Shown here: positions 1 to 64,000 of the stretch, one piece after another
How the letters are laid out: the number at the start of each line of letters is the position of its first letter
How positions within the stretch are numbered: the first letter of the stretch is position 1
Origin: Nemertoderma westbladi
Taxonomy: Eukaryota > Animalia > Xenacoelomorpha
Direction: 5' to 3'
NCBI GenBank assembly: GCA_032718475.1
Contig: JAUCBJ010007484.1
Coordinates: forward strand, 62,001 to 126,000
DNA: 64,000 bases
Made by a program: the position numbers and the translations under genes
Notes under the pieces: model-generated
The model's database searches: none
What the model was told of the DNA's origin: nothing
Seen by the model: the letters and a program-made list of their open reading frames with translations, nothing else

Positions 1-3000
1 AGGGTGTATGATTGTAGGATGTAGTATGTTTGAGTGTAGACTTTAGAACCATAACAGGATGTATGATTGTAGGATGTATGTTTGAGTGTAGACTTTAGAA
101 CTATAACAGGGTGTATGATTGTAGGAAGTATGTTTGAGTGTAGTCTTTAGAACCATAACAGGGTGTATGATTGTAGGATGTATGTTTGAGTGTAGACTTT
201 AGAACCATAACAGGGTGTATGATTGTAGGATGTATGTTTGAGTGTAGTCTTTAGAACCATAACAGGGTGTATGATTGTAGGAAGTATGTTTGAGTGTAGT
301 CTTTAGAACCATAACAGGGTGTATGATTGTAGGATGTATGTTTGAGTGTAGACTTTAGAACCATAACAGGGTGTATGATTGTAGGAAGTATGTTTGAGTG
401 TAGTCTTTAGAACCATAACAGGGTGTATGATTGTAGGATGTATGTTTGAGTGTAGTCTTTAGAACCATAACAGGGTGTATGATTGTAGGATGTAGTATGT
501 TTGAGTGTAGACTTTAGAACCATAACAGGATGTATGATTGTAGGATGTATGTTTGAGTGTAGACTTTAGAACTATAACAGGGTGTATGATTGTAGGATGT
601 ATGTTTGAGTGTAGTCTTTAGAACCATAACAGGGTGTATGATTGTAGGATGTAGTATGTTTGAGTGTAGACTTTAGAACCATAACAGGGTGTATGGTTGT
701 AGGATGTAGTATGTTTGAGTGTAGACTTTAGAACCATAACAGGGTGAATGATTGTAGGATGTAGTATGTTTGAGTGTAGACTTTAGAACCATAACAGGGT
801 GTATGATTGTAGGATGTAGTATGTTTGAGTGTAGACTTTAGAACCATAACAGGGTGTATGATTGTAGGATGTAGTATGTTTGAGTGTAGACTTTAGAACC
901 ATAACAGGATGTATGATTGTAGGATGTAGTATGTTTGAGTGTAGACTTTAGAACCATAACAGGGTGTATGATTGTAGGATGTAGTATGTTTGAGTGTAGA
1001 CTTTAGAACCATAACAGGGTGTATGATTGTAGGATGTAGTATGTTTGAGTGTAGACTTTAGAACCATAACAGGATGTATGATTGTAGATTGTAGGATGTA
1101 TGTTTGAGTGTAGACTTTAGAACCATAACAGGGTGTATGATTGTAGGAAGTATGTTTGAGTGTAGACTTTAGAACCATAACAGGGTGTATGATTATAGGA
1201 TGTATGTTTGAGTGTAGACTTTAGAACCATAACAGGGTGTATGATTGTAGGAAGTATGTTTGAGTGTAGACTTTAGAACCATAACAGGGTGTATGATTAT
1301 AGGATGTATGTTTGAGTGTAGACTTTAGAACCATAACAGGGTGTATGATTGTAGGAAGTATGTTTGAGTGTAGTCTTTAGAACCATAACAGGGTGTATGA
1401 TTGTAGGATGTAGTATGTTTGAGTGTAGACTTTAGAACCATAACAGGATGTATGATTGTAGATTGTAGGATGTATGTTTGAGTGTAGACTTTAGAACCAT
1501 AACAGGGTGTATGATTGTAGGAAGTATGTTTGAGTGTAGTCTTTAGAACCATAACAGGGTGTATGATTGTAGGATGTATGTTTGAGTGTAGTCTTTAGAA
1601 CCATAACAGGGTGTATGATTGTAGGATGTAGTATGTTTGAGTGTAGACTTTAGAACCATAACAGGATGTATGATTGTAGGATGTATGTTTGAGTGTAGAC
1701 TTTAGAACTATAACAGGGTGTATGATTGTAGGATGTATGTTTGAGTGTAGTCTTTAGAACCATAACAGGGTGTATGATTGTAGGATGTAGTATGTTTGAG
1801 TGTAGACTTTAGAACCATAACAGGGTGTATGATTGTAGGATGTAGTATGTTTGAGTGTAGACTTTAGAACCATAACAGGATGTATGATTGTAGGATGTAG
1901 TATGTTTGAGTGTAGACTTTAGAACCATAACAGGGTGTATGATTGTAGGATGTAGTATGTTTGAGTGTAGACTTTAGAACCATAACAGGGTGTATGATTG
2001 TAGGATGTAGTATGTTTGAGTGTAGACTTTAGAACCATAACAGGGTGTATGATTGTAGGAAGTATGTTTGAGTGTAGTCTTTAGAACCATAACAGGGTGT
2101 ATGATTGTAGGATGTATGTTTGAGTGTAGTCTTTAGAACCATAACAGGGTGTATGATTGTAGGATGTAGTATGTTTGAGTGTAGACTTTAGAACCATAAC
2201 AGGGTGTATGATTGTAGGATGTATGTTTGAGTGTAGACTTTAGAACCATAACAGGGTATATGATTGTAGGAAGTATGTTTGAGTGTAGTCTTTAGAACCA
2301 TAACAGGGTGTATGATTGTAGGATGTAGTATGTTTGAGTGTAGACTTTAGAACCATAACAGGGTGTATGATTGTAGGATGTATGTTTGAGTGTAGACTTT
2401 AGAACCATAACAGGGTGTATGATTGTAGGATGTAGTATGTTTGAGTGTAGACTTTAGAACCATAACAGGGTATATGATTGTAGGAAGTATGTTTGAGTGT
2501 AGTCTTTAGAACCATAACAGGGTGTATGATTGTAGGATGTAGTATGTTTGAGTGTAGACTTTAGAACCATAACAGGGTGTATGATTGTAGGATGTATGTT
2601 TGAGTGTAGACTTTAGAACCATAACAGGGTGTATGATTGTAGGATGTAGTATGTTTGAGTGTAGACTTTAGAACCATAACAGGATGTATGATTGTAGGAT
2701 GTATGTTTGAGTGTAGACTTTAGAACCATAACAGGATGTATGATTGTAGGATGTATGTTTGAGTGTAGACTTTAGAACCATAACAGGGTGTATGATTGTA
2801 GGATGTAGTATGTTTGAGTGTAGACTTTAGAACCATAACAGGATGTATGATTGTAGGATGTATGTTTGAGTGTAGACTTTAGAACCATAACAGGATGTAT
2901 GATTGTAGGATGTATGTTTGAGTGTAGTCTTTAGAACCATAACAGGGTGTATGATTGTAGGATGTAGTATGTTTGAGTGTAGACTTTAGAACCATAACAG

Positions 3001-6000
3001 GGTGTATGATTGTAGGATGTATGTTTGAGTGTAGACTTTAGAACCATAACAGGATGTATGATTGTAGGATGTATGTTTGAGTGTAGACTTTAGAACCATA
3101 ACAGGATGTATGATTGTAGGATGTATGTTTGAGTGTAGACTTTAGAACCATAACAGGGTGTATGATTGTAGGATGTATGTTTGAGTGTAGACTTTAGAAC
3201 CATAACAGGGTGTATGATTGTAGGATGTAGTATGTTTGAGTGTAGACTTTAGAACCATAACAGGGTGTATGATTGTAGGATGTATGTTTGAGTGTAGACT
3301 TTAGAACCATAACAGGGTGTATGATTGTAGGATGTAGTATGTTTGAGTGTAGACTTTAGAACCATAACAGGATGTATGATTGTAGGATGTAGTATGTTTG
3401 AGTGTAGACTTTAGAACCATAACAGGGTGTATGATTGTAGGATGTAGTATGTTTGAGTGTAGACTTTAGAACCATAACAGGGTGTATGATTGTAGGAAGT
3501 ATGTTTGAGTGTAGTCTTTAGAACCATAACAGGGTGTATGATTGTAGGAAGTATGTTTGAGTGTAGACTTTAGAACCATAACAGGGTGTATGATTGTAGG
3601 ATGTAGTATGTTTGAGTGTAGACTTTAGAACCATAACAGGGTGTATGATTGTAGGATGTATGTTTGAGTGTAGACTTTAGAACCATAACAGGGTGTATGA
3701 TTGTAGGATGTATGTTTGAGTGTAGTCTTTAGAACCATAACAGGGTGTATGATTGTAGGATGTAGTATGTTTGAGTGTAGACTTTAGAACCATAACAGGG
3801 TGTATGATTGTAGGAAGTATGTTTGAGTGTAGTCTTTAGAACCATAACAGGGTGTATGATTGTAGGAAGTATGTTTGAGTGTAGACTTTAGAACCATAAC
3901 AGGGTGTATGATTGTAGGATGTAGTATGTTTGAGTGTAGACTTTAGAACCATAACAGGGTGTATGATTGTAGGAAGTATGTTTGAGTGTAGTCTTTAGAA
4001 CCATAACAGGGTGTATGATTGTAGGAAGTATGTTTGAGTGTAGACTTTAGAACCATAACAGTGTGTATGATTGTAGGATGTAGTATGTTTGAGTGTAGAC
4101 TTTAGAACCATAACAGGGTGTATGATTGTAGGATGTATGTTTGAGTGTAGACTTTAGAACCATAACAGGATGAATGATTGTAGGAAGTATGTTTGAGTGT
4201 AGACTTTAGAACCATAACAGGGTGTATGATTGTAGGATGTAGTATGTTTGAGTGTAGACTTTAGAACCATAACAGGGTGTATGATTGTAGGATGTAGTAT
4301 GTTTGAGTGTAGACTTTAGAACCATAACAGGATGTATGATTGTAGGATGTATGTTTGAGTGTAGACTTTAGAACCATAACAGGGTGTATGATTGTAGGAA
4401 GTATGTTTGAGTGTAGACTTTAGAACCATAACAGGGTGTATGATTGTAGGATGTAGTATGTTTGAGTGTAGACTTTAGAACCATAACAGGGTGTATGATT
4501 GTAGGATGTATGTTTGAGTGTAGACTTTAGAACCATAACAGGGTGTATGATTGTAGGATGTAGTATGTTTGAGTGTAGACTTTAGAACCATAACAGGGTG
4601 TATGATTGTAGGATGTAGTATGTTTGAGTGTAGACTTTAGAACCATAACAGGATGTATGATTGTAGGATGTATGTTTGAGTGTAGACTTTAGAACCATAA
4701 CAGGGTGTATGATTGTAGGAAGTATGTTTGAGTGTAGACTTTAGAACCATAACAGGGTGTATGATTGTAGGATGTAGTATGTTTGAGTGTAGACTTTAGA
4801 ACCATAACAGGGTGTATGATTGTAGGATGTATGTTTGAGTGTAGACTTTAGAACCATAACAGGGTGTATGATTGTAGGATGTAGTATGTTTGAGTGTAGA
4901 CTTTAGAACCATAACAGGGTGTATGATTGTAGGATGTAGTATGTTTGAGTGTAGACTTTAGAACCATAACAGGATGTATGATTGTAGGATGTATGTTTGA
5001 GTGTAGACTTTAGAACCATAACAGGATGTATGATTGTAGGAAGTATGTTTGAGTGTAGTCTTTAGAACCATAACAGGGTGTATGATTGTAGGATGTATAT
5101 TTGAGTGTAGTCTTTAGAACCATAACAGGGTGTATGATTGTAGGATGTAGTATGTTTGAGTGTAGACTTTAGAACCATAACAGGGTGTATGATTGTAGGA
5201 TGTATGTTTGAGTGTAGACTTTAGAACCATAACAGGGTGTATGATTGTAGGATGTATGTTTGAGTGTAGACTTTAGAACCATAACAGGGTGTATGATTGT
5301 AGGATGTAGTATGTTTGAGTGTAGACTTTAGAACCATAACAGGGTGTATGATTGTAGGATGTATGTTTGAGTGTAGACTTTAGAACCATAACAGGGTGTA
5401 TGATTGTAGGATGTATGTTTGAGTGTAGACTTTAGAACCATAACAGGGTGTATGATTGTAGGATGTAGTATGTTTGAGTGTAGACTTTAGAACCATAACA
5501 GGGTGTATGATTGTAGGAAGTAGTATGTTTGAGTGTAGACTTTAGAACCATAACAGGGTGTATGATTGTAGGATGTATGTTTGAGTGTAGACTTTAGAAC
5601 CATAACAGGATGTATGATTGTAGGATGTAGTATGTTTGAGTGTAGACTTTAGAACCATAACAGGGTGTATGATTGTAGGATGTATGTTTGAGTGTAGACT
5701 TTAGAACCATAACAGGATGTATGATTGTAGGATGTAGTATGTTTGAGTGTAGACTTTAGAACCATAACAGGATGTATGATTGTAGGATGTAGTATGTTTG
5801 AGTGTAGACTTTAGAACCATAACAGGGTGTATGATTGTAGGATGTATGTTTGAGTGTAGACTTTAGAACCATAACAGGGTGTATGATTGTAGGATGTAGT
5901 ATGTTTGAGTGTAGACTTTAGAACCATAACAGGATGTATGATTGTAGGATGTAGTATGTTTGAGTGTAGACTTTAGAACCATAACAGGGTGTATGATTGT

Positions 6001-9000
6001 AGGATGTAGTATGTTTGAGTGTAGACTTTAGAACCATAACAGGGTGTATGATTGTAGGATGTATGTTTGAGTGTAGACTTTAGAACCATAACAGGATGTA
6101 TGATTGTAGGATGTAGTATGTTTGAGTGTAGACTTTAGAACCATAACAGGGTGTATGATTGTAGGATGTATGTTTGAGTGTAGACTTTAGAACCATAACA
6201 GGATGTATGATTGTAGGATGTAGTATGTTTGAGTGTAGACTTTAGAACCATAACAGGATGTATGATTGTAGGATGTATGTTTGAGTGTAGACTTTAGAAC
6301 CATAACAGGATGTATGATTGTAGGATGTAGTATGTTTGAGTGTAGACTTTAGAACCATAACAGGATGTATGATTGTAGGATGTATGTTTGAGTGTAGACT
6401 TTAGAACCATAACAGGATGTATGATTGTAGGATGTAGTATGTTTGAGTGTAGACTTTAGAACCATAACAGGATGTATGATTGTAGGATGTATGTTTGAGT
6501 GTAGACTTTAGAACCATAACAGGATGTATGATTGTAGGATGTAGTATGTTTGAGTGTAGACTTTAGAACCATAACAGGATGTATGATTGTAGGATGTAGT
6601 ATGTTTGAGTGTAGACTTTAGAACCATAACAGGGTGTATGATTGTAGGATGTATGTTTGAGTGTAGACTTTAGAACCATAACAGGGTGTATGATTGTAGG
6701 ATGTAGTATGTTTGAGTGTAGACTTTAGAACCATAACAGGATGTATGATTGTAGGATGTAGTATGTTTGAGTGTAGACTTTAGAACCATAACAGGGTGTA
6801 TGATTGTAGGATGTAGTATGTTTGAGTGTAGACTTTAGAACCATAACAGGGTGTATGATTGTAGGAAGTATGTTTGAGTGTAGACTTTAGAACCATAACA
6901 GGGTGTATGATTGTAGGAAGTATGTTTGAGTGTAGACTTTAGAACCATAACAGGGTGTATGATTGTAGGATGTATGTTTGAGTGTAGTCTTTAGAACCAT
7001 AACAGGGTGTATGATTGTAGGAAGTATGTTTGAGTGTAGACTTTAGAACCATAACAGGGTGTATGATTGTAGGAAGTATGTTTGAGTGTAGACTTTAGAA
7101 CCATAACAGGGTGTATGATTGTAGGATGTATGTTTGAGTGTAGACTTTAGAACCATAACAGGATGTATGATTGTAGGATGTAGTATGTTTGAGTGTAGAC
7201 TTTAGAACCATAACAGGGTGTATGATTGTAGGATGTATGTTTGAGTGTAGACTTTAGAACCATAACAGGGTGTATGATTGTAGGATGTAGTATGTTTGAG
7301 TGTAGACTTTAGAACCATAACAGGATGTATGATTGTAGGATGTAGTATGTTTGAGTGTAGACTTTAGAACCATAACAGGGTGTATGATTGTAGGATGTAG
7401 TATGTTTGAGTGTAGACTTTAGAACCATAACAGGGTGTATGATTGTAGGATGTAGTATGTTTGAGTGTAGACTTTAGAACCATAACAGGATGTATGATTG
7501 TAGGATGTAGTATGTTTGAGTGTAGACTTTAGAACCATAACAGGGTGTATGATTGTAGGATGTAGTATGTTTGAGTGTAGACTTTAGAACCATAACAGGG
7601 TGTATGATTGTAGGATGTAGTATGTTTGAGTGTAGACTTTAGAACCATAACAGGATGTATGATTGTAGGATGTAGTATGTTTGAGTGTAGACTTTAGAAC
7701 CATAACAGGGTGTATGATTGTAGGATGTATGTTTGAGTGTAGACTTTAGAACCATAACAGGGTGTATGATTGTAGGATGTAGTATGTTTGAGTGTAGACT
7801 TTAGAACCATAACAGGATGTATGATTGTAGGATGTAGTATGTTTGAGTGTAGACTTTAGAACCATAACAGGATGTATGATTGTAGGATGTAGTATGTTTG
7901 AGTGTAGACTTTAGAACCATAACAGGGTGTATGATTGTAGGATGTAGTATGTTTGAGTGTAGACTTTAGAACCATAACAGGGTGTATGATTGTAGGATGT
8001 ATGTTTGAGTGTAGACTTTAGAACCATAACAGGGTGTATGATTGTAGGATGTAGTATGTTTGAGTGTAGACTTTAGAACCATAACAGGATGTATGATTGT
8101 AGGATGTATGTTTGAGTGTAGACTTTAGAACCATAACAGGGTGTATGATTGTAGGATGTAGTATGTTTGAGTGTAGACTTTAGAACCATAACAGGGTGTA
8201 TGATTGTAGGATGTAGTATGTTTGAGTGTAGACTTTAGAACCATAACAGGGTGTATGATTGTAGGATGTATGTTTGAGTGTAGACTTTAGAACCATAACA
8301 GGGTGTATGATTGTAGGATGTAGTATGTTTGAGTGTAGACTTTAGAACCATAACAGGATGTATGATTGTAGGATGTAGTATGTTTGAGTGTAGACTTTAG
8401 AACCATAACAGGATGTATGATTGTAGGATGTAGTATGTTTGAGTGTAGACTTTAGAACCATAACAGGGTGTATGATTGTAGGATGTATGTTTGAGTGTAG
8501 TCTTTAGAACCATAACAGGGTGTATGATTGTAGGAAGTATGTTTGAGTGTAGACTTTAGAACCATAACAGGGTGTATGATTGTAGGATGTAGTATGTTTG
8601 AGTGTAGACTTTAGAACCATAACAGGGTGTATGATTGTAGGATGTATGTTTGAGTGTAGTCTTTAGAACCATAACAGGGTGTATGATTGTAGGATGTAGT
8701 ATGTTTGAGTGTAGACTTTAGAACCATAACAGGGTGTATGATTGTAGGATGTATGTTTGAGTGTAGTCTTTAGAACCATAACAGGGTGTATGATTGTAGG
8801 AAGTATGTTTGAGTGTAGTCTTTAGAACCATAACAGGATGTATGATTGTAGGATGTAGTATGTTTGAGTGTAGACTTTAGAACCATAACAGGATGTATGA
8901 TTGTAGGATGTAGTATGTTTGAGTGTAGACTTTAGAACCATAACAGGGTGTATGATTGTAGGATGTATGTTTGAGTGTAGTCTTTAGAACCATAACAGGG

Positions 9001-12000
9001 TGTATGATTGTAGGAAGTATGTTTGAGTGTAGACTTTAGAACCATAACAGGGTGTATGATTGTAGGATGTATGTTTGAGTGTAGTCTTTAGAACCATAAC
9101 AGGGTGTATGATTGTAGGATGTATGTTTGAGTGTAGTCTTTAGAACCATAACAGGGTGTATGATTGTAGGATGTAGTATGTTTGAGTGTAGACTTTAGAA
9201 CCATAACAGGGTGTATGATTGTAGGATGTATGTTTGAGTGTAGACTTTAGAACCATAACAGGGTGTATGATTGTAGGATGTAGTATGTTTGAGTGTAGAC
9301 TTTAGAACCATAACAGGGTGTATGATTGTAGGATGTAGTATGTTTGAGTGTAGACTTTAGAACCATAACAGGGTGTATGATTGTAGGATGTAGTATGTTT
9401 GAGTGTAGACTTTAGAACCATAACAGGGTGTATGATTGTAGGATGTAGTATGTTTGAGTGTAGACTTTAGAACCATAACAGGATGTATGATTGTAGGATG
9501 TATGTTTGAGTGTAGACTTTAGAACCATAACAGGGTGTATGATTGTAGGATGTAGTATGTTTGAGTGTAGACTTTAGAACCATAACAGGGTGTATGATTG
9601 TAGGATGTAGTATGTTTGAGTGTAGACTTTAGAACCATAACAGGGTGTATGATTGTAGGATGTAGTATGTTTGAGTGTAGACTTTAGAACCATAACAGGA
9701 TGTATGATTGTAGGATGTATGTTTGAGTGTAGACTTTAGAACCATAACAGGATGTATGATTGTAGGATGTATGTATGAGTGTAGACTTTAGAACCATAAC
9801 AGGGTGTATGATTGTAGGATGTATGTTTGAGTGTAGACTTTAGAACCATAACAGGGTGTATGATTGTAGGATGTATGTTTGAGTGTAGACTTTAGAACCA
9901 TAACAGGGTGTATGATTGTAGGATGTAGTATGTTTGAGTGTAGACTTTAGAACCATAACAGGGTGTATGATTGTAGATTGTAGGATGTATGTTTGAGTGT
10001 AGACTTTAGAACCATAACAGGGTGTATGATTGTAGGATGTAGTATGTTTGAGTGTAGACTTTAGAACCATAACAGGGTGTATGATTGTAGGAAGTATGTT
10101 TGAGTGTAGTCTTTAGAACCATAACAGGGTGTATGATTGTAGGATGTATGTTTGAGTGTAGTCTTTAGAACCATAACAGCGTGTATGATTGTAGGATGTA
10201 GTATGTTTGAGTGTAGACTTTAGAACCATAACAGGGTGTATGATTGTAGGATGTAGTATGTTTGAGTGTAGACTTTAGAACCATAACAGGGTGTATGATT
10301 GTAGATTGTAGGATGTATGTTTGAGTGTAGACTTTAGAACCATAACAGGATGTATGATTGTAGGATGTATGTATGAGTGTAGACTTTAGAACCATAACAG
10401 GGTGTATGATTGTAGGATGTATGTTTGAGTGTAGACTTTAGAACCATAACAGGGTGTATGATTGTAGGATGTAGTATGTTTGAGTGTAGACTTTAGAACC
10501 ATAACAGGGTGTATGATTGTAGATTGTAGGATGTATGTTTGAGTGTAGACTTTAGAACCATAACAGGATGTATGATTGTAGGATGTAGTATGTTTGAGTG
10601 TAGACTTTAGAACCATAACAGGGTGTATGATTGTAGGAAGTATGTTTGAGTGTAGTCTTTAGAACCATAACAGGGTGTATGATTGTAGGATGTATGTTTG
10701 AGTGTAGTCTTTAGAACCATAACAGGGTGTATGATTGTAGGATGTAGTATGTTTGAGTGTAGACTTTAGAACCATAACAGGGTGTATGATTGTAGGATGT
10801 AGTATGTTTGAGTGTAGACTTTAGAACCATAACAGGGTGTATGATTGTAGGATGTATGTTTGAGTGTAGACTTTAGAACCATAACAGGGTGTATGATTGT
10901 AGGATGTATGTTTGAGTGTAGACTTTAGAACCATAACAGGATGTATGATTGTAGGATGTAGTATGTTTGAGTGTAGACTTTAGAACCATAACAGGGTGTA
11001 TGATTGTAGGATGTAGTATGTTTGAGTGTAGACTTTAGAACCATAACAGGGTGTATGATTGTAGGAAGTATGTATGAGTGTAGACTTTAGAACCATAACA
11101 GGGTGTATGATTGTAGGATGTATGTTTGAGTGTAGACTTTAGAACCATAACAGGGTGTATGATTGTAGGATGTAGTATGTTTGAGTGTAGACTTTAGAAC
11201 CATAACAGGGTGTATGATTGTAGGATGTAGTATGTTTGAGTGTAGAATTTAGAACCATAACAGGATGTATGATTGTAGGATGTAGTATGTTTGAGTGTAG
11301 ACTTTAGAACCATAACAGGGTGTATGATTGTAGGAAGTATGTTTGAGTGTAGACTTTAGAACCATAACAGGATGTATGATTGTAGGATGTATGTTTGAGT
11401 GTAGACTTTAGAACCATAACAGGATGTATGATTGTAGGATGTAGTATGTATGTTTGAGTGTAGACTTTAGAACCATAACAGGGTGAATGATTGTAGGATG
11501 TATGTTTGAGTGTAGACTTTAGAACCATAACAGGGTGTATGATTGTAGGATGTATGTTTGAGTGTAGACTTTAGAACCATAACAGGATGTATGATTGTAG
11601 GATGTATGTTTGAGTGTAGACTTTAGAACCATAACAGGGTGTATGATTGTAGGATGTAGTATGTTTGAGTGTAGACTTTAGAACCATAACAGGGTGTATG
11701 ATTGTAGGATGTAGTATGTTTGAGTGTAGACTTTAGAACCATAACAGGGTGTATGATTGTAGGATGTAGTATGTTTGAGTGTAGACTTTAGAACCATAAC
11801 AGGGTGTATGATTGTAGGATGTAGTATGTTTGAGTGTAGACTTTAGAACCATAACAGGGTGTATGATTGTAGGATGTAGTATGTTTGAGTGTAGACTTTA
11901 GAACCATAACAGGGTGTATGATTGTAGGAAGTATGTTTGAGTGTAGACTTTAGAACCATAACAGGATGTATGATTGTAGGATGTATGTTTGAGTGTAGAC

Positions 12001-15000
12001 TTTAGAACCATAACAGGATGTATGATTGTAGGAAGTATGTTTGAGTGTAGACTTTAGAACCATAACAGGATGTATGATTGTAGGATGTATGTTTGAGTGT
12101 AGACTTTAGAACCATAACAGGATGTATGATTGTAGGAAGTATGTTTGAGTGTAGACTTTAGAACCATAACAGGATGTATGATTGTAGGAAGTATGTTTGA
12201 GTGTAGACTTTAGAACCATAACAGGATGTATGATTGTAGGAAGTATGTTTGAGTGTAGACTTTAGAACCATAACAGGATGTATGATTGTAGGATGTATGT
12301 TTGAGTGTAGACTTTAGAACCATAACAGGATGTATGATTGTAGGAAGTATGTTTGAGTGTAGACTTTAGAACCATAACAGGATGTATGATTGTAGGATGT
12401 ATGTTTGAGTGTAGACTTTAGAACCATAACAGGGTGTATGATTGTAGGATGTATGTTTGAGTGTAGACTTTAGAACCATAACAGGGTGTATGATTGTAGG
12501 ATGTATGTTTGAGTGTAGACTTTAGAACCATAACAGGGTTTATGATTGTAGGAAGTATGTTTGAGTGTAGACTTTAGAACCATAACAGGATGTATGATTG
12601 TAGGATGTATGTTTGAGTGTAGTCTTTAGAACCATAACAGGGTGTATGATTGTAGGATGTATGTTTGAGTGTAGACTTTAGAACCATAACAGGGTGTATG
12701 ATTGTAGGATGTAGTATGTTTGAGTGTAGACTTTAGAACCATAACAGGGTGTATGATTGTAGGATGTATGTTTGAGTGTAGACTTTAGAACCATAACAGG
12801 GTGTATGATTGTAGGATGTAGTATGTTTGAGTGTAGACTTTAGAACCATAACAGGATGTATGATTGTAGGATGTAGTATGTTTGAGTGTAGACTTTAGAA
12901 CCATAACAGGGTGTATGATTGTAGGATGTAGTATGTTTGAGTGTAGACTTTAGAACCATAACAGGATGTATGATTGTAGGATGTATGTTTGAGTGTAGAC
13001 TTTAGAACCATAACAGGGTGTATGATTGTAGGATGTAGTATGTTTGAGTGTAGACTTTAGAACCATAACAGGATGTATGATTGTAGGATGTAGTATGTTT
13101 GAGTGTAGACTTTAGAACCATAACAGGGTGTATGATTGTAGGATGTAGTATGTTTGAGTGTAGACTTTAGAACCATAACAGGATGTATGATTGTAGGATG
13201 TATGTTTGAGTGTAGTCTTTAGAACCATAACAGGGTGTATGATTGTAGGATGTATGTTTGAGTGTAGACTTTAGAACCATAACAGGGTGTATGATTGTAG
13301 GATGTATGTTTGAGTGTAGACTTTAGAACCATAACAGGGTTTATGATTGTAGGAAGTATGTTTGAGTGTAGACTTTAGAACCATAACAGGGTGTATGATT
13401 GTAGGATGTATGTTTGAGTGTAGACTTTAGAACCATAACAGGGTTTATGATTGTAGGAAGTATGTTTGAGTGTAGACTTTAGAACCATAACAGGATGTAT
13501 GATTGTAGGATGTATGTTTGAGTGTAGTCTTTAGAACCATAACAGGGTGTATGATTGTAGGATGTATGTTTGAGTGTAGACTTTAGAACCATAACAGGAT
13601 GTATGATTGTAGGATGTAGTATGTTTGAGTGTAGACTTTAGAACCATAACAGGGTGTATGATTGTAGGATGTAGTATGTTTGAGTGTAGACTTTAGAACC
13701 ATAACAGGATGTATGATTGTAGGATGTATGTTTGAGTGTAGACTTTAGAACCATAACAGGGTGTATGATTGTAGGATGTAGTATGTTTGAGTGTAGACTT
13801 TAGAACCATAACAGGATGTATGATTGTAGGATGTAGTATGTTTGAGTGTAGACTTTAGAACCATAACAGGGTGTATGATTGTAGGATGTAGTATGTTTGA
13901 GTGTAGACTTTAGAACCATAACAGGATGTATGATTGTAGGATGTATGTTTGAGTGTAGTCTTTAGAACCATAACAGGGTGTATGATTGTAGGATGTATGT
14001 TTGAGTGTAGACTTTAGAACCATAACAGGGTGTATGATTGTAGGATGTATGTTTGAGTGTAGACTTTAGAACCATAACAGGGTTTATGATTGTAGGAAGT
14101 ATGTTTGAGTGTAGACTTTAGAACCATAACAGGATGTATGATTGTAGGATGTATGTTTGAGTGTAGTCTTTAGAACCATAACAGGGTGTATGATTGTAGG
14201 ATGTATGTTTGAGTGTAGACTTTAGAACCATAACAGGGTTTATGATTGTAGGAAGTATGTTTGAGTGTAGACTTTAGAACCATAACAGGGTGTATGATTG
14301 TAGGATGTAGTATGTTTGAGTGTAGACTTTAGAACCATAACAGGATGTATGATTGTAGGATGTATGTTTGAGTGTAGACTTTAGAACCATAACAGGGTGT
14401 ATGATTGTAGGATGTAGTATGTTTGAGTGTAGACTTTAGAACCATAACAGGATGTATGATTGTAGGATGTAGTATGTTTGAGTGTAGACTTTAGAACCAT
14501 AACAGGGTGTATGATTGTAGGATGTAGTATGTTTGAGTGTAGACTTTAGAACCATAACAGGGTGTATGATTGTAGGATGTAGTATGTTTGAGTGTAGACT
14601 TTAGAACCATAACAGGGTGTATGATTGTAGGAAGTATGTTTGAGTGTAGACTTTAGAACCATAACAGGATGTATGATTGTAGGATGTATGTTTGAGTGTA
14701 GACTTTAGAACCATAACAGGGTGTATGATTGTAGGATGTATGTTTGAGTGTAGACTTTAGAACCATAACAGGATGTATGATTGTAGGATGTAGTATGTAT
14801 GTTTGAGTGTAGACTTTAGAACCATAACAGGGTGTATGATTGTAGAATGTATGTTTGAGTGTAGACTTTAGAACCATAACAGGGTGTATGATTGTAGGAA
14901 GTATGTTTGAGTGTAGACTTTAGAACCATAACAGGATGTATGATTGTAGGATGTATGTTTGAGTGTAGTCTTTAGAACCATAACAGGGTGTATGATTGTA

Positions 15001-18000
15001 GGATGTATGTTTGAGTGTAGACTTTAGAACCATAACAGGGTGTATGATTGTAGGATGTAGTATGTTTGAGTGTAGACTTTAGAACCATAACAGGGTGTAT
15101 GATTGTAGGATGTATGTTTGAGTGTAGACTTTAGAACCATAACAGGGTGTATGACTGTAGGATGTATGTTTGAGTGTAGACTTTAGAACCATAACAGGAT
15201 GTATGATTGTAGGATGTAGTATGTATGTTTGAGTGTAGACTTTAGAACCATAACAGGGTGAATGATTGTAGGATGTATGTTTGAGTGTAGACTTTAGAAC
15301 CATAACAGGGTGTATGATTGTAGGATGTATGTTTGAGTGTAGACTTTAGAACCATAACAGGATGTATGATTGTAGGATGTATGTTTGAGTGTAGACTTTA
15401 GAACCATAACAGGGTGTATGATTGTAGGATGTAGTATGTTTGAGTGTAGACTTTAGAACCATAACAGGGTGTATGATTGTAGGATGTATGTTTGAGTGTA
15501 GACTTTAGAACCATAACAGGGTGTATGACTGTAGGATGTATGTTTGAGTGTAGACTTTAGAACCATAACAGGGTGTATGATTGTAGGATGTATGTTTGAG
15601 TGTAGACTTTAGAACCATAACAGGGTGTATGACTGTAGGATGTATGTTTGAGTGTAGACTTTAGAACCATAACAGGATGTATGATTGTAGGATGTATGTT
15701 TGATTGTAGACTTTAGAACCATAACAGGGTGTATGATTGTAGGATGTAGTATGTTTGAGTGTAGACTTTAGAACCATAACAGGGTGTATGATTGTAGGAT
15801 GTATGTTTGAGTGTAGACTTTAGAACCATAACAGGGTGTATGATTGTAGGATGTATGTTTGAGTGTAGACTTTAGAACCATAACAGGGTGTATGACTGTA
15901 GGATGTATGTTTGAGTGTAGACTTTAGAACCATAACAGGGTGTATGATTGTAGGATGTATGTTTGAGTGTAGACTTTAGAACCATAACAGGGTGTATGAC
16001 TGTAGGATGTATGTTTGAGTGTAGACTTTAGAACCATAACAGGATGTATGATTGTAGGATGTATGTTTGATTGTAGACTTTAGAACCATAACAGGGTGTA
16101 TGATTGTAGGATGTAGTATGTTTGAGTGTAGACTTTAGAACCATAACAGGGTGTATGATTGTAGGATGTATGTTTGAGTGTAGACTTTAGAACCATAACA
16201 GGGTGTATGATTGTAGGATGTAGTATGTTTGAGTGTAGACTTTAGAACCATAACAGGGTGTATGATTGTAGGATGTAGTATGTTTGAGTGTAGACTTTAG
16301 AACCATAACAGGGTGTATGACTGTAGGATGTATGTTTGAGTGTAGACTTTAGAACCATAACAGGATGTATGATTGTAGGATGTATGTTTGAGTGTAGACT
16401 TTAGAACCATAACAGGGTGTATGATTGTAGGATGTAGTATGTTTGAGTGTAGACTTTAGAACCATAACAGGGTGTATGATTGTAGGATGTATGTTTAAGT
16501 GTAGTCTTTAGAACCATAACAGGGTGTATGATTGTAGGATGTATGTTTGAGTGTAGACTTTAGAACCATAACAGGGTGTATGACTGTAGGATGTATGTTT
16601 GAGTGTAGACTTTAGAACCATAACAGGATGTATGATTGTAGGATGTATGTTTAAGTGTAGTCTTTAGAACCATAACAGGGTGTATGTTTGTAGGAAGTAT
16701 GTTTGAGTGTAGACTTTAGAACCATAACAGGGTGTATGATTGTAGGATGTATGTTTGAGTGTAGACTTTAGAACCATAACAGGGTGTATGATTGTAGGAT
16801 GTATGTTTGAGTGTAGACTTTAGAACCATAACAGGGTGTATGATTGTAGGATGTAGTATGTTTGAGTGTAGACTTTAGAACCATAACAGGGTGTATGATT
16901 GTAGGATGTATGTTTGAGTGTAGACTTTAGAACCATAACAGGATGTATGATTGTAGGATGTATGTTTGAGTGTAGACTTTAGAACCATAACAGGGTGTAT
17001 GATTGTAGGATGTAGTATGTTTGAGTGTAGACTTTAGAACCATAACAGGATGTATGATTGTAGGATGTATGTTTGAGTGTAGACTTTAGAACCATAACAG
17101 GGTGTATGATTGTAGGATGTAGTATGTTTGAGTGTAGACTTTAGAACCATAACAGGATGTATGATTGTAGGATGTATGTTTGAGTGTAGACTTTAGAACC
17201 ATAACAGGGTGTATGATTGTAGGATGTATGTTTGAGTGTAGACTTTAGAACCATAACAGGGTGTATGATTGTAGGATGTAGTATGTTTGAGTGTAGACTT
17301 TAGAACCATAACAGGATGTATGATTGTAGGATGTATGTTTGAGTGTAGACTTTAGAACCATAACAGGGTGTATGATTGTAGGATGTAGTATGTTTGAGTG
17401 TAGACTTTAGAACCATAACAGGATGTATGATTGTAGGATGTATGTTTGAGTGTAGACTTTAGAACCATAACAGGGTGTATGATTGTAGGATGTAGTATGT
17501 TTGAGTGTAGACTTTAGAACCATAACAGGGTGTATGATTGTAGGATGTATGTTTGAGTGTAGTCTTTAGAACCATAACAGGGTGTATGATTGTAGGATGT
17601 AGTATGTTTGAGTGTAGACTTTAGAACCATAACAGGGTGTATGATTGTAGGATGTATGTTTGAGTGTAGACTTTAGAACCATAACAGGGTGTATGATTGT
17701 AGGATGTATGTTTGAGTGTAGTCTTTAGAACCATAACAGGGTGTATGATTGTAGGATGTAGTATGTTTGAGTGTAGACTTTAGAACCATAACAGGGTGTA
17801 TGATTGTAGGAAGTATGTTTGAGTGTAGACTTTAGAACCATAACAGGGTGTATGATTGTAGGATGTATGTTTGAGTGTAGTCTTTAGAACCATAACAGGG
17901 TGTATGATTGTAGGATGTAGTATGTTTGAGTGTAGTCTTTAGAACCATAACAGGGTGTATGATTGTAGGATGTATGTTTGAGTGTAGACTTTAGAACCAT

Positions 18001-21000
18001 AACAGGGTGTATGATTGTAGGATGTATGTTTGAGTGTAGTCTTTAGAACCATAACAGGGTGTATGATTGTAGGATGTAGTATGTTTGAGTGTAGACTTTA
18101 GAACCATAACAGGGTGTATGATTGTAGGATGTATGTTTGAGTGTAGACTTTAGAACCATAACAGGGTGTATGATTGTAGGATGTAGTATGTTTGAGTGTA
18201 GACTTTAGAACCATAACAGGATGTATGATTGTAGGATGTATGTTTGAGTGTAGACTTTAGAACCATAACAGGGTGTATGATTGTAGGATGTAGTATGTTT
18301 GAGTGTAGACTTTAGAACCATAACAGGGTGTATGATTGTAGGATGTATGTTTGAGTGTAGTCTTTAGAACCATAACAGGGTGTATGATTGTAGGATGTAG
18401 TATGTTTGAGTGTAGACTTTAGAACCATAACAGGGTGTATGATTGTAGGATGTATGTTTGAGTGTAGACTTTAGAACCATAACAGGGTGTATGATTGTAG
18501 GATGTATGTTTGAGTGTAGTCTTTAGAACCATAACAGGGTGTATGATTGTAGGATGTAGTATGTTTGAGTGTAGACTTTAGAACCATAACAGGGTGTATG
18601 ATTGTAGGAAGTATGTTTGAGTGTAGACTTTAGAACCATAACAGGGTGTATGATTGTAGGATGTATGTTTGAGTGTAGTCTTTAGAACCATAACAGGGTG
18701 TATGATTGTAGGATGTAGTATGTTTGAGTGTAGTCTTTAGAACCATAACAGGGTGTATGATTGTAGGATGTATGTTTGAGTGTAGACTTTAGAACCATAA
18801 CAGGGTGTATGATTGTAGGAAGTATGTTTGAGTGTAGACTTTAGAACCATAACAGGGTGTATGATTGTAGGATGTAGTATGTTTGAGTGTAGACTTTAGA
18901 ACCATAACAGGGTGTATGATTGTAGGAAGTATGTTTGAGTGTAGACTTTAGAACCATAACAGGGTGAATGATTGTAGGATGTAGTATGTTTGAGTGTAGA
19001 CTTTAGAACCATAACAGGGTGTATGATTGTAGGATGTATGTTTGAGTGTAGACTTTAGAACCATAACAGGATGTATGATTGTAGGATGTAGTATGTTTGA
19101 GTGTAGACTTTAGAACCATAACAGGGTGTATGATTGTAGGAAGTATGTTTGAGTGTAGACTTTAGAACCATAACAGGGTGTATGATTGTAGGAAGTATGT
19201 TTGAGTGTAGACTTTAGAACCATAACAGGGTGTATGATTGTAGGAAGTATGTTTGAGTGTAGACTTTAGAACCATAACAGGGTGTATGATTGTAGGATGT
19301 ATGTTTGAGTGTAGACTTTAGAACCATAACAGGGTGTATGATTGTAGGAAGTATGTTTGAGTGTAGACTTTAGAACCATAACAGGGTGTATGATTGTAGG
19401 ATGTAGTATGTTTGAGTGTAGACTTTAGAACCATAACAGGGTGTATGATTGTAGGAAGTATGTTTGAGTGTAGACTTTAGAACCATAACAGGGTGAATGA
19501 TTGTAGGATGTAGTATGTTTGAGTGTAGACTTTAGAACCATAACAGGGTGTATGATTGTAGGATGTATGTTTGAGTGTAGACTTTAGAACCATAACAGGA
19601 TGTATGATTGTAGGATGTAGTATGTTTGAGTGTAGACTTTAGAACCATAACAGGGTGTATGATTGTAGGAAGTATGTTTGAGTGTAGACTTTAGAACCAT
19701 AACAGGGTGTATGATTGTAGGAAGTATGTTTGAGTGTAGACTTTAGAACCATAACAGGATGTATGATTGTAGGATGTATGTTTGAGTGTAGACTTTAGAA
19801 CCATAACAGGGTGTATGATTGTAGGAAGTATGTTTGAGTGTAGACTTTAGAACCATAACAGGGTGTATGATTGTAGGATGTATGTTTGAGTGTAGTCTTT
19901 AGAACCATAACAGGGTGTATGATTGTAGGAAGTATGTTTGAGTGTAGACTTTAGAACCATAACAGGGTGAATGATTGTAGGATGTAGTATGTTTGAGTGT
20001 AGACTTTAGAACCATAACAGGGTGAATGATTGTAGGATGTAGTATGTTTGAGTGTAGACTTTAGAACCATAACAGGGTGTATGATTGTAGGATGTATGTT
20101 TGAGTGTAGACTTTAGAACCATAACAGGATGTATGATTGTAGGATGTAGTATGTTTGAGTGTAGACTTTAGAACCATAACAGGGTGTATGATTGTAGGAT
20201 GTATGTTTGAGTGTAGACTTTAGAACCATAACAGGGTGTATGATTGTAGGAAGTATGTTTGAGTGTAGACTTTAGAACCATAACAGGGTGTATGATTGTA
20301 GGATGTAGTATGTTTGAGTGTAGACTTTAGAACCATAACAGGGTGTATGATTGTAGGAAGTATGTTTGAGTGTAGACTTTAGAACCATAACAGGGTGATG
20401 ATTGTAGGAGTATGTTTGAGTGTAGACTTTAGAACCATAACAGGGTGTATGATTGTAGGATGTATGTTTGAGTGTAGACTTTAGAACCATAACAGGGTGT
20501 ATGATTGTAGGATGTATGTTTGAGTGTAGACTTTAGAACCATAACAGGATGTATGATTGTAGGATGTAGTATGTTTGAGTGTAGACTTTAGAACCATAAC
20601 AGGGTGTATGATTGTAGGAAGTATGTTTGAGTGTAGACTTTAGAACCATAACAGGGTGTATGATTGTAGGAAGTATGTTTGAGTGTAGACTTTAGAACCA
20701 TAACAGGGTGTATGATTGTAGATTGTAGGATGTATGTTTGAGTGTAGACTTTAGAACCATAACAGGGTGTATGATTGTAGGAAGTATGTTTGAGTGTAGA
20801 CTTTAGAACCATAACAGGGTGTATGATTGTAGGAAGTATGTTTGAGTGTAGACTTTAGAACCATAACAGGGTGTATGATTGTAGGATGTATGTTTGAGTG
20901 TAGACTTTAGAACCATAACAGGGTGTATGATTGTAGGAAGTATGTTTGAGTGTAGACTTTAGAACCATAACAGGGTGTATGATTGTAGGATGTATGTTTG

Positions 21001-24000
21001 AGTGTAGTCTTTAGAACCATAACAGGGTGTATGATTGTAGGAAGTATGTTTGAGTGTAGACTTTAGAACCATAACAGGGTGTATGATTGTAGGATGTAGT
21101 ATGTTTGAGTGTAGACTTTAGAACCATAACAGGGTGTATGATTGTAGGAAGTATGTTTGAGTGTAGACTTTAGAACCATAACAGGGTGAATGATTGTAGG
21201 ATGTAGTATGTTTGAGTGTAGACTTTAGAACCATAACAGGGTGTATGATTGTAGGATGTATGTTTGAGTGTAGACTTTAGAACCATAACAGGATGTATGA
21301 TTGTAGGATGTAGTATGTTTGAGTGTAGACTTTAGAACCATAACAGGGTGTATGATTGTAGGAAGTATGTTTGAGTGTAGACTTTAGAACCATAACAGGG
21401 TGTATGATTGTAGGAAGTATGTTTGAGTGTAGACTTTAGAACCATAACAGGGTGTATGATTGTAGGATGTATGTTTGAGTGTAGTCTTTAGAACCATAAC
21501 AGGGTGTATGATTGTAGATTGTAGGATGTATGTTTGAGTGTAGACTTTAGAACCATAACAGGGTGTATGATTGTAGGAAGTATGTTTGAGTGTAGACTTT
21601 AGAACCATAACAGGGTGTATGATTGTAGGATGTATGTTTGAGTGTAGACTTTAGAACCATAACAGGATGTATGATTGTAGGATGTAGTATGTTTGAGTGT
21701 AGACTTTAGAACCATAACAGGGTGTATGATTGTAGGATGTATGTTTGAGTGTAGACTTTAGAACCATAACAGGGTGTATGATTGTAGGAAGTATGTTTGA
21801 GTGTAGACTTTAGAACCATAACAGGGTGTATGATTGTAGGATGTAGTATGTTTGAGTGTAGACTTTAGAACCATAACAGGGTGTATGATTGTAGGAAGTA
21901 TGTTTGAGTGTAGACTTTAGAACCATAACAGGGTGAATGATTGTAGGATGTAGTATGTTTGAGTGTAGACTTTAGAACCATAACAGGGTGTATGATTGTA
22001 GGATGTATGTTTGAGTGTAGACTTTAGAACCATAACAGGATGTATGATTGTAGGATGTAGTATGTTTGAGTGTAGACTTTAGAACCATAACAGGGTGTAT
22101 GATTGTAGGAAGTATGTTTGAGTGTAGACTTTAGAACCATAACAGGGTGTATGATTGTAGGAAGTATGTTTGAGTGTAGACTTTAGAACCATAACAGGGT
22201 GTATGATTGTAGGATGTATGTTTGAGTGTAGTCTTTAGAACCATAACAGGGTGTATGATTGTAGATTGTAGGATGTATGTTTGAGTGTAGACTTTAGAAC
22301 CATAACAGGGTGTATGATTGTAGGAAGTATGTTTGAGTGTAGACTTTAGAACCATAACAGGGTGTATGATTGTAGGATGTATGTTTGAGTGTAGTCTTTA
22401 GAACCATAACAGGGTGTATGATTGTAGGAAGTATGTTTGAGTGTAGACTTTAGAACCATAACAGGGTGAATGATTGTAGGATGTAGTATGTTTGAGTGTA
22501 GACTTTAGAACCATAACAGGGTGAATGATTGTAGGATGTAGTATGTTTGAGTGTAGACTTTAGAACCATAACAGGGTGAATGATTGTAGGATGTAGTATG
22601 TTTGAGTGTAGACTTTAGAACCATAACAGGGTGTATGATTGTAGGATGTAGTATGTTTGAGTGTAGACTTTAGAACCATAACAGGGTGAATGATTGTAGG
22701 ATGTAGTATGTTTGAGTGTAGACTTTAGAACCATAACAGGGTGTATGATTGTAGGAAGTATGTTTGAGTGTAGACTTTAGAACCATAACAGGGTGAATGA
22801 TTGTAGGATGTAGTATGTTTGAGTGTAGACTTTAGAACCATAACAGGGTGTATGATTGTAGGAAGTATGTTTGAGTGTAGACTTTAGAACCATAACAGGG
22901 TGAATGATTGTAGGATGTAGTATGTTTGAGTGTAGACTTTAGAACCATAACAGGGTGTATGATTGTAGGAAGTATGTTTGAGTGTAGACTTTAGAACCAT
23001 AACAGGGTGAATGATTGTAGGATGTAGTATGTTTGAGTGTAGACTTTAGAACCATAACAGGGTGTATGATTGTAGGATGTATGTTTGAGTGTAGACTTTA
23101 GAACCATAACAGGATGTATGATTGTAGGATGTAGTATGTTTGAGTGTAGACTTTAGAACCATAACAGGGTGTATGATTGTAGGATGTATGTTTGAGTGTA
23201 GTCTTTAGAACCATAACAGGGTGTATGATTGTAGGATGTATGTTTGAGTGTAGTCTTTAGAACCATAACAGGGTGTATGATTGTAGGATGTATGTTTGAG
23301 TGTAGACTTTAGAACCATAACAGGGTGTATGATTGTAGGAAGTATGTTTGAGTGTAGACTTTAGAACCATAACAGGGTGTATGATTGTAGGATGTATGTT
23401 TGAGTGTAGTCTTTAGAACCATAACAGGGTGTATGATTGTAGGAAGTATGTTTGAGTGTAGACTTTAGAACCATAACAGGGTGTATGATTGTAGGATGTA
23501 TGTTTGAGTGTAGACTTTAGAACCATAACAGGGTGTATGATTGTAGGATGTATGTTTGAGTGTAGACTTTAGAACCATAACAGGGTGAATGATTGTAGGA
23601 TGTAGTATGTTTGAGTGTAGACTTTAGAACCATAACAGGGTGAATGATTGTAGGATGTAGTATGTTTGAGTGTAGACTTTAGAACCATAACAGGGTGTAT
23701 GGTTGTAGGATGTAGTATGTTTGAGTGTAGACTTTAGAACCATAACAGGGTGTATGATTGTAGGATGTATGTTTGAGTGTAGTCTTTAGAACCATAACAG
23801 GGTGTATGATTGTAGGATGTAGTATGTTTGAGTGTAGACTTTAGAACCATAACAGGATGTATGATTGTAGGAAGTATGTTTGAGTGTAGACTTTAGAACC
23901 ATAACAGGATGAATGATTGTAGTAAGTATGTTTGAGTGTAGACTTTAGAACCATAACAGGGTGTATGATTGTAGGAAGTATGTTTGAGTGTAGACTTTAG

Positions 24001-27000
24001 AACCATAACAGGGTGTATGATTATAGGATGTATGTTTGAGTGTAGACTTTAGAACCATAACAGGATGAATGATTGTAGGATGTATGTTTGAGTGTAGACT
24101 TTAGAACCATAACAGGATGAATGATTGTAGTAAGTATGTTTGAGTGTAGACTTTAGAACCATAACAGGGTGTATGATTGTAGATTGTAGGATGTATGTTT
24201 GAGTGTAGACTTTAGAACCATAACAGGATGTATGATTGTAGGAAGTATGTTTGAGTGTAGACTTTAGAACCATAACAGGGTGTATGATTGTAGGATGTAT
24301 GTTTGAGTGTAGACTTTAGAACCATAACAGGGTGTATGATTGTAGGAAGTATGTTTGAGTGTAGACTTTAGAACCATAACAGGGTGTATGATTGTAGGAT
24401 GTATGTTTGAGTGTAGACTTTAGAACCATAACAGGATGAATGATTGTAGGATGTATGTTTGAGTGTAGACTTTAGAACCATAACAGGGTGTATGATTGTA
24501 GGAAGTATGTTTGAGTGTAGACTTTAGAACCATAACAGGATGAATGATTGTAGGATGTATGTTTGAGTGTAGACTTTAGAACCATAACAGGGTGTATGAT
24601 TGTAGATTGTAGGATGTATGTTTGAGTGTAGACTTTAGAACCATAACAGGATGAATGATTGTAGGATGTATGTTTGAGTGTAGACTTTAGAACCATAACA
24701 GGGTGTATGATTGTAGGATGTATGTTTGAGTGTAGACTTTAGAACCATAACAGGATGTATGATTGTAGGAAGTATGTTTGAGTGTAGACTTTAGAACCAT
24801 AACAGGATGTATGATTGTAGGAAGTATGTTTGAGTGTAGACTTTAGAACCATAACAGGGTGTATGATTGTAGGATGTATGTTTGAGTGTAGACTTTAGAA
24901 CCATAACAGGGTGTATGATTGTAGGAAGTATGTTTGAGTGTAGACTTTAGAACCATAACAGGGTGTATGATTGTAGGAAGTATGTTTGAGTGTAGACTTT
25001 AGAACCATAACAGGATGAATGATTGTAGGAAGTATGTTTGAGTGTAGACTTTAGAACCATAACAGGGTGAATGATTGTAGGATGTATGTTTGAGTGTAGA
25101 CTTTAGAACCATAACAGGGTGTATGATTGTAGGAAGTATGTTTGAGTGTAGACTTTAGAACCATAACAGGGTGAATGATTGTAGGATGTATGTTTGAGTG
25201 TAGACTTTAGAACCATAACAGGGTGTATGATTGTAGGATGTATGTTTGAGTGTAGACTTTAGAACCATAACAGGGTGTATGATTGTAGGATGTAGTATGT
25301 TTGAGTGTAGACTTTAGAACCATAACAGGGTGTATGATTGTAGGAAGTATGTTTGAGTGTAGACTTTAGAACCATAACAGGATGTATGATTGTAGGAAGT
25401 ATGTTTGAGTGTAGACTTTAGAACCATAACAGGGTGTATGATTGTAGGAAGTATGTTTGAGTGTAGACTTTAGAACCATAACAGGATGTATGATTGTAGG
25501 AAGTATGTTTGAGTGTAGACTTTAGAACCATAACAAGGTGTATGATTGTAGGAAGTATGTTTGAGTGTAGACTTTAGAACCATAACAGGATGAATGATTG
25601 TAGGAAGTATGTTTGAGTGTAGACTTTAGAACCATAACAGGGTGAATGATTGTAGGATGTATGTTTGAGTGTAGACTTTAGAACCATAACAGGGTGTATG
25701 ATTGTAGGAAGTATGTTTGAGTGTAGACTTTAGAACCATAACAGGGTGAATGATTGTAGGATGTATGTTTGAGTGTAGACTTTAGAACCATAACAGGATG
25801 TATGATTGTAGGAAGTATGTTTGAGTGTAGACTTTAGAACCATAACAGGGTGAATGATTGTAGGATGTAGTATGTTTGAGTGTAGACTTTAGAACCATAA
25901 CAGGATGTATGATTGTAGGAAGTATGTTTGAGTGTAGACTTTAGAACCATAACAGGGTGAATGATTGTAGGATGTATGTTTGAGTGTAGACTTTAGAACC
26001 ATAACAGGGTGTATGATTGTAGGATGTAGTATGTTTGAGTGTAGACTTTAGAACCATAACAAGATGTATGATTGTAGGATGTATGTTTGAGTGTAGACTT
26101 TAGAACCATAACAGGGTGTATGATTGTAGGATGTAGTATGTTTGAGTGTAGACTTTAGAACCATAACAGGATGTATGATTGTAGGATGTATGTTTGAGTG
26201 TAGACTTTAGAACCATAACAGGGTGTATGATTGTAGGATGTATGTTTGAGTGTAGACTTTAGAACCATAACAGGATGAATGATTGTAGTAAGTATGTTTG
26301 AGTGTAGACTTTAGAACCATAACAGGGTGTATGATTGTAGGAAGTATGTTTGAGTGTAGACTTTAGAACCATAACAGGGTGAATGATTGTAGGATGTAGT
26401 ATGTTTGAGTGTAGACTTTAGAACCATAACAGGGTGTATGATTGTAGGATGTATGTTTGAGTGTAGACTTTAGAACCATAACAGGGTGAATGATTGTAGG
26501 ATGTAGTATGTTTGAGTGTAGACTTTAGAACCATAACAGGGTGTATGATTGTAGATTGTAGGATGTATGTTTGAGTGTAGACTTTAGAACCATAACAGGA
26601 TGTATGATTGTAGGAAGTATGTTTGAGTGTAGACTTTAGAACCATAACAGGATGAATGATTGTAGTAAGTATGTTTGAGTGTAGACTTTAGAACCATAAC
26701 AGGGTGTATGATTGTAGGAAGTATGTTTGAGTGTAGACTTTAGAACCATAACAGGGTGTATGATTATAGGATGTATGTTTGAGTGTAGACTTTAGAACCA
26801 TAACAGGATGAATGATTGTAGGATGTATGTTTGAGTGTAGACTTTAGAACCATAACAGGATGAATGATTGTAGTAAGTATGTTTGAGTGTAGACTTTAGA
26901 ACCATAACAGGGTGTATGATTGTAGATTGTAGGATGTATGTTTGAGTGTAGACTTTAGAACCATAACAGGATGTATGATTGTAGGAAGTATGTTTGAGTG

Positions 27001-30000
27001 TAGACTTTAGAACCATAACAGGGTGTATGATTGTAGGATGTATGTTTTAGTGTAGACTTTAGAACCATAACAGGGTGTATGATTGTAGGAAGTATGTTTG
27101 AGTGTAGACTTTAGAACCATAACAGGGTGTATGATTGTAGGATGTATGTTTGAGTGTAGACTTTAGAACCATAACAGGATGAATGATTGTAGGATGTATG
27201 TTTGAGTGTAGACTTTAGAACCATAACAGGGTGTATGATTGTAGATTGTAGGATGTATGTTTGAGTGTAGACTTTAGAACCATAACAGGATGAATGATTG
27301 TAGGATGTAGTATGTTTGAGTGTAGACTTTAGAACCATAACAGGGTGTATGATTGTAGGAAGTATGTTTGAGTGTAGACTTTAGAACCATAACAGGATGA
27401 ATGATTGTAGGAAGTATGTTTGAGTGTAGACTTTAGAACCATAACAGGGTGAATGATTGTAGGATGTATGTTTGAGTGTAGACTTTAGAACCATAACAGG
27501 GTGTATGATTGTAGGAAGTATGTTTGAGTGTAGACTTTAGAACCATAACAGGATGAATGATTGTAGGAAGTATGTTTGAGTGTAGACTTTAGAACCATAA
27601 CAGGGTGAATGATTGTAGGATGTATGTTTGAGTGTAGACTTTAGAACCATAACAGGGTGTATGATTTTAGGATGTATGTTTGAGTGTAGACTTTAGAACC
27701 ATAACAGGATGAATGATTGTAGATTGTAGGATGTATGTTTGAGTGTAGACTTTAGAACCATAACAGGATGAATGATTGTAGGATGTAGTATGTTTGAGTG
27801 TAGACTTTAGAACCATAACAGGGTGTATGATTGTAGGAAGTATGTTTGAGTGTAGACTTTAGAACCATAACAGGATGAATGATTTTAGGATGTAGTATGT
27901 TTGAGTGTAGACTTTAGAACCATAACAGGGTGTATGATTGTAGGAAGTATGTTTGAGTGTAGACTTTAGAACCATAACAGGATGAATGATTGTAGGAAGT
28001 ATGTTTGAGTGTAGACTTTAGAACCATAACAGGGTGAATGATTGTAGGATGTATGTTTGAGTGTAGACTTTAGAACCATAACAGGGTGAATGATTGTAGG
28101 ATGTATGTTTGAGTGTAGACTTTAGAACAAATAACAGGATGTATGATTGTAGGATGTATGTTTGAGTGTAGACTTTAGAACCATAACAGGATGAATGATT
28201 GTAGGAAGTATGTTTGAGTGTAGACTTTAGAACCATAACAGGATGTATGATTGTAGGATGTATGTTTGAGTGTAGACTTTAGAACCATAACAGGGTGTAT
28301 GATTGTAGGATGTATGTTTGAGTGTAGACTTTAGAACCATAACAGGATGAATGATTGTAGGAAGTATGTTTGAGTGTAGACTTTAGAACCATAACAGGAT
28401 GTATGATTGTAGGATGTATGTTTGAGTGTAGACTTTAGAACCATAACAGGATGAATGATTGTAGGAAGTATGTTTGAGTGTAGACTTTAGAACCATAACA
28501 GGATGTATGATTGTAGGATGTATGTTTGAGTGTAGACTTTAGAACCATAACAGGATGAATGATTGTAGGAAGTATGTTTGAGTGTAGACTTTAGAACCAT
28601 AACAGGATGTATGATTGTAGGATGTATGTTTGAGTGTAGACTTTAGAACCATATCAGGGTGTATGATTGTAGGATGTATGTTTGAGTGTAGACTTTAGAA
28701 CCATAACAGGGTGAATGATTGTAGGATGTATGTTTGAGTGTAGACTTTAGAACAATAACAGGGTGTATGATTGTAGGATGTATGTTTGAGTGTAGACTTT
28801 AGAACCATAACAGGATGAATGATTGTAGGAAGTATGTTTGAGTGTAGACTTTAGAACCATAACAGGGTGAATGATTGTAGGATGTATGTTTGAGTGTAGA
28901 CTTTAGAACAAATAACAGGATGTATGATTGTAGGATGTAGTATGTTTGAGTGTAGACTTTAGAACCATAACAGGGTGTATGATTGTAGGATGTAGTATGT
29001 TTGAGTGTAGACTTTAGAACCATAACAGGATGTATGATTGTAGGATGTATGTTTGAGTGTAGACTTTAGAACAAATAACAGGATGTATGATTGTAGGATG
29101 TATGTTTGAGTGTAGACTTTAGAACCATAACAGGATGAATGATTGTAGGAAGTATGTTTGAGCGTAGACTTTAGAACCATAACAGGGTGTATGATTGTAG
29201 GAAGTATGTTTGAGTGTAGACTTTAGAACCATAACAGGGTGAATGATTGTAGGATGTATGTTTGAGTGTAGACTTTAGAACAAATAACAGGATGTATGAT
29301 TGTAGGATGTATGTTTGAGTGTAGACTTTAGAACAAATAACAGGATGTATGATTGTAGGATGTATGTTTGAGTGTAGACTTTAGAACCATAACAGGATGA
29401 ATGATTGTAGGAAGTATGTTTGAGTGTAGACTTTAGAACCATAACAGGGTGTATGATTGTAGGAAGTATGTTTGAGTGTAGACTTTAGAACCATAACAGG
29501 GTGAATGATTGTAGGATGTATGTTTGAGTGTAGACTTTAGAACAAATAACAGGATGTATGATTGTAGGATGTATGTTTGAGTGTAGACTTTAGAACAAAT
29601 AACAGGATGTATGATTGTAGGATGTATGTTTGAGTGTAGACTTTAGAACCATAACAGGATGAATGATTGTAGGAAGTATGTTTGAGTGTAGACTTTAGAA
29701 CCATAACAGGGTGTATGATTGTAGGAAGTATGTTTGAGTGTAGACTTTAGAACCATAACAGGATGAATGATTGTAGGAAGTATGTTTGAGTGTAGACTTT
29801 AGAACCATAACAGGGTGAATGATTGTAGGATGTATGTTTGAGTGTAGACTTTAGAACCATAACAGGGTGAATGATTGTAGGATGTATGTTTGAGTGTAGA
29901 CTTTAGAACAATAACAGGGTGTATGATTGTAGGATGTATGTTTGAGTGTAGACTTTAGAACCATAACAGGGTGAATGATTGTAGGAAGTATGTTTGAGTG

Positions 30001-33000
30001 TAGACTTTAGAACCATAACAGGATGAATGATTGTAGGAAGTATGTTTGAGTGTAGACTTTAGAACCATAACAGGGTGAATGATTGTAGGATGTATGTTTG
30101 AGTGTAGACTTTAGAACCATAACAGGGTGAATGATTGTAGGATGTATGTTTGAGTGTAGACTTTAGAACAATAACAGGGTGTATGATTGTAGGATGTATG
30201 TTTGAGTGTAGACTTTAGAACCATAACAGGGTGAATGATTGTAGGATGTATGTTTGAGTGTAGACTTTAGAACAAATAACGGGATGTATGATTGTAGGAT
30301 GTATGTTTGAGTGTAGACTTTAGAACCATAACAGGGTGAATGATTGTAGGATGTATGTTTGAGTGTAGACTTTAGAACAAATAACAGGATGTATGATTGT
30401 AGGATGTATGTTTGAGTGTAGACTTTAGAACCATAACAGGGTGAATGATTGTAGGATGTATGTTTGAGTGTAGACTTTAGAACCATAACAGGATGTATGA
30501 TTGTAGGATGTATGTTTGAGTGTAGACTTTAGAACCATAACAGGATGTATGATTGTAGGATGTATGTTTGAGTGTAGACTTTAGAACCATAACAAGGTAA
30601 ATGATTGTAGGATGTATGTTTGAGTGTAGACTTTAGAACCATAACAGGATGAATGGTTGTAGGATGTATGTTTGAGTGTAGACTTTAGAACCATAACAGG
30701 ATGTATGATTGTAGGAAGTATGTTTGAGTGTAGACTTTAGAACCATAACAGGATGTATGATTGTAGGATGTATGTTTGAGTGTAGACTTTAGAACCATAA
30801 CAGGATGTATGATTGTAGGATGTATGTTTGAGTGTAGACTTTAGAACCATAACAGGGTGAATGATTGTAGGAAGTATGTTTGAGTGTAGACTTTAGAACC
30901 ATAACAGGATGTATGATTGTAGGAAGTATGTTTGAGTGTAGACTTTAGAACCATAACAAGGTAAATGATTGTAGGAAGTATGTTTGAGTGTAGACTTTAG
31001 AACCATAACAGGATGTATGATTGTAGGATGTATGTTTGAGTGTAGACTTTAGAACCATAACAGGGTGAATGATTGTAGGAAGTATGTTTGAGTGTAGACT
31101 TTAGAACCATAACAGGGTGAATGATTGTAGGAAGTATGTTTGAGTGTAGTCTTTAGAACCATAACAGGGTGTATGATTGTAGGATGTATGTTTGAGTGTA
31201 GACTTTAGAACCATAACAGGATGTATGATTGTAGGAAGTATGTTTGAGTGTAGACTTTAGAACCATAACAAGGTAAATGATTGTAGGAAGTATGTTTGAG
31301 TGTAGACTTTAGAACCATAACAGGATGTATGATTGTAGGATGTAGTATGTTTGAGTGTAGACTTTAGAACCATAACAGGATGTATGATTGTAGGAAGTAT
31401 GTTTGAGTGTAGACTTTAGAACCATAACAGGGTGAATGATTGTAGGAAGTATGTTTGAGTGTAGACTTTAGAACCATAACAGGGTGAATGATTGTAGGAA
31501 GTATGTTTGAGTGTAGACTTTAGAACCATAACAGGATGTATGATTGTAGGAAGTATGTTTGAGTGTAGACTTTAGAACCATAACAAGGTAAATGATTGTA
31601 GGAAGTATGTTTGAGTGTAGACTTTAGAACCATAACAGGATGTATGATTGTAGGATGTATGTTTGAGTGTAGACTTTAGAACCGTAACAGGGTGTATGAT
31701 TGTAGGAAGTATGTTTGAGTGTAGACTTTAGAACCATAACAGGATGTATGATTGTAGGATGTATGTTTGAGTGTAGACTTTAGAACCATAACAGGGTGTA
31801 TGATTGTAGGAAGTATGTTTGAGTGTAGACTTTAGAACCATAACAGGGTAAATGATTGTAGGATGTATGTTTGAGTGTAGACTTTAGAACCATAACAAGG
31901 TAAATGATTGTAGGAAGTATGTTTGAGTGTAGTCTTTAGAACCATAACAGGGTGTATGATTATAGGATGTATGTTTGAGTGTAGACTTTAGAACCATAAC
32001 AGGGTGTATGATTGTAGGATGTATGTTTGAGTGTAGACTTTAGAACCATAACAGGGTGAATGATTGTAGGAAGTATGTTTGAGTGTAGACTTTAGAACCA
32101 TAACAGGGTGTATGATTGTAGGATGTAGTATGTTTGAGTGTAGACTTTAGAACCATAACAGGGTGTATGATTGTAGGATGTATGTTTGAGTGTAGACTTT
32201 AGAACCATAACAGGGTGTATGATTGTAGGAAGTATGTTTGAGTGTAGACTTTAGAACCATAACAGGATGTATGATTGTAGGATGTATGTTTGAGTGTAGA
32301 CTTTAGAACCATAACAGGGTGTATGATTGTAGGAAGTATGTTTGAGTGTAGACTTTAGAACCATAACAGGGTAAATGATTGTAGGATGTATGTTTGAGTG
32401 TAGACTTTAGAACCATAACAAGGTAAATGATTGTAGGAAGTATGTTTGAGTGTAGACTTTAGAACCATAACAGGATGTATGATTGTAGGATGTATGTTTG
32501 AGTGTAGACTTTAGAACCATAACAGGGTAAATGATTGTAGGATGTATGTTTGAGTGTAGACTTTAGAACCATAACAAGGTAAATGATTGTAGGAAGTATG
32601 TTTGAGTGTAGTCTTTAGAACCATAACAGGGTGTATGATTATAGGATGTATGTTTGAGTGTAGACTTTAGAACCATAACAGGATGTATGATTGTAGGATG
32701 TATGTTTGAGTGTAGACTTTAGAACCATAACAGGATGTATGATTGTAGGATGTATGTTTGAGTGTAGACTTTAGAACCATAACAGGGTAAATGATTGTAG
32801 GATGTATGTTTGAGTGTAGACTTTAGAACCATAACAAGGTAAATGATTGTAGGAAGTATGTTTGAGTGTAGTCTTTAGAACCATAACAGGGTGTATGATT
32901 ATAGGATGTATGTTTGAGTGTAGACTTTAGAACCATAACAGGGTGTATGATTGTAGGAAGTATGTTTGAGTGTAGACTTTAGAACCATAACAGGGTGTAT

Positions 33001-36000
33001 GATTGTAGGATGTATGTTTGAGTGTAGACTTTAGAACCATAACAGGGTGAATGATTGTAGGAAGTATGTTTGAGTGTAGACTTTAGAACCATAACAAGGT
33101 AAATGATTGTAGGAAGTATGTTTGAGTGTAGACTTTAGAACCATAACAGGGTGTATGATTGTAGGAAGTATGTTTGAGTGTAGACTTTAGAACCATAACA
33201 GGGTGTATGATTGTAGGATGTATGTTTGAGTGTAGACTTTAGAACCATAACAGGGTGAATGATTGTAGGAAGTATGTTTGAGTGTAGACTTTAGAACCAT
33301 AACAAGGTAAATGATTGTAGGAAGTATGTTTGAGTGTAGACTTTAGAACCATAACAGGATGTATGATTGTAGGATGTATGTTTGAGTGTAGACTTTAGAA
33401 CCATAACAGGATGTATGATTGTAGGATGTATGTTTGAGTGTAGACTTTAGAACCATAACAGGATGTATGATTGTAGGATGTAGTATGTTTGAGTGTAGAC
33501 TTTAGAACCATAACAGGATGTATGATTGTAGGATGTATGTTTGAGTGTAGACTTTAGAACCATAACAGGATTTATGATTGTAGGATGTATGTTTGAGTGT
33601 AGACTTTAGAACCATAACAGGGTGTATGATTGTAGGAAGTATGTTTGAGTGTAGACTTTAGAACCATAACAGGATGTATGATTGTAGGATGTATGTTTGA
33701 GTGTAGACTTTAGAACCATAACAGGGTGAATGATTGTAGGAAGTATGTTTGAGTGTAGACTTTAGAACCATAACAGGGTGTATGATTGTAGGAAGTATGT
33801 TTGAGTGTAGACTTTAGAACCATAACAAGGTAAATGATTGTAGGAAGTATGTTTGAGTGTAGACTTTAGAACCATAACAGGATTTATGATTGTAGGATGT
33901 ATGTTTGAGTGTAGACTTTAGAACCATAACAGGGTGTATGATTGTAGGAAGTATGTTTGAGTGTAGACTTTAGAACCATAACAGGGTAAATGATTGTAGG
34001 ATGTATGTTTGAGTGTAGACTTTAGAACCATAACAGGGTGTATGATTGTAGATTGTAGGATGTATGTTTGAGTGTAGACTTTAGAACCATAACAGGATGT
34101 ATGATTGTAGGAAGTATGTTTGAGTGTAGACTTTAGAACCATAACAGGGTGTATGATTGTAGATTGTAGGATGTATGTTTGAGTGTAGACTTTAGAACCA
34201 TAACAGGGTGTATGATTGTAGATTGTAGGATGTATGTTTGAGTGTAGACTTTAGAACCATAACAGGATGTATGATTGTAGGAAGTATGTTTGAGTGTAGA
34301 CTTTAGAACCATAACAGGGTGTATGATTGTAGATTGTAGGATGTATGTTTGTGTGTAGACTTTAGAACCATAACAGGATGTATGATTGTAGGAAGTATGT
34401 TTGAGTGTAGACTTTAGAACCATAACAGGATGTATGATTGTAGGATGTATGTTTGAGTGTAGACTTTAGAACCATAACAAGGTAAATGATTGTAGGATGT
34501 ATGTTTGAGTGTAGACTTTAGAACCATAACAGGGTGTATGATTGTAGGATGTATGTTTGAGTGTAGACTTTAGAACCATAACAGGATGTATGATTGTAGG
34601 ATGTATGTTTGAGTGTAGACTTTAGAACCATAACAGGGTGAATGATTGTAGGATGTATGTTTGAGTGTAGACTTTAGAACCATAACAGGGTGTATGATTG
34701 TAGGAAGTATGTTTGAGTGTAGACTTTAGAACCATAACAGGATGTATGATTGTAGGATGTATGTTTGAGTGTAGACTTTAGAACCATAACAGGATGTATG
34801 ATTGTAGGATGTATGTTTGAGTGTAGACTTTAGAACCATAACAGGGTGTATGATTGTAGGATGTATGTTTGAGTGTAGACTTTAGAACCATAACAGGGTG
34901 TATGATTGTAGGATGTAGTATGTTTGAGTGTAGACTTTAGAACCATAACAGGGTGTATGATTGTAGGATGTATGTTTGAGTGTAGACTTTAGAACCATAA
35001 CAGGGTGAATGATTGTAGGAAGTATGTTTGAGTGTAGACTTTAGAACCATAACAGGATGTATGATTGTAGGAAGTATGTTTGAGTGTAGACTTTAGAACC
35101 ATAACAAGGTAAATGATTGTAGGAAGTATGTTTGAGTGTAGACTTTAGAACCATAACAGGATGTATGATTGTAGGATGTATGTTTGAGTGTAGACTTTAG
35201 AACCATAACAGGGTGTATGATTGTAGGAAGTATGTTTGAGTGTAGACTTTAGAACCATAACAGGGTAAATGATTGTAGGATGTATGTTTGAGTGTAGACT
35301 TTAGAACCATAACAGGGTAAATGATTGTAGGATGTATGTTTGAGTGTAGACTTTAGAACCATAACAGGGTAAATGATTGTAGGATGTATGTTTGAGTGTA
35401 GACTTTAGAACCATAACAAGGTGTATGATTGTAGGATGTATGTTTGAGTGTAGACTTTAGAACCATAACAAGGTAAATGATTGTAGGAAGTATGTTTGAG
35501 TGTAGACTTTAGAACCATAACAGGGTAAATGATTGTAGGATGTATGTTTGAGTGTAGACTTTAGAACCATAACAAGGTAAATGATTGTAGGAAGTATGTT
35601 TGAGTGTAGACTTTAGAACCATAACAGGGTGTATGATTGTAGGATAGTATGTTTGAGTGTAGACTTTAGAACCATAACAGGGTGTATGATTGTAGGAAGT
35701 ATGTTTGAGTGTAGACTTTAGAACCATAACAGGGTAAATGATTGTAGGATGTATGTTTGAGTGTAGACTTTAGAACCATAACAAGGTAAATGATTGTAGG
35801 AAGTATGTTTGAGTGTAGACTTTAGAACCATAACAGGGTAAATGATTGTAGGATGTATGTTTGAGTGTAGACTTTAGAACCATAACAGGGTAAATGATTG
35901 TAGGATGTATGTTTGAGTGTAGACTTTAGAACCATAACAAGGTAAATGATTGTAGGAAGTATGTTTGAGTGTAGACTTTAGAACCATAACAGGGTGTATG

Positions 36001-39000
36001 ATTGTAGGATAGTATGTTTGAGTGTAGACTTTAGAACCATAACAGGGTGTATGATTGTAGGAAGTATGTTTGAGTGTAGACTTTAGAACCATAACAGGGT
36101 AAATGATTGTAGGATGTATGTTTGAGTGTAGACTTTAGAACCATAACAGGGTAAATGATTGTAGGAAGTATGTTTGAGTGTAGACTTTAGAACCATAACA
36201 GGGTGTATGATTGTAGGAAGTATGTTTGAGTGTAGACTTTAGAACCATAACAGGGTAAATGATTGTAGGATGTATGTTTGAGTGTAGACTTTAGAACCAT
36301 AACAAGGTAAATGATTGTAGGATGTATGTTTGAGTGTAGACTTTAGAACCATAACAGGGTGTATGATTGTAGGAAGTATGTTTGAGTGTAGACTTTAGAA
36401 CCATAACAGGGTAAATGATTGTAGGATGTATGTTTGAGTGTAGACTTTAGAACCATAACAAGGTAAATGATTGTAGGAAGTATGTTTGAGTGTAGACTTT
36501 AGAACCATAACAGGGTGTATGATTGTAGGAAGTATGTTTGAGTGTAGACTTTAGAACCATAACAGGGTAAATGATTGTAGGATGTATGTTTGAGTGTAGA
36601 CTTTAGAACCATAACAAGGTAAATGATTGTAGGAAGTATGTTTGAGTGTAGACTTTAGAACCATAACAGGGTGTATGATTGTAGGAAGTATGTTTGAGTG
36701 TAGACTTTAGAACCATAACAGGGTAAATGATTGTAGGATGTATGTTTGAGTGTAGACTTTAGAACCATAACAAGGTAAATGATTGTAGGATGTATGTTTG
36801 AGTGTAGACTTTAGAACCATAACAGGGTGTATGATTGTAGGAAGTATGTTTGAGTGTAGACTTTAGAACCATAACAGGGTAAATGATTGTAGGATGTATG
36901 TTTGAGTGTAGACTTTAGAACCATAACAGGGTAAATGATTGTAGGAAGTATGTTTGAGTGTAGACTTTAGAACCATAACAGGGTGTATGATTGTAGGATG
37001 TAGTATGTTTGAGTGTAGTCTTTAGAACCATAACAGGGTGTATGATTATAGGATGTATGTTTGAGTGTAGACTTTAGAACCATAACAGGGTGTATGATTG
37101 TAGGAAGTATGTTTGAGTGTAGACTTTAGAACCATAACAGGGTAAATGATTGTAGGAAGTATGTTTGAGTGTAGACTTTAGAACCATAACAGGATGTATG
37201 ATTGTAGGATGTATGTTTGAGTGTAGACTTTAGAACCATAACAGGGTGTATGATTGTAGGATAGTATGTTTGAGTGTAGACTTTAGAACCATAACAGGGT
37301 GTATGATTGTAGGATGTATGTTTGAGTGTAGACTTTAGAACCATAACAGGGTGTATGATTGTAGGATGTATGTTTGAGTGTAGACTTTAGAACCATAACA
37401 GGGTGTATGATTGTAGGATGTAGTGTTTGAGTGTAGACTTTAGAACCATAACAGGGTGTATGATTGTAGGATGTATGTTTGAGTGTAGACTTTAGAACCA
37501 TAACAGGGTGAATGATTGTAGGAAGTATGTTTGAGTGTAGACTTTAGAACCATAACAGGGTAAATGATTGTAGGAAGTATGTTTGAGTGTAGACTTTAGA
37601 ACCATAACAGGGTGTATGATTGTAGGATGTATGTTTGAGTGTAGACTTTAGAACCATAACAGGGTGAATGATTGTAGGAAGTATGTTTGAGTGTAGACTT
37701 TAGAACCATAACAAGGTAAATGATTGTAGGAAGTATGTTTGAGTGTAGACTTTAGAACCATAACAGGGTGAATGATTGTAGGAAGTATGTTTGAGTGTAG
37801 ACTTTAGAACCATAACAGGGTAAATGATTGTAGGAAGTATGTTTGAGTGTAGACTTTAGAACCATAACAGGGTGAATGATTGTAGGAAGTATGTTTGAGT
37901 GTAGACTTTAGAACCATAACAAGGTGAATGATTGTAGGAAGTATGTTTGAGTGTAGACTTTAGAACCATAACAAGGTGAATGATTGTAGGAAGTATGTTT
38001 GAGTGTAGACTTTAGAACCATAACAGGGTGAATGATTGTAGGATGTATGTTTGAGTGTAGACTTTAGAACCATAACAGGGTGTATGATTGTAGGAAGTAT
38101 GTTTGAGTGTAGACTTTAGAACCATAACAGGATTTATGATTGTAGGATGTATGTTTGAGTGTAGACTTTAGAACCATAACAGGGTGTATGATTGTAGGAA
38201 GTATGTTTGAGTGTAGACTTTAGAACCATAACAGGATGAATGATTGTAGGATGTATGTTTGAGTGTAGACTTTAGAACCATAACAGGGTAAATGATTGTA
38301 GGATGTATGTTTGAGTGTAGACTTTAGAACCATAACAGGGTGTATGATTGTAGGAAGTATGTTTGAGTGTAGACTTTAGAACCATAACAGGATGTATGAT
38401 TGTAGGATGTATGTTTGAGTGTAGACTTTAGAACCATAACAGGATGTATGATTGTAGGATGTATGTTTGAGTGTAGACTTTAGAACCATAACAAGGTAAA
38501 TGATTGTAGGAAGTATGTTTGAGTGTAGACTTTAGAACCATAACAGGGTGTATGATTGTAGATTGTAGGATGTATGTTTGAGTGTAGACTTTAGAACCAT
38601 AACAGGGTGTATGATTGTAGATTGTAGGATGTATGTTTGAGTGTAGACTTTAGAACCATAACAGGATGTATGATTGTAGGAAGTATGTTTGAGTGTAGAC
38701 TTTAGAACCATAACAGGATGTATGATTGTAGGAAGTATGTTTGAGTGTAGACTTTAGAACCATAACAGGGTGTATGATTGTAGATTGTAGGATGTATGTT
38801 TGAGTGTAGACTTTAGAACCATAACAGGATGTATGATTGTAGGAAGTATGTTTGAGTGTAGACTTTAGAACCATAACAGGGTGTATGATTGTAGATTGTA
38901 GGATGTATGTTTGAGTGTAGACTTTAGAACCATAACAGGATGTATGATTGTAGGAAGTATGTTTGAGTGTAGACTTTAGAACCATAACAGGATGAATGGT

Positions 39001-42000
39001 TGTAGGATGTATGTTAGAGTGTAGACTTTAGAACCATAACAAGGTAAATGATTGTAGGAAGTATGTTTGAGTGTAGACTTTAGAACCATAACAGGATGTA
39101 TGATTGTAGGATGTATGTTTGAGTGTAGACTTTAGAACCATAACAAGGTAAATGATTGTAGGAAGTATGTTTGAGTGTAGACTTTAGAACCATAACAGGA
39201 TGTATGATTGTAGGATGTATGTTTGAGTGTAGACTTTAGAACCATAACAGGGTAAATGATTGTAGGAAGTATGTTTGAGTGTAGACTTTAGAACCATAAC
39301 AAGGTAAATGATTGTAGGAAGTATGTTTGAGTGTAGACTTTAGAACCATAACAAGGTAAATGATTGTAGGAAGTATGTTTGAGTGTAGACTTTAGAACCA
39401 TAACAGGATGTATGATTGTAGGATGTATGTTTGAGTGTAGACTTTAGAACCATAACAAGGTAAATGATTGTAGGAAGTATGTTTGAGTGTAGACTTTAGA
39501 ACCATAACAGGATGTATGATTGTAGGATGTATGTTTGAGTGTAGACTTTAGAACCATAACAGGATGTATGATTGTAGGATGTATGTTTGAGTGTAGACTT
39601 TAGAACCATAACAAGGTAAATGATTGTAGGAAGTATGTTTGAGTGTAGACTTTAGAACCATAACAGGATGTATGATTGTAGGATGTATGTTTGAGTGTAG
39701 ACTTTAGAACCATAACAGGGTGTATGATTGTAGATTGTAGGATGTATGTTTGAGTGTAGACTTTAGAACCATAACAGGGTGAATGATTGTAGGATGTATG
39801 TTTGAGTGTAGACTTTAGAACCATAACAGGGTGTATGATTGTAGATTGTAGGATGTATGTTTGAGTGTAGACTTTAGAACCATAACAGGGTGAATGATTG
39901 TAGGATGTATGTTTGAGTGTAGACTTTAGAACCATAACAGGATGTATGATTGTAGGATGTATGTTTGAGTGTAGACTTTAGAACCATAACAAGGTAAATG
40001 ATTGTAGGAAGTATGTTTGAGTGTAGACTTTAGAACCATAACAGGGTGAATGATTGTAGGATGTATGTTTGAGTGTAGACTTTAGAACCATAACAGGGTG
40101 AATGATTGTAGGATGTATGTTTGAGTGTAGACTTTAGAACCATAACAGGGTGTATGATTGTAGGATGTATGTTTGAGTGTAGACTTTAGAACCATAACAG
40201 GGTGTATGATTGTAGATTGTAGGATGTATGTTTGAGTGTAGACTTTAGAACCATAACAGGGTGAATGATTGTAGGATGTATGTTTGAGTGTAGACTTTAG
40301 AACCATAACAGGGTGAATGATTGTAGGATGTATGTTTGAGTGTAGACTTTAGAACCATAACAGGGTGTATGATTGTAGGATGTATGTTTGAGTGTAGACT
40401 TTAGAACCATAACAGGGTGTATGATTGTAGATTGTAGGATGTATGTTTGAGTGTAGACTTTAGAACCATAACAGGGTGAATGATTGTAGGATGTATGTTT
40501 GAGTGTAGACTTTAGAACCATAACAGGATGTATGATTGTAGGATGTATGTTTGAGTGTAGACTTTAGAACCATAACAAGGTAAATGATTGTAGGAAGTAT
40601 GTTTGAGTGTAGACTTTAGAACCATAACAGGATGAATGATTGTAGGATGTATGTTTGAGTGTAGACTTTAGAACCATAACAGGATGTATGATTGTAGGAT
40701 GTATGTTTGAGTGTAGACTTTAGAACCATAACAAGGTAAATGATTGTAGGAAGTATGTTTGAGTGTAGACTTTAGAACCATAACAGGATGTATGATTGTA
40801 GGATGTATGTTTGAGTGTAGACTTTAGAACCATAACAAGGTAAATGATTGTAGGAAGTATGTTTGAGTGTAGACTTTAGAACCATAACAGGATGTATGAT
40901 TGTAGGATGTATGTTTGAGTGTAGACTTTAGAACCATAACAGGGTGAATGATTGTAGGATGTATGTTTGAGTGTAGACTTTAGAACCATAACAGGGTGAA
41001 TGATTGTAGGATGTATGTTTGAGTGTAGACTTTAGAACCATAACAGGGTGTATGATTGTAGGAAGTATGTTTGAGTGTAGACTTTAGAACCATAACAGGA
41101 TGTATGATTGTAGGATGTATGTTTGAGTGTAGACTTTAGAACCATAACAAGGTAAATGATTGTAGGAAGTATGTTTGAGTGTAGACTTTAGAACCATAAC
41201 AGGATGTATGATTGTAGGATGTATGTTTGAGTGTAGACTTTAGAACCATAACAAGGTAAATGATTGTAGGAAGTATGTTTGAGTGTAGACTTTAGAACCA
41301 TAACAGGATGTATGATTGTAGGATGTATGTTTGAGTGTAGACTTTAGAACCATAACAGGGTGAATGATTGTAGGATGTATGTTTGAGTGTAGACTTTAGA
41401 ACCATAACAGGGTGTATGATTGTAGGAAGTATGTTTGAGTGTAGACTTTAGAACCATAACAGGATGTATGATTGTAGGATGTATGTTTGAGTGTAGACTT
41501 TAGAACCATAACAGGATGTATGATTGTAGGATGTATGTTTGAGTGTAGACTTTAGAACCATAACTGGGTGTATGACTGTAGGATGTATGTTTGAGTGTAG
41601 ACTTTAGAACCATAACAGGGTGTATGATTGTAGGATGTAGTATGTTTGAGTGTAGACTTTAGAACCATAACAGGGTGTATGATTGTAGGATGTATGTTTG
41701 AGTGTAGTCTTTAGAACCATAACAGGATGTATGATTGTAGGATGTATGTTTGAGTGTAGACTTTAGAACCATAACAGGGTGTATGATTGTAGGATGTATG
41801 TTTGAGTGTAGACTTTAGAACCATAACAGGGTGAATGATTGTAGGATGTATGTTTGAGTGTAGTCTTTAGAACCATAACAGGGTGTATGATTGCAGATTA
41901 TAGGATGTATGTTTGAGTGTAGACTTTAGAACCATAACAGGGTGTATGATTGTAGGATGTATGTTTGAGTGTAGACTTTAGAACCATAACAGGGTGTATG

Positions 42001-43759
42001 ATTGCAGATTATAGGATGTATGTTTGAGTGTAGACTTTAGAACCATAACAGGGTGTATGATTGTAGATTGTAGGATGTATGTTTGAGTGTAGACTTTATA
42101 ACCATAACAGGGTGTATGATTGTAGGATGTAGTATGTTTGAGTGTAGACTTTAGAACCATAACAGGATGTATGATTGTAGATTGTAGGATGTATGTTTGA
42201 GTGTAGACTTTAGAACCATAACAGGGTGTATGATTGTAGGAAGTATGTTTGAGTGTAGACTTTATAACCATAACAGGGTGTATGATTGTAGGATGTAGTA
42301 TGTTTGAGTGTAGACTTTAGAACCATAACAGGGTGTATGATTGTAGGATGTATGTTTGAGTGTAGACTTTAGAACCATAACAGGGTGTATGATTGCAGAT
42401 TATAGGATGTATGTTTGAGTGTAGACTTTAGAACCATAACAGGGTGTATGATTGTAGATTGTAGGATGTATGTTTGAGTGTAGACTTTATAACCATAACA
42501 GGGTGTATGATTGTAGGATGTAGTATGTTTGAGTGTAGACTTTAGAACCATAACAGGATGTATGATTGTAGATTGTAGGATGTATGTTTGAGTGTAGACT
42601 TTAGAACCATAACAGGATGTATGATTGTAGATTGTAGGATGTATGTTTGAGTGTAGACTTTATAACCATAACAGGGTGTATGATTGTAGGATGTAGTATG
42701 TTTGAGTGTAGACTTTAGAACCATAACAGGATGTATGATTGTAGATTGTAGGATGTATGTTTGAGTGTAGACTTTAGAACCATAACAGGGTGTATGATTG
42801 TAGGAAGTATGTTTGAGTGTAGACTTTAGAACCATAACAGGGTGTATGATTGTAGGATGTATGTTTGAGTGTAGACTTTAGAACCATAACAGGGTGTATG
42901 ATTGTAGGATGTATGTTTGAGTGTAGACTTTAGAACCATAACAGGGTGTATGATTGCAGATTATAGGATGTATGTTTGAGTGTAGACTTTAGAACCATAA
43001 CAGGGTGTATGATTGTAGGATGTAGTATGTTTGAGTGTAGACTTTAGAACCATAACAGGATGTATGATTGTAGATTGTAGGATGTATGTTTGAGTGTAGA
43101 CTTTAGAACCATAACAGGGTGTATGATTGTAGGATGTAGTATGTTTGAGTGTAGACTTTAGAACCATAACAGGATGTATGATTGTAGATTGTAGGATGTA
43201 TGTTTGAGTGTAGACTTTAGAACCATAACAGGGTGTATGATTGTAGATTGTAGGATGTATGTTTGAGTGTAGACTTTAGAACCATAACAGGGTGTATGAT
43301 TGTAGATTGTAGGATGTATGTTTGAGTGTAGACTTTAGAACCATAACAGGGTGTATGATTGTCGATTGTAGGATGTATGTTTGAGTGTAGACTTTAGAAC
43401 CATAACAGGGTGTATGATTGTCGATTGTAGGATGTATGTTTGAGTGTAGACTTTAGAACCATAACAGGGTGTATGATTATAGGATGTATGTTTGAGTGTA
43501 GACTTTAGAACCATAACAGGGTGTATGATTGTAGGATGTATGTTTGAGTGTAGACTTTAGAACCATAACAGGGTGTATGATTGTAGATTGTAGGATGTAT
43601 GTTTGAGTGTAGACTTTAGAACCATAACAGGGTGTATGATTGTAGATTGTAGGATGTATGTTTGAGTGTAGACTTTAGAACCATAACAGGGTGTATGATT
43701 ATAGGATGTATGTTTGAGTGTAGACTTTAGAACCATAACAGGATGAATGGTTGTAGGAT
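1..43759. repeat. 52-bp tandem satellite array, block 1 (continues beyond the left edge)
   Basis: Head-to-tail monomer GACTTTAGAACCATAACAGGGTGTATGATTGTAGGATGTATGTTTGAGTGTA (52 bp; 15 G vs 4 C on +; no CpG). Recurrent variants: +GTA (55 bp), +GATTGTA (59 bp), GGG/GGA, TGTAT/TGAAT, GGATG/GGAAG, TAGAC/TAGTC, AAGGTAAA. Confidence 0.99.
43749..43759 (+). repeat. 11-bp target-site duplication GGTTGTAGGAT (partner 44458-44468; also 47468-47478/48548-48558)
   Basis: Present on both sides of each insertion and only once at the matching empty site (38998-39008). Confidence 0.93.
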
Positions 43760-43948
43760 CAGAACAGAACAGCCTGGGCCAGGCATTACGGGGTTACAGT
43801 GGTTTCTACAACACTGTATAATAGTTATTCTTTGAGGCATGGTTGCCATTTCTGGCAGAGCACGGGAATAACGAACGAACTTGTACTTTCCTTTGAGTGA
43901 TTAGTTGGCCTAAATATGATCTCCCACTCCACAGCGAAATATTCATCC

Positions 43949-44045
43949 GGTCTGGTAGCTCAGTACAGTCACCCGGCTGATGATAACCAGAAGTTTGAAA
44001 CCTAGGTACCGGGTTCGAGCCCCAATAGGGCCGGTTGATATTTTT
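43949..44045 (+). promoter_or_regulatory. tRNA-like internal Pol III promoter (A box, B box) with T5 terminator, enclosing the hammerhead; repeated in all five units (+371, +3719, +4090, +4461)
   Basis: A-box-like TAGCTCAGT (43956-43964); B box GGTTCGAGCCC (44012-44022); acceptor-like stem GGTCTGG (43949-43955)/TAGGGCC (44026-44032) at tRNA spacing; TTTTT at 44041-44045. Confidence 0.62.
43971..44014 (+). ncRNA. Type I hammerhead ribozyme, copy 1
   Basis: Stem I ACCCGG/CCGGGT; core CTGATGA (43977-43983); stem II AAC/GTT with loop CAGAA and a U-U closing mismatch; GAAA (43997-44000); palindromic stem III ACCTAGGT; GTA triplet with predicted cleavage after 44008. Confidence 0.88.
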
Positions 44046-44341
44046 CGCTATGGAGAGCATTATCATATTGTCCTATCTACATTATATATTTAATTCACCG
44101 TCACTCACCCCACAACAATTCATTTATTATTATTAATTAACAGCCTGGGCCAGGCATTACGGGGTTACAGTGGTTTCTACAACACTGTATAATAGTTATT
44201 CTTTGAGGCATGGTTGCCATTTCTGGCAGAGCACGGGAATAACGAACGAACTTGTACTTTCCTTTGAGTGATTAGTTGGCCTAAATATGATCTCCCACTC
44301 CACAGCGAAATATTCATCCGGTCTGGTAGCTCAGTACAGTC

Positions 44342-44385
44342 ACCCGGCTGATGATAACCAGAAGTTTGAAACCTAGGTACCGGGT
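44342..44385 (+). ncRNA. Type I hammerhead ribozyme, copy 2
   Basis: Same sequence as copy 1 (ACCCGGCTGATGATAACCAGAAGTTTGAAACCTAGGTACCGGGT), offset +371. Confidence 0.88.
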
Positions 44386-44457
44386 TCGAGCCCCAATAGG
44401 GCCGGTTGATATTTTTCGCTATGGAGAGCATTATCATATTGTCCTATCTACATTATA

Positions 44458-47400
44458 GGTTGTAGGATGTATGTTAGAGTGTAGGCTTTAGAACCATAAC
44501 AAGGTAAATGATTGTAGGAAGTATGTTTGAGTGTAGACTTTAGAACCATAACAGGATGTATGATTGTAGGATGTATGTTTGAGTGTAGACTTTAGAACCA
44601 TAACAGGGTGTATGATTGTAGGATGTATGTTAGAGTGTAGACTTTAGAACCATAACAGGGTGTATGATTGTAGGATGTAGTATGTTTGAGTGTAGACTTT
44701 AGAACCATAACAGGGTGTATGATTGTAGGAAGTATGTTTGAGTGTAGACTTTAGAACCATAACAGGGTGTATGATTGTAGGATGTAGTATGTTTGAGTGT
44801 AGTCTTTAGAACCATAACAGGGTGTATGATTGTAGGATGTATGTTTGAGTGTAGACTTTAGAACCATAACAAGGTAAATGATTGTAGGAAGTATGTTTGA
44901 GTGTAGACTTTAGAACCATAACAGGATGTATGATTGTAGGATGTATGTTTGAGTGTAGACTTTAGAACCATAACAGGATGTATGATTGTAGGATGTATGT
45001 TTGAGTGTAGACTTTAGAACCATAACAAGGTAAATGATTGTAGGAAGTATGTTTGAGTGTAGACTTTAGAACCATAACAGGATGTATGATTGTAGGATGT
45101 ATGTTTGAGTGTAGACTTTAGAACCATAACAAGGTAAATGATTGTAGGAAGTATGTTTGAGTGTAGACTTTAGAACCATAACAGGATGTATGATTGTAGG
45201 ATGTATGTTTGAGTGTAGACTTTAGAACCATAACAAGGTAAATGATTGTAGGAAGTATGTTTGAGTGTAGACTTTAGAACCATAACAGGATGTATGATTG
45301 TAGGATGTATGTTTGAGTGTAGACTTTAGAACCATAACAGGGTGAATGATTGTAGGATGTATGTTTGAGTGTAGACTTTAGAACCATAACAGGGTGTATG
45401 ATTGTAGGAAGTATGTTTGAGTGTAGACTTTAGAACCATAACAGGATGTATGATTGTAGGATGTATGTTTGAGTGTAGACTTTAGAACCATAACAGGATG
45501 TATGATTGTAGGATGTATGTTTGAGTGTAGACTTTAGAACCATAACAGGATGTATGATTGTAGGATGTATGTTTGAGTGTAGACTTTAGAACCATAACAA
45601 GGTAAATGATTGTAGGAAGTATGTTTGAGTGTAGACTTTAGAACCATAACAGGATGTATGATTGTAGGATGTATGTTTGAGTGTAGACTTTAGAACCATA
45701 ACAAGGTAAATGATTGTAGGAAGTATGTTTGAGTGTAGACTTTAGAACCATAACAGGATGTATGATTGTAGGATGTATGTTTGAGTGTAGACTTTAGAAC
45801 CATAACAGGGTGAATGATTGTAGGATGTATGTTTGAGTGTAGACTTTAGAACCATAACAGGGTGTATGATTGTAGGAAGTATGTTTGAGTGTAGACTTTA
45901 GAACCATAACAGGATGTATGATTGTAGGATGTATGTTTGAGTGTAGACTTTAGAACCATAACAGGATGTATGATTGTAGGATGTATGTTTGAGTGTAGAC
46001 TTTAGAACCATAACTGGGTGTATGACTGTAGGATGTATGTTTGAGTGTAGACTTTAGAACCATAACAGGGTGTATGATTGTAGGATGTAGTATGTTTGAG
46101 TGTAGACTTTAGAACCATAACAGGGTGTATGATTGTAGGATGTATGTTTGAGTGTAGTCTTTAGAACCATAACAGGATGTATGATTGTAGGATGTATGTT
46201 TGAGTGTAGACTTTAGAACCATAACAGGGTGTATGATTGTAGGATGTATGTTTGAGTGTAGACTTTAGAACCATAACAGGGTGTATGATTGTAGGATGTA
46301 TGTTTGAGTGTAGTCTTTAGAACCATAACAGGATGTATGATTGTAGGATGTATGTTTGAGTGTAGACTTTAGAACCATAACAGGGTGTATGATTGTAGGA
46401 TGTATGTTTGAGTGTAGACTTTAGAACCATAACAGGGTGTATGATTGTAGGATGTATGTTTGAGTGTAGACTTTAGAACCATAACAGGGTGTATGATTGC
46501 AGATTATAGGATGTATGTTTGAGTGTAGACTTTAGAACCATAACAGGGTGTATGATTGTAGGATGTAGTATGTTTGAGTGTAGACTTTAGAACCATAACA
46601 GGGTGTATGATTGTAGATTGTAGGATGTAGTATGTTTGAGTGTAGACTTTAGAACCATAACAGGGTGTATGATTGTAGGATGTAGTATGTTTGAGTGTAG
46701 ACTTTAGAACCATAACAGGATGTATGATTGTAGATTGTAGGATGTATGTTTGAGTGTAGACTTTAGAACCATAACAGGGTGTATGATTGTAGGATGTAGT
46801 ATGTTTGAGTGTAGACTTTAGAACCATAACAGGATGTATGATTGTAGATTGTAGGATGTATGTTTGAGTGTAGACTTTAGAACCATAACAGGGTGTATGA
46901 TTGTAGATTGTAGGAAGTATGTTTGAGTGTAGACTTTAGAACCATAACAGGGTGTATGATTGTAGATTGTAGGATGTATGTTTGAGTGTAGACTTTAGAA
47001 CCATAACAGGGTGTATGATTGTAGATTGTAGGATGTATGTTTGAGTGTAGACTTTAGAACCATAACAGGGTGTATGATTGTCGATTGTAGGATGTATGTT
47101 TGAGTGTAGACTTTAGAACCATAACAGGGTGTATGATTGTCGATTGTAGGATGTATGTTTGAGTGTAGACTTTAGAACCATAACAGGGTGTATGATTATA
47201 GGATGTATGTTTGAGTGTAGACTTTAGAACCATAACAGGGTGTATGATTGTAGGATGTATGTTTGAGTGTAGACTTTAGAACCATAACAGGGTGTATGAT
47301 TGTAGATTGTAGGATGTATGTTTGAGTGTAGACTTTAGAACCATAACAGGGTGTATGATTGTAGATTGTAGGATGTATGTTTGAGTGTAGACTTTAGAAC

Positions 47401-47478
47401 CATAACAGGGTGTATGATTATAGGATGTATGTTTGAGTGTAGACTTTAGAACCATAACAGGATGAATGGTTGTAGGAT
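44458..47478. repeat. 52-bp satellite, block 2 (between the two insertions)
   Basis: Same monomer and orientation; resumes in register at the duplicated GGTTGTAGGAT. Confidence 0.99.
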
Positions 47479-47689
47479 CAGAACAGAACAGCCTGGGCCA
47501 GGCATTACGGGGTTACAGTGGTTTCTACAACACTGTATAATAGTTATTCTTTGAGGCATGGTTGCCATTTCTGGCAGAGCACGGGAATAACGAACGAACT
47601 TGTACTTTCCTTTGAGTGATTAGTTGGCCTAAATATGATCTCCCACTCCACAGCGAAATATTCATCCGGTCTGGTAGCTCAGTACAGTC

Positions 47690-47733
47690 ACCCGGCTGAT
47701 GATAACCAGAAGTTTGAAACCTAGGTACCGGGT
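47690..47733 (+). ncRNA. Type I hammerhead ribozyme, copy 3
   Basis: Same sequence as copy 1, offset +3719. Confidence 0.88.
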
Positions 47734-48060
47734 TCGAGCCCCAATAGGGCCGGTTGATATTTTTCGCTATGGAGAGCATTATCATATTGTCCTATCTACA
47801 TTATATATTTAATTCACCGTCACTCACCCCACAACAATTCATTTATTATTATTAATTAACAGCCTGGGCCAGGCATTACGGGGTTACAGTGGTTTCTACA
47901 ACACTGTATAATAGTTATTCTTTGAGGCATGGTTGCCATTTCTGGCAGAGCACGGGAATAACGAACGAACTTGTACTTTCCTTTGAGTGATTAGTTGGCC
48001 TAAATATGATCTCCCACTCCACAGCGAAATATTCATCCGGTCTGGTAGCTCAGTACAGTC

Positions 48061-48104
48061 ACCCGGCTGATGATAACCAGAAGTTTGAAACCTAGGTACC
48101 GGGT
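48061..48104 (+). ncRNA. Type I hammerhead ribozyme, copy 4
   Basis: Same sequence as copy 1, offset +4090. Confidence 0.88.
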
Positions 48105-48431
48105 TCGAGCCCCAATAGGGCCGGTTGATATTTTTCGCTATGGAGAGCATTATCATATTGTCCTATCTACATTATATATTTAATTCACCGTCACTCACCC
48201 CACAACAATTCATTTATTATTATTAATTAACAGCCTGGGCCAGGCATTACGGGGTTACAGTGGTTTCTACAACACTGTATAATAGTTATTCTTTGAGGCA
48301 TGGTTGCCATTTCTGGCAGAGCACGGGAATAACGAACGAACTTGTACTTTCCTTTGAGTGATTAGTTGGCCTAAATATGATCTCCCACTCCACAGCGAAA
48401 TATTCATCCGGTCTGGTAGCTCAGTACAGTC

Positions 48432-48475
48432 ACCCGGCTGATGATAACCAGAAGTTTGAAACCTAGGTACCGGGT
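48432..48475 (+). ncRNA. Type I hammerhead ribozyme, copy 5
   Basis: Same sequence as copy 1, offset +4461. Confidence 0.88.
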
Positions 48476-48547
48476 TCGAGCCCCAATAGGGCCGGTTGAT
48501 ATTTTTCGCTATGGAGAGCATTATCATATTGTCCTATCTACATTATA

Positions 48548-51500
48548 GGTTGTAGGATGTATGTTAGAGTGTAGGCTTTAGAACCATAACAAGGTAAATG
48601 ATTGTAGGAAGTATGTTTGAGTGTAGACTTTAGAACCATAACAGGATGTATGATTGTAGGATGTATGTTTGAGTGTAGACTTTAGAACCATAACAGGATG
48701 TATGATTGTAGGATGTATGTTTGAGTGTAGACTTTAGAACCATAACAAGGTAAATGATTGTAGGAAGTATGTTTGAGTGTAGACTTTAGAACCATAACAG
48801 GATGTATGATTGTAGGATGTATGTTTGAGTGTAGACTTTAGAACCATAACAGGATGTATGATTGTAGGATGTATGTTTGAGTGTAGACTTTAGAACCATA
48901 ACAAGGTAAATGATTGTAGGAAGTATGTTTGAGTGTAGACTTTAGAACCATAACAGGATGTATGATTGTAGGAAGTATGTTTGAGTGTAGACTTTAGAAC
49001 CATAACAAGGTAAATGATTGTAGGAAGTATGTTTGAGTGTAGACTTTAGAACCATAACAGGATGTATGATTGTAGGATGTATGTTTGAGTGTAGACTTTA
49101 GAACCATAACAGGATGTATGATTGTAGGATGTATGTTTGAGTGTAGACTTTAGAACCATAACAAGGTAAATGATTGTAGGAAGTATGTTTGAGTGTAGAC
49201 TTTAGAACCATAACAGGATGTATGATTGTAGGATGTATGTTTGAGTGTAGACTTTAGAACCATAACAAGGTAAATGATTGTAGGAAGTATGTTTGAGTGT
49301 AGACTTTAGAACCATAACAGGGTGTATGATTGTAGGATGTATGTTTGAGTGTAGACTTTAGAACCATAACAGGATGTATGATTGTAGGAAGTATGTTTGA
49401 GTGTAGACTTTAGAACCATAACAGGATGTATGATTGTAGGAAGTATGTTTGAGTGTAGACTTTAGAACCATAACAGGATGAATGATTGTAGGAAGTATGT
49501 TTGAGTGTAGACTTTAGAACCATAACAGGATGTATGATTGTAGGAAGTATGTTTGAGTGTAGACTTTAGAACCATAACAGGGTAAATGATTGTAGGATGT
49601 ATGTTTGAGTGTAGACTTTAGAACCATAACAGGGTGTATGATTGTAGGATGTATGTTTGAGTGTAGACTTTAGAACCATAACAGGGTGTATGATTGTAGG
49701 ATGTAGTATGTTTGAGTGTAGACTTTAGAACCATAACAGGGTGTATGATTGTAGGAAGTATGTTTGAGTGTAGACTTTAGAACCATAACAGGATGTATGA
49801 TTGTAGGAAGTATGTTTGAGTGTAGACTTTAGAACCATAACAGGATGAATGATTGTAGGAAGTATGTTTGAGTGTAGACTTTAGAACCATAACAGGATGT
49901 ATGATTGTAGGAAGTATGTTTGAGTGTAGACTTTAGAACCATAACAGGATGTATGATTGTAGGAAGTATGTTTGAGTGTAGACTTTAGAACCATAACAGG
50001 GTGTATGATTGTAGATTGTAGGATGTATGTTTGAGTGTAGTCTTTAGAACCATAACAGGATGTATGATTGTAGGAAGTATGTTTGAGTGTAGACTTTAGA
50101 ACCATAACAGGGTGTATGATTGTAGATTGTAGGATGTATGTTTGAGTGTAGTCTTTAGAACCATAACAGGGTGTATGATTGTAGGATGTATGTTTGAGTG
50201 TAGACTTTAGAACCATAACAGGATGTATGATTGTAGGAAGTATGTTTGAGTGTAGACTTTAGAACCATAACAGGATGTATGATTGTAGGAAGTATGTTTG
50301 AGTGTAGACTTTAGAACCATAACAGGATGTATGATTGTAGGAAGTATGTTTGAGTGTAGACTTTAGAACCATAACAGGGTAAATGATTGTAGGATGTATG
50401 TTTGAGTGTAGACTTTAGAACCATAACAGGGTGTATGATTGTAGATTGTAGAATGTATGTTTGAGTGTAGACTTTAGAACCATAACAGGGTGTATGATTG
50501 TAGGATGTAGTATGTTTGAGTGTAGACTTTAGAACCATAACAGGGTGTATGATTGTAGATTGTAGGATGTATGTTTGAGTGTAGACTTTAGAACCATAAC
50601 AGGGTGTATGATTGTAGGATGTATGTTTGAGTGTAGACATTAGAACCATAACAGGGTGTATGATTGTAGATTGTAGGATGTATGTTTGAGTGTAGACTTT
50701 AGAACCATAACAGGGTGTATGATTGTAGGATGTATGTTTGAGTGTAGTCTTTAGAACCATAACAGGGTGTATGATTGTAGATTGTAGAATGTATGTTTGA
50801 GTGTAGACTTTAGAACCATAACAGGGTGTATGATTGTAGGATGTAGTATGTTTGAGTGTAGACTTTAGAACCATAACAGGGTGTATGATTGTAGATTGTA
50901 GGATGTATGTTTGAGTGTAGACTTTAGAACCATAACAGGGTGTATGATTGTAGGATGTATGTTTGAGTGTAGACATTAGAACCATAACAGGGTGTATGAT
51001 TGTAGATTGTAGGATGTATGTTTGAGTGTAGACTTTAGAACCATAACAGGGTAAATGATTGTAGGATGTATGTTTGAGTGTAGACTTTAGAACCATACCA
51101 GGGTGTATGATTGTAGGATGTATGTTTGAGTGTAGACTTTAGAACCATAACAGGGTGTATGATTGTAGATTGTAGGATGTATGTTTGAGTGTAGTCTTTA
51201 GAACCATAACAGGGTGTATGATTGTAGATTGTAGGATGTATGTTTGAGTGTAGACTTTAGAACCATAACAGGGTAAATGATTGTAGGATGTATGTTTGAG
51301 TGTAGACTTTAGAACCATACCAGGGTGTATGATTGTAGGATGTATGTTTGAGTGTAGACTTTAGAACCATAACAGGGTGTATGATTGTAGGATGTAGTAT
51401 GTTTGAGTGTAGACTTTAGAACCATAACAGGGTGTATGATTGTAGGATGTATGTTTGAGTGTAGACTTTAGAACCATAACAGGGTGTATGATTGTAGATT

Positions 51501-54500
51501 GTAGGATGTATGTTTGAGTGTAGACTTTAGAACCATAACAGGGTAAATGATTGTAGGATGTATGTTTGAGTGTAGACTTTAGAACCATACCAGGGTGTAT
51601 GATTGTAGGATGTATGTTTGAGTGTAGACTTTAGAACCATAACAGGGTGTATGATTGTAGATTGTAGGATGTATGTTTGAGTGTAGTCTTTAGAACCATA
51701 ACAGGGTGTATGATTGTAGGAAGTATGTTTGAGTGTAGACTTTAGAACCATAACAGGATGAATGATTGTAGGAAGTATGTTTGAGTGTAGACTTTAGAAC
51801 CATAACAGGATGTATGATTGTAGGAAGTATGTTTGAGTGTAGACTTTAGAACCATAACAGGGTGTATGATTGTAGGAAGTAGTATGTTTGAGTGTAGACT
51901 TTAGAACCATAACAGGATGAATGATTGTAGTAAGTATGTTTGAGTGTAGACTTTAGAACCATAACAGGATGTATGATTGTAGGATGTATGTTTGAGTGTA
52001 GTCTTTAGAACCATAACAGGGTGTATGATTGTAGGAAGTATGTTTGAGTGTAGACTTTAGAACCATAACAGGATGAATGATTGTAGTAAGTATGTTTGAG
52101 TGTAGACTTTAGAACCATAACAGGATGTATGATTGTAGGAAGTATGTTTGAGTGTAGACTTTAGAACCATAACAGGATGAATGATTGTAGTAAGTATGTT
52201 TGAGTGTAGACTTTAGAACCATAACAGGGTGTATGATTGTAGGAAGTAGTATGTTTGAGTGTAGACTTTAGAACCATAACAGGATGAATGATTGTAGTAA
52301 GTATGTTTGAGTGTAGACTTTAGAACCATAACAGGGTGTATGATTGTAGATTGTAGGATGTATGTTTGAGTGTAGACTTTAGAACCATAACAGGGTGTAT
52401 GATTGTAGATTGTAGGATGTATGTTTGAGTGTAGACTTTAGAACCATAACAGGGTGTATGATTGTAGATTGTAGGATGTATGTTTGAGTGTAGACTTTAG
52501 AACCATAACAGGGTGTATGATTGTCGATTGTAGGATGTATGTTTGAGTGTAGACTTTAGAACCATAACAGGGTGTATGATTGTCGATTGTAGGATGTATG
52601 TTTGAGTGTAGACTTTAGAACCATAACAGGGTGTATGATTGTAGATTGTAGGATGTATGTTTGAGTGTAGACTTTAGAACCATAACAGGGTGTATGATTA
52701 TAGGATGTATGTTTGAGTGTAGACTTTAGAACCATAACAGGGTGTATGATTGTCGATTGTAGGATGTATGTTTGAGTGTAGACTTTAGAACCATAACAGG
52801 GTGTATGATTGTAGATTGTAGGATGTATGTTTGAGTGTAGACTTTAGAACCATAACAGGGTGTATGATTATAGGATGTATGTTTGAGTGTAGACTTTAGA
52901 ACCATAACAGGGTGTATGATTGTAGATTGTAGGATGTATGTTTGAGTGTAGACTTTAGAACCATAACAGGGTGTATGATTATAGGATGTATGTTTGAGTG
53001 TAGACTTTAGAACCATAACAGGATGAATGATTGTAGTAAGTATGTTTGAGTGTAGACTTTAGAACCATAACAGGGTGTATGATTATAGGATGTATGTTTG
53101 AGTGTAGACTTTAGAACCATAACAGGGTGTATGATTGTAGATTGTAGGATGTATGTTTGAGTGTAGACTTTAGAACCATAACAGGGTGTATGATTATAGG
53201 ATGTATGTTTGAGTGTAGACTTTAGAACCATAACAGGATGAATGATTGTAGTAAGTATGTTTGAGTGTAGACTTTAGAACCATAACAGGGTGTATGATTG
53301 TAGATTGTAGGATGTATGTTTGAGTGTAGACTTTAGAACCATAACAGGGTGTATGATTGTAGATTGTAGGATGTATGTTTGAGTGTAGACTTTAGAACCA
53401 TAACAGGGTGTATGATTGTAGATTGTAGGATGTATGTTTGAGTGTAGACTTTAGAACCATAACAGGGTGTATGATTGTCGATTGTAGGATGTATGTTTGA
53501 GTGTAGACTTTAGAACCATAACAGGGTGTATGATTGTCGATTGTAGGATGTATGTTTGAGTGTAGACTTTAGAACCATAACAGGGTGTATGATTGTAGAT
53601 TGTAGGATGTATGTTTGAGTGTAGACTTTAGAACCATAACAGGGTGTATGATTATAGGATGTATGTTTGAGTGTAGACTTTAGAACCATAACAGGGTGTA
53701 TGATTGTCGATTGTAGGATGTATGTTTGAGTGTAGACTTTAGAACCATAACAGGGTGTATGATTGTAGATTGTAGGATGTATGTTTGAGTGTAGACTTTA
53801 GAACCATAACAGGGTGTATGATTATAGGATGTATGTTTGAGTGTAGACTTTAGAACCATAACAGGGTGTATGATTGTAGGATGTATGTTTGAGTGTAGAC
53901 TTTAGAACCATAACAGGGTGTATGATTGTAGATTGTAGGATGTATGTTTGAGTGTAGACTTTAGAACCATAACAGGGTGTATGATTGTAGGAAGTATGTT
54001 TGAGTGTAGACTTTAGAACAAATAACAGGATGTATGATTGTAGGATGTATGTTTGAGTGTAGACTTTAGAACCATAACAGGGTGTATGATTGTAGGATGT
54101 ATGTTTGAGTTTAGACTTTAGAACCATAACAGGGTGTATGATTGTAGGATGTATGTTTGAGTGTAGACTTTAGAACCATAACAGGGTGTATGATTGTAGA
54201 TTGTAGGATGTATGTTTGTGTGTAGATTTTAGAACCATAACAGGGTGTATGATTGTAGATTGTAGGATGTATGTTTGAGTGTAGACTTTAGAACCATAAC
54301 AGGGTAAATGATTGTAGGATGTATGTTTGAGTGTAGACTTTAGAACCATAACAGGGTAAATGATTGTAGGATGTATGTTTGAGTGTAGACTTTAGAACCA
54401 TAACAGGGTGTATGATTGTAGATTGTAGGATGTATGTTTGAGTGTAGACTTTAGAACCATAACAGGGTGTATGATTGTAGATTGTAGGATGTATGTTTGA

Positions 54501-55707
54501 GTGTAGACTTTAGAACCATAACAGGGTGTATGATTGTCGATTGTAGGATGTATGTTTGAGTGTAGACTTTAGAACCATAACAGGGTGTATGATTGTAGAT
54601 TGTAGGATGTATGTTTGAGTGTAGACTTTAGAACCATAACAGGGTGTATGATTATAGGATGTATGTTTGAGTGTAGACTTTAGAACCATAACAGGGTGTA
54701 TGATTGTAGGATGTATGTTTGAGTGTAGACTTTAGAACCATAACAGGGTGTATGATTGTAGATTGTAGGATGTATGTTTGAGTGTAGACTTTAGAACCAT
54801 AACAGGGTGTATGATTGTAGATTGTAGGATGTATGTTTGAGTGTAGACTTTAGAACCATAACAGGGTGTATGATTGTAGGATGTATGTTTGAGTGTTGAC
54901 TTTAGAACCATAACAGGGTGTATGATTGTAGGATGTAGTATGTTTGAGTGTAGACTTTAGAACCATAACAGGGTGTATGATTGTAGATTGTAGGATGTAT
55001 GTTTGAGTGTAGACTTTAGAACCATAACAGGGTGTATGATTATAGGATGTATGTTTGAGTGTAGACTTTAGAACCATAACAGGATGTATGATTGTAGATT
55101 GTAGGATGTATGTTTGAGTGTAGACTTTAGAACCATAACAGGGTGTATGATTATAGGATGTATGTTTGAGTGTAGACTTTAGAACCATAACAGGATGTAT
55201 GATTGTAGATTGTAGGATGTATGTTTGAGTGTAGACTTTAGAACCATAACAGGGTGTATGATTGTAGGATGTATGTTTGAGTGTAGACTTTAGAACCATA
55301 ACAGGGTGTATGATTGTAGATTGTAGGATGTATGTTTGAGTGTAGACTTTAGAACCATAACAGGGTGTATGATTGTAGATTGTAGGATGTATGTTTGAGT
55401 GTAGACTTTAGAACCATAACAGGGTGTATGATTATAGGATGTATGTTTGAGTGTAGACTTTAGAACCATAACAGGGTGTATGATTGTAGGATGTAGTATG
55501 TTTGAGTGTAGACTTTAGAACCATAACAGGGTGTATGATTGTAGGATGTATGTTTGAGTGTAGACTTTAGAACCATAACAGGGTGTATGATTGTAGGATG
55601 TAGTATGTTTGAGTGTAGACTTTAGAACCATAACAGGGTGTATGATTGTAGGATGTATGTTTGAGTGTAGACTTTAGAACCATAACAGGGTGTATGATTG
55701 TAGATTG
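48548..55707. repeat. 52-bp satellite, block 3, ending mid-monomer at the LTR
   Basis: Same monomer, enriched for the 59-bp variant; stops at ...GATTGTAGATTG immediately before TGTAAGAGC. Confidence 0.99.
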
Positions 55708-56397
55708 TGTAAGAGCGGTTGCTATGCTCTTGTGTATAAAACAATAAGATGATCTATGTGATTGTAATATGTTCAACTATAGTTGGATTTCACCCAGTTT
55801 ACACGGTTACGTCCCATAAAGAAGAATAATTTGTTTATTTGATTGGGAATTAGGAGCATATTTATTATAGAAAATATATAAGATAATAATATACGATTAT
55901 AAGCGGTAAGGGGTAATAAGATAACGGAAACATAAGAACATTAATACATAATAAGAGATCTAATAATATAAACGTAAAATATCGTAAGAGTCAAGAATAC
56001 AAAGTAATAAAGAGTGTTAATAGGGGGAGTTTCCGTTTGGGAAACTGCGGAAATGAGACCAACTATAGTGAATGAGTAATGTTGAGCTCAGTAAGTTGTA
56101 GAAATACAGTGAAGTAATAATAGGGGTGACAGTGTGGTGGGCCTTGATTGGTTAATGGGTAATAAGGGATTGTAGCGCAGTGGAGATACCTACCTAATAT
56201 GGCTGAACAGGAGTGAAGGGAAGAATACAGCTGTTTATCTGTATAGGATAAACGGCTGTGAATGGGGGCAGCCACTAATGGTCGAATGAGTATATTGGAG
56301 ATGAGATAGATATTGGTTTGCAACAATAAGCTGGGAGAATGGGCGGTAATGTAATGATAATATATTTTTTATTGTTTGAGAGAGACCCGCCACTACA
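55708..56397 (-). repeat. 3' LTR of the BEL/Pao element (690 bp)
   Basis: Begins TGTAAGAGCGG at the satellite breakpoint and ends CCGCCACTACA (imperfect terminal inverted repeat, 8/11). Directly abuts a polypurine tract. The second LTR is not in the window, so the boundaries are inferred. Confidence 0.82.
55834..55866 (-). promoter_or_regulatory. Candidate polyadenylation signals in the LTR
   Basis: Two minus-strand AATAAA (55834-55839, 55861-55866), about 130-160 nt from the LTR 3' end; the AT-rich context lowers specificity. Confidence 0.4.
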
Positions 56398-56406
56398 GTC
56401 CCCCTT
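56398..56406 (-). other. Polypurine tract (plus-strand primer)
   Basis: Minus strand reads AAGGGGGAC immediately before TGTAGTGG of the LTR. Confidence 0.75.
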
Positions 56407-56575
56407 AAAAATTTTCAAATTTTTACACGATATCTGGGCTTCCTCAAAACATCTTAAAAATTTCAAATAATCGAAGGAACATCTTGTCCCACTCAAATAA
56501 TATTAATCTATGGCCTTTATATTTTACCTCGGTGGACGAACAGGACGTACAAAACAACGATTACACACAGGACAT

Positions 56576-56740
56576 ACATTTAAAAGTATGGGTAAACCAT
56601 ACGAATGACAGATAAACATAAAGGATACATATATGACGTACATTTAAAAGTATGGTGTTGCCATACGAGTGAAACAGACGTACAGAAGACAACACATATA
56701 ACACAGAGGACAAACATTTAAAAGTATGGATATACCATAC
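56576..56740. repeat. Three copies of ACATTTAAAA-GTATGG-N5-CCATAC hairpin motif in the retrotransposon 3' UTR
   Basis: Copies at 56576-56602 (loop GTAAA), 56640-56666 (TGTTG) and 56714-56740 (ATATA). Confidence 0.85.
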
Positions 56741-57398
56741 AAAGGAGATAAGAAGCTCCTTGGTATCTAAAGGGTCATTGAAGGTCAAAGATTAACATTA
56801 TTAATACAATACTTAAGGAAGGTAATTTGTTCAGTAATGTATTTGACGAAGTTAAGATACGTGTAATATCCAAATAATGTATCGTCAATTTTGTAAAATT
56901 AAGTTAAAATTGTTTATAATATATCTCATCTTAAGGACACTATGTAAATAGGAAACGATAAACAATTATGACACAATGATTTAGGATTATAGATTAGGTT
57001 GTTAGGAGTGTGGTGATAGATTAGTTAGAGTAACTACTATAAGGTGAATAAATTCAAAATACTTATGAATTACACCACTACATTACATTGTTTACAATGT
57101 ACCCTGTAAACTCGACCATCACCAATTGACACGGTTAATACTTAATAATATCTTTACCAATGGATCTCTAGTTATAATTTTATAGTTTGTTGCTTATAGT
57201 TCCATTTAACCGAGTTCAATATGCATCCTTCAGTGGTAGTCAACTAAGATGTGGACGACCATCACATCATACCCAGGAATTTTGGTAGCTAAAACCTAAA
57301 AGGAAATTAAGGGAAATTATTTAATATTTGATAAGTATACAAAGTATGCTGGTTTATTAGTTAATTTAATTATAATTAATTTTAGTAGTAGTTTATTG

Positions 57399-60300
57399 TT
57401 ACTTATTTATTTTCTCTAAGAGGCATAGTTTATCAAGTGGTCTTTTGTAAACTCCCAAGGAGGTTTTTACTTCAACTGATCTAATTAACCCCACATCATC
57501 AGGGTATACTTGCGTTATACGACCCACACTCCAACTACTGCGTGTTTGACCTTCATCTACAAGCAATACGACATCGCCTACTGCAAGGTTGTTGCGAACA
57601 CGTGTCCACTTCTGTCTTGATTGAAGTGTCACTAAGTATTCGCGTACCCAGCGGGTCCAAAAATGATTGGCTAGTAACTGAGCCTGGCGCCATTTACGAG
57701 TTGAGTATGTATCACTGTCGTAGATGGGACCTGGTGGTAAATTGTAAGCAGGGTGCTGTAATAGAAGGTGGTTCGGAGTTAATATTTCATCAGCTTTAGG
57801 GTCATCGGTACTAAGGCACAAGGGGCGGCTGTTTAGAATGCACTCTACTTCTGCTAATGATGTCACTAACACGTCATCTGTGACAAGAGAATTTCCAAGG
57901 ACCTGAAACAGAACTTGTTTGATTGAACGGATCAGCCGTTCATATACACCACCCATATGGGGGGCGTACGGTGTTATAAATTTCCATGTAATGCCCTTTG
58001 GGCGCAGGGCAATATCGATCTGATGTTCCCATAGTTCCAGGTTTTGCCGTAATTCTGAATCGGCACCTACGAAGTTTCCCCCATTGTCTGAAACTATTTC
58101 CTTTGGCGAACCTCTCCGTGCTTTAAAACGGGAGAACACATTGATAAAGGCATCAGCTGATGCATCAGCAGCTACATCGAGGTGTACTGCTCTACAGTTA
58201 AGGCACGTAAAGATAAAGGCATAACGCTTTATAGAACCTCTCCCGTATTTGACCTTTAGTGGACCAAACATATCAACGGCTGAAAACGTAAATGGCGGCT
58301 CATATGGGGTCAGTCTAGAGGACGGCAATGGCGCCATAAGCTGATTCACACGTGGAGCCTTACATTGCCGACATTTAAAGCACTTACGTATTAAAGACTT
58401 GCAGAAAGTGATAAGGCCAGGGATCCAATAGGATTCCCTTACCTTGGCAACTACTTGGTTGGGACCGGCATGTAATAAATAGATGTGCCAGTGCCATACT
58501 ATGACATTTGTAAGTGGGTGTAACTTACTCAAAATTATAGGGTGTTTTGTATCGTAGGATACTGGGGTGGAGGTAATGCGGCCACCTACCCGCAATAAAC
58601 CATCCTGAGTTAGGATTGGCGCTAGATTAGCTAGTGGGCTTGAGCAAGCTACTGGGGATGAATGCAGTAACATTTGAATTTCGTTGGGATAGGATTGCCT
58701 CTGTGAGAAATAAATTAGACATCGTCCAGCATGGTGACGTTCACTTACCGAGACAAATTTCCCTTTAAGATTTAAGACCGAATTTGGATTTAAAGAATAC
58801 TTGCAAAGACGTAAGATCCATGCGAACAGAGTCTGTAATTTATTCCATGACGAATGTTTAGCTATAAGTGAACCTATAGCATTAAATGCTGTGTTAGAAT
58901 CAATGTGGACATTAAGAATTATTTCAGTGTCAGGATTGTGGTATGGTGTCTGTTCTTCGACAACTATGTCAAACCAGAAGTCTGTCATGGTGATGTCATC
59001 GTTATAATCAATATCAGATGATACCAATATATGAGAAGTTAACACATCTGGGTTATTGATTAGTGTATTAGTGATAGTTTCTGGGCATATGGTTGACACT
59101 GTCGTCCATGTTTCCTCAGGCTGAACGAGAAAAGGAGGCCCATGCCACCACTTCTGTGAATTAATGAGCTTGACTGCTGTAAGCCCACGAGTAATGTCAT
59201 CTGCAGGGTTTAAATGACCAGGTACATGTTGCCATTGTGAACTGGTTGTACGATCAAGGATATACTTAGCGCGGTTGTGAACAAAACATCGAAATTGCTT
59301 GACGGTGTTGTTTATGTACCCAAGTACGACAGTAGAGTCTGTCCAAAAATAACATTTAGCGATTGGTAAGTCTAGGGATTCTAACACAGTTTCACTTACC
59401 TGTGCTGCTAAAACTGCAGCTTGGAGCTCTAATCGAGGAACTGAATGTCCAGAGGCTGTACGAACTAACTTACCTTTGCTGAAAACGAAAGATGAATTTA
59501 TTTCATTTTCACTTACAGATCGGATGTACAATACTGTACCGTAGGCCACTTTAGAAGCGTCTGAGAAAATATGTAGCTGGTAGTTGATTGGACCCGAATG
59601 GACGGGGATGTACATCCTAGGGATTTCCAGTTCGCTGAGCATAGGAAGTTGATCTCGCCACTTCATCCATTGACGTGCTGTATCTGGTGGGAGTGGGGTA
59701 TCCCAGTCTAATTCCATTGACCACATTTTTGCTATAACTAATCGACCTGCTATGATTAAAGGCAAGATAAAGTTAATGGGATCGTACAATGAGCTAGTCA
59801 AAGAGACGCATCCCCGTTTAGTTAATGGTGTGTTTTTAAGCACATAGGAGAATATGAAGTTATCTGAATTTGTGTCCCAGGAAACTCCAAGGGCACGGGT
59901 TATAGGAAGATTATCAAAATCTAAGTTAATGAAGGATTTTGCCTTTTCTGAATCGGGAAAGGCATCTAGGAATTGTCTAGAATTGGAGGCAAATTTTGTG
60001 AGGTGAAAGCCACCTAATTTGAGGCAATCTACCATCCCAGAAGCGATGTGAATAGCTTCGGAGACAGATGCTGCACTTTTGAGGCCATCATCCACATACA
60101 TGTGGCGATTAATGGCATCAATCACCTCCGGGCTAAAATGACTGGCATTATCAATAGCAGTTCGTTTGACTGATCCTGATGCCACAAAGGATGAATCGCA
60201 TGCACCAAATATATGTACTAACATTTGGTAAGTCTCCACTGTGGTAGAGCCATCGGGCTGCCACAAAAAGCGAAGACTATCGGCATCGCCTGGTGTGACT

Positions 60301-60518
60301 CTCACCTGGTGGTACATTTCCTTTATGTCGCAGGTGAAAGCCACAGGATATTGTCGAAAACGCAAAATAATTCCAATAAGGCTACTGGTGAGATTAGGAC
60401 CTTCTAACAATTGACTATTGAGGGACATCCCTCGGTATAAGGCAGCAGCATCATTTACGATCCTTATCTCACCAGGCTTGTTGGGATTCTCAACAAAATG
60501 ATGGGCGAGGTAATATGT
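57399..60518 (-). CDS. pol: BEL/Pao Pol: reverse transcriptase, RNase H, integrase (track ORF 57399-60428; frame is open up to the TAG at 60519-60521)
   Basis: RT: [43 protein letters not shown], YVDD. RNase H: [31 protein letters not shown]. Integrase: H-X4-H...CFKC, [25 protein letters not shown]. C-terminal [10 protein letters not shown]...LAVGDVVLL typical of Pao elements. Confidence 0.95.
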   Translation of the reverse strand, partial: [1039 protein letters not shown]

Positions 60519-63500
60519 CTATGGCCCTGGGGTTATCTCACATGGTAGGAGTTTGCGAGCATAACCCTTCAAGACATAATCGTCTATTTTTTGTTGATAA
60601 AGGGCATGGATATGTGGCTTACGATGTAGCTGACGGATTAAATATGCGAAACGGGATTTTGCCATATTATAATTATTAATTAATAATGGAGGTGAGTCCC
60701 TCCAGAGCATTCCTACCTGATAGTGACCATCCACTAGACGTATTGACTTAGAAAACATTTCTAATGCTTTTAAGTCATCCATGGATGGTGATAGAAACTC
60801 ATCGATGAGGGGTGAGGGTTTTGGGTCTGAAGGTGAACTTTCAGCAAAACTCTGAAATTTCATCCATTGAGTGACCTGTTTAGAGATGTCGCGGTCTGTG
60901 CAAGGGTCATTGACTGTGATGTGATTAAACTGTGTTACTGTACTATTGGGTTCAACTGCTTTACAGCTCACAGGACCGATTATGCACCATCCAAATGGTG
61001 TCCTAATTGCAGAGGGATTAGGGTTCCCAGCCTTTGGGAATACATGTACATCCCTAGCTAGGGCCTCAGGATGGTTACCACCAACCAGAATTGTGATTGA
61101 TGGGATATCAAGATTAGGGCAGCATGTCACATATGGCAATATGTGATCTAAGTGCTGGAGCGTTTTAGGACACAGTTGTGTTACATCATATGAGTAATCC
61201 CTTTTGAAATCGGGGACTACAAATACTTGAGGCATGTTGATGACAAAATTGGGTTTAATTTCTGGCTGTCCTTTGATAGGTGAGATACTACATGATATTT
61301 CCCCAGGAGAAACAGACATATTTGATTGGAAGACAGTGCTGACATTAAGAGAAGTAGTTTCGGGAATGATACCAAGAGTATCGGTTACATTTTTGTCAAC
61401 AAATGTCGCAGTAGACCCATCATCAAGAAGTGCATATGTAGTGAGTGATTTATTGGCAATGCATATGGTTACTGGGACTACTGATAACCATACGGGTTGT
61501 ACTTTGGCAATTGATAAGTGTACAGACATGGAATTGTTTGAACTTTGTGCGCTGATGTTGCCACCTTTAGATTTTGGTCGGTCGGTGTGGCTACCAGAGC
61601 TCTCACTACTCGCAGGGTCCTTGACACTCTGTTTAGATTTATTGGAATCGGAAGCCTTTGAAAATACATACGCACCATGGAATAAGGTATTGTGTTTTCC
61701 TTTGCAATCGGGAGCAAAACACACATCAACAGATTTGCAGTCCGGAATAAGATGTGAATTTGCAAAACATCGAAAGCACAACTGGTATGAACGTACGCAG
61801 TTTAACCGTTCTTGTGGTGTAAGATTTAGAAAGGTTTTGCATTGACTGATTTTATGCCCATGTTGTTTACAGCATGGGCAGGGGTGGGATTTTAACACTT
61901 TGGGATTATTACCGACCCCTGAAGTAACTGGGATATGTACTTCAGTGGCCAAGGTTGTAACCTTTGGGCGAGGCTCAAATGAGCCACGGTCAACTATACT
62001 ATAAACAGGGTCATTTATAATATCGGCTTCATTGTCAAGGAAGTCCGCAAGCTCATTGAGAGTGGGTTCCCTTTGAGAACGAGCACGAATACCGTGAGCA
62101 ACTCGACGCCATCTTGCAAGATGCTCAGTTGGTAGGTTAGAGGCAAGTTGTTTGAGGTTCGAGGTAGCATTCATTTCATGACTGTTGCTTAAGTGCTGAA
62201 GAACGGTAACCTTACTTCTTACCTTATCAGCATAGTCACGAAGTTTTTCCCTTTTTATTCCAAAAGATCCATTTAAATCTACAGAAGAGACGAGATCTCT
62301 TAGTGTAGCTTCAATGATTACACTAGGGTGACCATAACGTTTATGCAAGGTCTCCCAAGCCTTAGTGTAACCATTTGAAAGTCCTTCATAAGCCTCAACT
62401 AGCTCATGAGGTTTGCCAGACGTGTATTGTAAAAGGTACTGCAATTTTTCCACATCAGAAAAATCACGTAAGTCGATATGAGCCTTAAAGGTAGCCACAA
62501 AAGATATATACTTAGCTGAATCACCACTCAATTTTGTAGGTTCAGGGCGTGGCAAGGATAGCTTAGTATTTAATTTGCCTAAGGCATCTAGGGTGTGAGA
62601 GAGACCAGAATCTTGTAAGGCAAAATCTGATGGTGCACCATTGTGTGGGTTGGATAATGGGGACCCTCCAAAATAGACACCACTTGTTACTATAGTGGGG
62701 TCACCTGCAATGGAAATAGAAGATCTATCATTAGGGTTCATGGATGTAATACTCGATAGTGCAGAAATAGGAGCATTTCTATCGAAATATACTGGACCAT
62801 TGTGTCCCCCCATGGCAAATTGTACATGATTTGAATTAGGAGCATTTACTGCAGACTGACCAACAGAGATTGAACTAGCAGTTACAGATGCTACGGGATT
62901 ACATAAAAATCCAGGAGTCTCACTGTATTGATACTGTAGGCCAGTGGTACTATATGGGAAATATTGTCCCTCGTCATATAAGTTTTGTCCCCCCATGGTA
63001 AATGATGGGACGTGAGATATATTATGGGTATTGTATCGCGCAGAAGAGGCAAACTTGGGGTGCCTCTCTCGTGCAGATTGTCCCGGAACATTGCTGGGAC
63101 ATGATGGGACACTTTGACCTATGGGGTGGGAAGGGTGGGGGAATTTTCCCCCTATGGGGCATGTTGAAACATATATAGATGGACATGTAAGGCTATTTAC
63201 ATCAAGAGATGTAAATGCCACAGGCTCCTCTTGACTATATTGTTCCCGGCTGGTAGTAAGATAGGATGGGACATATTGTCCTCCAGAAGTATAGGATGAA
63301 TAAATGCATTGTCCGGCCGAGGAACTTCTTGGATATCTTTGAGAATACTGACTTAAGGAAGATGCAGTATTAAAAAGCGATGTTGGGGGTATAAAGAGAC
63401 CAGTTGTACAAAAATTACCTAGTGGGATAATTTCAGAAACTCTACTATTAATTAGCGCACTAGTAGGTCTTATAGGAGAAGTAAGAGAAAAAATTGGAAG

Positions 63501-63998
63501 TTGAGATGACACTACTGATGTTGTTTCTACAGTGACAGGGTAGGAATGAGATTGACTAGACTGCAGATTATTTTGTGCTGATTCATAGGAATCTGAGGCA
63601 CTCACATTAACAGGTAGGCCCGTGGTTGCTATGGCAACAGGGTCGACTGGAGACTCTGATTGGATCCTTGTATTAACAGTCACATTATTGTTAAGATTAC
63701 TTTCAGTTTGTACACTAATTGGTACGTCATACGTGGGAGATCTTTTTGGTGATTGTAATAGCGCAGAAGCTACATAATCTGCTTCTGCTTCTCCAAATTC
63801 AGGTGATTTCAACTCTAAAGCTTCTTCAAGTGCTGCAAGTGCAAGAGCATCGCGTAGGCCACGTTCCTTTGCCAAGCGAGTAATTTCTTTCTGTTGCCGC
63901 TCTGATTTTTGTAATATCAATGTGTCAGCCTGATCTGCCTGAGCAGCTGCTCCTGACTGCTCGAGCTGTAGCAGGAGTAATTTTCGCTTGACTTTGGC
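60519..63998 (-). CDS. gag: BEL/Pao Gag-protease portion of the polyprotein (5'-partial; frame open to the window edge)
   Basis: Gag core LPRPEPTKLSGD...EKLQYL...AWETLHKRYG. Knuckles CPCCKQHGHKISQC, CFRCFANSHLIPDC, CFAPDCKGKHNTLFH. Aspartic protease YALLDDGSTATFV. No stop between 63920 and the edge, so the track's TTG start is not the real start. Confidence 0.93.
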   Translation of the reverse strand, partial: AKVKRKLLLLQLEQSGAAAQADQADTLILQKSERQQKEITRLAKERGLRDALALAALEEALELKSPEFGEAEADYVASALLQSPKRSPTYDVPISVQTESNLNNNVTVNTRIQSESPVDPVAIATTGLPVNVSASDSYESAQNNLQSSQSHSYPVTVETTSVVSSQLPIFSLTSPIRPTSALINSRVSEIIPLGNFCTTGLFIPPTSLFNTASSLSQYSQRYPRSSSAGQCIYSSYTSGGQYVPSYLTTSREQYSQEEPVAFTSLDVNSLTCPSIYVSTCPIGGKFPHPSHPIGQSVPSCPSNVPGQSARERHPKFASSARYNTHNISHVPSFTMGGQNLYDEGQYFPYSTTGLQYQYSETPGFLCNPVASVTASSISVGQSAVNAPNSNHVQFAMGGHNGPVYFDRNAPISALSSITSMNPNDRSSISIAGDPTIVTSGVYFGGSPLSNPHNGAPSDFALQDSGLSHTLDALGKLNTKLSLPRPEPTKLSGDSAKYISFVATFKAHIDLRDFSDVEKLQYLLQYTSGKPHELVEAYEGLSNGYTKAWETLHKRYGHPSVIIEATLRDLVSSVDLNGSFGIKREKLRDYADKVRSKVTVLQHLSNSHEMNATSNLKQLASNLPTEHLARWRRVAHGIRARSQREPTLNELADFLDNEADIINDPVYSIVDRGSFEPRPKVTTLATEVHIPVTSGVGNNPKVLKSHPCPCCKQHGHKISQCKTFLNLTPQERLNCVRSYQLCFRCFANSHLIPDCKSVDVCFAPDCKGKHNTLFHGAYVFSKASDSNKSKQSVKDPASSESSGSHTDRPKSKGGNISAQSSNNSMSVHLSIAKVQPVWLSVVPVTICIANKSLTTYALLDDGSTATFVDKNVTDTLGIIPETTSLNVSTVFQSNMSVSPGEISCSISPIKGQPEIKPNFVINMPQVFVVPDFKRDYSYDVTQLCPKTLQHLDHILPYVTCCPNLDIPSITILVGGNHPEALARDVHVFPKAGNPNPSAIRTPFGWCIIGPVSCKAVEPNSTVTQFNHITVNDPCTDRDISKQVTQWMKFQSFAESSPSDPKPSPLIDEFLSPSMDDLKALEMFSKSIRLVDGHYQVGMLWRDSPPLLINNYNMAKSRFAYLIRQLHRKPHIHALYQQKIDDYVLKGYARKLLPCEITPGP

Positions 63999-64000
63999 AC

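Follow-up and report, generated by a model that had tools for sequence, protein, structure and literature searches.

The window, the whole 64,000-nucleotide stretch of Nemertoderma westbladi DNA analysed here, contains a satellite array that is interrupted twice by tandem copies of a 371-bp unit. The features of the array and of the two interruptions are:

1–55703, no strand assigned: host satellite of 52-bp period, with 52-, 55- and 59-bp monomer variants, about 1,043 copies
38971–39022, + strand: empty satellite monomer sharing the rare variants of the interrupted one, with the 11-mer present once (at 38998)
43749–43759, + strand: left target-site duplication of insert A, 11 bp
43760–43767, + strand: 8-base leader of insert A, outside the unit and repeating the first five element bases
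43768–44457, + strand (43760–44457 with the leader): insert A, 1.86 units of 371 bp
44458–44468, + strand: right target-site duplication of insert A, 11 bp
47468–47478, + strand: left target-site duplication of insert B, 11 bp
47479–48547, + strand: insert B, the same 8-base leader as in A followed by 2.86 units
48548–48558, + strand: right target-site duplication of insert B, 11 bp

Both inserts are flanked by the same 11-mer, GGTTGTAGGAT, which confirms, at both ends of each insert, the 11-bp target-site duplication proposed when this DNA was first read from its letters alone (the sequence-only reading). The same reading saw five apparently identical 371-bp copies in tandem; the period of 371 bp, the five hammerhead cores and the identity of the copies wherever they overlap stand, but there are two inserts, and only three of the five copies are full length in the phase claimed. 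Phased on its 3′ end, insert A comprises one 5′-shortened unit followed by one full unit. Insert B is one unit longer, its junctions are identical to those of A, and about 3 kb of satellite lies between them. Identical bases extend 562 positions upstream and 150 downstream of the two inserts, and an alignment of the 600 upstream bases has 2 mismatches and 0 gaps, as against 12–25 mismatches and 56–90 gap positions in eight random satellite blocks used as a control. The identical junctions, the same 11-bp duplication and the near-identical 600-base upstream flank indicate, at the level of sequence, that A and B represent one insertion event that was later duplicated with about 3.7 kb of satellite. 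All five copies also carry one allele at position 43968 that is rare in the family (about 4–5% of summed depth in DNA runs X1 and X2, 0.2–0.3% in X3 and 0 in X4), which argues for a single template. The 8-base leader likely arose by reverse-transcriptase slippage at the 5′ junction.

An origin of all five copies in a single event was rejected, given the two inserts and the apparent later duplication of the insertion. An assembly artefact is an unlikely source of the A/B duplication, since the flanking monomer strings diverge beyond 600 bases. A neighbouring BEL/Pao protein gives matches at 38–43%, with named hits in corals, fish, echinoderms, molluscs and tunicates.

The unit has a GC content of 0.42. 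Its features, in the coordinates of insert A unless other copies are named, are:

43913–44069, + strand: 30-nt inverted repeat (43913–43942 with 44040–44069), 77% complementary, enclosing the tRNA/hammerhead domain in every unit
43949–44032, + strand: tRNA-like frame with an acceptor-like stem (43949–43955 with 44026–44032, 6 of 7 pairs); in the other copies it starts at 44320, 47668, 48039 and 48410
43956–43964, + strand: A box-like motif TAGCTCAGT, at tRNA positions 8–16
43971–44014, + strand: type I hammerhead, with CUGAUGA at 43977–43983 and GAAA at 43997–44000
43971–43976 with 44009–44014, + strand: hammerhead stem I, 6 bp
43985–43987 with 43993–43995, + strand: hammerhead stem II, 3 bp above a U·U pair
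44000–44007, + strand: hammerhead stem III, palindromic, 2 pairs and a palindromic 4-base loop
after 44008, 44379, 47727, 48098 and 48469, + strand: predicted cuts, each following GUA
44012–44022, + strand: B box-like motif GGTTCGAGCCC, beginning 3 bases past the predicted cut and overlapping stem I
44041–44045, + strand: T5 run, the sole run of at least four T in the unit, within the enclosing stem
44087–44138, + strand: AT-rich spacer of 52 bases with TTA repeats at its end

The unit is non-coding, as first described: no long reading frame is found in a trimer, where the longest stop-free stretch is 44 codons on the + strand and 88 on the − strand. The 52-base spacer is present only between units and is missing from both insert ends. 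The monomer shows self-pairing (z −3.3), and the T5 run is a possible RNA polymerase III (Pol III) terminator; lying 33 bases past the cut, it could halt Pol III at about 95 nt. Searched with Rfam, the rest of the unit contains no second ribozyme or known RNA at E 10, and inspection of the unit by eye revealed no LTR, PBS or PPT signals.

The hammerhead motif occurs in all five copies (cores at 43977, 44348, 47696, 48067 and 48438). The sequence-only reading called the type I core complete; the core bases are indeed all there, but stem II has a U·U mismatch at its base and the two-pair stem III does not fold alone. The cuts it placed after 44008 and 44379 are correct for the motif. A hammerhead search, proposed at the same time, returned Hammerhead_HH9 as the best Rfam match (E 0.048 in 821 bases and E 0.0065 in 111 bases), but at 19.7 bits this lies under the gathering score of 52, and no match at or above a gathering score was obtained over the whole window. 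In folding calculations the stem III palindrome forms an 8-bp duplex at −11.4 kcal/mol and no hairpin alone. In a model without tertiary contacts, the lowest-energy fold of insert A lies 20 kcal/mol under the two-monomer or double-hammerhead fold with the window allele at 43968 and 14 kcal/mol under the active folds with the majority allele, and the dimer hammerhead fold brings no gain over two monomers. The active hammerhead is thus not the predicted ground state, and self-cleavage of the unit and a 371-nt circle are predictions.

Non-LTR retrozymes are described as tandem units of 150–450 bp with GC below 50%, a type I hammerhead, a target duplication longer than 4 bp and no LTR, PBS or PPT (passages of PMC7229834). 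The sequence-only reading had assigned the repeat to this class, and the assignment is supported by unit size, a GC content of 0.42, the type I hammerhead, tandem copies, a duplication of more than 4 bp and a large dispersed family. The unit fits the coral, mussel and axolotl retrozymes reported in that source in size, GC, hammerhead type, duplication length and self-pairing, its 371 bp falling within the 350–390 bp of the mussel elements. The axolotl HHR_Amex2 has the same U·U base of stem II and the same two-pair stem III with a tetraloop; its reported cleavage was 22% for the monomer and higher for the dimer, and RtcB circularised axolotl and mussel monomers in vitro (PMC7229834). Cleavage and circles are reported as demonstrated for these retrozymes and are predicted for the unit here. 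The families are compared by description, and the unit may be identical with one of those listed in that source. Among Xenopus retrozymes, eight of nine dimers are reported to have stayed uncleaved in vitro (bioRxiv 10.64898/2026.07.22.740005).

Dispersed copies, which the sequence-only reading had proposed to look for, are known through contig tables of DNA runs. In organism A, three DNA runs that stem from three studies have 1,323, 1,114 and 136 contigs on the unit, and 780 contigs of a fourth DNA run fall on 116 bases of it. Many contigs have heterogeneous flanks beyond a shared 3′ end, and the family is high-copy, dispersed and variable within the DNA runs of one organism. Two short contigs at a depth of 3–4 come from run X5 of organism B, whose RNA origin is a guess; we count them neither as expression nor as host range. 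In the largest loose-end clusters of X1 and X3 (30 and 27 contigs; from the 21 loose-end rows listed of 420), the unit sequence continues until about 44086–44088 and then diverges, at the point where both window inserts end. Many family copies therefore appear to share a preferred 3′ end near that of the window insert. On the 5′ side, the main cluster falls ahead of 43970 (30 and 21 contigs, among the 12 loose-end rows listed of 142), so that a sizeable class of copies has the hammerhead without this A box; in the same 12 rows neither the tRNA 5′ end (43949) nor the cut site (44009) has a cluster. Six of the 15 joints listed (of 42) join opposite strands, and several match the unit's own inverted repeats.

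Four variable positions are listed within the 44-base hammerhead (43981, 43984, 43989 and 43990). They fall at N7, at the U·U position and in loop II, leaving stem I, stem III and the conserved core free of listed variants. The stems are almost invariant across the family, with one change, from U·U to A-U, that creates a pair; the variants are unphased. In the acceptor-like stem three variants preserve pairing and one does so only if phased with another, and the common variant C to G at 44031 (16–27% of depth) breaks a pair.

The tRNA-like frame around the hammerhead is absent from the sequence-only reading. Flanked by the A and B boxes and enclosed by the acceptor-like stem, the hammerhead is in tRNA register, its core near the position of the anticodon loop and the predicted cut after tRNA position 48. 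The A box scores 10.3 bits, against 6.5 ± 5.6 in 47 real tRNAs, and the B box 9.6 bits against 15.3 ± 1.4; this reference set is prokaryotic and cannot name the parent isotype. When the sequence was shuffled with the hammerhead held fixed, none of 100,000 shuffles reached the combined score of A box, acceptor stem and B box, three reached that of A box plus acceptor, and 149 that of the B box. The two box scores are not independent, because GCUC of the A box can pair with GAGC of the B box, lengthening stem I. ARAGORN calls a tRNA only at a lowered threshold, a setting at which each unit also receives two calls, probably false, on the opposite strand, and the Rfam tRNA model has no match to the unit at E 10. 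From its sequence, we regard the pair of boxes as likely a tRNA-type internal promoter wrapped around the ribozyme and transcribed by Pol III.

A loose pattern of hammerhead core plus B box was searched in collections that contain little animal DNA and are a weak guide to animals, with 1 locus found in viral contigs, at least 120 in metagenomes and 100 in prokaryotic genomes. ARAGORN called 102 loci among those listed, of at least 221, tRNA-Phe; in these the anticodon loop holds the core and the variable loop ends in the triplet. The distance from A box to core is 23–25 bases in most pattern loci and 21 in the unit. Such intron-containing tRNA-Phe genes share with the unit an A box, CUGANGA at the anticodon loop, an insertion, GUH ending the variable loop and a T arm, but they are prokaryotic and were selected by the pattern, and they illustrate geometry, not descent. 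Stem I of at least five pairs can form in 11 of the 221 loci listed and none has stem I of five pairs together with stem II of three, so these genes are not hammerheads. No second element of this kind is found among these viral, metagenomic and prokaryotic loci, none matches the unit by blastn at E 0.001, and a 43-letter family pattern has 0 matches in metagenome contigs. The titles, abstract starts and passages covered in the literature describe no tRNA-derived repeat whose A and B boxes flank a hammerhead.

A close functional parallel is with Sm-alpha and Sj-alpha of Schistosoma, which passages of PMC6765202, PMC2770079 and PMC8490949 describe as tandem units of a few hundred bases with a tRNA-derived Pol III-type promoter and a type I hammerhead. 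Multimeric Sm-alpha transcripts are reported to be made by Pol III (PMC6765202), and single cut monomers of this type are said to lose the ability to propagate (PMC6765202, PMC2770079, PMC8490949). In the Sm-alpha descriptions, however, the promoter lies wholly upstream and the hammerhead follows, whereas here the boxes flank both the core and the cut site, and cutting would split the likely promoter; in our own reading of the related unit W27.2 (passages of PMC8490949), which stands in for the Sm-alpha unit W36.2_W001, both box-like motifs are upstream of the core. Stem II is also weaker here than in the Schistosoma repeats as described. The unit would work like Sm-alpha and yet is not a member, its boxes not both being upstream of the hammerhead. 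Its likely tRNA-type promoter around the ribozyme places it closer to Sm-alpha than to the retrozymes that seem to lack promoters in a 2020 review (PMC7761336), for which no promoter is described.

A different set of features is shared with non-autonomous Penelope-like elements and pseudo-LTR hammerheads, as described in passages of PMC4209133, PMC8557442 and bioRxiv 10.64898/2026.07.22.740005: a partial tandem with a shortened 5′ copy, a hammerhead near the 3′ end, a palindromic stem III and a common 3′ end. Penelope-like elements can have a shortened unit ahead of a full one and multicopy head-to-tail non-autonomous copies (PMC8557442), and retrozymes have been proposed as their non-autonomous derivatives (bioRxiv 10.64898/2026.07.22.740005). 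Penelope hammerheads are of a minimal type with a long stem II, whereas the one here is canonical, with a 6-bp stem I and a stem III of 1–2 bp plus a palindromic loop, and the tRNA frame present here goes unmentioned in the source passages.

We think it reasonably probable that the window holds a single insertion of a high-copy hammerhead repeat, duplicated with its satellite, and that the repeat is a non-LTR retrozyme, likely transcribed by Pol III and likely copied by a Penelope-like element. Pol III would start near 43949 from the A and B boxes and sometimes read through T5 into the next unit, and read-through from outside promoters may contribute. Hammerheads in tandem units are predicted to cut after GUA, more readily as dimers formed through the palindromic stem III, and to release a 371-nt monomer whose start lies a little upstream of the B box and whose end lies beyond the A box, so that cutting would part the two promoter halves. 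By analogy with other retrozymes, RtcB would ligate the monomer into a circle, in which the A box again precedes the hammerhead and the B box follows it. A reverse transcriptase/endonuclease provided in trans would nick the target 11 bases apart, and copying would have a preferred start, about 78 bases 3′ of the cut site. The copy spans two cut sites, which points to a circle or an uncut multimer as the template; a copy of a cut linear monomer would have no working promoter, and only copies crossing the cut site could found active loci. The final step, visible in the sequence, is duplication of the insertion with about 3.7 kb of satellite, the two copies now differing by one unit. A Penelope-like partner is likely by analogy; the 11-bp duplication and the TTA repeats are also compatible with a LINE partner. 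No autonomous partner element was seen.

The strongest alternative is that the tRNA frame is a relic, or a scaffold captured around the hammerhead, and that the unit is a Penelope-derived retrozyme (a pseudo-LTR with a 52-base remnant) transcribed by read-through. We regard this as possible, though rather unlikely. The 3′ half of the D-arm is degenerate and 2–4 bases short, T5 stands immediately behind the frame, the B box scores under real prokaryotic tRNAs, and many copies start near 43970 with no cluster at 43949 among the rows listed, all of which favour this reading. Retrozymes elsewhere seem promoterless (PMC7761336), and a 1,915-base contig of X4 (depth 183), unit-like at its 3′ end only, could be a longer parent of the unit. 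A relic sits less easily with the distribution of common variants listed, of which none falls in the A box and one, minor, in the B box (44017) while the D-arm remnant varies, or with the reported use of Pol III by Sm-alpha (passages of PMC6765202).

LINE-driven insertions usually show an 11-bp target duplication, an AT-rich 3′ sequence with TTA repeats and a preferred 3′ end. The presence of all three here, together with a copying start away from the ribozyme cut and a weak predicted fold that would leave multimers uncut, could be read as a LINE having mobilised a tRNA-derived SINE out of linear uncut multimers with a defined 3′ end, the hammerhead only trimming or limiting transcripts and circles not being intermediates. 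This is decidedly improbable: classical tRNA SINEs are monomers that start at the tRNA 5′ end and carry a tail, whereas the window inserts have no tail of their own, do not start at that end and exceed one unit, a rare allele is common to all units, and RNA circles are reported for coral, mussel and axolotl retrozymes (passages of PMC7229834). An inactive hammerhead, or spread of the repeat solely as DNA by satellite-type amplification with the insertion a DNA-level event, agrees with the A/B duplication, the change from two to three units and an active fold disfavoured more strongly with the window allele, but is scarcely credible beside a clean target duplication with an empty site, family variants that avoid the core and a shared 3′ end followed by heterogeneous flanks.

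Beyond the favoured reading, a Pol III-transcribed retrozyme, the hammerhead may have been born inside a tRNA gene, yielding a retroelement that transcribes and cuts itself and has a promoter only across the ligated junction; we offer this as a speculative and unlikely origin. The likeness of the hammerhead CUGA turn to an anticodon loop has long been noted (bioRxiv 10.1101/2022.01.19.477025). If such an origin were true, (i) the anticodon loop would have become the CUGANGA core and the variable-loop triplet the cut site, (ii) the anticodon and T stems would have re-paired as stem I, with a short insertion giving stem II, (iii) circular or multimeric RNA would be obligatory and (iv) the tRNA-like frame may help to recruit the tRNA ligase RtcB. 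The overlay of hammerhead and tRNA makes the CUGA-turn likeness testable as descent or in-register capture. Were it not for the predicted split of the promoter and the 3′ end off the cut site, this would be just one more retrozyme family; with them, it bears on two questions about animal retrozymes, the mode of their transcription and the point on circular or multimeric RNA at which reverse transcription begins. It offers a compact test of both, with an internal Pol III-type promoter that its own ribozyme would split and a preferred 3′ end that does not coincide with the cut.

The five 371-bp units described in the sequence-only reading are all present in the window, but as two separate inserts of one satellite tract (two copies in insert A and three in insert B) rather than as a single array.

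1-55703: satellite of 52-bp monomers
38971-39022: empty satellite monomer, with rare variants of the interrupted monomer and a single 11-mer, without insert
43760-44457: insert A, 1.86 units of 371 bp, 11-bp direct repeat on both sides
47479-48547: insert B, 2.86 units of 371 bp, 11-bp direct repeat on both sides
55710-64000, minus strand: BEL/Pao LTR retrotransposon, adjoining the satellite
55710-56398: apparent 3′ LTR of the BEL/Pao element, about 690 bp, with an adjacent polypurine tract

Inserts A and B are separated by ~3 kb of satellite. They have in common an 8-base leader, followed by the in-register 371-bp unit from position 43768, and the same last base. The flanking 11-bp direct repeat is one sequence for both, and 562 bases upstream of the two are identical, a likeness far above that of random satellite blocks. 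Because these flanks are common to A and B and an insert-free monomer lies at 38971-39022, we interpret the two inserts as one insertion event, after which ~3.7 kb was duplicated and the copies came to differ by one unit. The 11-bp target-site duplication proposed earlier thus holds: the repeat flanks each insert and is single in the empty monomer. Duplications of the A/B type can be traced because the monomer variants of the satellite (about 90 among 988 monomers parsed) form local higher-order blocks. The satellite also has a strong GC skew, about +0.58. The neighboring BEL/Pao element encodes Peptidase_A17, DUF1759, DUF5641 and integrase zinc domains, and its named relatives are all animal (38-43% identity), which makes the host an animal; its long reading frame has one in-frame stop (60519-60521) and its 5′ end lies outside the window.

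All five copies carry a base at 43968 that is seldom found in the family. Such a shared rare base is consistent with one template having been copied repeatedly; the same pattern would be expected from a donor array of uniform units or from subsequent homogenization of the copies.

Every copy contains CUGAUGA, GAAA and GUA, a stem I of 6 bp, a stem II of 3 bp with a U·U mismatch beneath it and, as stem III, an 8-base palindrome, which bears out the hammerhead motif claimed for each unit. The best Rfam match of the motif is Hammerhead_HH9, with a score well under the gathering score. In folding predictions the stem III palindrome forms no hairpin alone but pairs with that of another copy as an 8-bp duplex, as reported for metazoan hammerheads acting as dimers (PMC4209133). 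The axolotl retrozyme hammerhead HHR_Amex2, reported to cleave weakly as a monomer and better in dimers, equals the motif here in its U·U and in stem III size (PMC7229834). The folding model gave no advantage of dimers over monomers. The predicted lowest-energy fold buries the hammerhead core, which counts against activity; the active fold lies 20 kcal/mol above it in insert A and 14 kcal/mol above it with the family majority base at 43968. The window copies may be an attenuated variant.

The hammerhead lies within a tRNA-like frame, the parts of which are as follows.

43956: A box
44012: B box
acceptor-like stem: 6 of 7 positions paired, exactly in register with the B box
T5 run: 9 bases beyond the acceptor-like stem

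When the hammerhead was kept constant and only the remaining unit sequence was shuffled, none of 100,000 shuffles reached the combined score of A box, acceptor and B box, and 3 of 100,000 reached that of the A box and acceptor part alone, the profiles being drawn from 47 prokaryotic tRNAs without a match to the hammerhead and B box pattern. ARAGORN calls a tRNA in the unit only when its threshold is lowered, a setting that yields false calls as well, and an Rfam search for a tRNA in the unit returned no match, as expected from the insertion and the decayed D arm. The combined hammerhead core and B box pattern was matched at no fewer than 221 loci in viral and metagenome contigs and prokaryotic genomes; 102 among those listed are tRNA-Phe genes by ARAGORN, in which the anticodon loop supplies the core and the variable loop ends in the triplet. 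Eukaryotic tRNA-Phe shares this anticodon loop. In most of the listed loci the A box is 23-25 bases ahead of the core, versus 21 in the unit. By its sequence, then, the hammerhead is overlaid on the tRNA in register; the likeness of the hammerhead turn to the anticodon loop has been noted previously (bioRxiv 10.1101/2022.01.19.477025). GCUC of the A box can pair with GAGC of the B box and lengthen stem I, so folding may account for the retention of part of the B box. Another A box-like motif, at 43853, lacks a B box partner. Several short hairpins are predicted in the 5′ part of the unit (43772-43900), where Rfam found no match.

The sequence-only reading called for a check for dispersed copies, and copies of the unit are abundant. 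The unit or part of it is found in six of the nine sequencing runs listed, five of them from organism A, and matching contigs at 80% likeness number 1,323, 1,114 and 136 in runs X1, X3 and X4 of that organism. In X1 and X3 the largest loose-end clusters keep to the unit as far as about 44086-88, the end point of the window inserts too, and then diverge into differing AT-rich flanks; a second cluster ends near 44135-38 (21 of 420 rows listed). The main 5′ cluster lies before 43970, and the 12 of 142 rows listed include no cluster at either the tRNA start or the cut site. Head-to-tail unit junctions occur in several variants. Sequence variants are numerous (40 of the 43 rows listed at 3%). Those listed for the hammerhead sit at N7, the U·U position and loop II; the A box has none among those listed, the B box has one minor variant, and acceptor-stem variants are mixed and unphased. 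A second, short-stretch listing, which misses some near-end variants of the full-unit listing, informs on the middle of the stretch only. A 1,915-base contig of X4 (depth 183), unit-like in its last 230 bases only, may represent a longer relative or an autonomous one.

An in-register overlay would result either from capture of a ribozyme or from its birth in place. We favor capture, in which an existing retrozyme hammerhead entered a tRNA-derived repeat via the common CUGA and GUH motifs, consistent with its resemblance to HH9 and HHR_Amex2 and with a class of copies lacking the A box at 43956. Origin of the ribozyme inside a tRNA gene is unlikely. In its favor, a chance stem I of 5-6 bp already occurs in 11 of the 221 listed loci, mostly tRNA-Phe-like, although none of these also has a 3-pair stem II. 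Archaeal-type intron-containing tRNA-Phe-like genes (L182:301-343, L042:1501-1546, L151, L018, L089, L094, L137, L052, L154 and L187) hold all the core motifs in order, with a possible 6-bp stem I (anticodon/T stems) and at most 2 pairs in stem II, probably a by-product of tRNA geometry. Three metagenome contigs of eukaryote-like repeat DNA (L011:1501-1554, L030:1501-1554 and L106:301-359) carry a minimal Penelope-type hammerhead directly followed by a SINE-like B-box part, with no upstream A box, and possibly exemplify how hammerhead/SINE chimeras form; in L011 the hammerhead region is also repeated upstream in inverted orientation. A hammerhead-like core common to the contigs L029, L045 and L066, near the contig start and with a strong G+C stem II, is perhaps a type III motif ending a repeated element. 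In the viral contig L001 (601-659, minus strand), the CUGAAGA loop of a tRNA-like gene is followed by a long insertion.

At the sequence level the unit qualifies as a non-LTR retrozyme, the class proposed earlier, and is predicted to work like the schistosome repeat Sm-alpha, in which a Pol III promoter, of tRNA-Gln origin (PMC2770079), precedes the hammerhead and single copies are described as unable to propagate (PMC6765202). The layout does not fit that family, as judged from the related unit W27.2, where both boxes precede the core, whereas here the core lies between them. A 2020 review describes retrozymes as apparently promoterless (PMC7761336). We did not find the hammerhead-in-tRNA layout in the published literature searched; repeat databases, the original Sm-alpha description and two supplements lie beyond that search.

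The sequences show a single insertion, longer than one unit and flanked by a target duplication, together with a shared 3′ end, a large family and a core conserved within a tRNA frame. In the mechanism that we propose, Pol III would transcribe the unit with some read-through of the T5 run, multimer transcripts would self-cleave, and RtcB would ligate the monomers, as demonstrated for other retrozymes (PMC7229834). A Penelope-like element would then reverse-transcribe the RNA; partial tandems and non-autonomous head-to-tail derivatives of such elements resemble the insert (PMC8557442; bioRxiv 10.64898/2026.07.22.740005). Copying would have started about 78 bases downstream of the predicted cut site and passed two cut sites, which implies a circle or an uncut multimer as template. 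The predicted cut separates the two boxes, so that a linear monomer released by it would be copied with B before A and without a promoter. We regard the locus as a genuine and apparently young insertion from a family of hammerhead retroelements.

Follow-up and report, generated by a model that had tools for sequence, protein, structure and literature searches.

A predicted hammerhead ribozyme nested in a tRNA-derived body within a retrozyme-type repeat of Nemertoderma westbladi

A 97-nt stretch in the genome of Nemertoderma westbladi (43949-44045) can be read in two ways, as the ends of a tRNA with their A- and B-box-like motifs and as a hammerhead ribozyme lying between them. A preliminary description had proposed that one piece of DNA might serve both as promoter and, once transcribed, as catalyst. 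This raises the questions of whether the double reading exceeds chance, what kind of element carries it and how a ribozyme came to occupy the middle of a tRNA. We analysed the stretch within a window of 64,000 nt (contig JAUCBJ010007484.1, positions 62,001 to 126,000), to which all coordinates refer. The nested tRNA/hammerhead geometry is real and well above chance. We consider it likely that the locus is a 371-bp repeat of the non-LTR retrozyme type, with a predicted hammerhead inside a body derived from a tRNA (likely tRNA-Ile) and with tRNA positions 44-54 serving as the predicted cut strand, and that it spread through self-cut RNA and a Penelope-type reverse transcriptase.

The 97-nt motif is no one-off, since five copies, all identical, occur in the window. 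Positions 1-55703 are filled by a 52-bp satellite (∼1,043 copies) with strong G skew and higher-order duplications, and two non-satellite islands break it, at 43750-44459 and 47469-48549. These islands hold ∼1.86 and ∼2.86 copies of the 371-bp unit, respectively, and each is bordered on both sides by an 11-bp satellite variant that occurs 8 times, compared with 691 times for the common variant. As an empty site at 38996 matches both flanks of the island, the 11-bp repeats represent a target-site duplication. The islands share their junctions and their flanks are identical over 551 bp on the left and 150 bp on the right (random satellite pairs, median 27), and therefore a single insertion was later duplicated. 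Array 2 is a DNA-level duplicate of array 1 together with its satellite and involved no second insertion; the higher-order duplications of the satellite also copied the retrozyme island. The following features (all on the + strand) describe the insertion:

43749-43759, +, left target-site duplication of 11 bp, a rare satellite variant identical to 44458-44468
43760-44457, +, array 1, with 8 extra letters followed by ∼1.86 units of 371 bp
43768-44138, +, one 371-bp unit (42% GC), its register set by the 5′ end of the array
44458-44468, +, right target-site duplication of 11 bp, the pair of 43749-43759
47479-48547, +, array 2, ∼2.86 units with the same junctions as array 1

Beyond the satellite, at 55709-64000 on the minus strand, lies a Pao/BEL-type LTR retrotransposon. 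It has open frames of 1,159 and 1,039 codons with one stop between them, and Pfam matches to DUF1759, Peptidase_A17, Integrase_H2C2 and DUF5641. Pao/BEL elements are animal elements.

Within the unit, the tRNA-like and ribozyme-like features interleave as follows:

43949-44033, +, tRNA-derived body (tRNA positions 1-73), ∼12 nt longer than a class I tRNA, 38.5 bits
43956-43964, +, A-box-like motif (tRNA 8-16), matching in position, with the following GG absent
43971-44014, +, predicted type I hammerhead (Rfam HH9), between the A and B boxes
43971-43976 with 44009-44014, +, hammerhead stem I, 6 pairs
43975-43996, +, stretch in register with tRNA 27-48 (anticodon arm and variable loop), the best ungapped placement of the arm profile, with GAT at 34-36
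43977-43983, +, hammerhead core, complete against the consensus
43985-43987 with 43993-43995, +, hammerhead stem II, a U.U at the base and 3 pairs with a 5-nt loop, weak
43997-44000, +, GAAA, a consensus element of the hammerhead
44000-44007, +, hammerhead stem III, an 8-nt palindrome predicted to be stable as a dimer only
44004-44014, +, letters shared by tRNA 44-54 (variable loop and 5′ strand of the T-stem) and the hammerhead substrate strand, from the sequence, HH9 and the tRNA profile
after 44008, +, predicted cut site, between the A box and the B box
44012-44022, +, B-box-like motif (T-loop), intact, with 1.5-2.3 bits at each T-loop position and minor variants at 44017 and 44022
44035-44086, +, 3′ tail, closing where inserted copies have their fixed end; the arrays in the window stop at the equivalent place (44457 and 48547)
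44041-44045, +, run of five T (T5), a candidate Pol III terminator and the sole sense-strand run of at least 4 T in the unit

Similarity to tRNA was assessed with a two-part profile of both ends, built from 61 mostly bacterial tRNAs, none chosen by the element's own pattern (5 of 66 were dropped: one without a T-loop match, two pattern-picked and two misregistered). The best site in the unit starts at 43949 and scores 38.5 bits with a 39-nt spacer between the ends, compared with 27-28 nt in class I tRNAs. This score was reached in none of 3,000 shuffles of the unit (maximum 18.9) and in none of 20,000 that left the hammerhead letters in place (maximum 22.5), an 8.3-kb control sequence peaked at 4.3 bits, and 20 of the 61 training tRNAs score lower than the element. 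The tRNA geometry claimed for both ends is therefore confirmed, and the significant likeness to tRNA without which that claim would fall is present, well clear of the highest shuffle. As previously described, the acceptor stem pairs at 6 of 7 positions counting G-U. Only 5.3% of 11,130 mismatched tRNA end pairs do as well, so a single gene is the probable source of both ends. The alleles 43951 C and 44026 C turn acceptor wobbles into Watson-Crick pairs, 44031 G breaks one pair, and three of the five T-stem pairs are left. A pattern derived from the element's ends found 46 loci in the GTDB collection, all 46 called as tRNA, which mainly shows that the pattern is tRNA-specific. Together, these results support a tRNA origin for both ends. 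A working tRNA is ruled out by the lack of a cloverleaf: ARAGORN and Rfam (gathering threshold) called no tRNA in the window, Rfam by E-value returned HH9 and three chance-level families only and no tRNA, and the fold with acceptor stem and T-arm lies 7.2 kcal/mol above the minimum.

The middle of this body matches Rfam HH9 at 43971-44015; the score, 19.7 bits (E = 0.0068), falls short of the gathering threshold of 52. In the stem III region the sequence agrees fully with the HH9 consensus (GAAACCU..AGGU). The match sits between the boxes, consistent with the proposal that a hammerhead takes the place of the tRNA middle. CUGANGA, GAAA, an NUH cut site, three stems and an open stem I, as in type I hammerheads, are all present. 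Two isolated cores are predicted to pair through the palindrome and swapped stem I strands (−33.6 kcal/mol), with stem II predicted in another form. Such a dimer design is described for animal hammerheads in the accessible part of PMC4209133, and an active axolotl ribozyme that carries a U.U at the foot of helix II in that of PMC7229834.

Variation among copies was examined in contigs of four runs from 3 samples, where 43920-44086 contains 24 positions with variants at a level of at least 2%; run X5, an RNA set by guess only, had 3 contigs on the stretch, and these were set aside. The 36 core and stem positions considered (a set excluding N7, 10.1, loop 2 and the cut base) include no variable one, compared with 5.2 expected (P = 0.0018, four runs). 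Adding 10.1 gave P = 0.013, adding N7 and the cut base 0.045, taking the whole span 0.35 and counting common variants only 0.14, all of these being rough values because the copies are related. The one core variant seen falls on the free position 7 (43981), and a T>A variant at 43984 would close the U.U pair of stem II. In folding predictions, uncalibrated against known active retrozymes, the active form lies above the minimum by 7.4 kcal/mol in the 97-mer; in a tandem transcript, the double form lies 17 kcal/mol above it. A rival helix of 43951-43956 with 43986-43991 has a probability of 0.49-0.96. Across natural alleles the gap is 5.8-9.0 kcal/mol in the 97-mer and ∼3 for the bare core. The window's own G at 43968 is a rare allele, with C making up about 96-100% of summed depth, and C shrinks the predicted gap (e.g. 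from 7.4 to 5.8 kcal/mol in the 97-mer). An extension of stem I by pairing of GCTC in the A box with GAGC in the B box had also been suggested; it is possible on paper, and the predictions give it no part, with probability 0.0 in the folded 97-mer and no use in the forced hammerhead fold.

The two readings meet in 11 letters, which form the 3′ strand of stem III, the cut site and the 3′ strand of stem I, and the first three letters of the B box (from 44012) lie within stem I. The claims that ribozyme and tRNA body share nucleotides and that the predicted cleavage site lies at the variable loop were thus both upheld. Since 67 of 106 tRNAs carry GUH at positions 46-48, tRNA variable loops appear to be ready-made cut motifs. 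As a separate observation, positions 44-54 of a tRNA-Pro(TGG) match the ribozyme substrate strand at all paired positions; speculatively, a tRNA of this kind might be bound in trans by the enzyme half. Overall, nesting of the ribozyme between A and B boxes is supported by the sequence. The literature searched, which lay outside repeat databases (Repbase/Dfam), subscription journals and supplements, yielded no account of a hammerhead placed between the two boxes; the supplementary alignments of PMC7229834 and 10.64898/2026.07.22.740005 may contain similar units. The accessible sections of PMC10886601, PMC4758252 and PMC5680766 describe no nested form. A scan for the nested motif in viral contigs gave 14 loci, nine with an ARAGORN tRNA and none with a hammerhead layout by eye, and a stricter pattern gave 0 loci. 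Five loci (four near-identical) were obtained from metagenomes, none of them a tRNA or with hammerhead stems by eye. As the scanned collections are mostly prokaryotic or viral, these blanks say little about animals.

Which tRNA contributed the body was approached from the ends and from the middle. Clusters of eukaryote-type tRNAs occur on small contigs within bacterial genome bins, probably through contamination. Among 31 tRNAs from contigs judged eukaryote-type (3 rows dropped), Ile(AAT) accounts for five of the top seven end identities (35, 35, 35, 33 and 32 of 45, the three at 35 being pattern-picked), while Lys(TTT) reaches 33/45 and a pattern-picked bacterial Lys 36/45. When three segments are combined, Ile(AAT) matches at 44/62 compared with 41/62 for the best non-Ile tRNA and takes four of the top five places among 69 rows, although the comparison tRNAs are non-host and the two top rows were fetched with an element-derived pattern. 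At the free middle positions, the best Ile is equalled by 8 of 64 non-Ile tRNAs.

In the middle, 43975-43996 is identical to tRNA-Ile(AAT) at 13/22 positions, the in-register anticodon is the second GAT (43982-43984), and the hammerhead core matches Ile positions 29-35 at 4/7. The element contains tRNA positions 44-48 twice, 12 nt apart. Aligned globally to Ile, the 39-nt middle gave no significant match (P = 0.33-0.64), and the local test and the in-register test with an arm profile, which left out intron-bearing and long-arm tRNAs, were devised after that failure. The best fit of the arm profile (tRNA 27-48) is at 43975, which is the register fixed by the 5′ end. For this offset P is 0.0004, whether Ile tRNAs are in the training set or left out, compared with 0.14-0.35 at any offset, and the scores are low (1.7 and −2.2 bits). 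With hammerhead-required letters held fixed, the local ungapped test gave 20-21 points for three pattern-picked Ile(AAT) rows (P = 0.005-0.015 on any diagonal) and 18 points for the two rows chosen independently of the pattern (P = 0.05 over all diagonals; 0.006-0.01 close to the register). For all five rows, local matches near the register had P = 0.0014-0.0096, and the top 12 of 90 local matches all lie no more than two places off it. These data argue with moderate strength for descent of stem II from the anticodon arm and hint weakly at Ile ancestry. The likeness of the core to tRNA-Ile noted in the preliminary description therefore held in part: Ile(AAT) leads the combined comparison, but by a small margin and with no backing from the global test of the middle.

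The boxes themselves gave a mixed picture. The A and B boxes had been placed at their tRNA positions, and this stands for positions 8-16 and for the B box, but the A box lacks the D-loop GG that follows it in 112 of 112 tRNAs. None of the nine A-box positions has a variant listed at 2%, which is not significant, and among the box positions that lie outside the hammerhead, variation is at the level of background (2/17 compared with 2.4 expected, with low power). The T5 run begins 7 nt past the tRNA end; it fits a Pol III gene, but would stop transcripts before the tail that is copied. Because Pol III transcripts would end there, multimers would need read-through or an outside promoter. We put the present Pol III function of the predicted promoter at near even odds. 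An AT-rich, TATA-like stretch is also found at 43911-43917, 32-38 bases upstream of the tRNA start.

Contig joints indicate how copies are made. In each of runs X1-X3, 32-38 contigs leave the unit near 44086 into unrelated DNA, and 25-30 contigs start at 43970, preceded by sequence that is unrelated; at stem I, several joints pass to the opposite strand. A short form of ∼120 bp (43965-44086), comprising hammerhead, B box and tail with no A box and sharp at both ends, occurs in many contigs, and summed contig depth, which is no copy number and is given no weight here, climbs about tenfold or more from 43900 to 44000. In run X4, three contigs join the tail (44035-44131) at 44035, just past the tRNA end, to another upstream sequence that all three share; this may be a second family that has the tail, including its T5 run, in common with the first. 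The fixed 3′ end and shortened 5′ ends point to copying of sense RNA by target-primed reverse transcription, and since the arrays exceed one unit, a circular or multimeric template is needed. RtcB closure and Penelope-type mobilisation are described for other retrozymes in the accessible parts of PMC7229834 and 10.64898/2026.07.22.740005. We propose the following cycle. The A and B boxes would likely recruit Pol III and most transcripts would stop at the T5 run, with multimers arising from read-through or from an outside promoter. In a multimer, adjacent hammerheads would pair via their 8-nt palindromes, and cuts after 44008, which part the A box from the B box, would release a 371-nt monomer with the B-box half first and the A-box half last. 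Closure of this monomer into a circle, by RtcB in other retrozymes, would rebuild the tRNA body. Reverse transcription would then begin at the fixed end near 44086 and continue past one unit, to yield the arrays of 1.9-2.9 units and the short copies without an A box.

In its layout the element resembles the metazoan non-LTR retrozymes, which, in the accessible text of PMC7229834 and 10.64898/2026.07.22.740005, are tandem units of 170-400 nt with GC below 50%, a type I hammerhead with a short palindromic stem III, a target duplication above 4 bp and a strongly self-paired monomer. All the sequence-level features tested were found here: tandem units of 150-450 bp, each with a type I hammerhead, a duplication above 4 bp, GC below 50% and a self-paired monomer (cut to cut, 44009-44379; folding z −3.33, equalled by none of 100 shuffles). 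The known retrozymes are described without a tRNA body or Pol III promoter, whereas this ribozyme lies inside a tRNA-derived body; 'Pol III' and 'SINE' appear 0 times in the accessible text of PMC7229834, and 'tRNA' and 'promoter' 0 times in that of 10.64898/2026.07.22.740005. The schistosome Sm-alpha/Sj-alpha elements, according to the available part of PMC2770079, are likewise tRNA-related repeats with a type I hammerhead and tandem copies. Pol III transcription and multimer cleavage are reported for them. As had been noted beforehand, Sm-alpha combines promoter and hammerhead without nesting them: in the portion of the review PMC6765202 available, they lie in series and the promoter is at the 3′ end of the cut monomer (the accessible part of PMC8490949 adds nothing on this order). 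That serial order is absent here, where the hammerhead (43971-44014) lies between an A box at 43956 and a B box at 44012 and shares 11 letters with the tRNA body. Axolotl HHR_Amex2, compared by description from the accessible text of PMC7229834, is also type I with a U.U at the helix II base and cleaves better as a dimer, but no tRNA context is reported for it. TRNA-derived SINEs share the tRNA head with A- and B-box-like motifs, the target duplication and 5′-shortened copies; unlike them, the element has its head mid-unit in a tandem, no A-rich tail at the array end and an anticodon region that reads as a ribozyme. From its sequence, then, the element is of the retrozyme/Sm-alpha kind and departs from it in the predicted nesting of the hammerhead between the boxes.

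How the ribozyme entered the tRNA body allows two accounts. We lean, tentatively and with less than even confidence, towards remodelling of the tRNA itself with a gain of 12 nt, rather than a swapped-in ribozyme module. Spelled out, a hammerhead would have been born from a tRNA-Ile gene whose DNA is still a Pol III promoter: three changes would make tRNA 29-35 the core, the anticodon arm would become stem II, the 12-nt gain would supply GAAA and stem III, and the variable loop would turn into the cut site. We regard this complete scenario as rather unlikely. Alternatively, a ready-made module from a Penelope pseudo-LTR or another retrozyme may have replaced tRNA 17-43 by template switching, with stem I adapted later and the in-register likeness arising by chance, an account that we find doubtful. 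The identity of the stem III region with the HH9 consensus is in line with it, AGGT at 44-47 in 40 of 106 tRNAs offers ready microhomology, and neither the global nor the any-offset test of the middle was significant. Template-switching module exchange is described for mollusc SINEs in the accessible part of PMC4758252, and the three run X4 contigs carry the tail behind other upstream sequence. However, a swap calls for two crossovers and for the tRNA T-stem to serve as the 3′ strand of stem I, and both the arm profile, which lands exactly in the 5′-end register, and the clustering of the best local matches within two places of it speak against a swap.

It is also quite possible, though we rate it somewhat below evens, that the tRNA body is a relic with no present promoter role and that transcription of the unit comes from read-through that starts outside it, the route proposed for retrozymes generally. 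The missing GG, the lack of excess conservation in the boxes and the many copies that begin at 43965-43970, beyond the A box, are consistent with this, as is a review whose accessible text states that retrozymes seem to carry no promoter (PMC7761336). Against a relic, the two ends still score in the range of true tRNAs despite the decay of T-stem and acceptor stem, the A box is free of listed variants (not significantly so), the T5 run is placed 7 nt past the tRNA end, and shortened copies are expected as dead ends. We think it improbable that the hammerhead is dead or a mere look-alike, with the repeat spreading as a plain tRNA-derived SINE or by DNA-level duplication. The predicted misfolding, the Rfam score under the family threshold and the DNA-level origin of array 2 fit such a reading, but all core positions agree with the consensus, variants avoid core and stems, and the head-to-tail units, absence of an A-tail and long target duplication fit retrozymes as described in the accessible text of PMC7229834.

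For the biology of metazoan retrozymes, in which the available part of the review PMC7761336 sees no promoter, this element carries a predicted promoter of the tRNA type around its ribozyme. Because the predicted cut falls between the A and B boxes, promoter-bearing copies are expected only from circular or multimeric RNA. The flanking tRNA fixes the register, so that the ancestor of each ribozyme position would become readable once host tRNAs and sister families are aligned, and the question of a single versus repeated origin of genomic hammerheads becomes testable on one 85-nt stretch. If birth from tRNA-Ile is true, a genomic hammerhead would have arisen independently and in a way that can be traced, with cleavage splitting the promoter and circles or multimers alone transmitting it.
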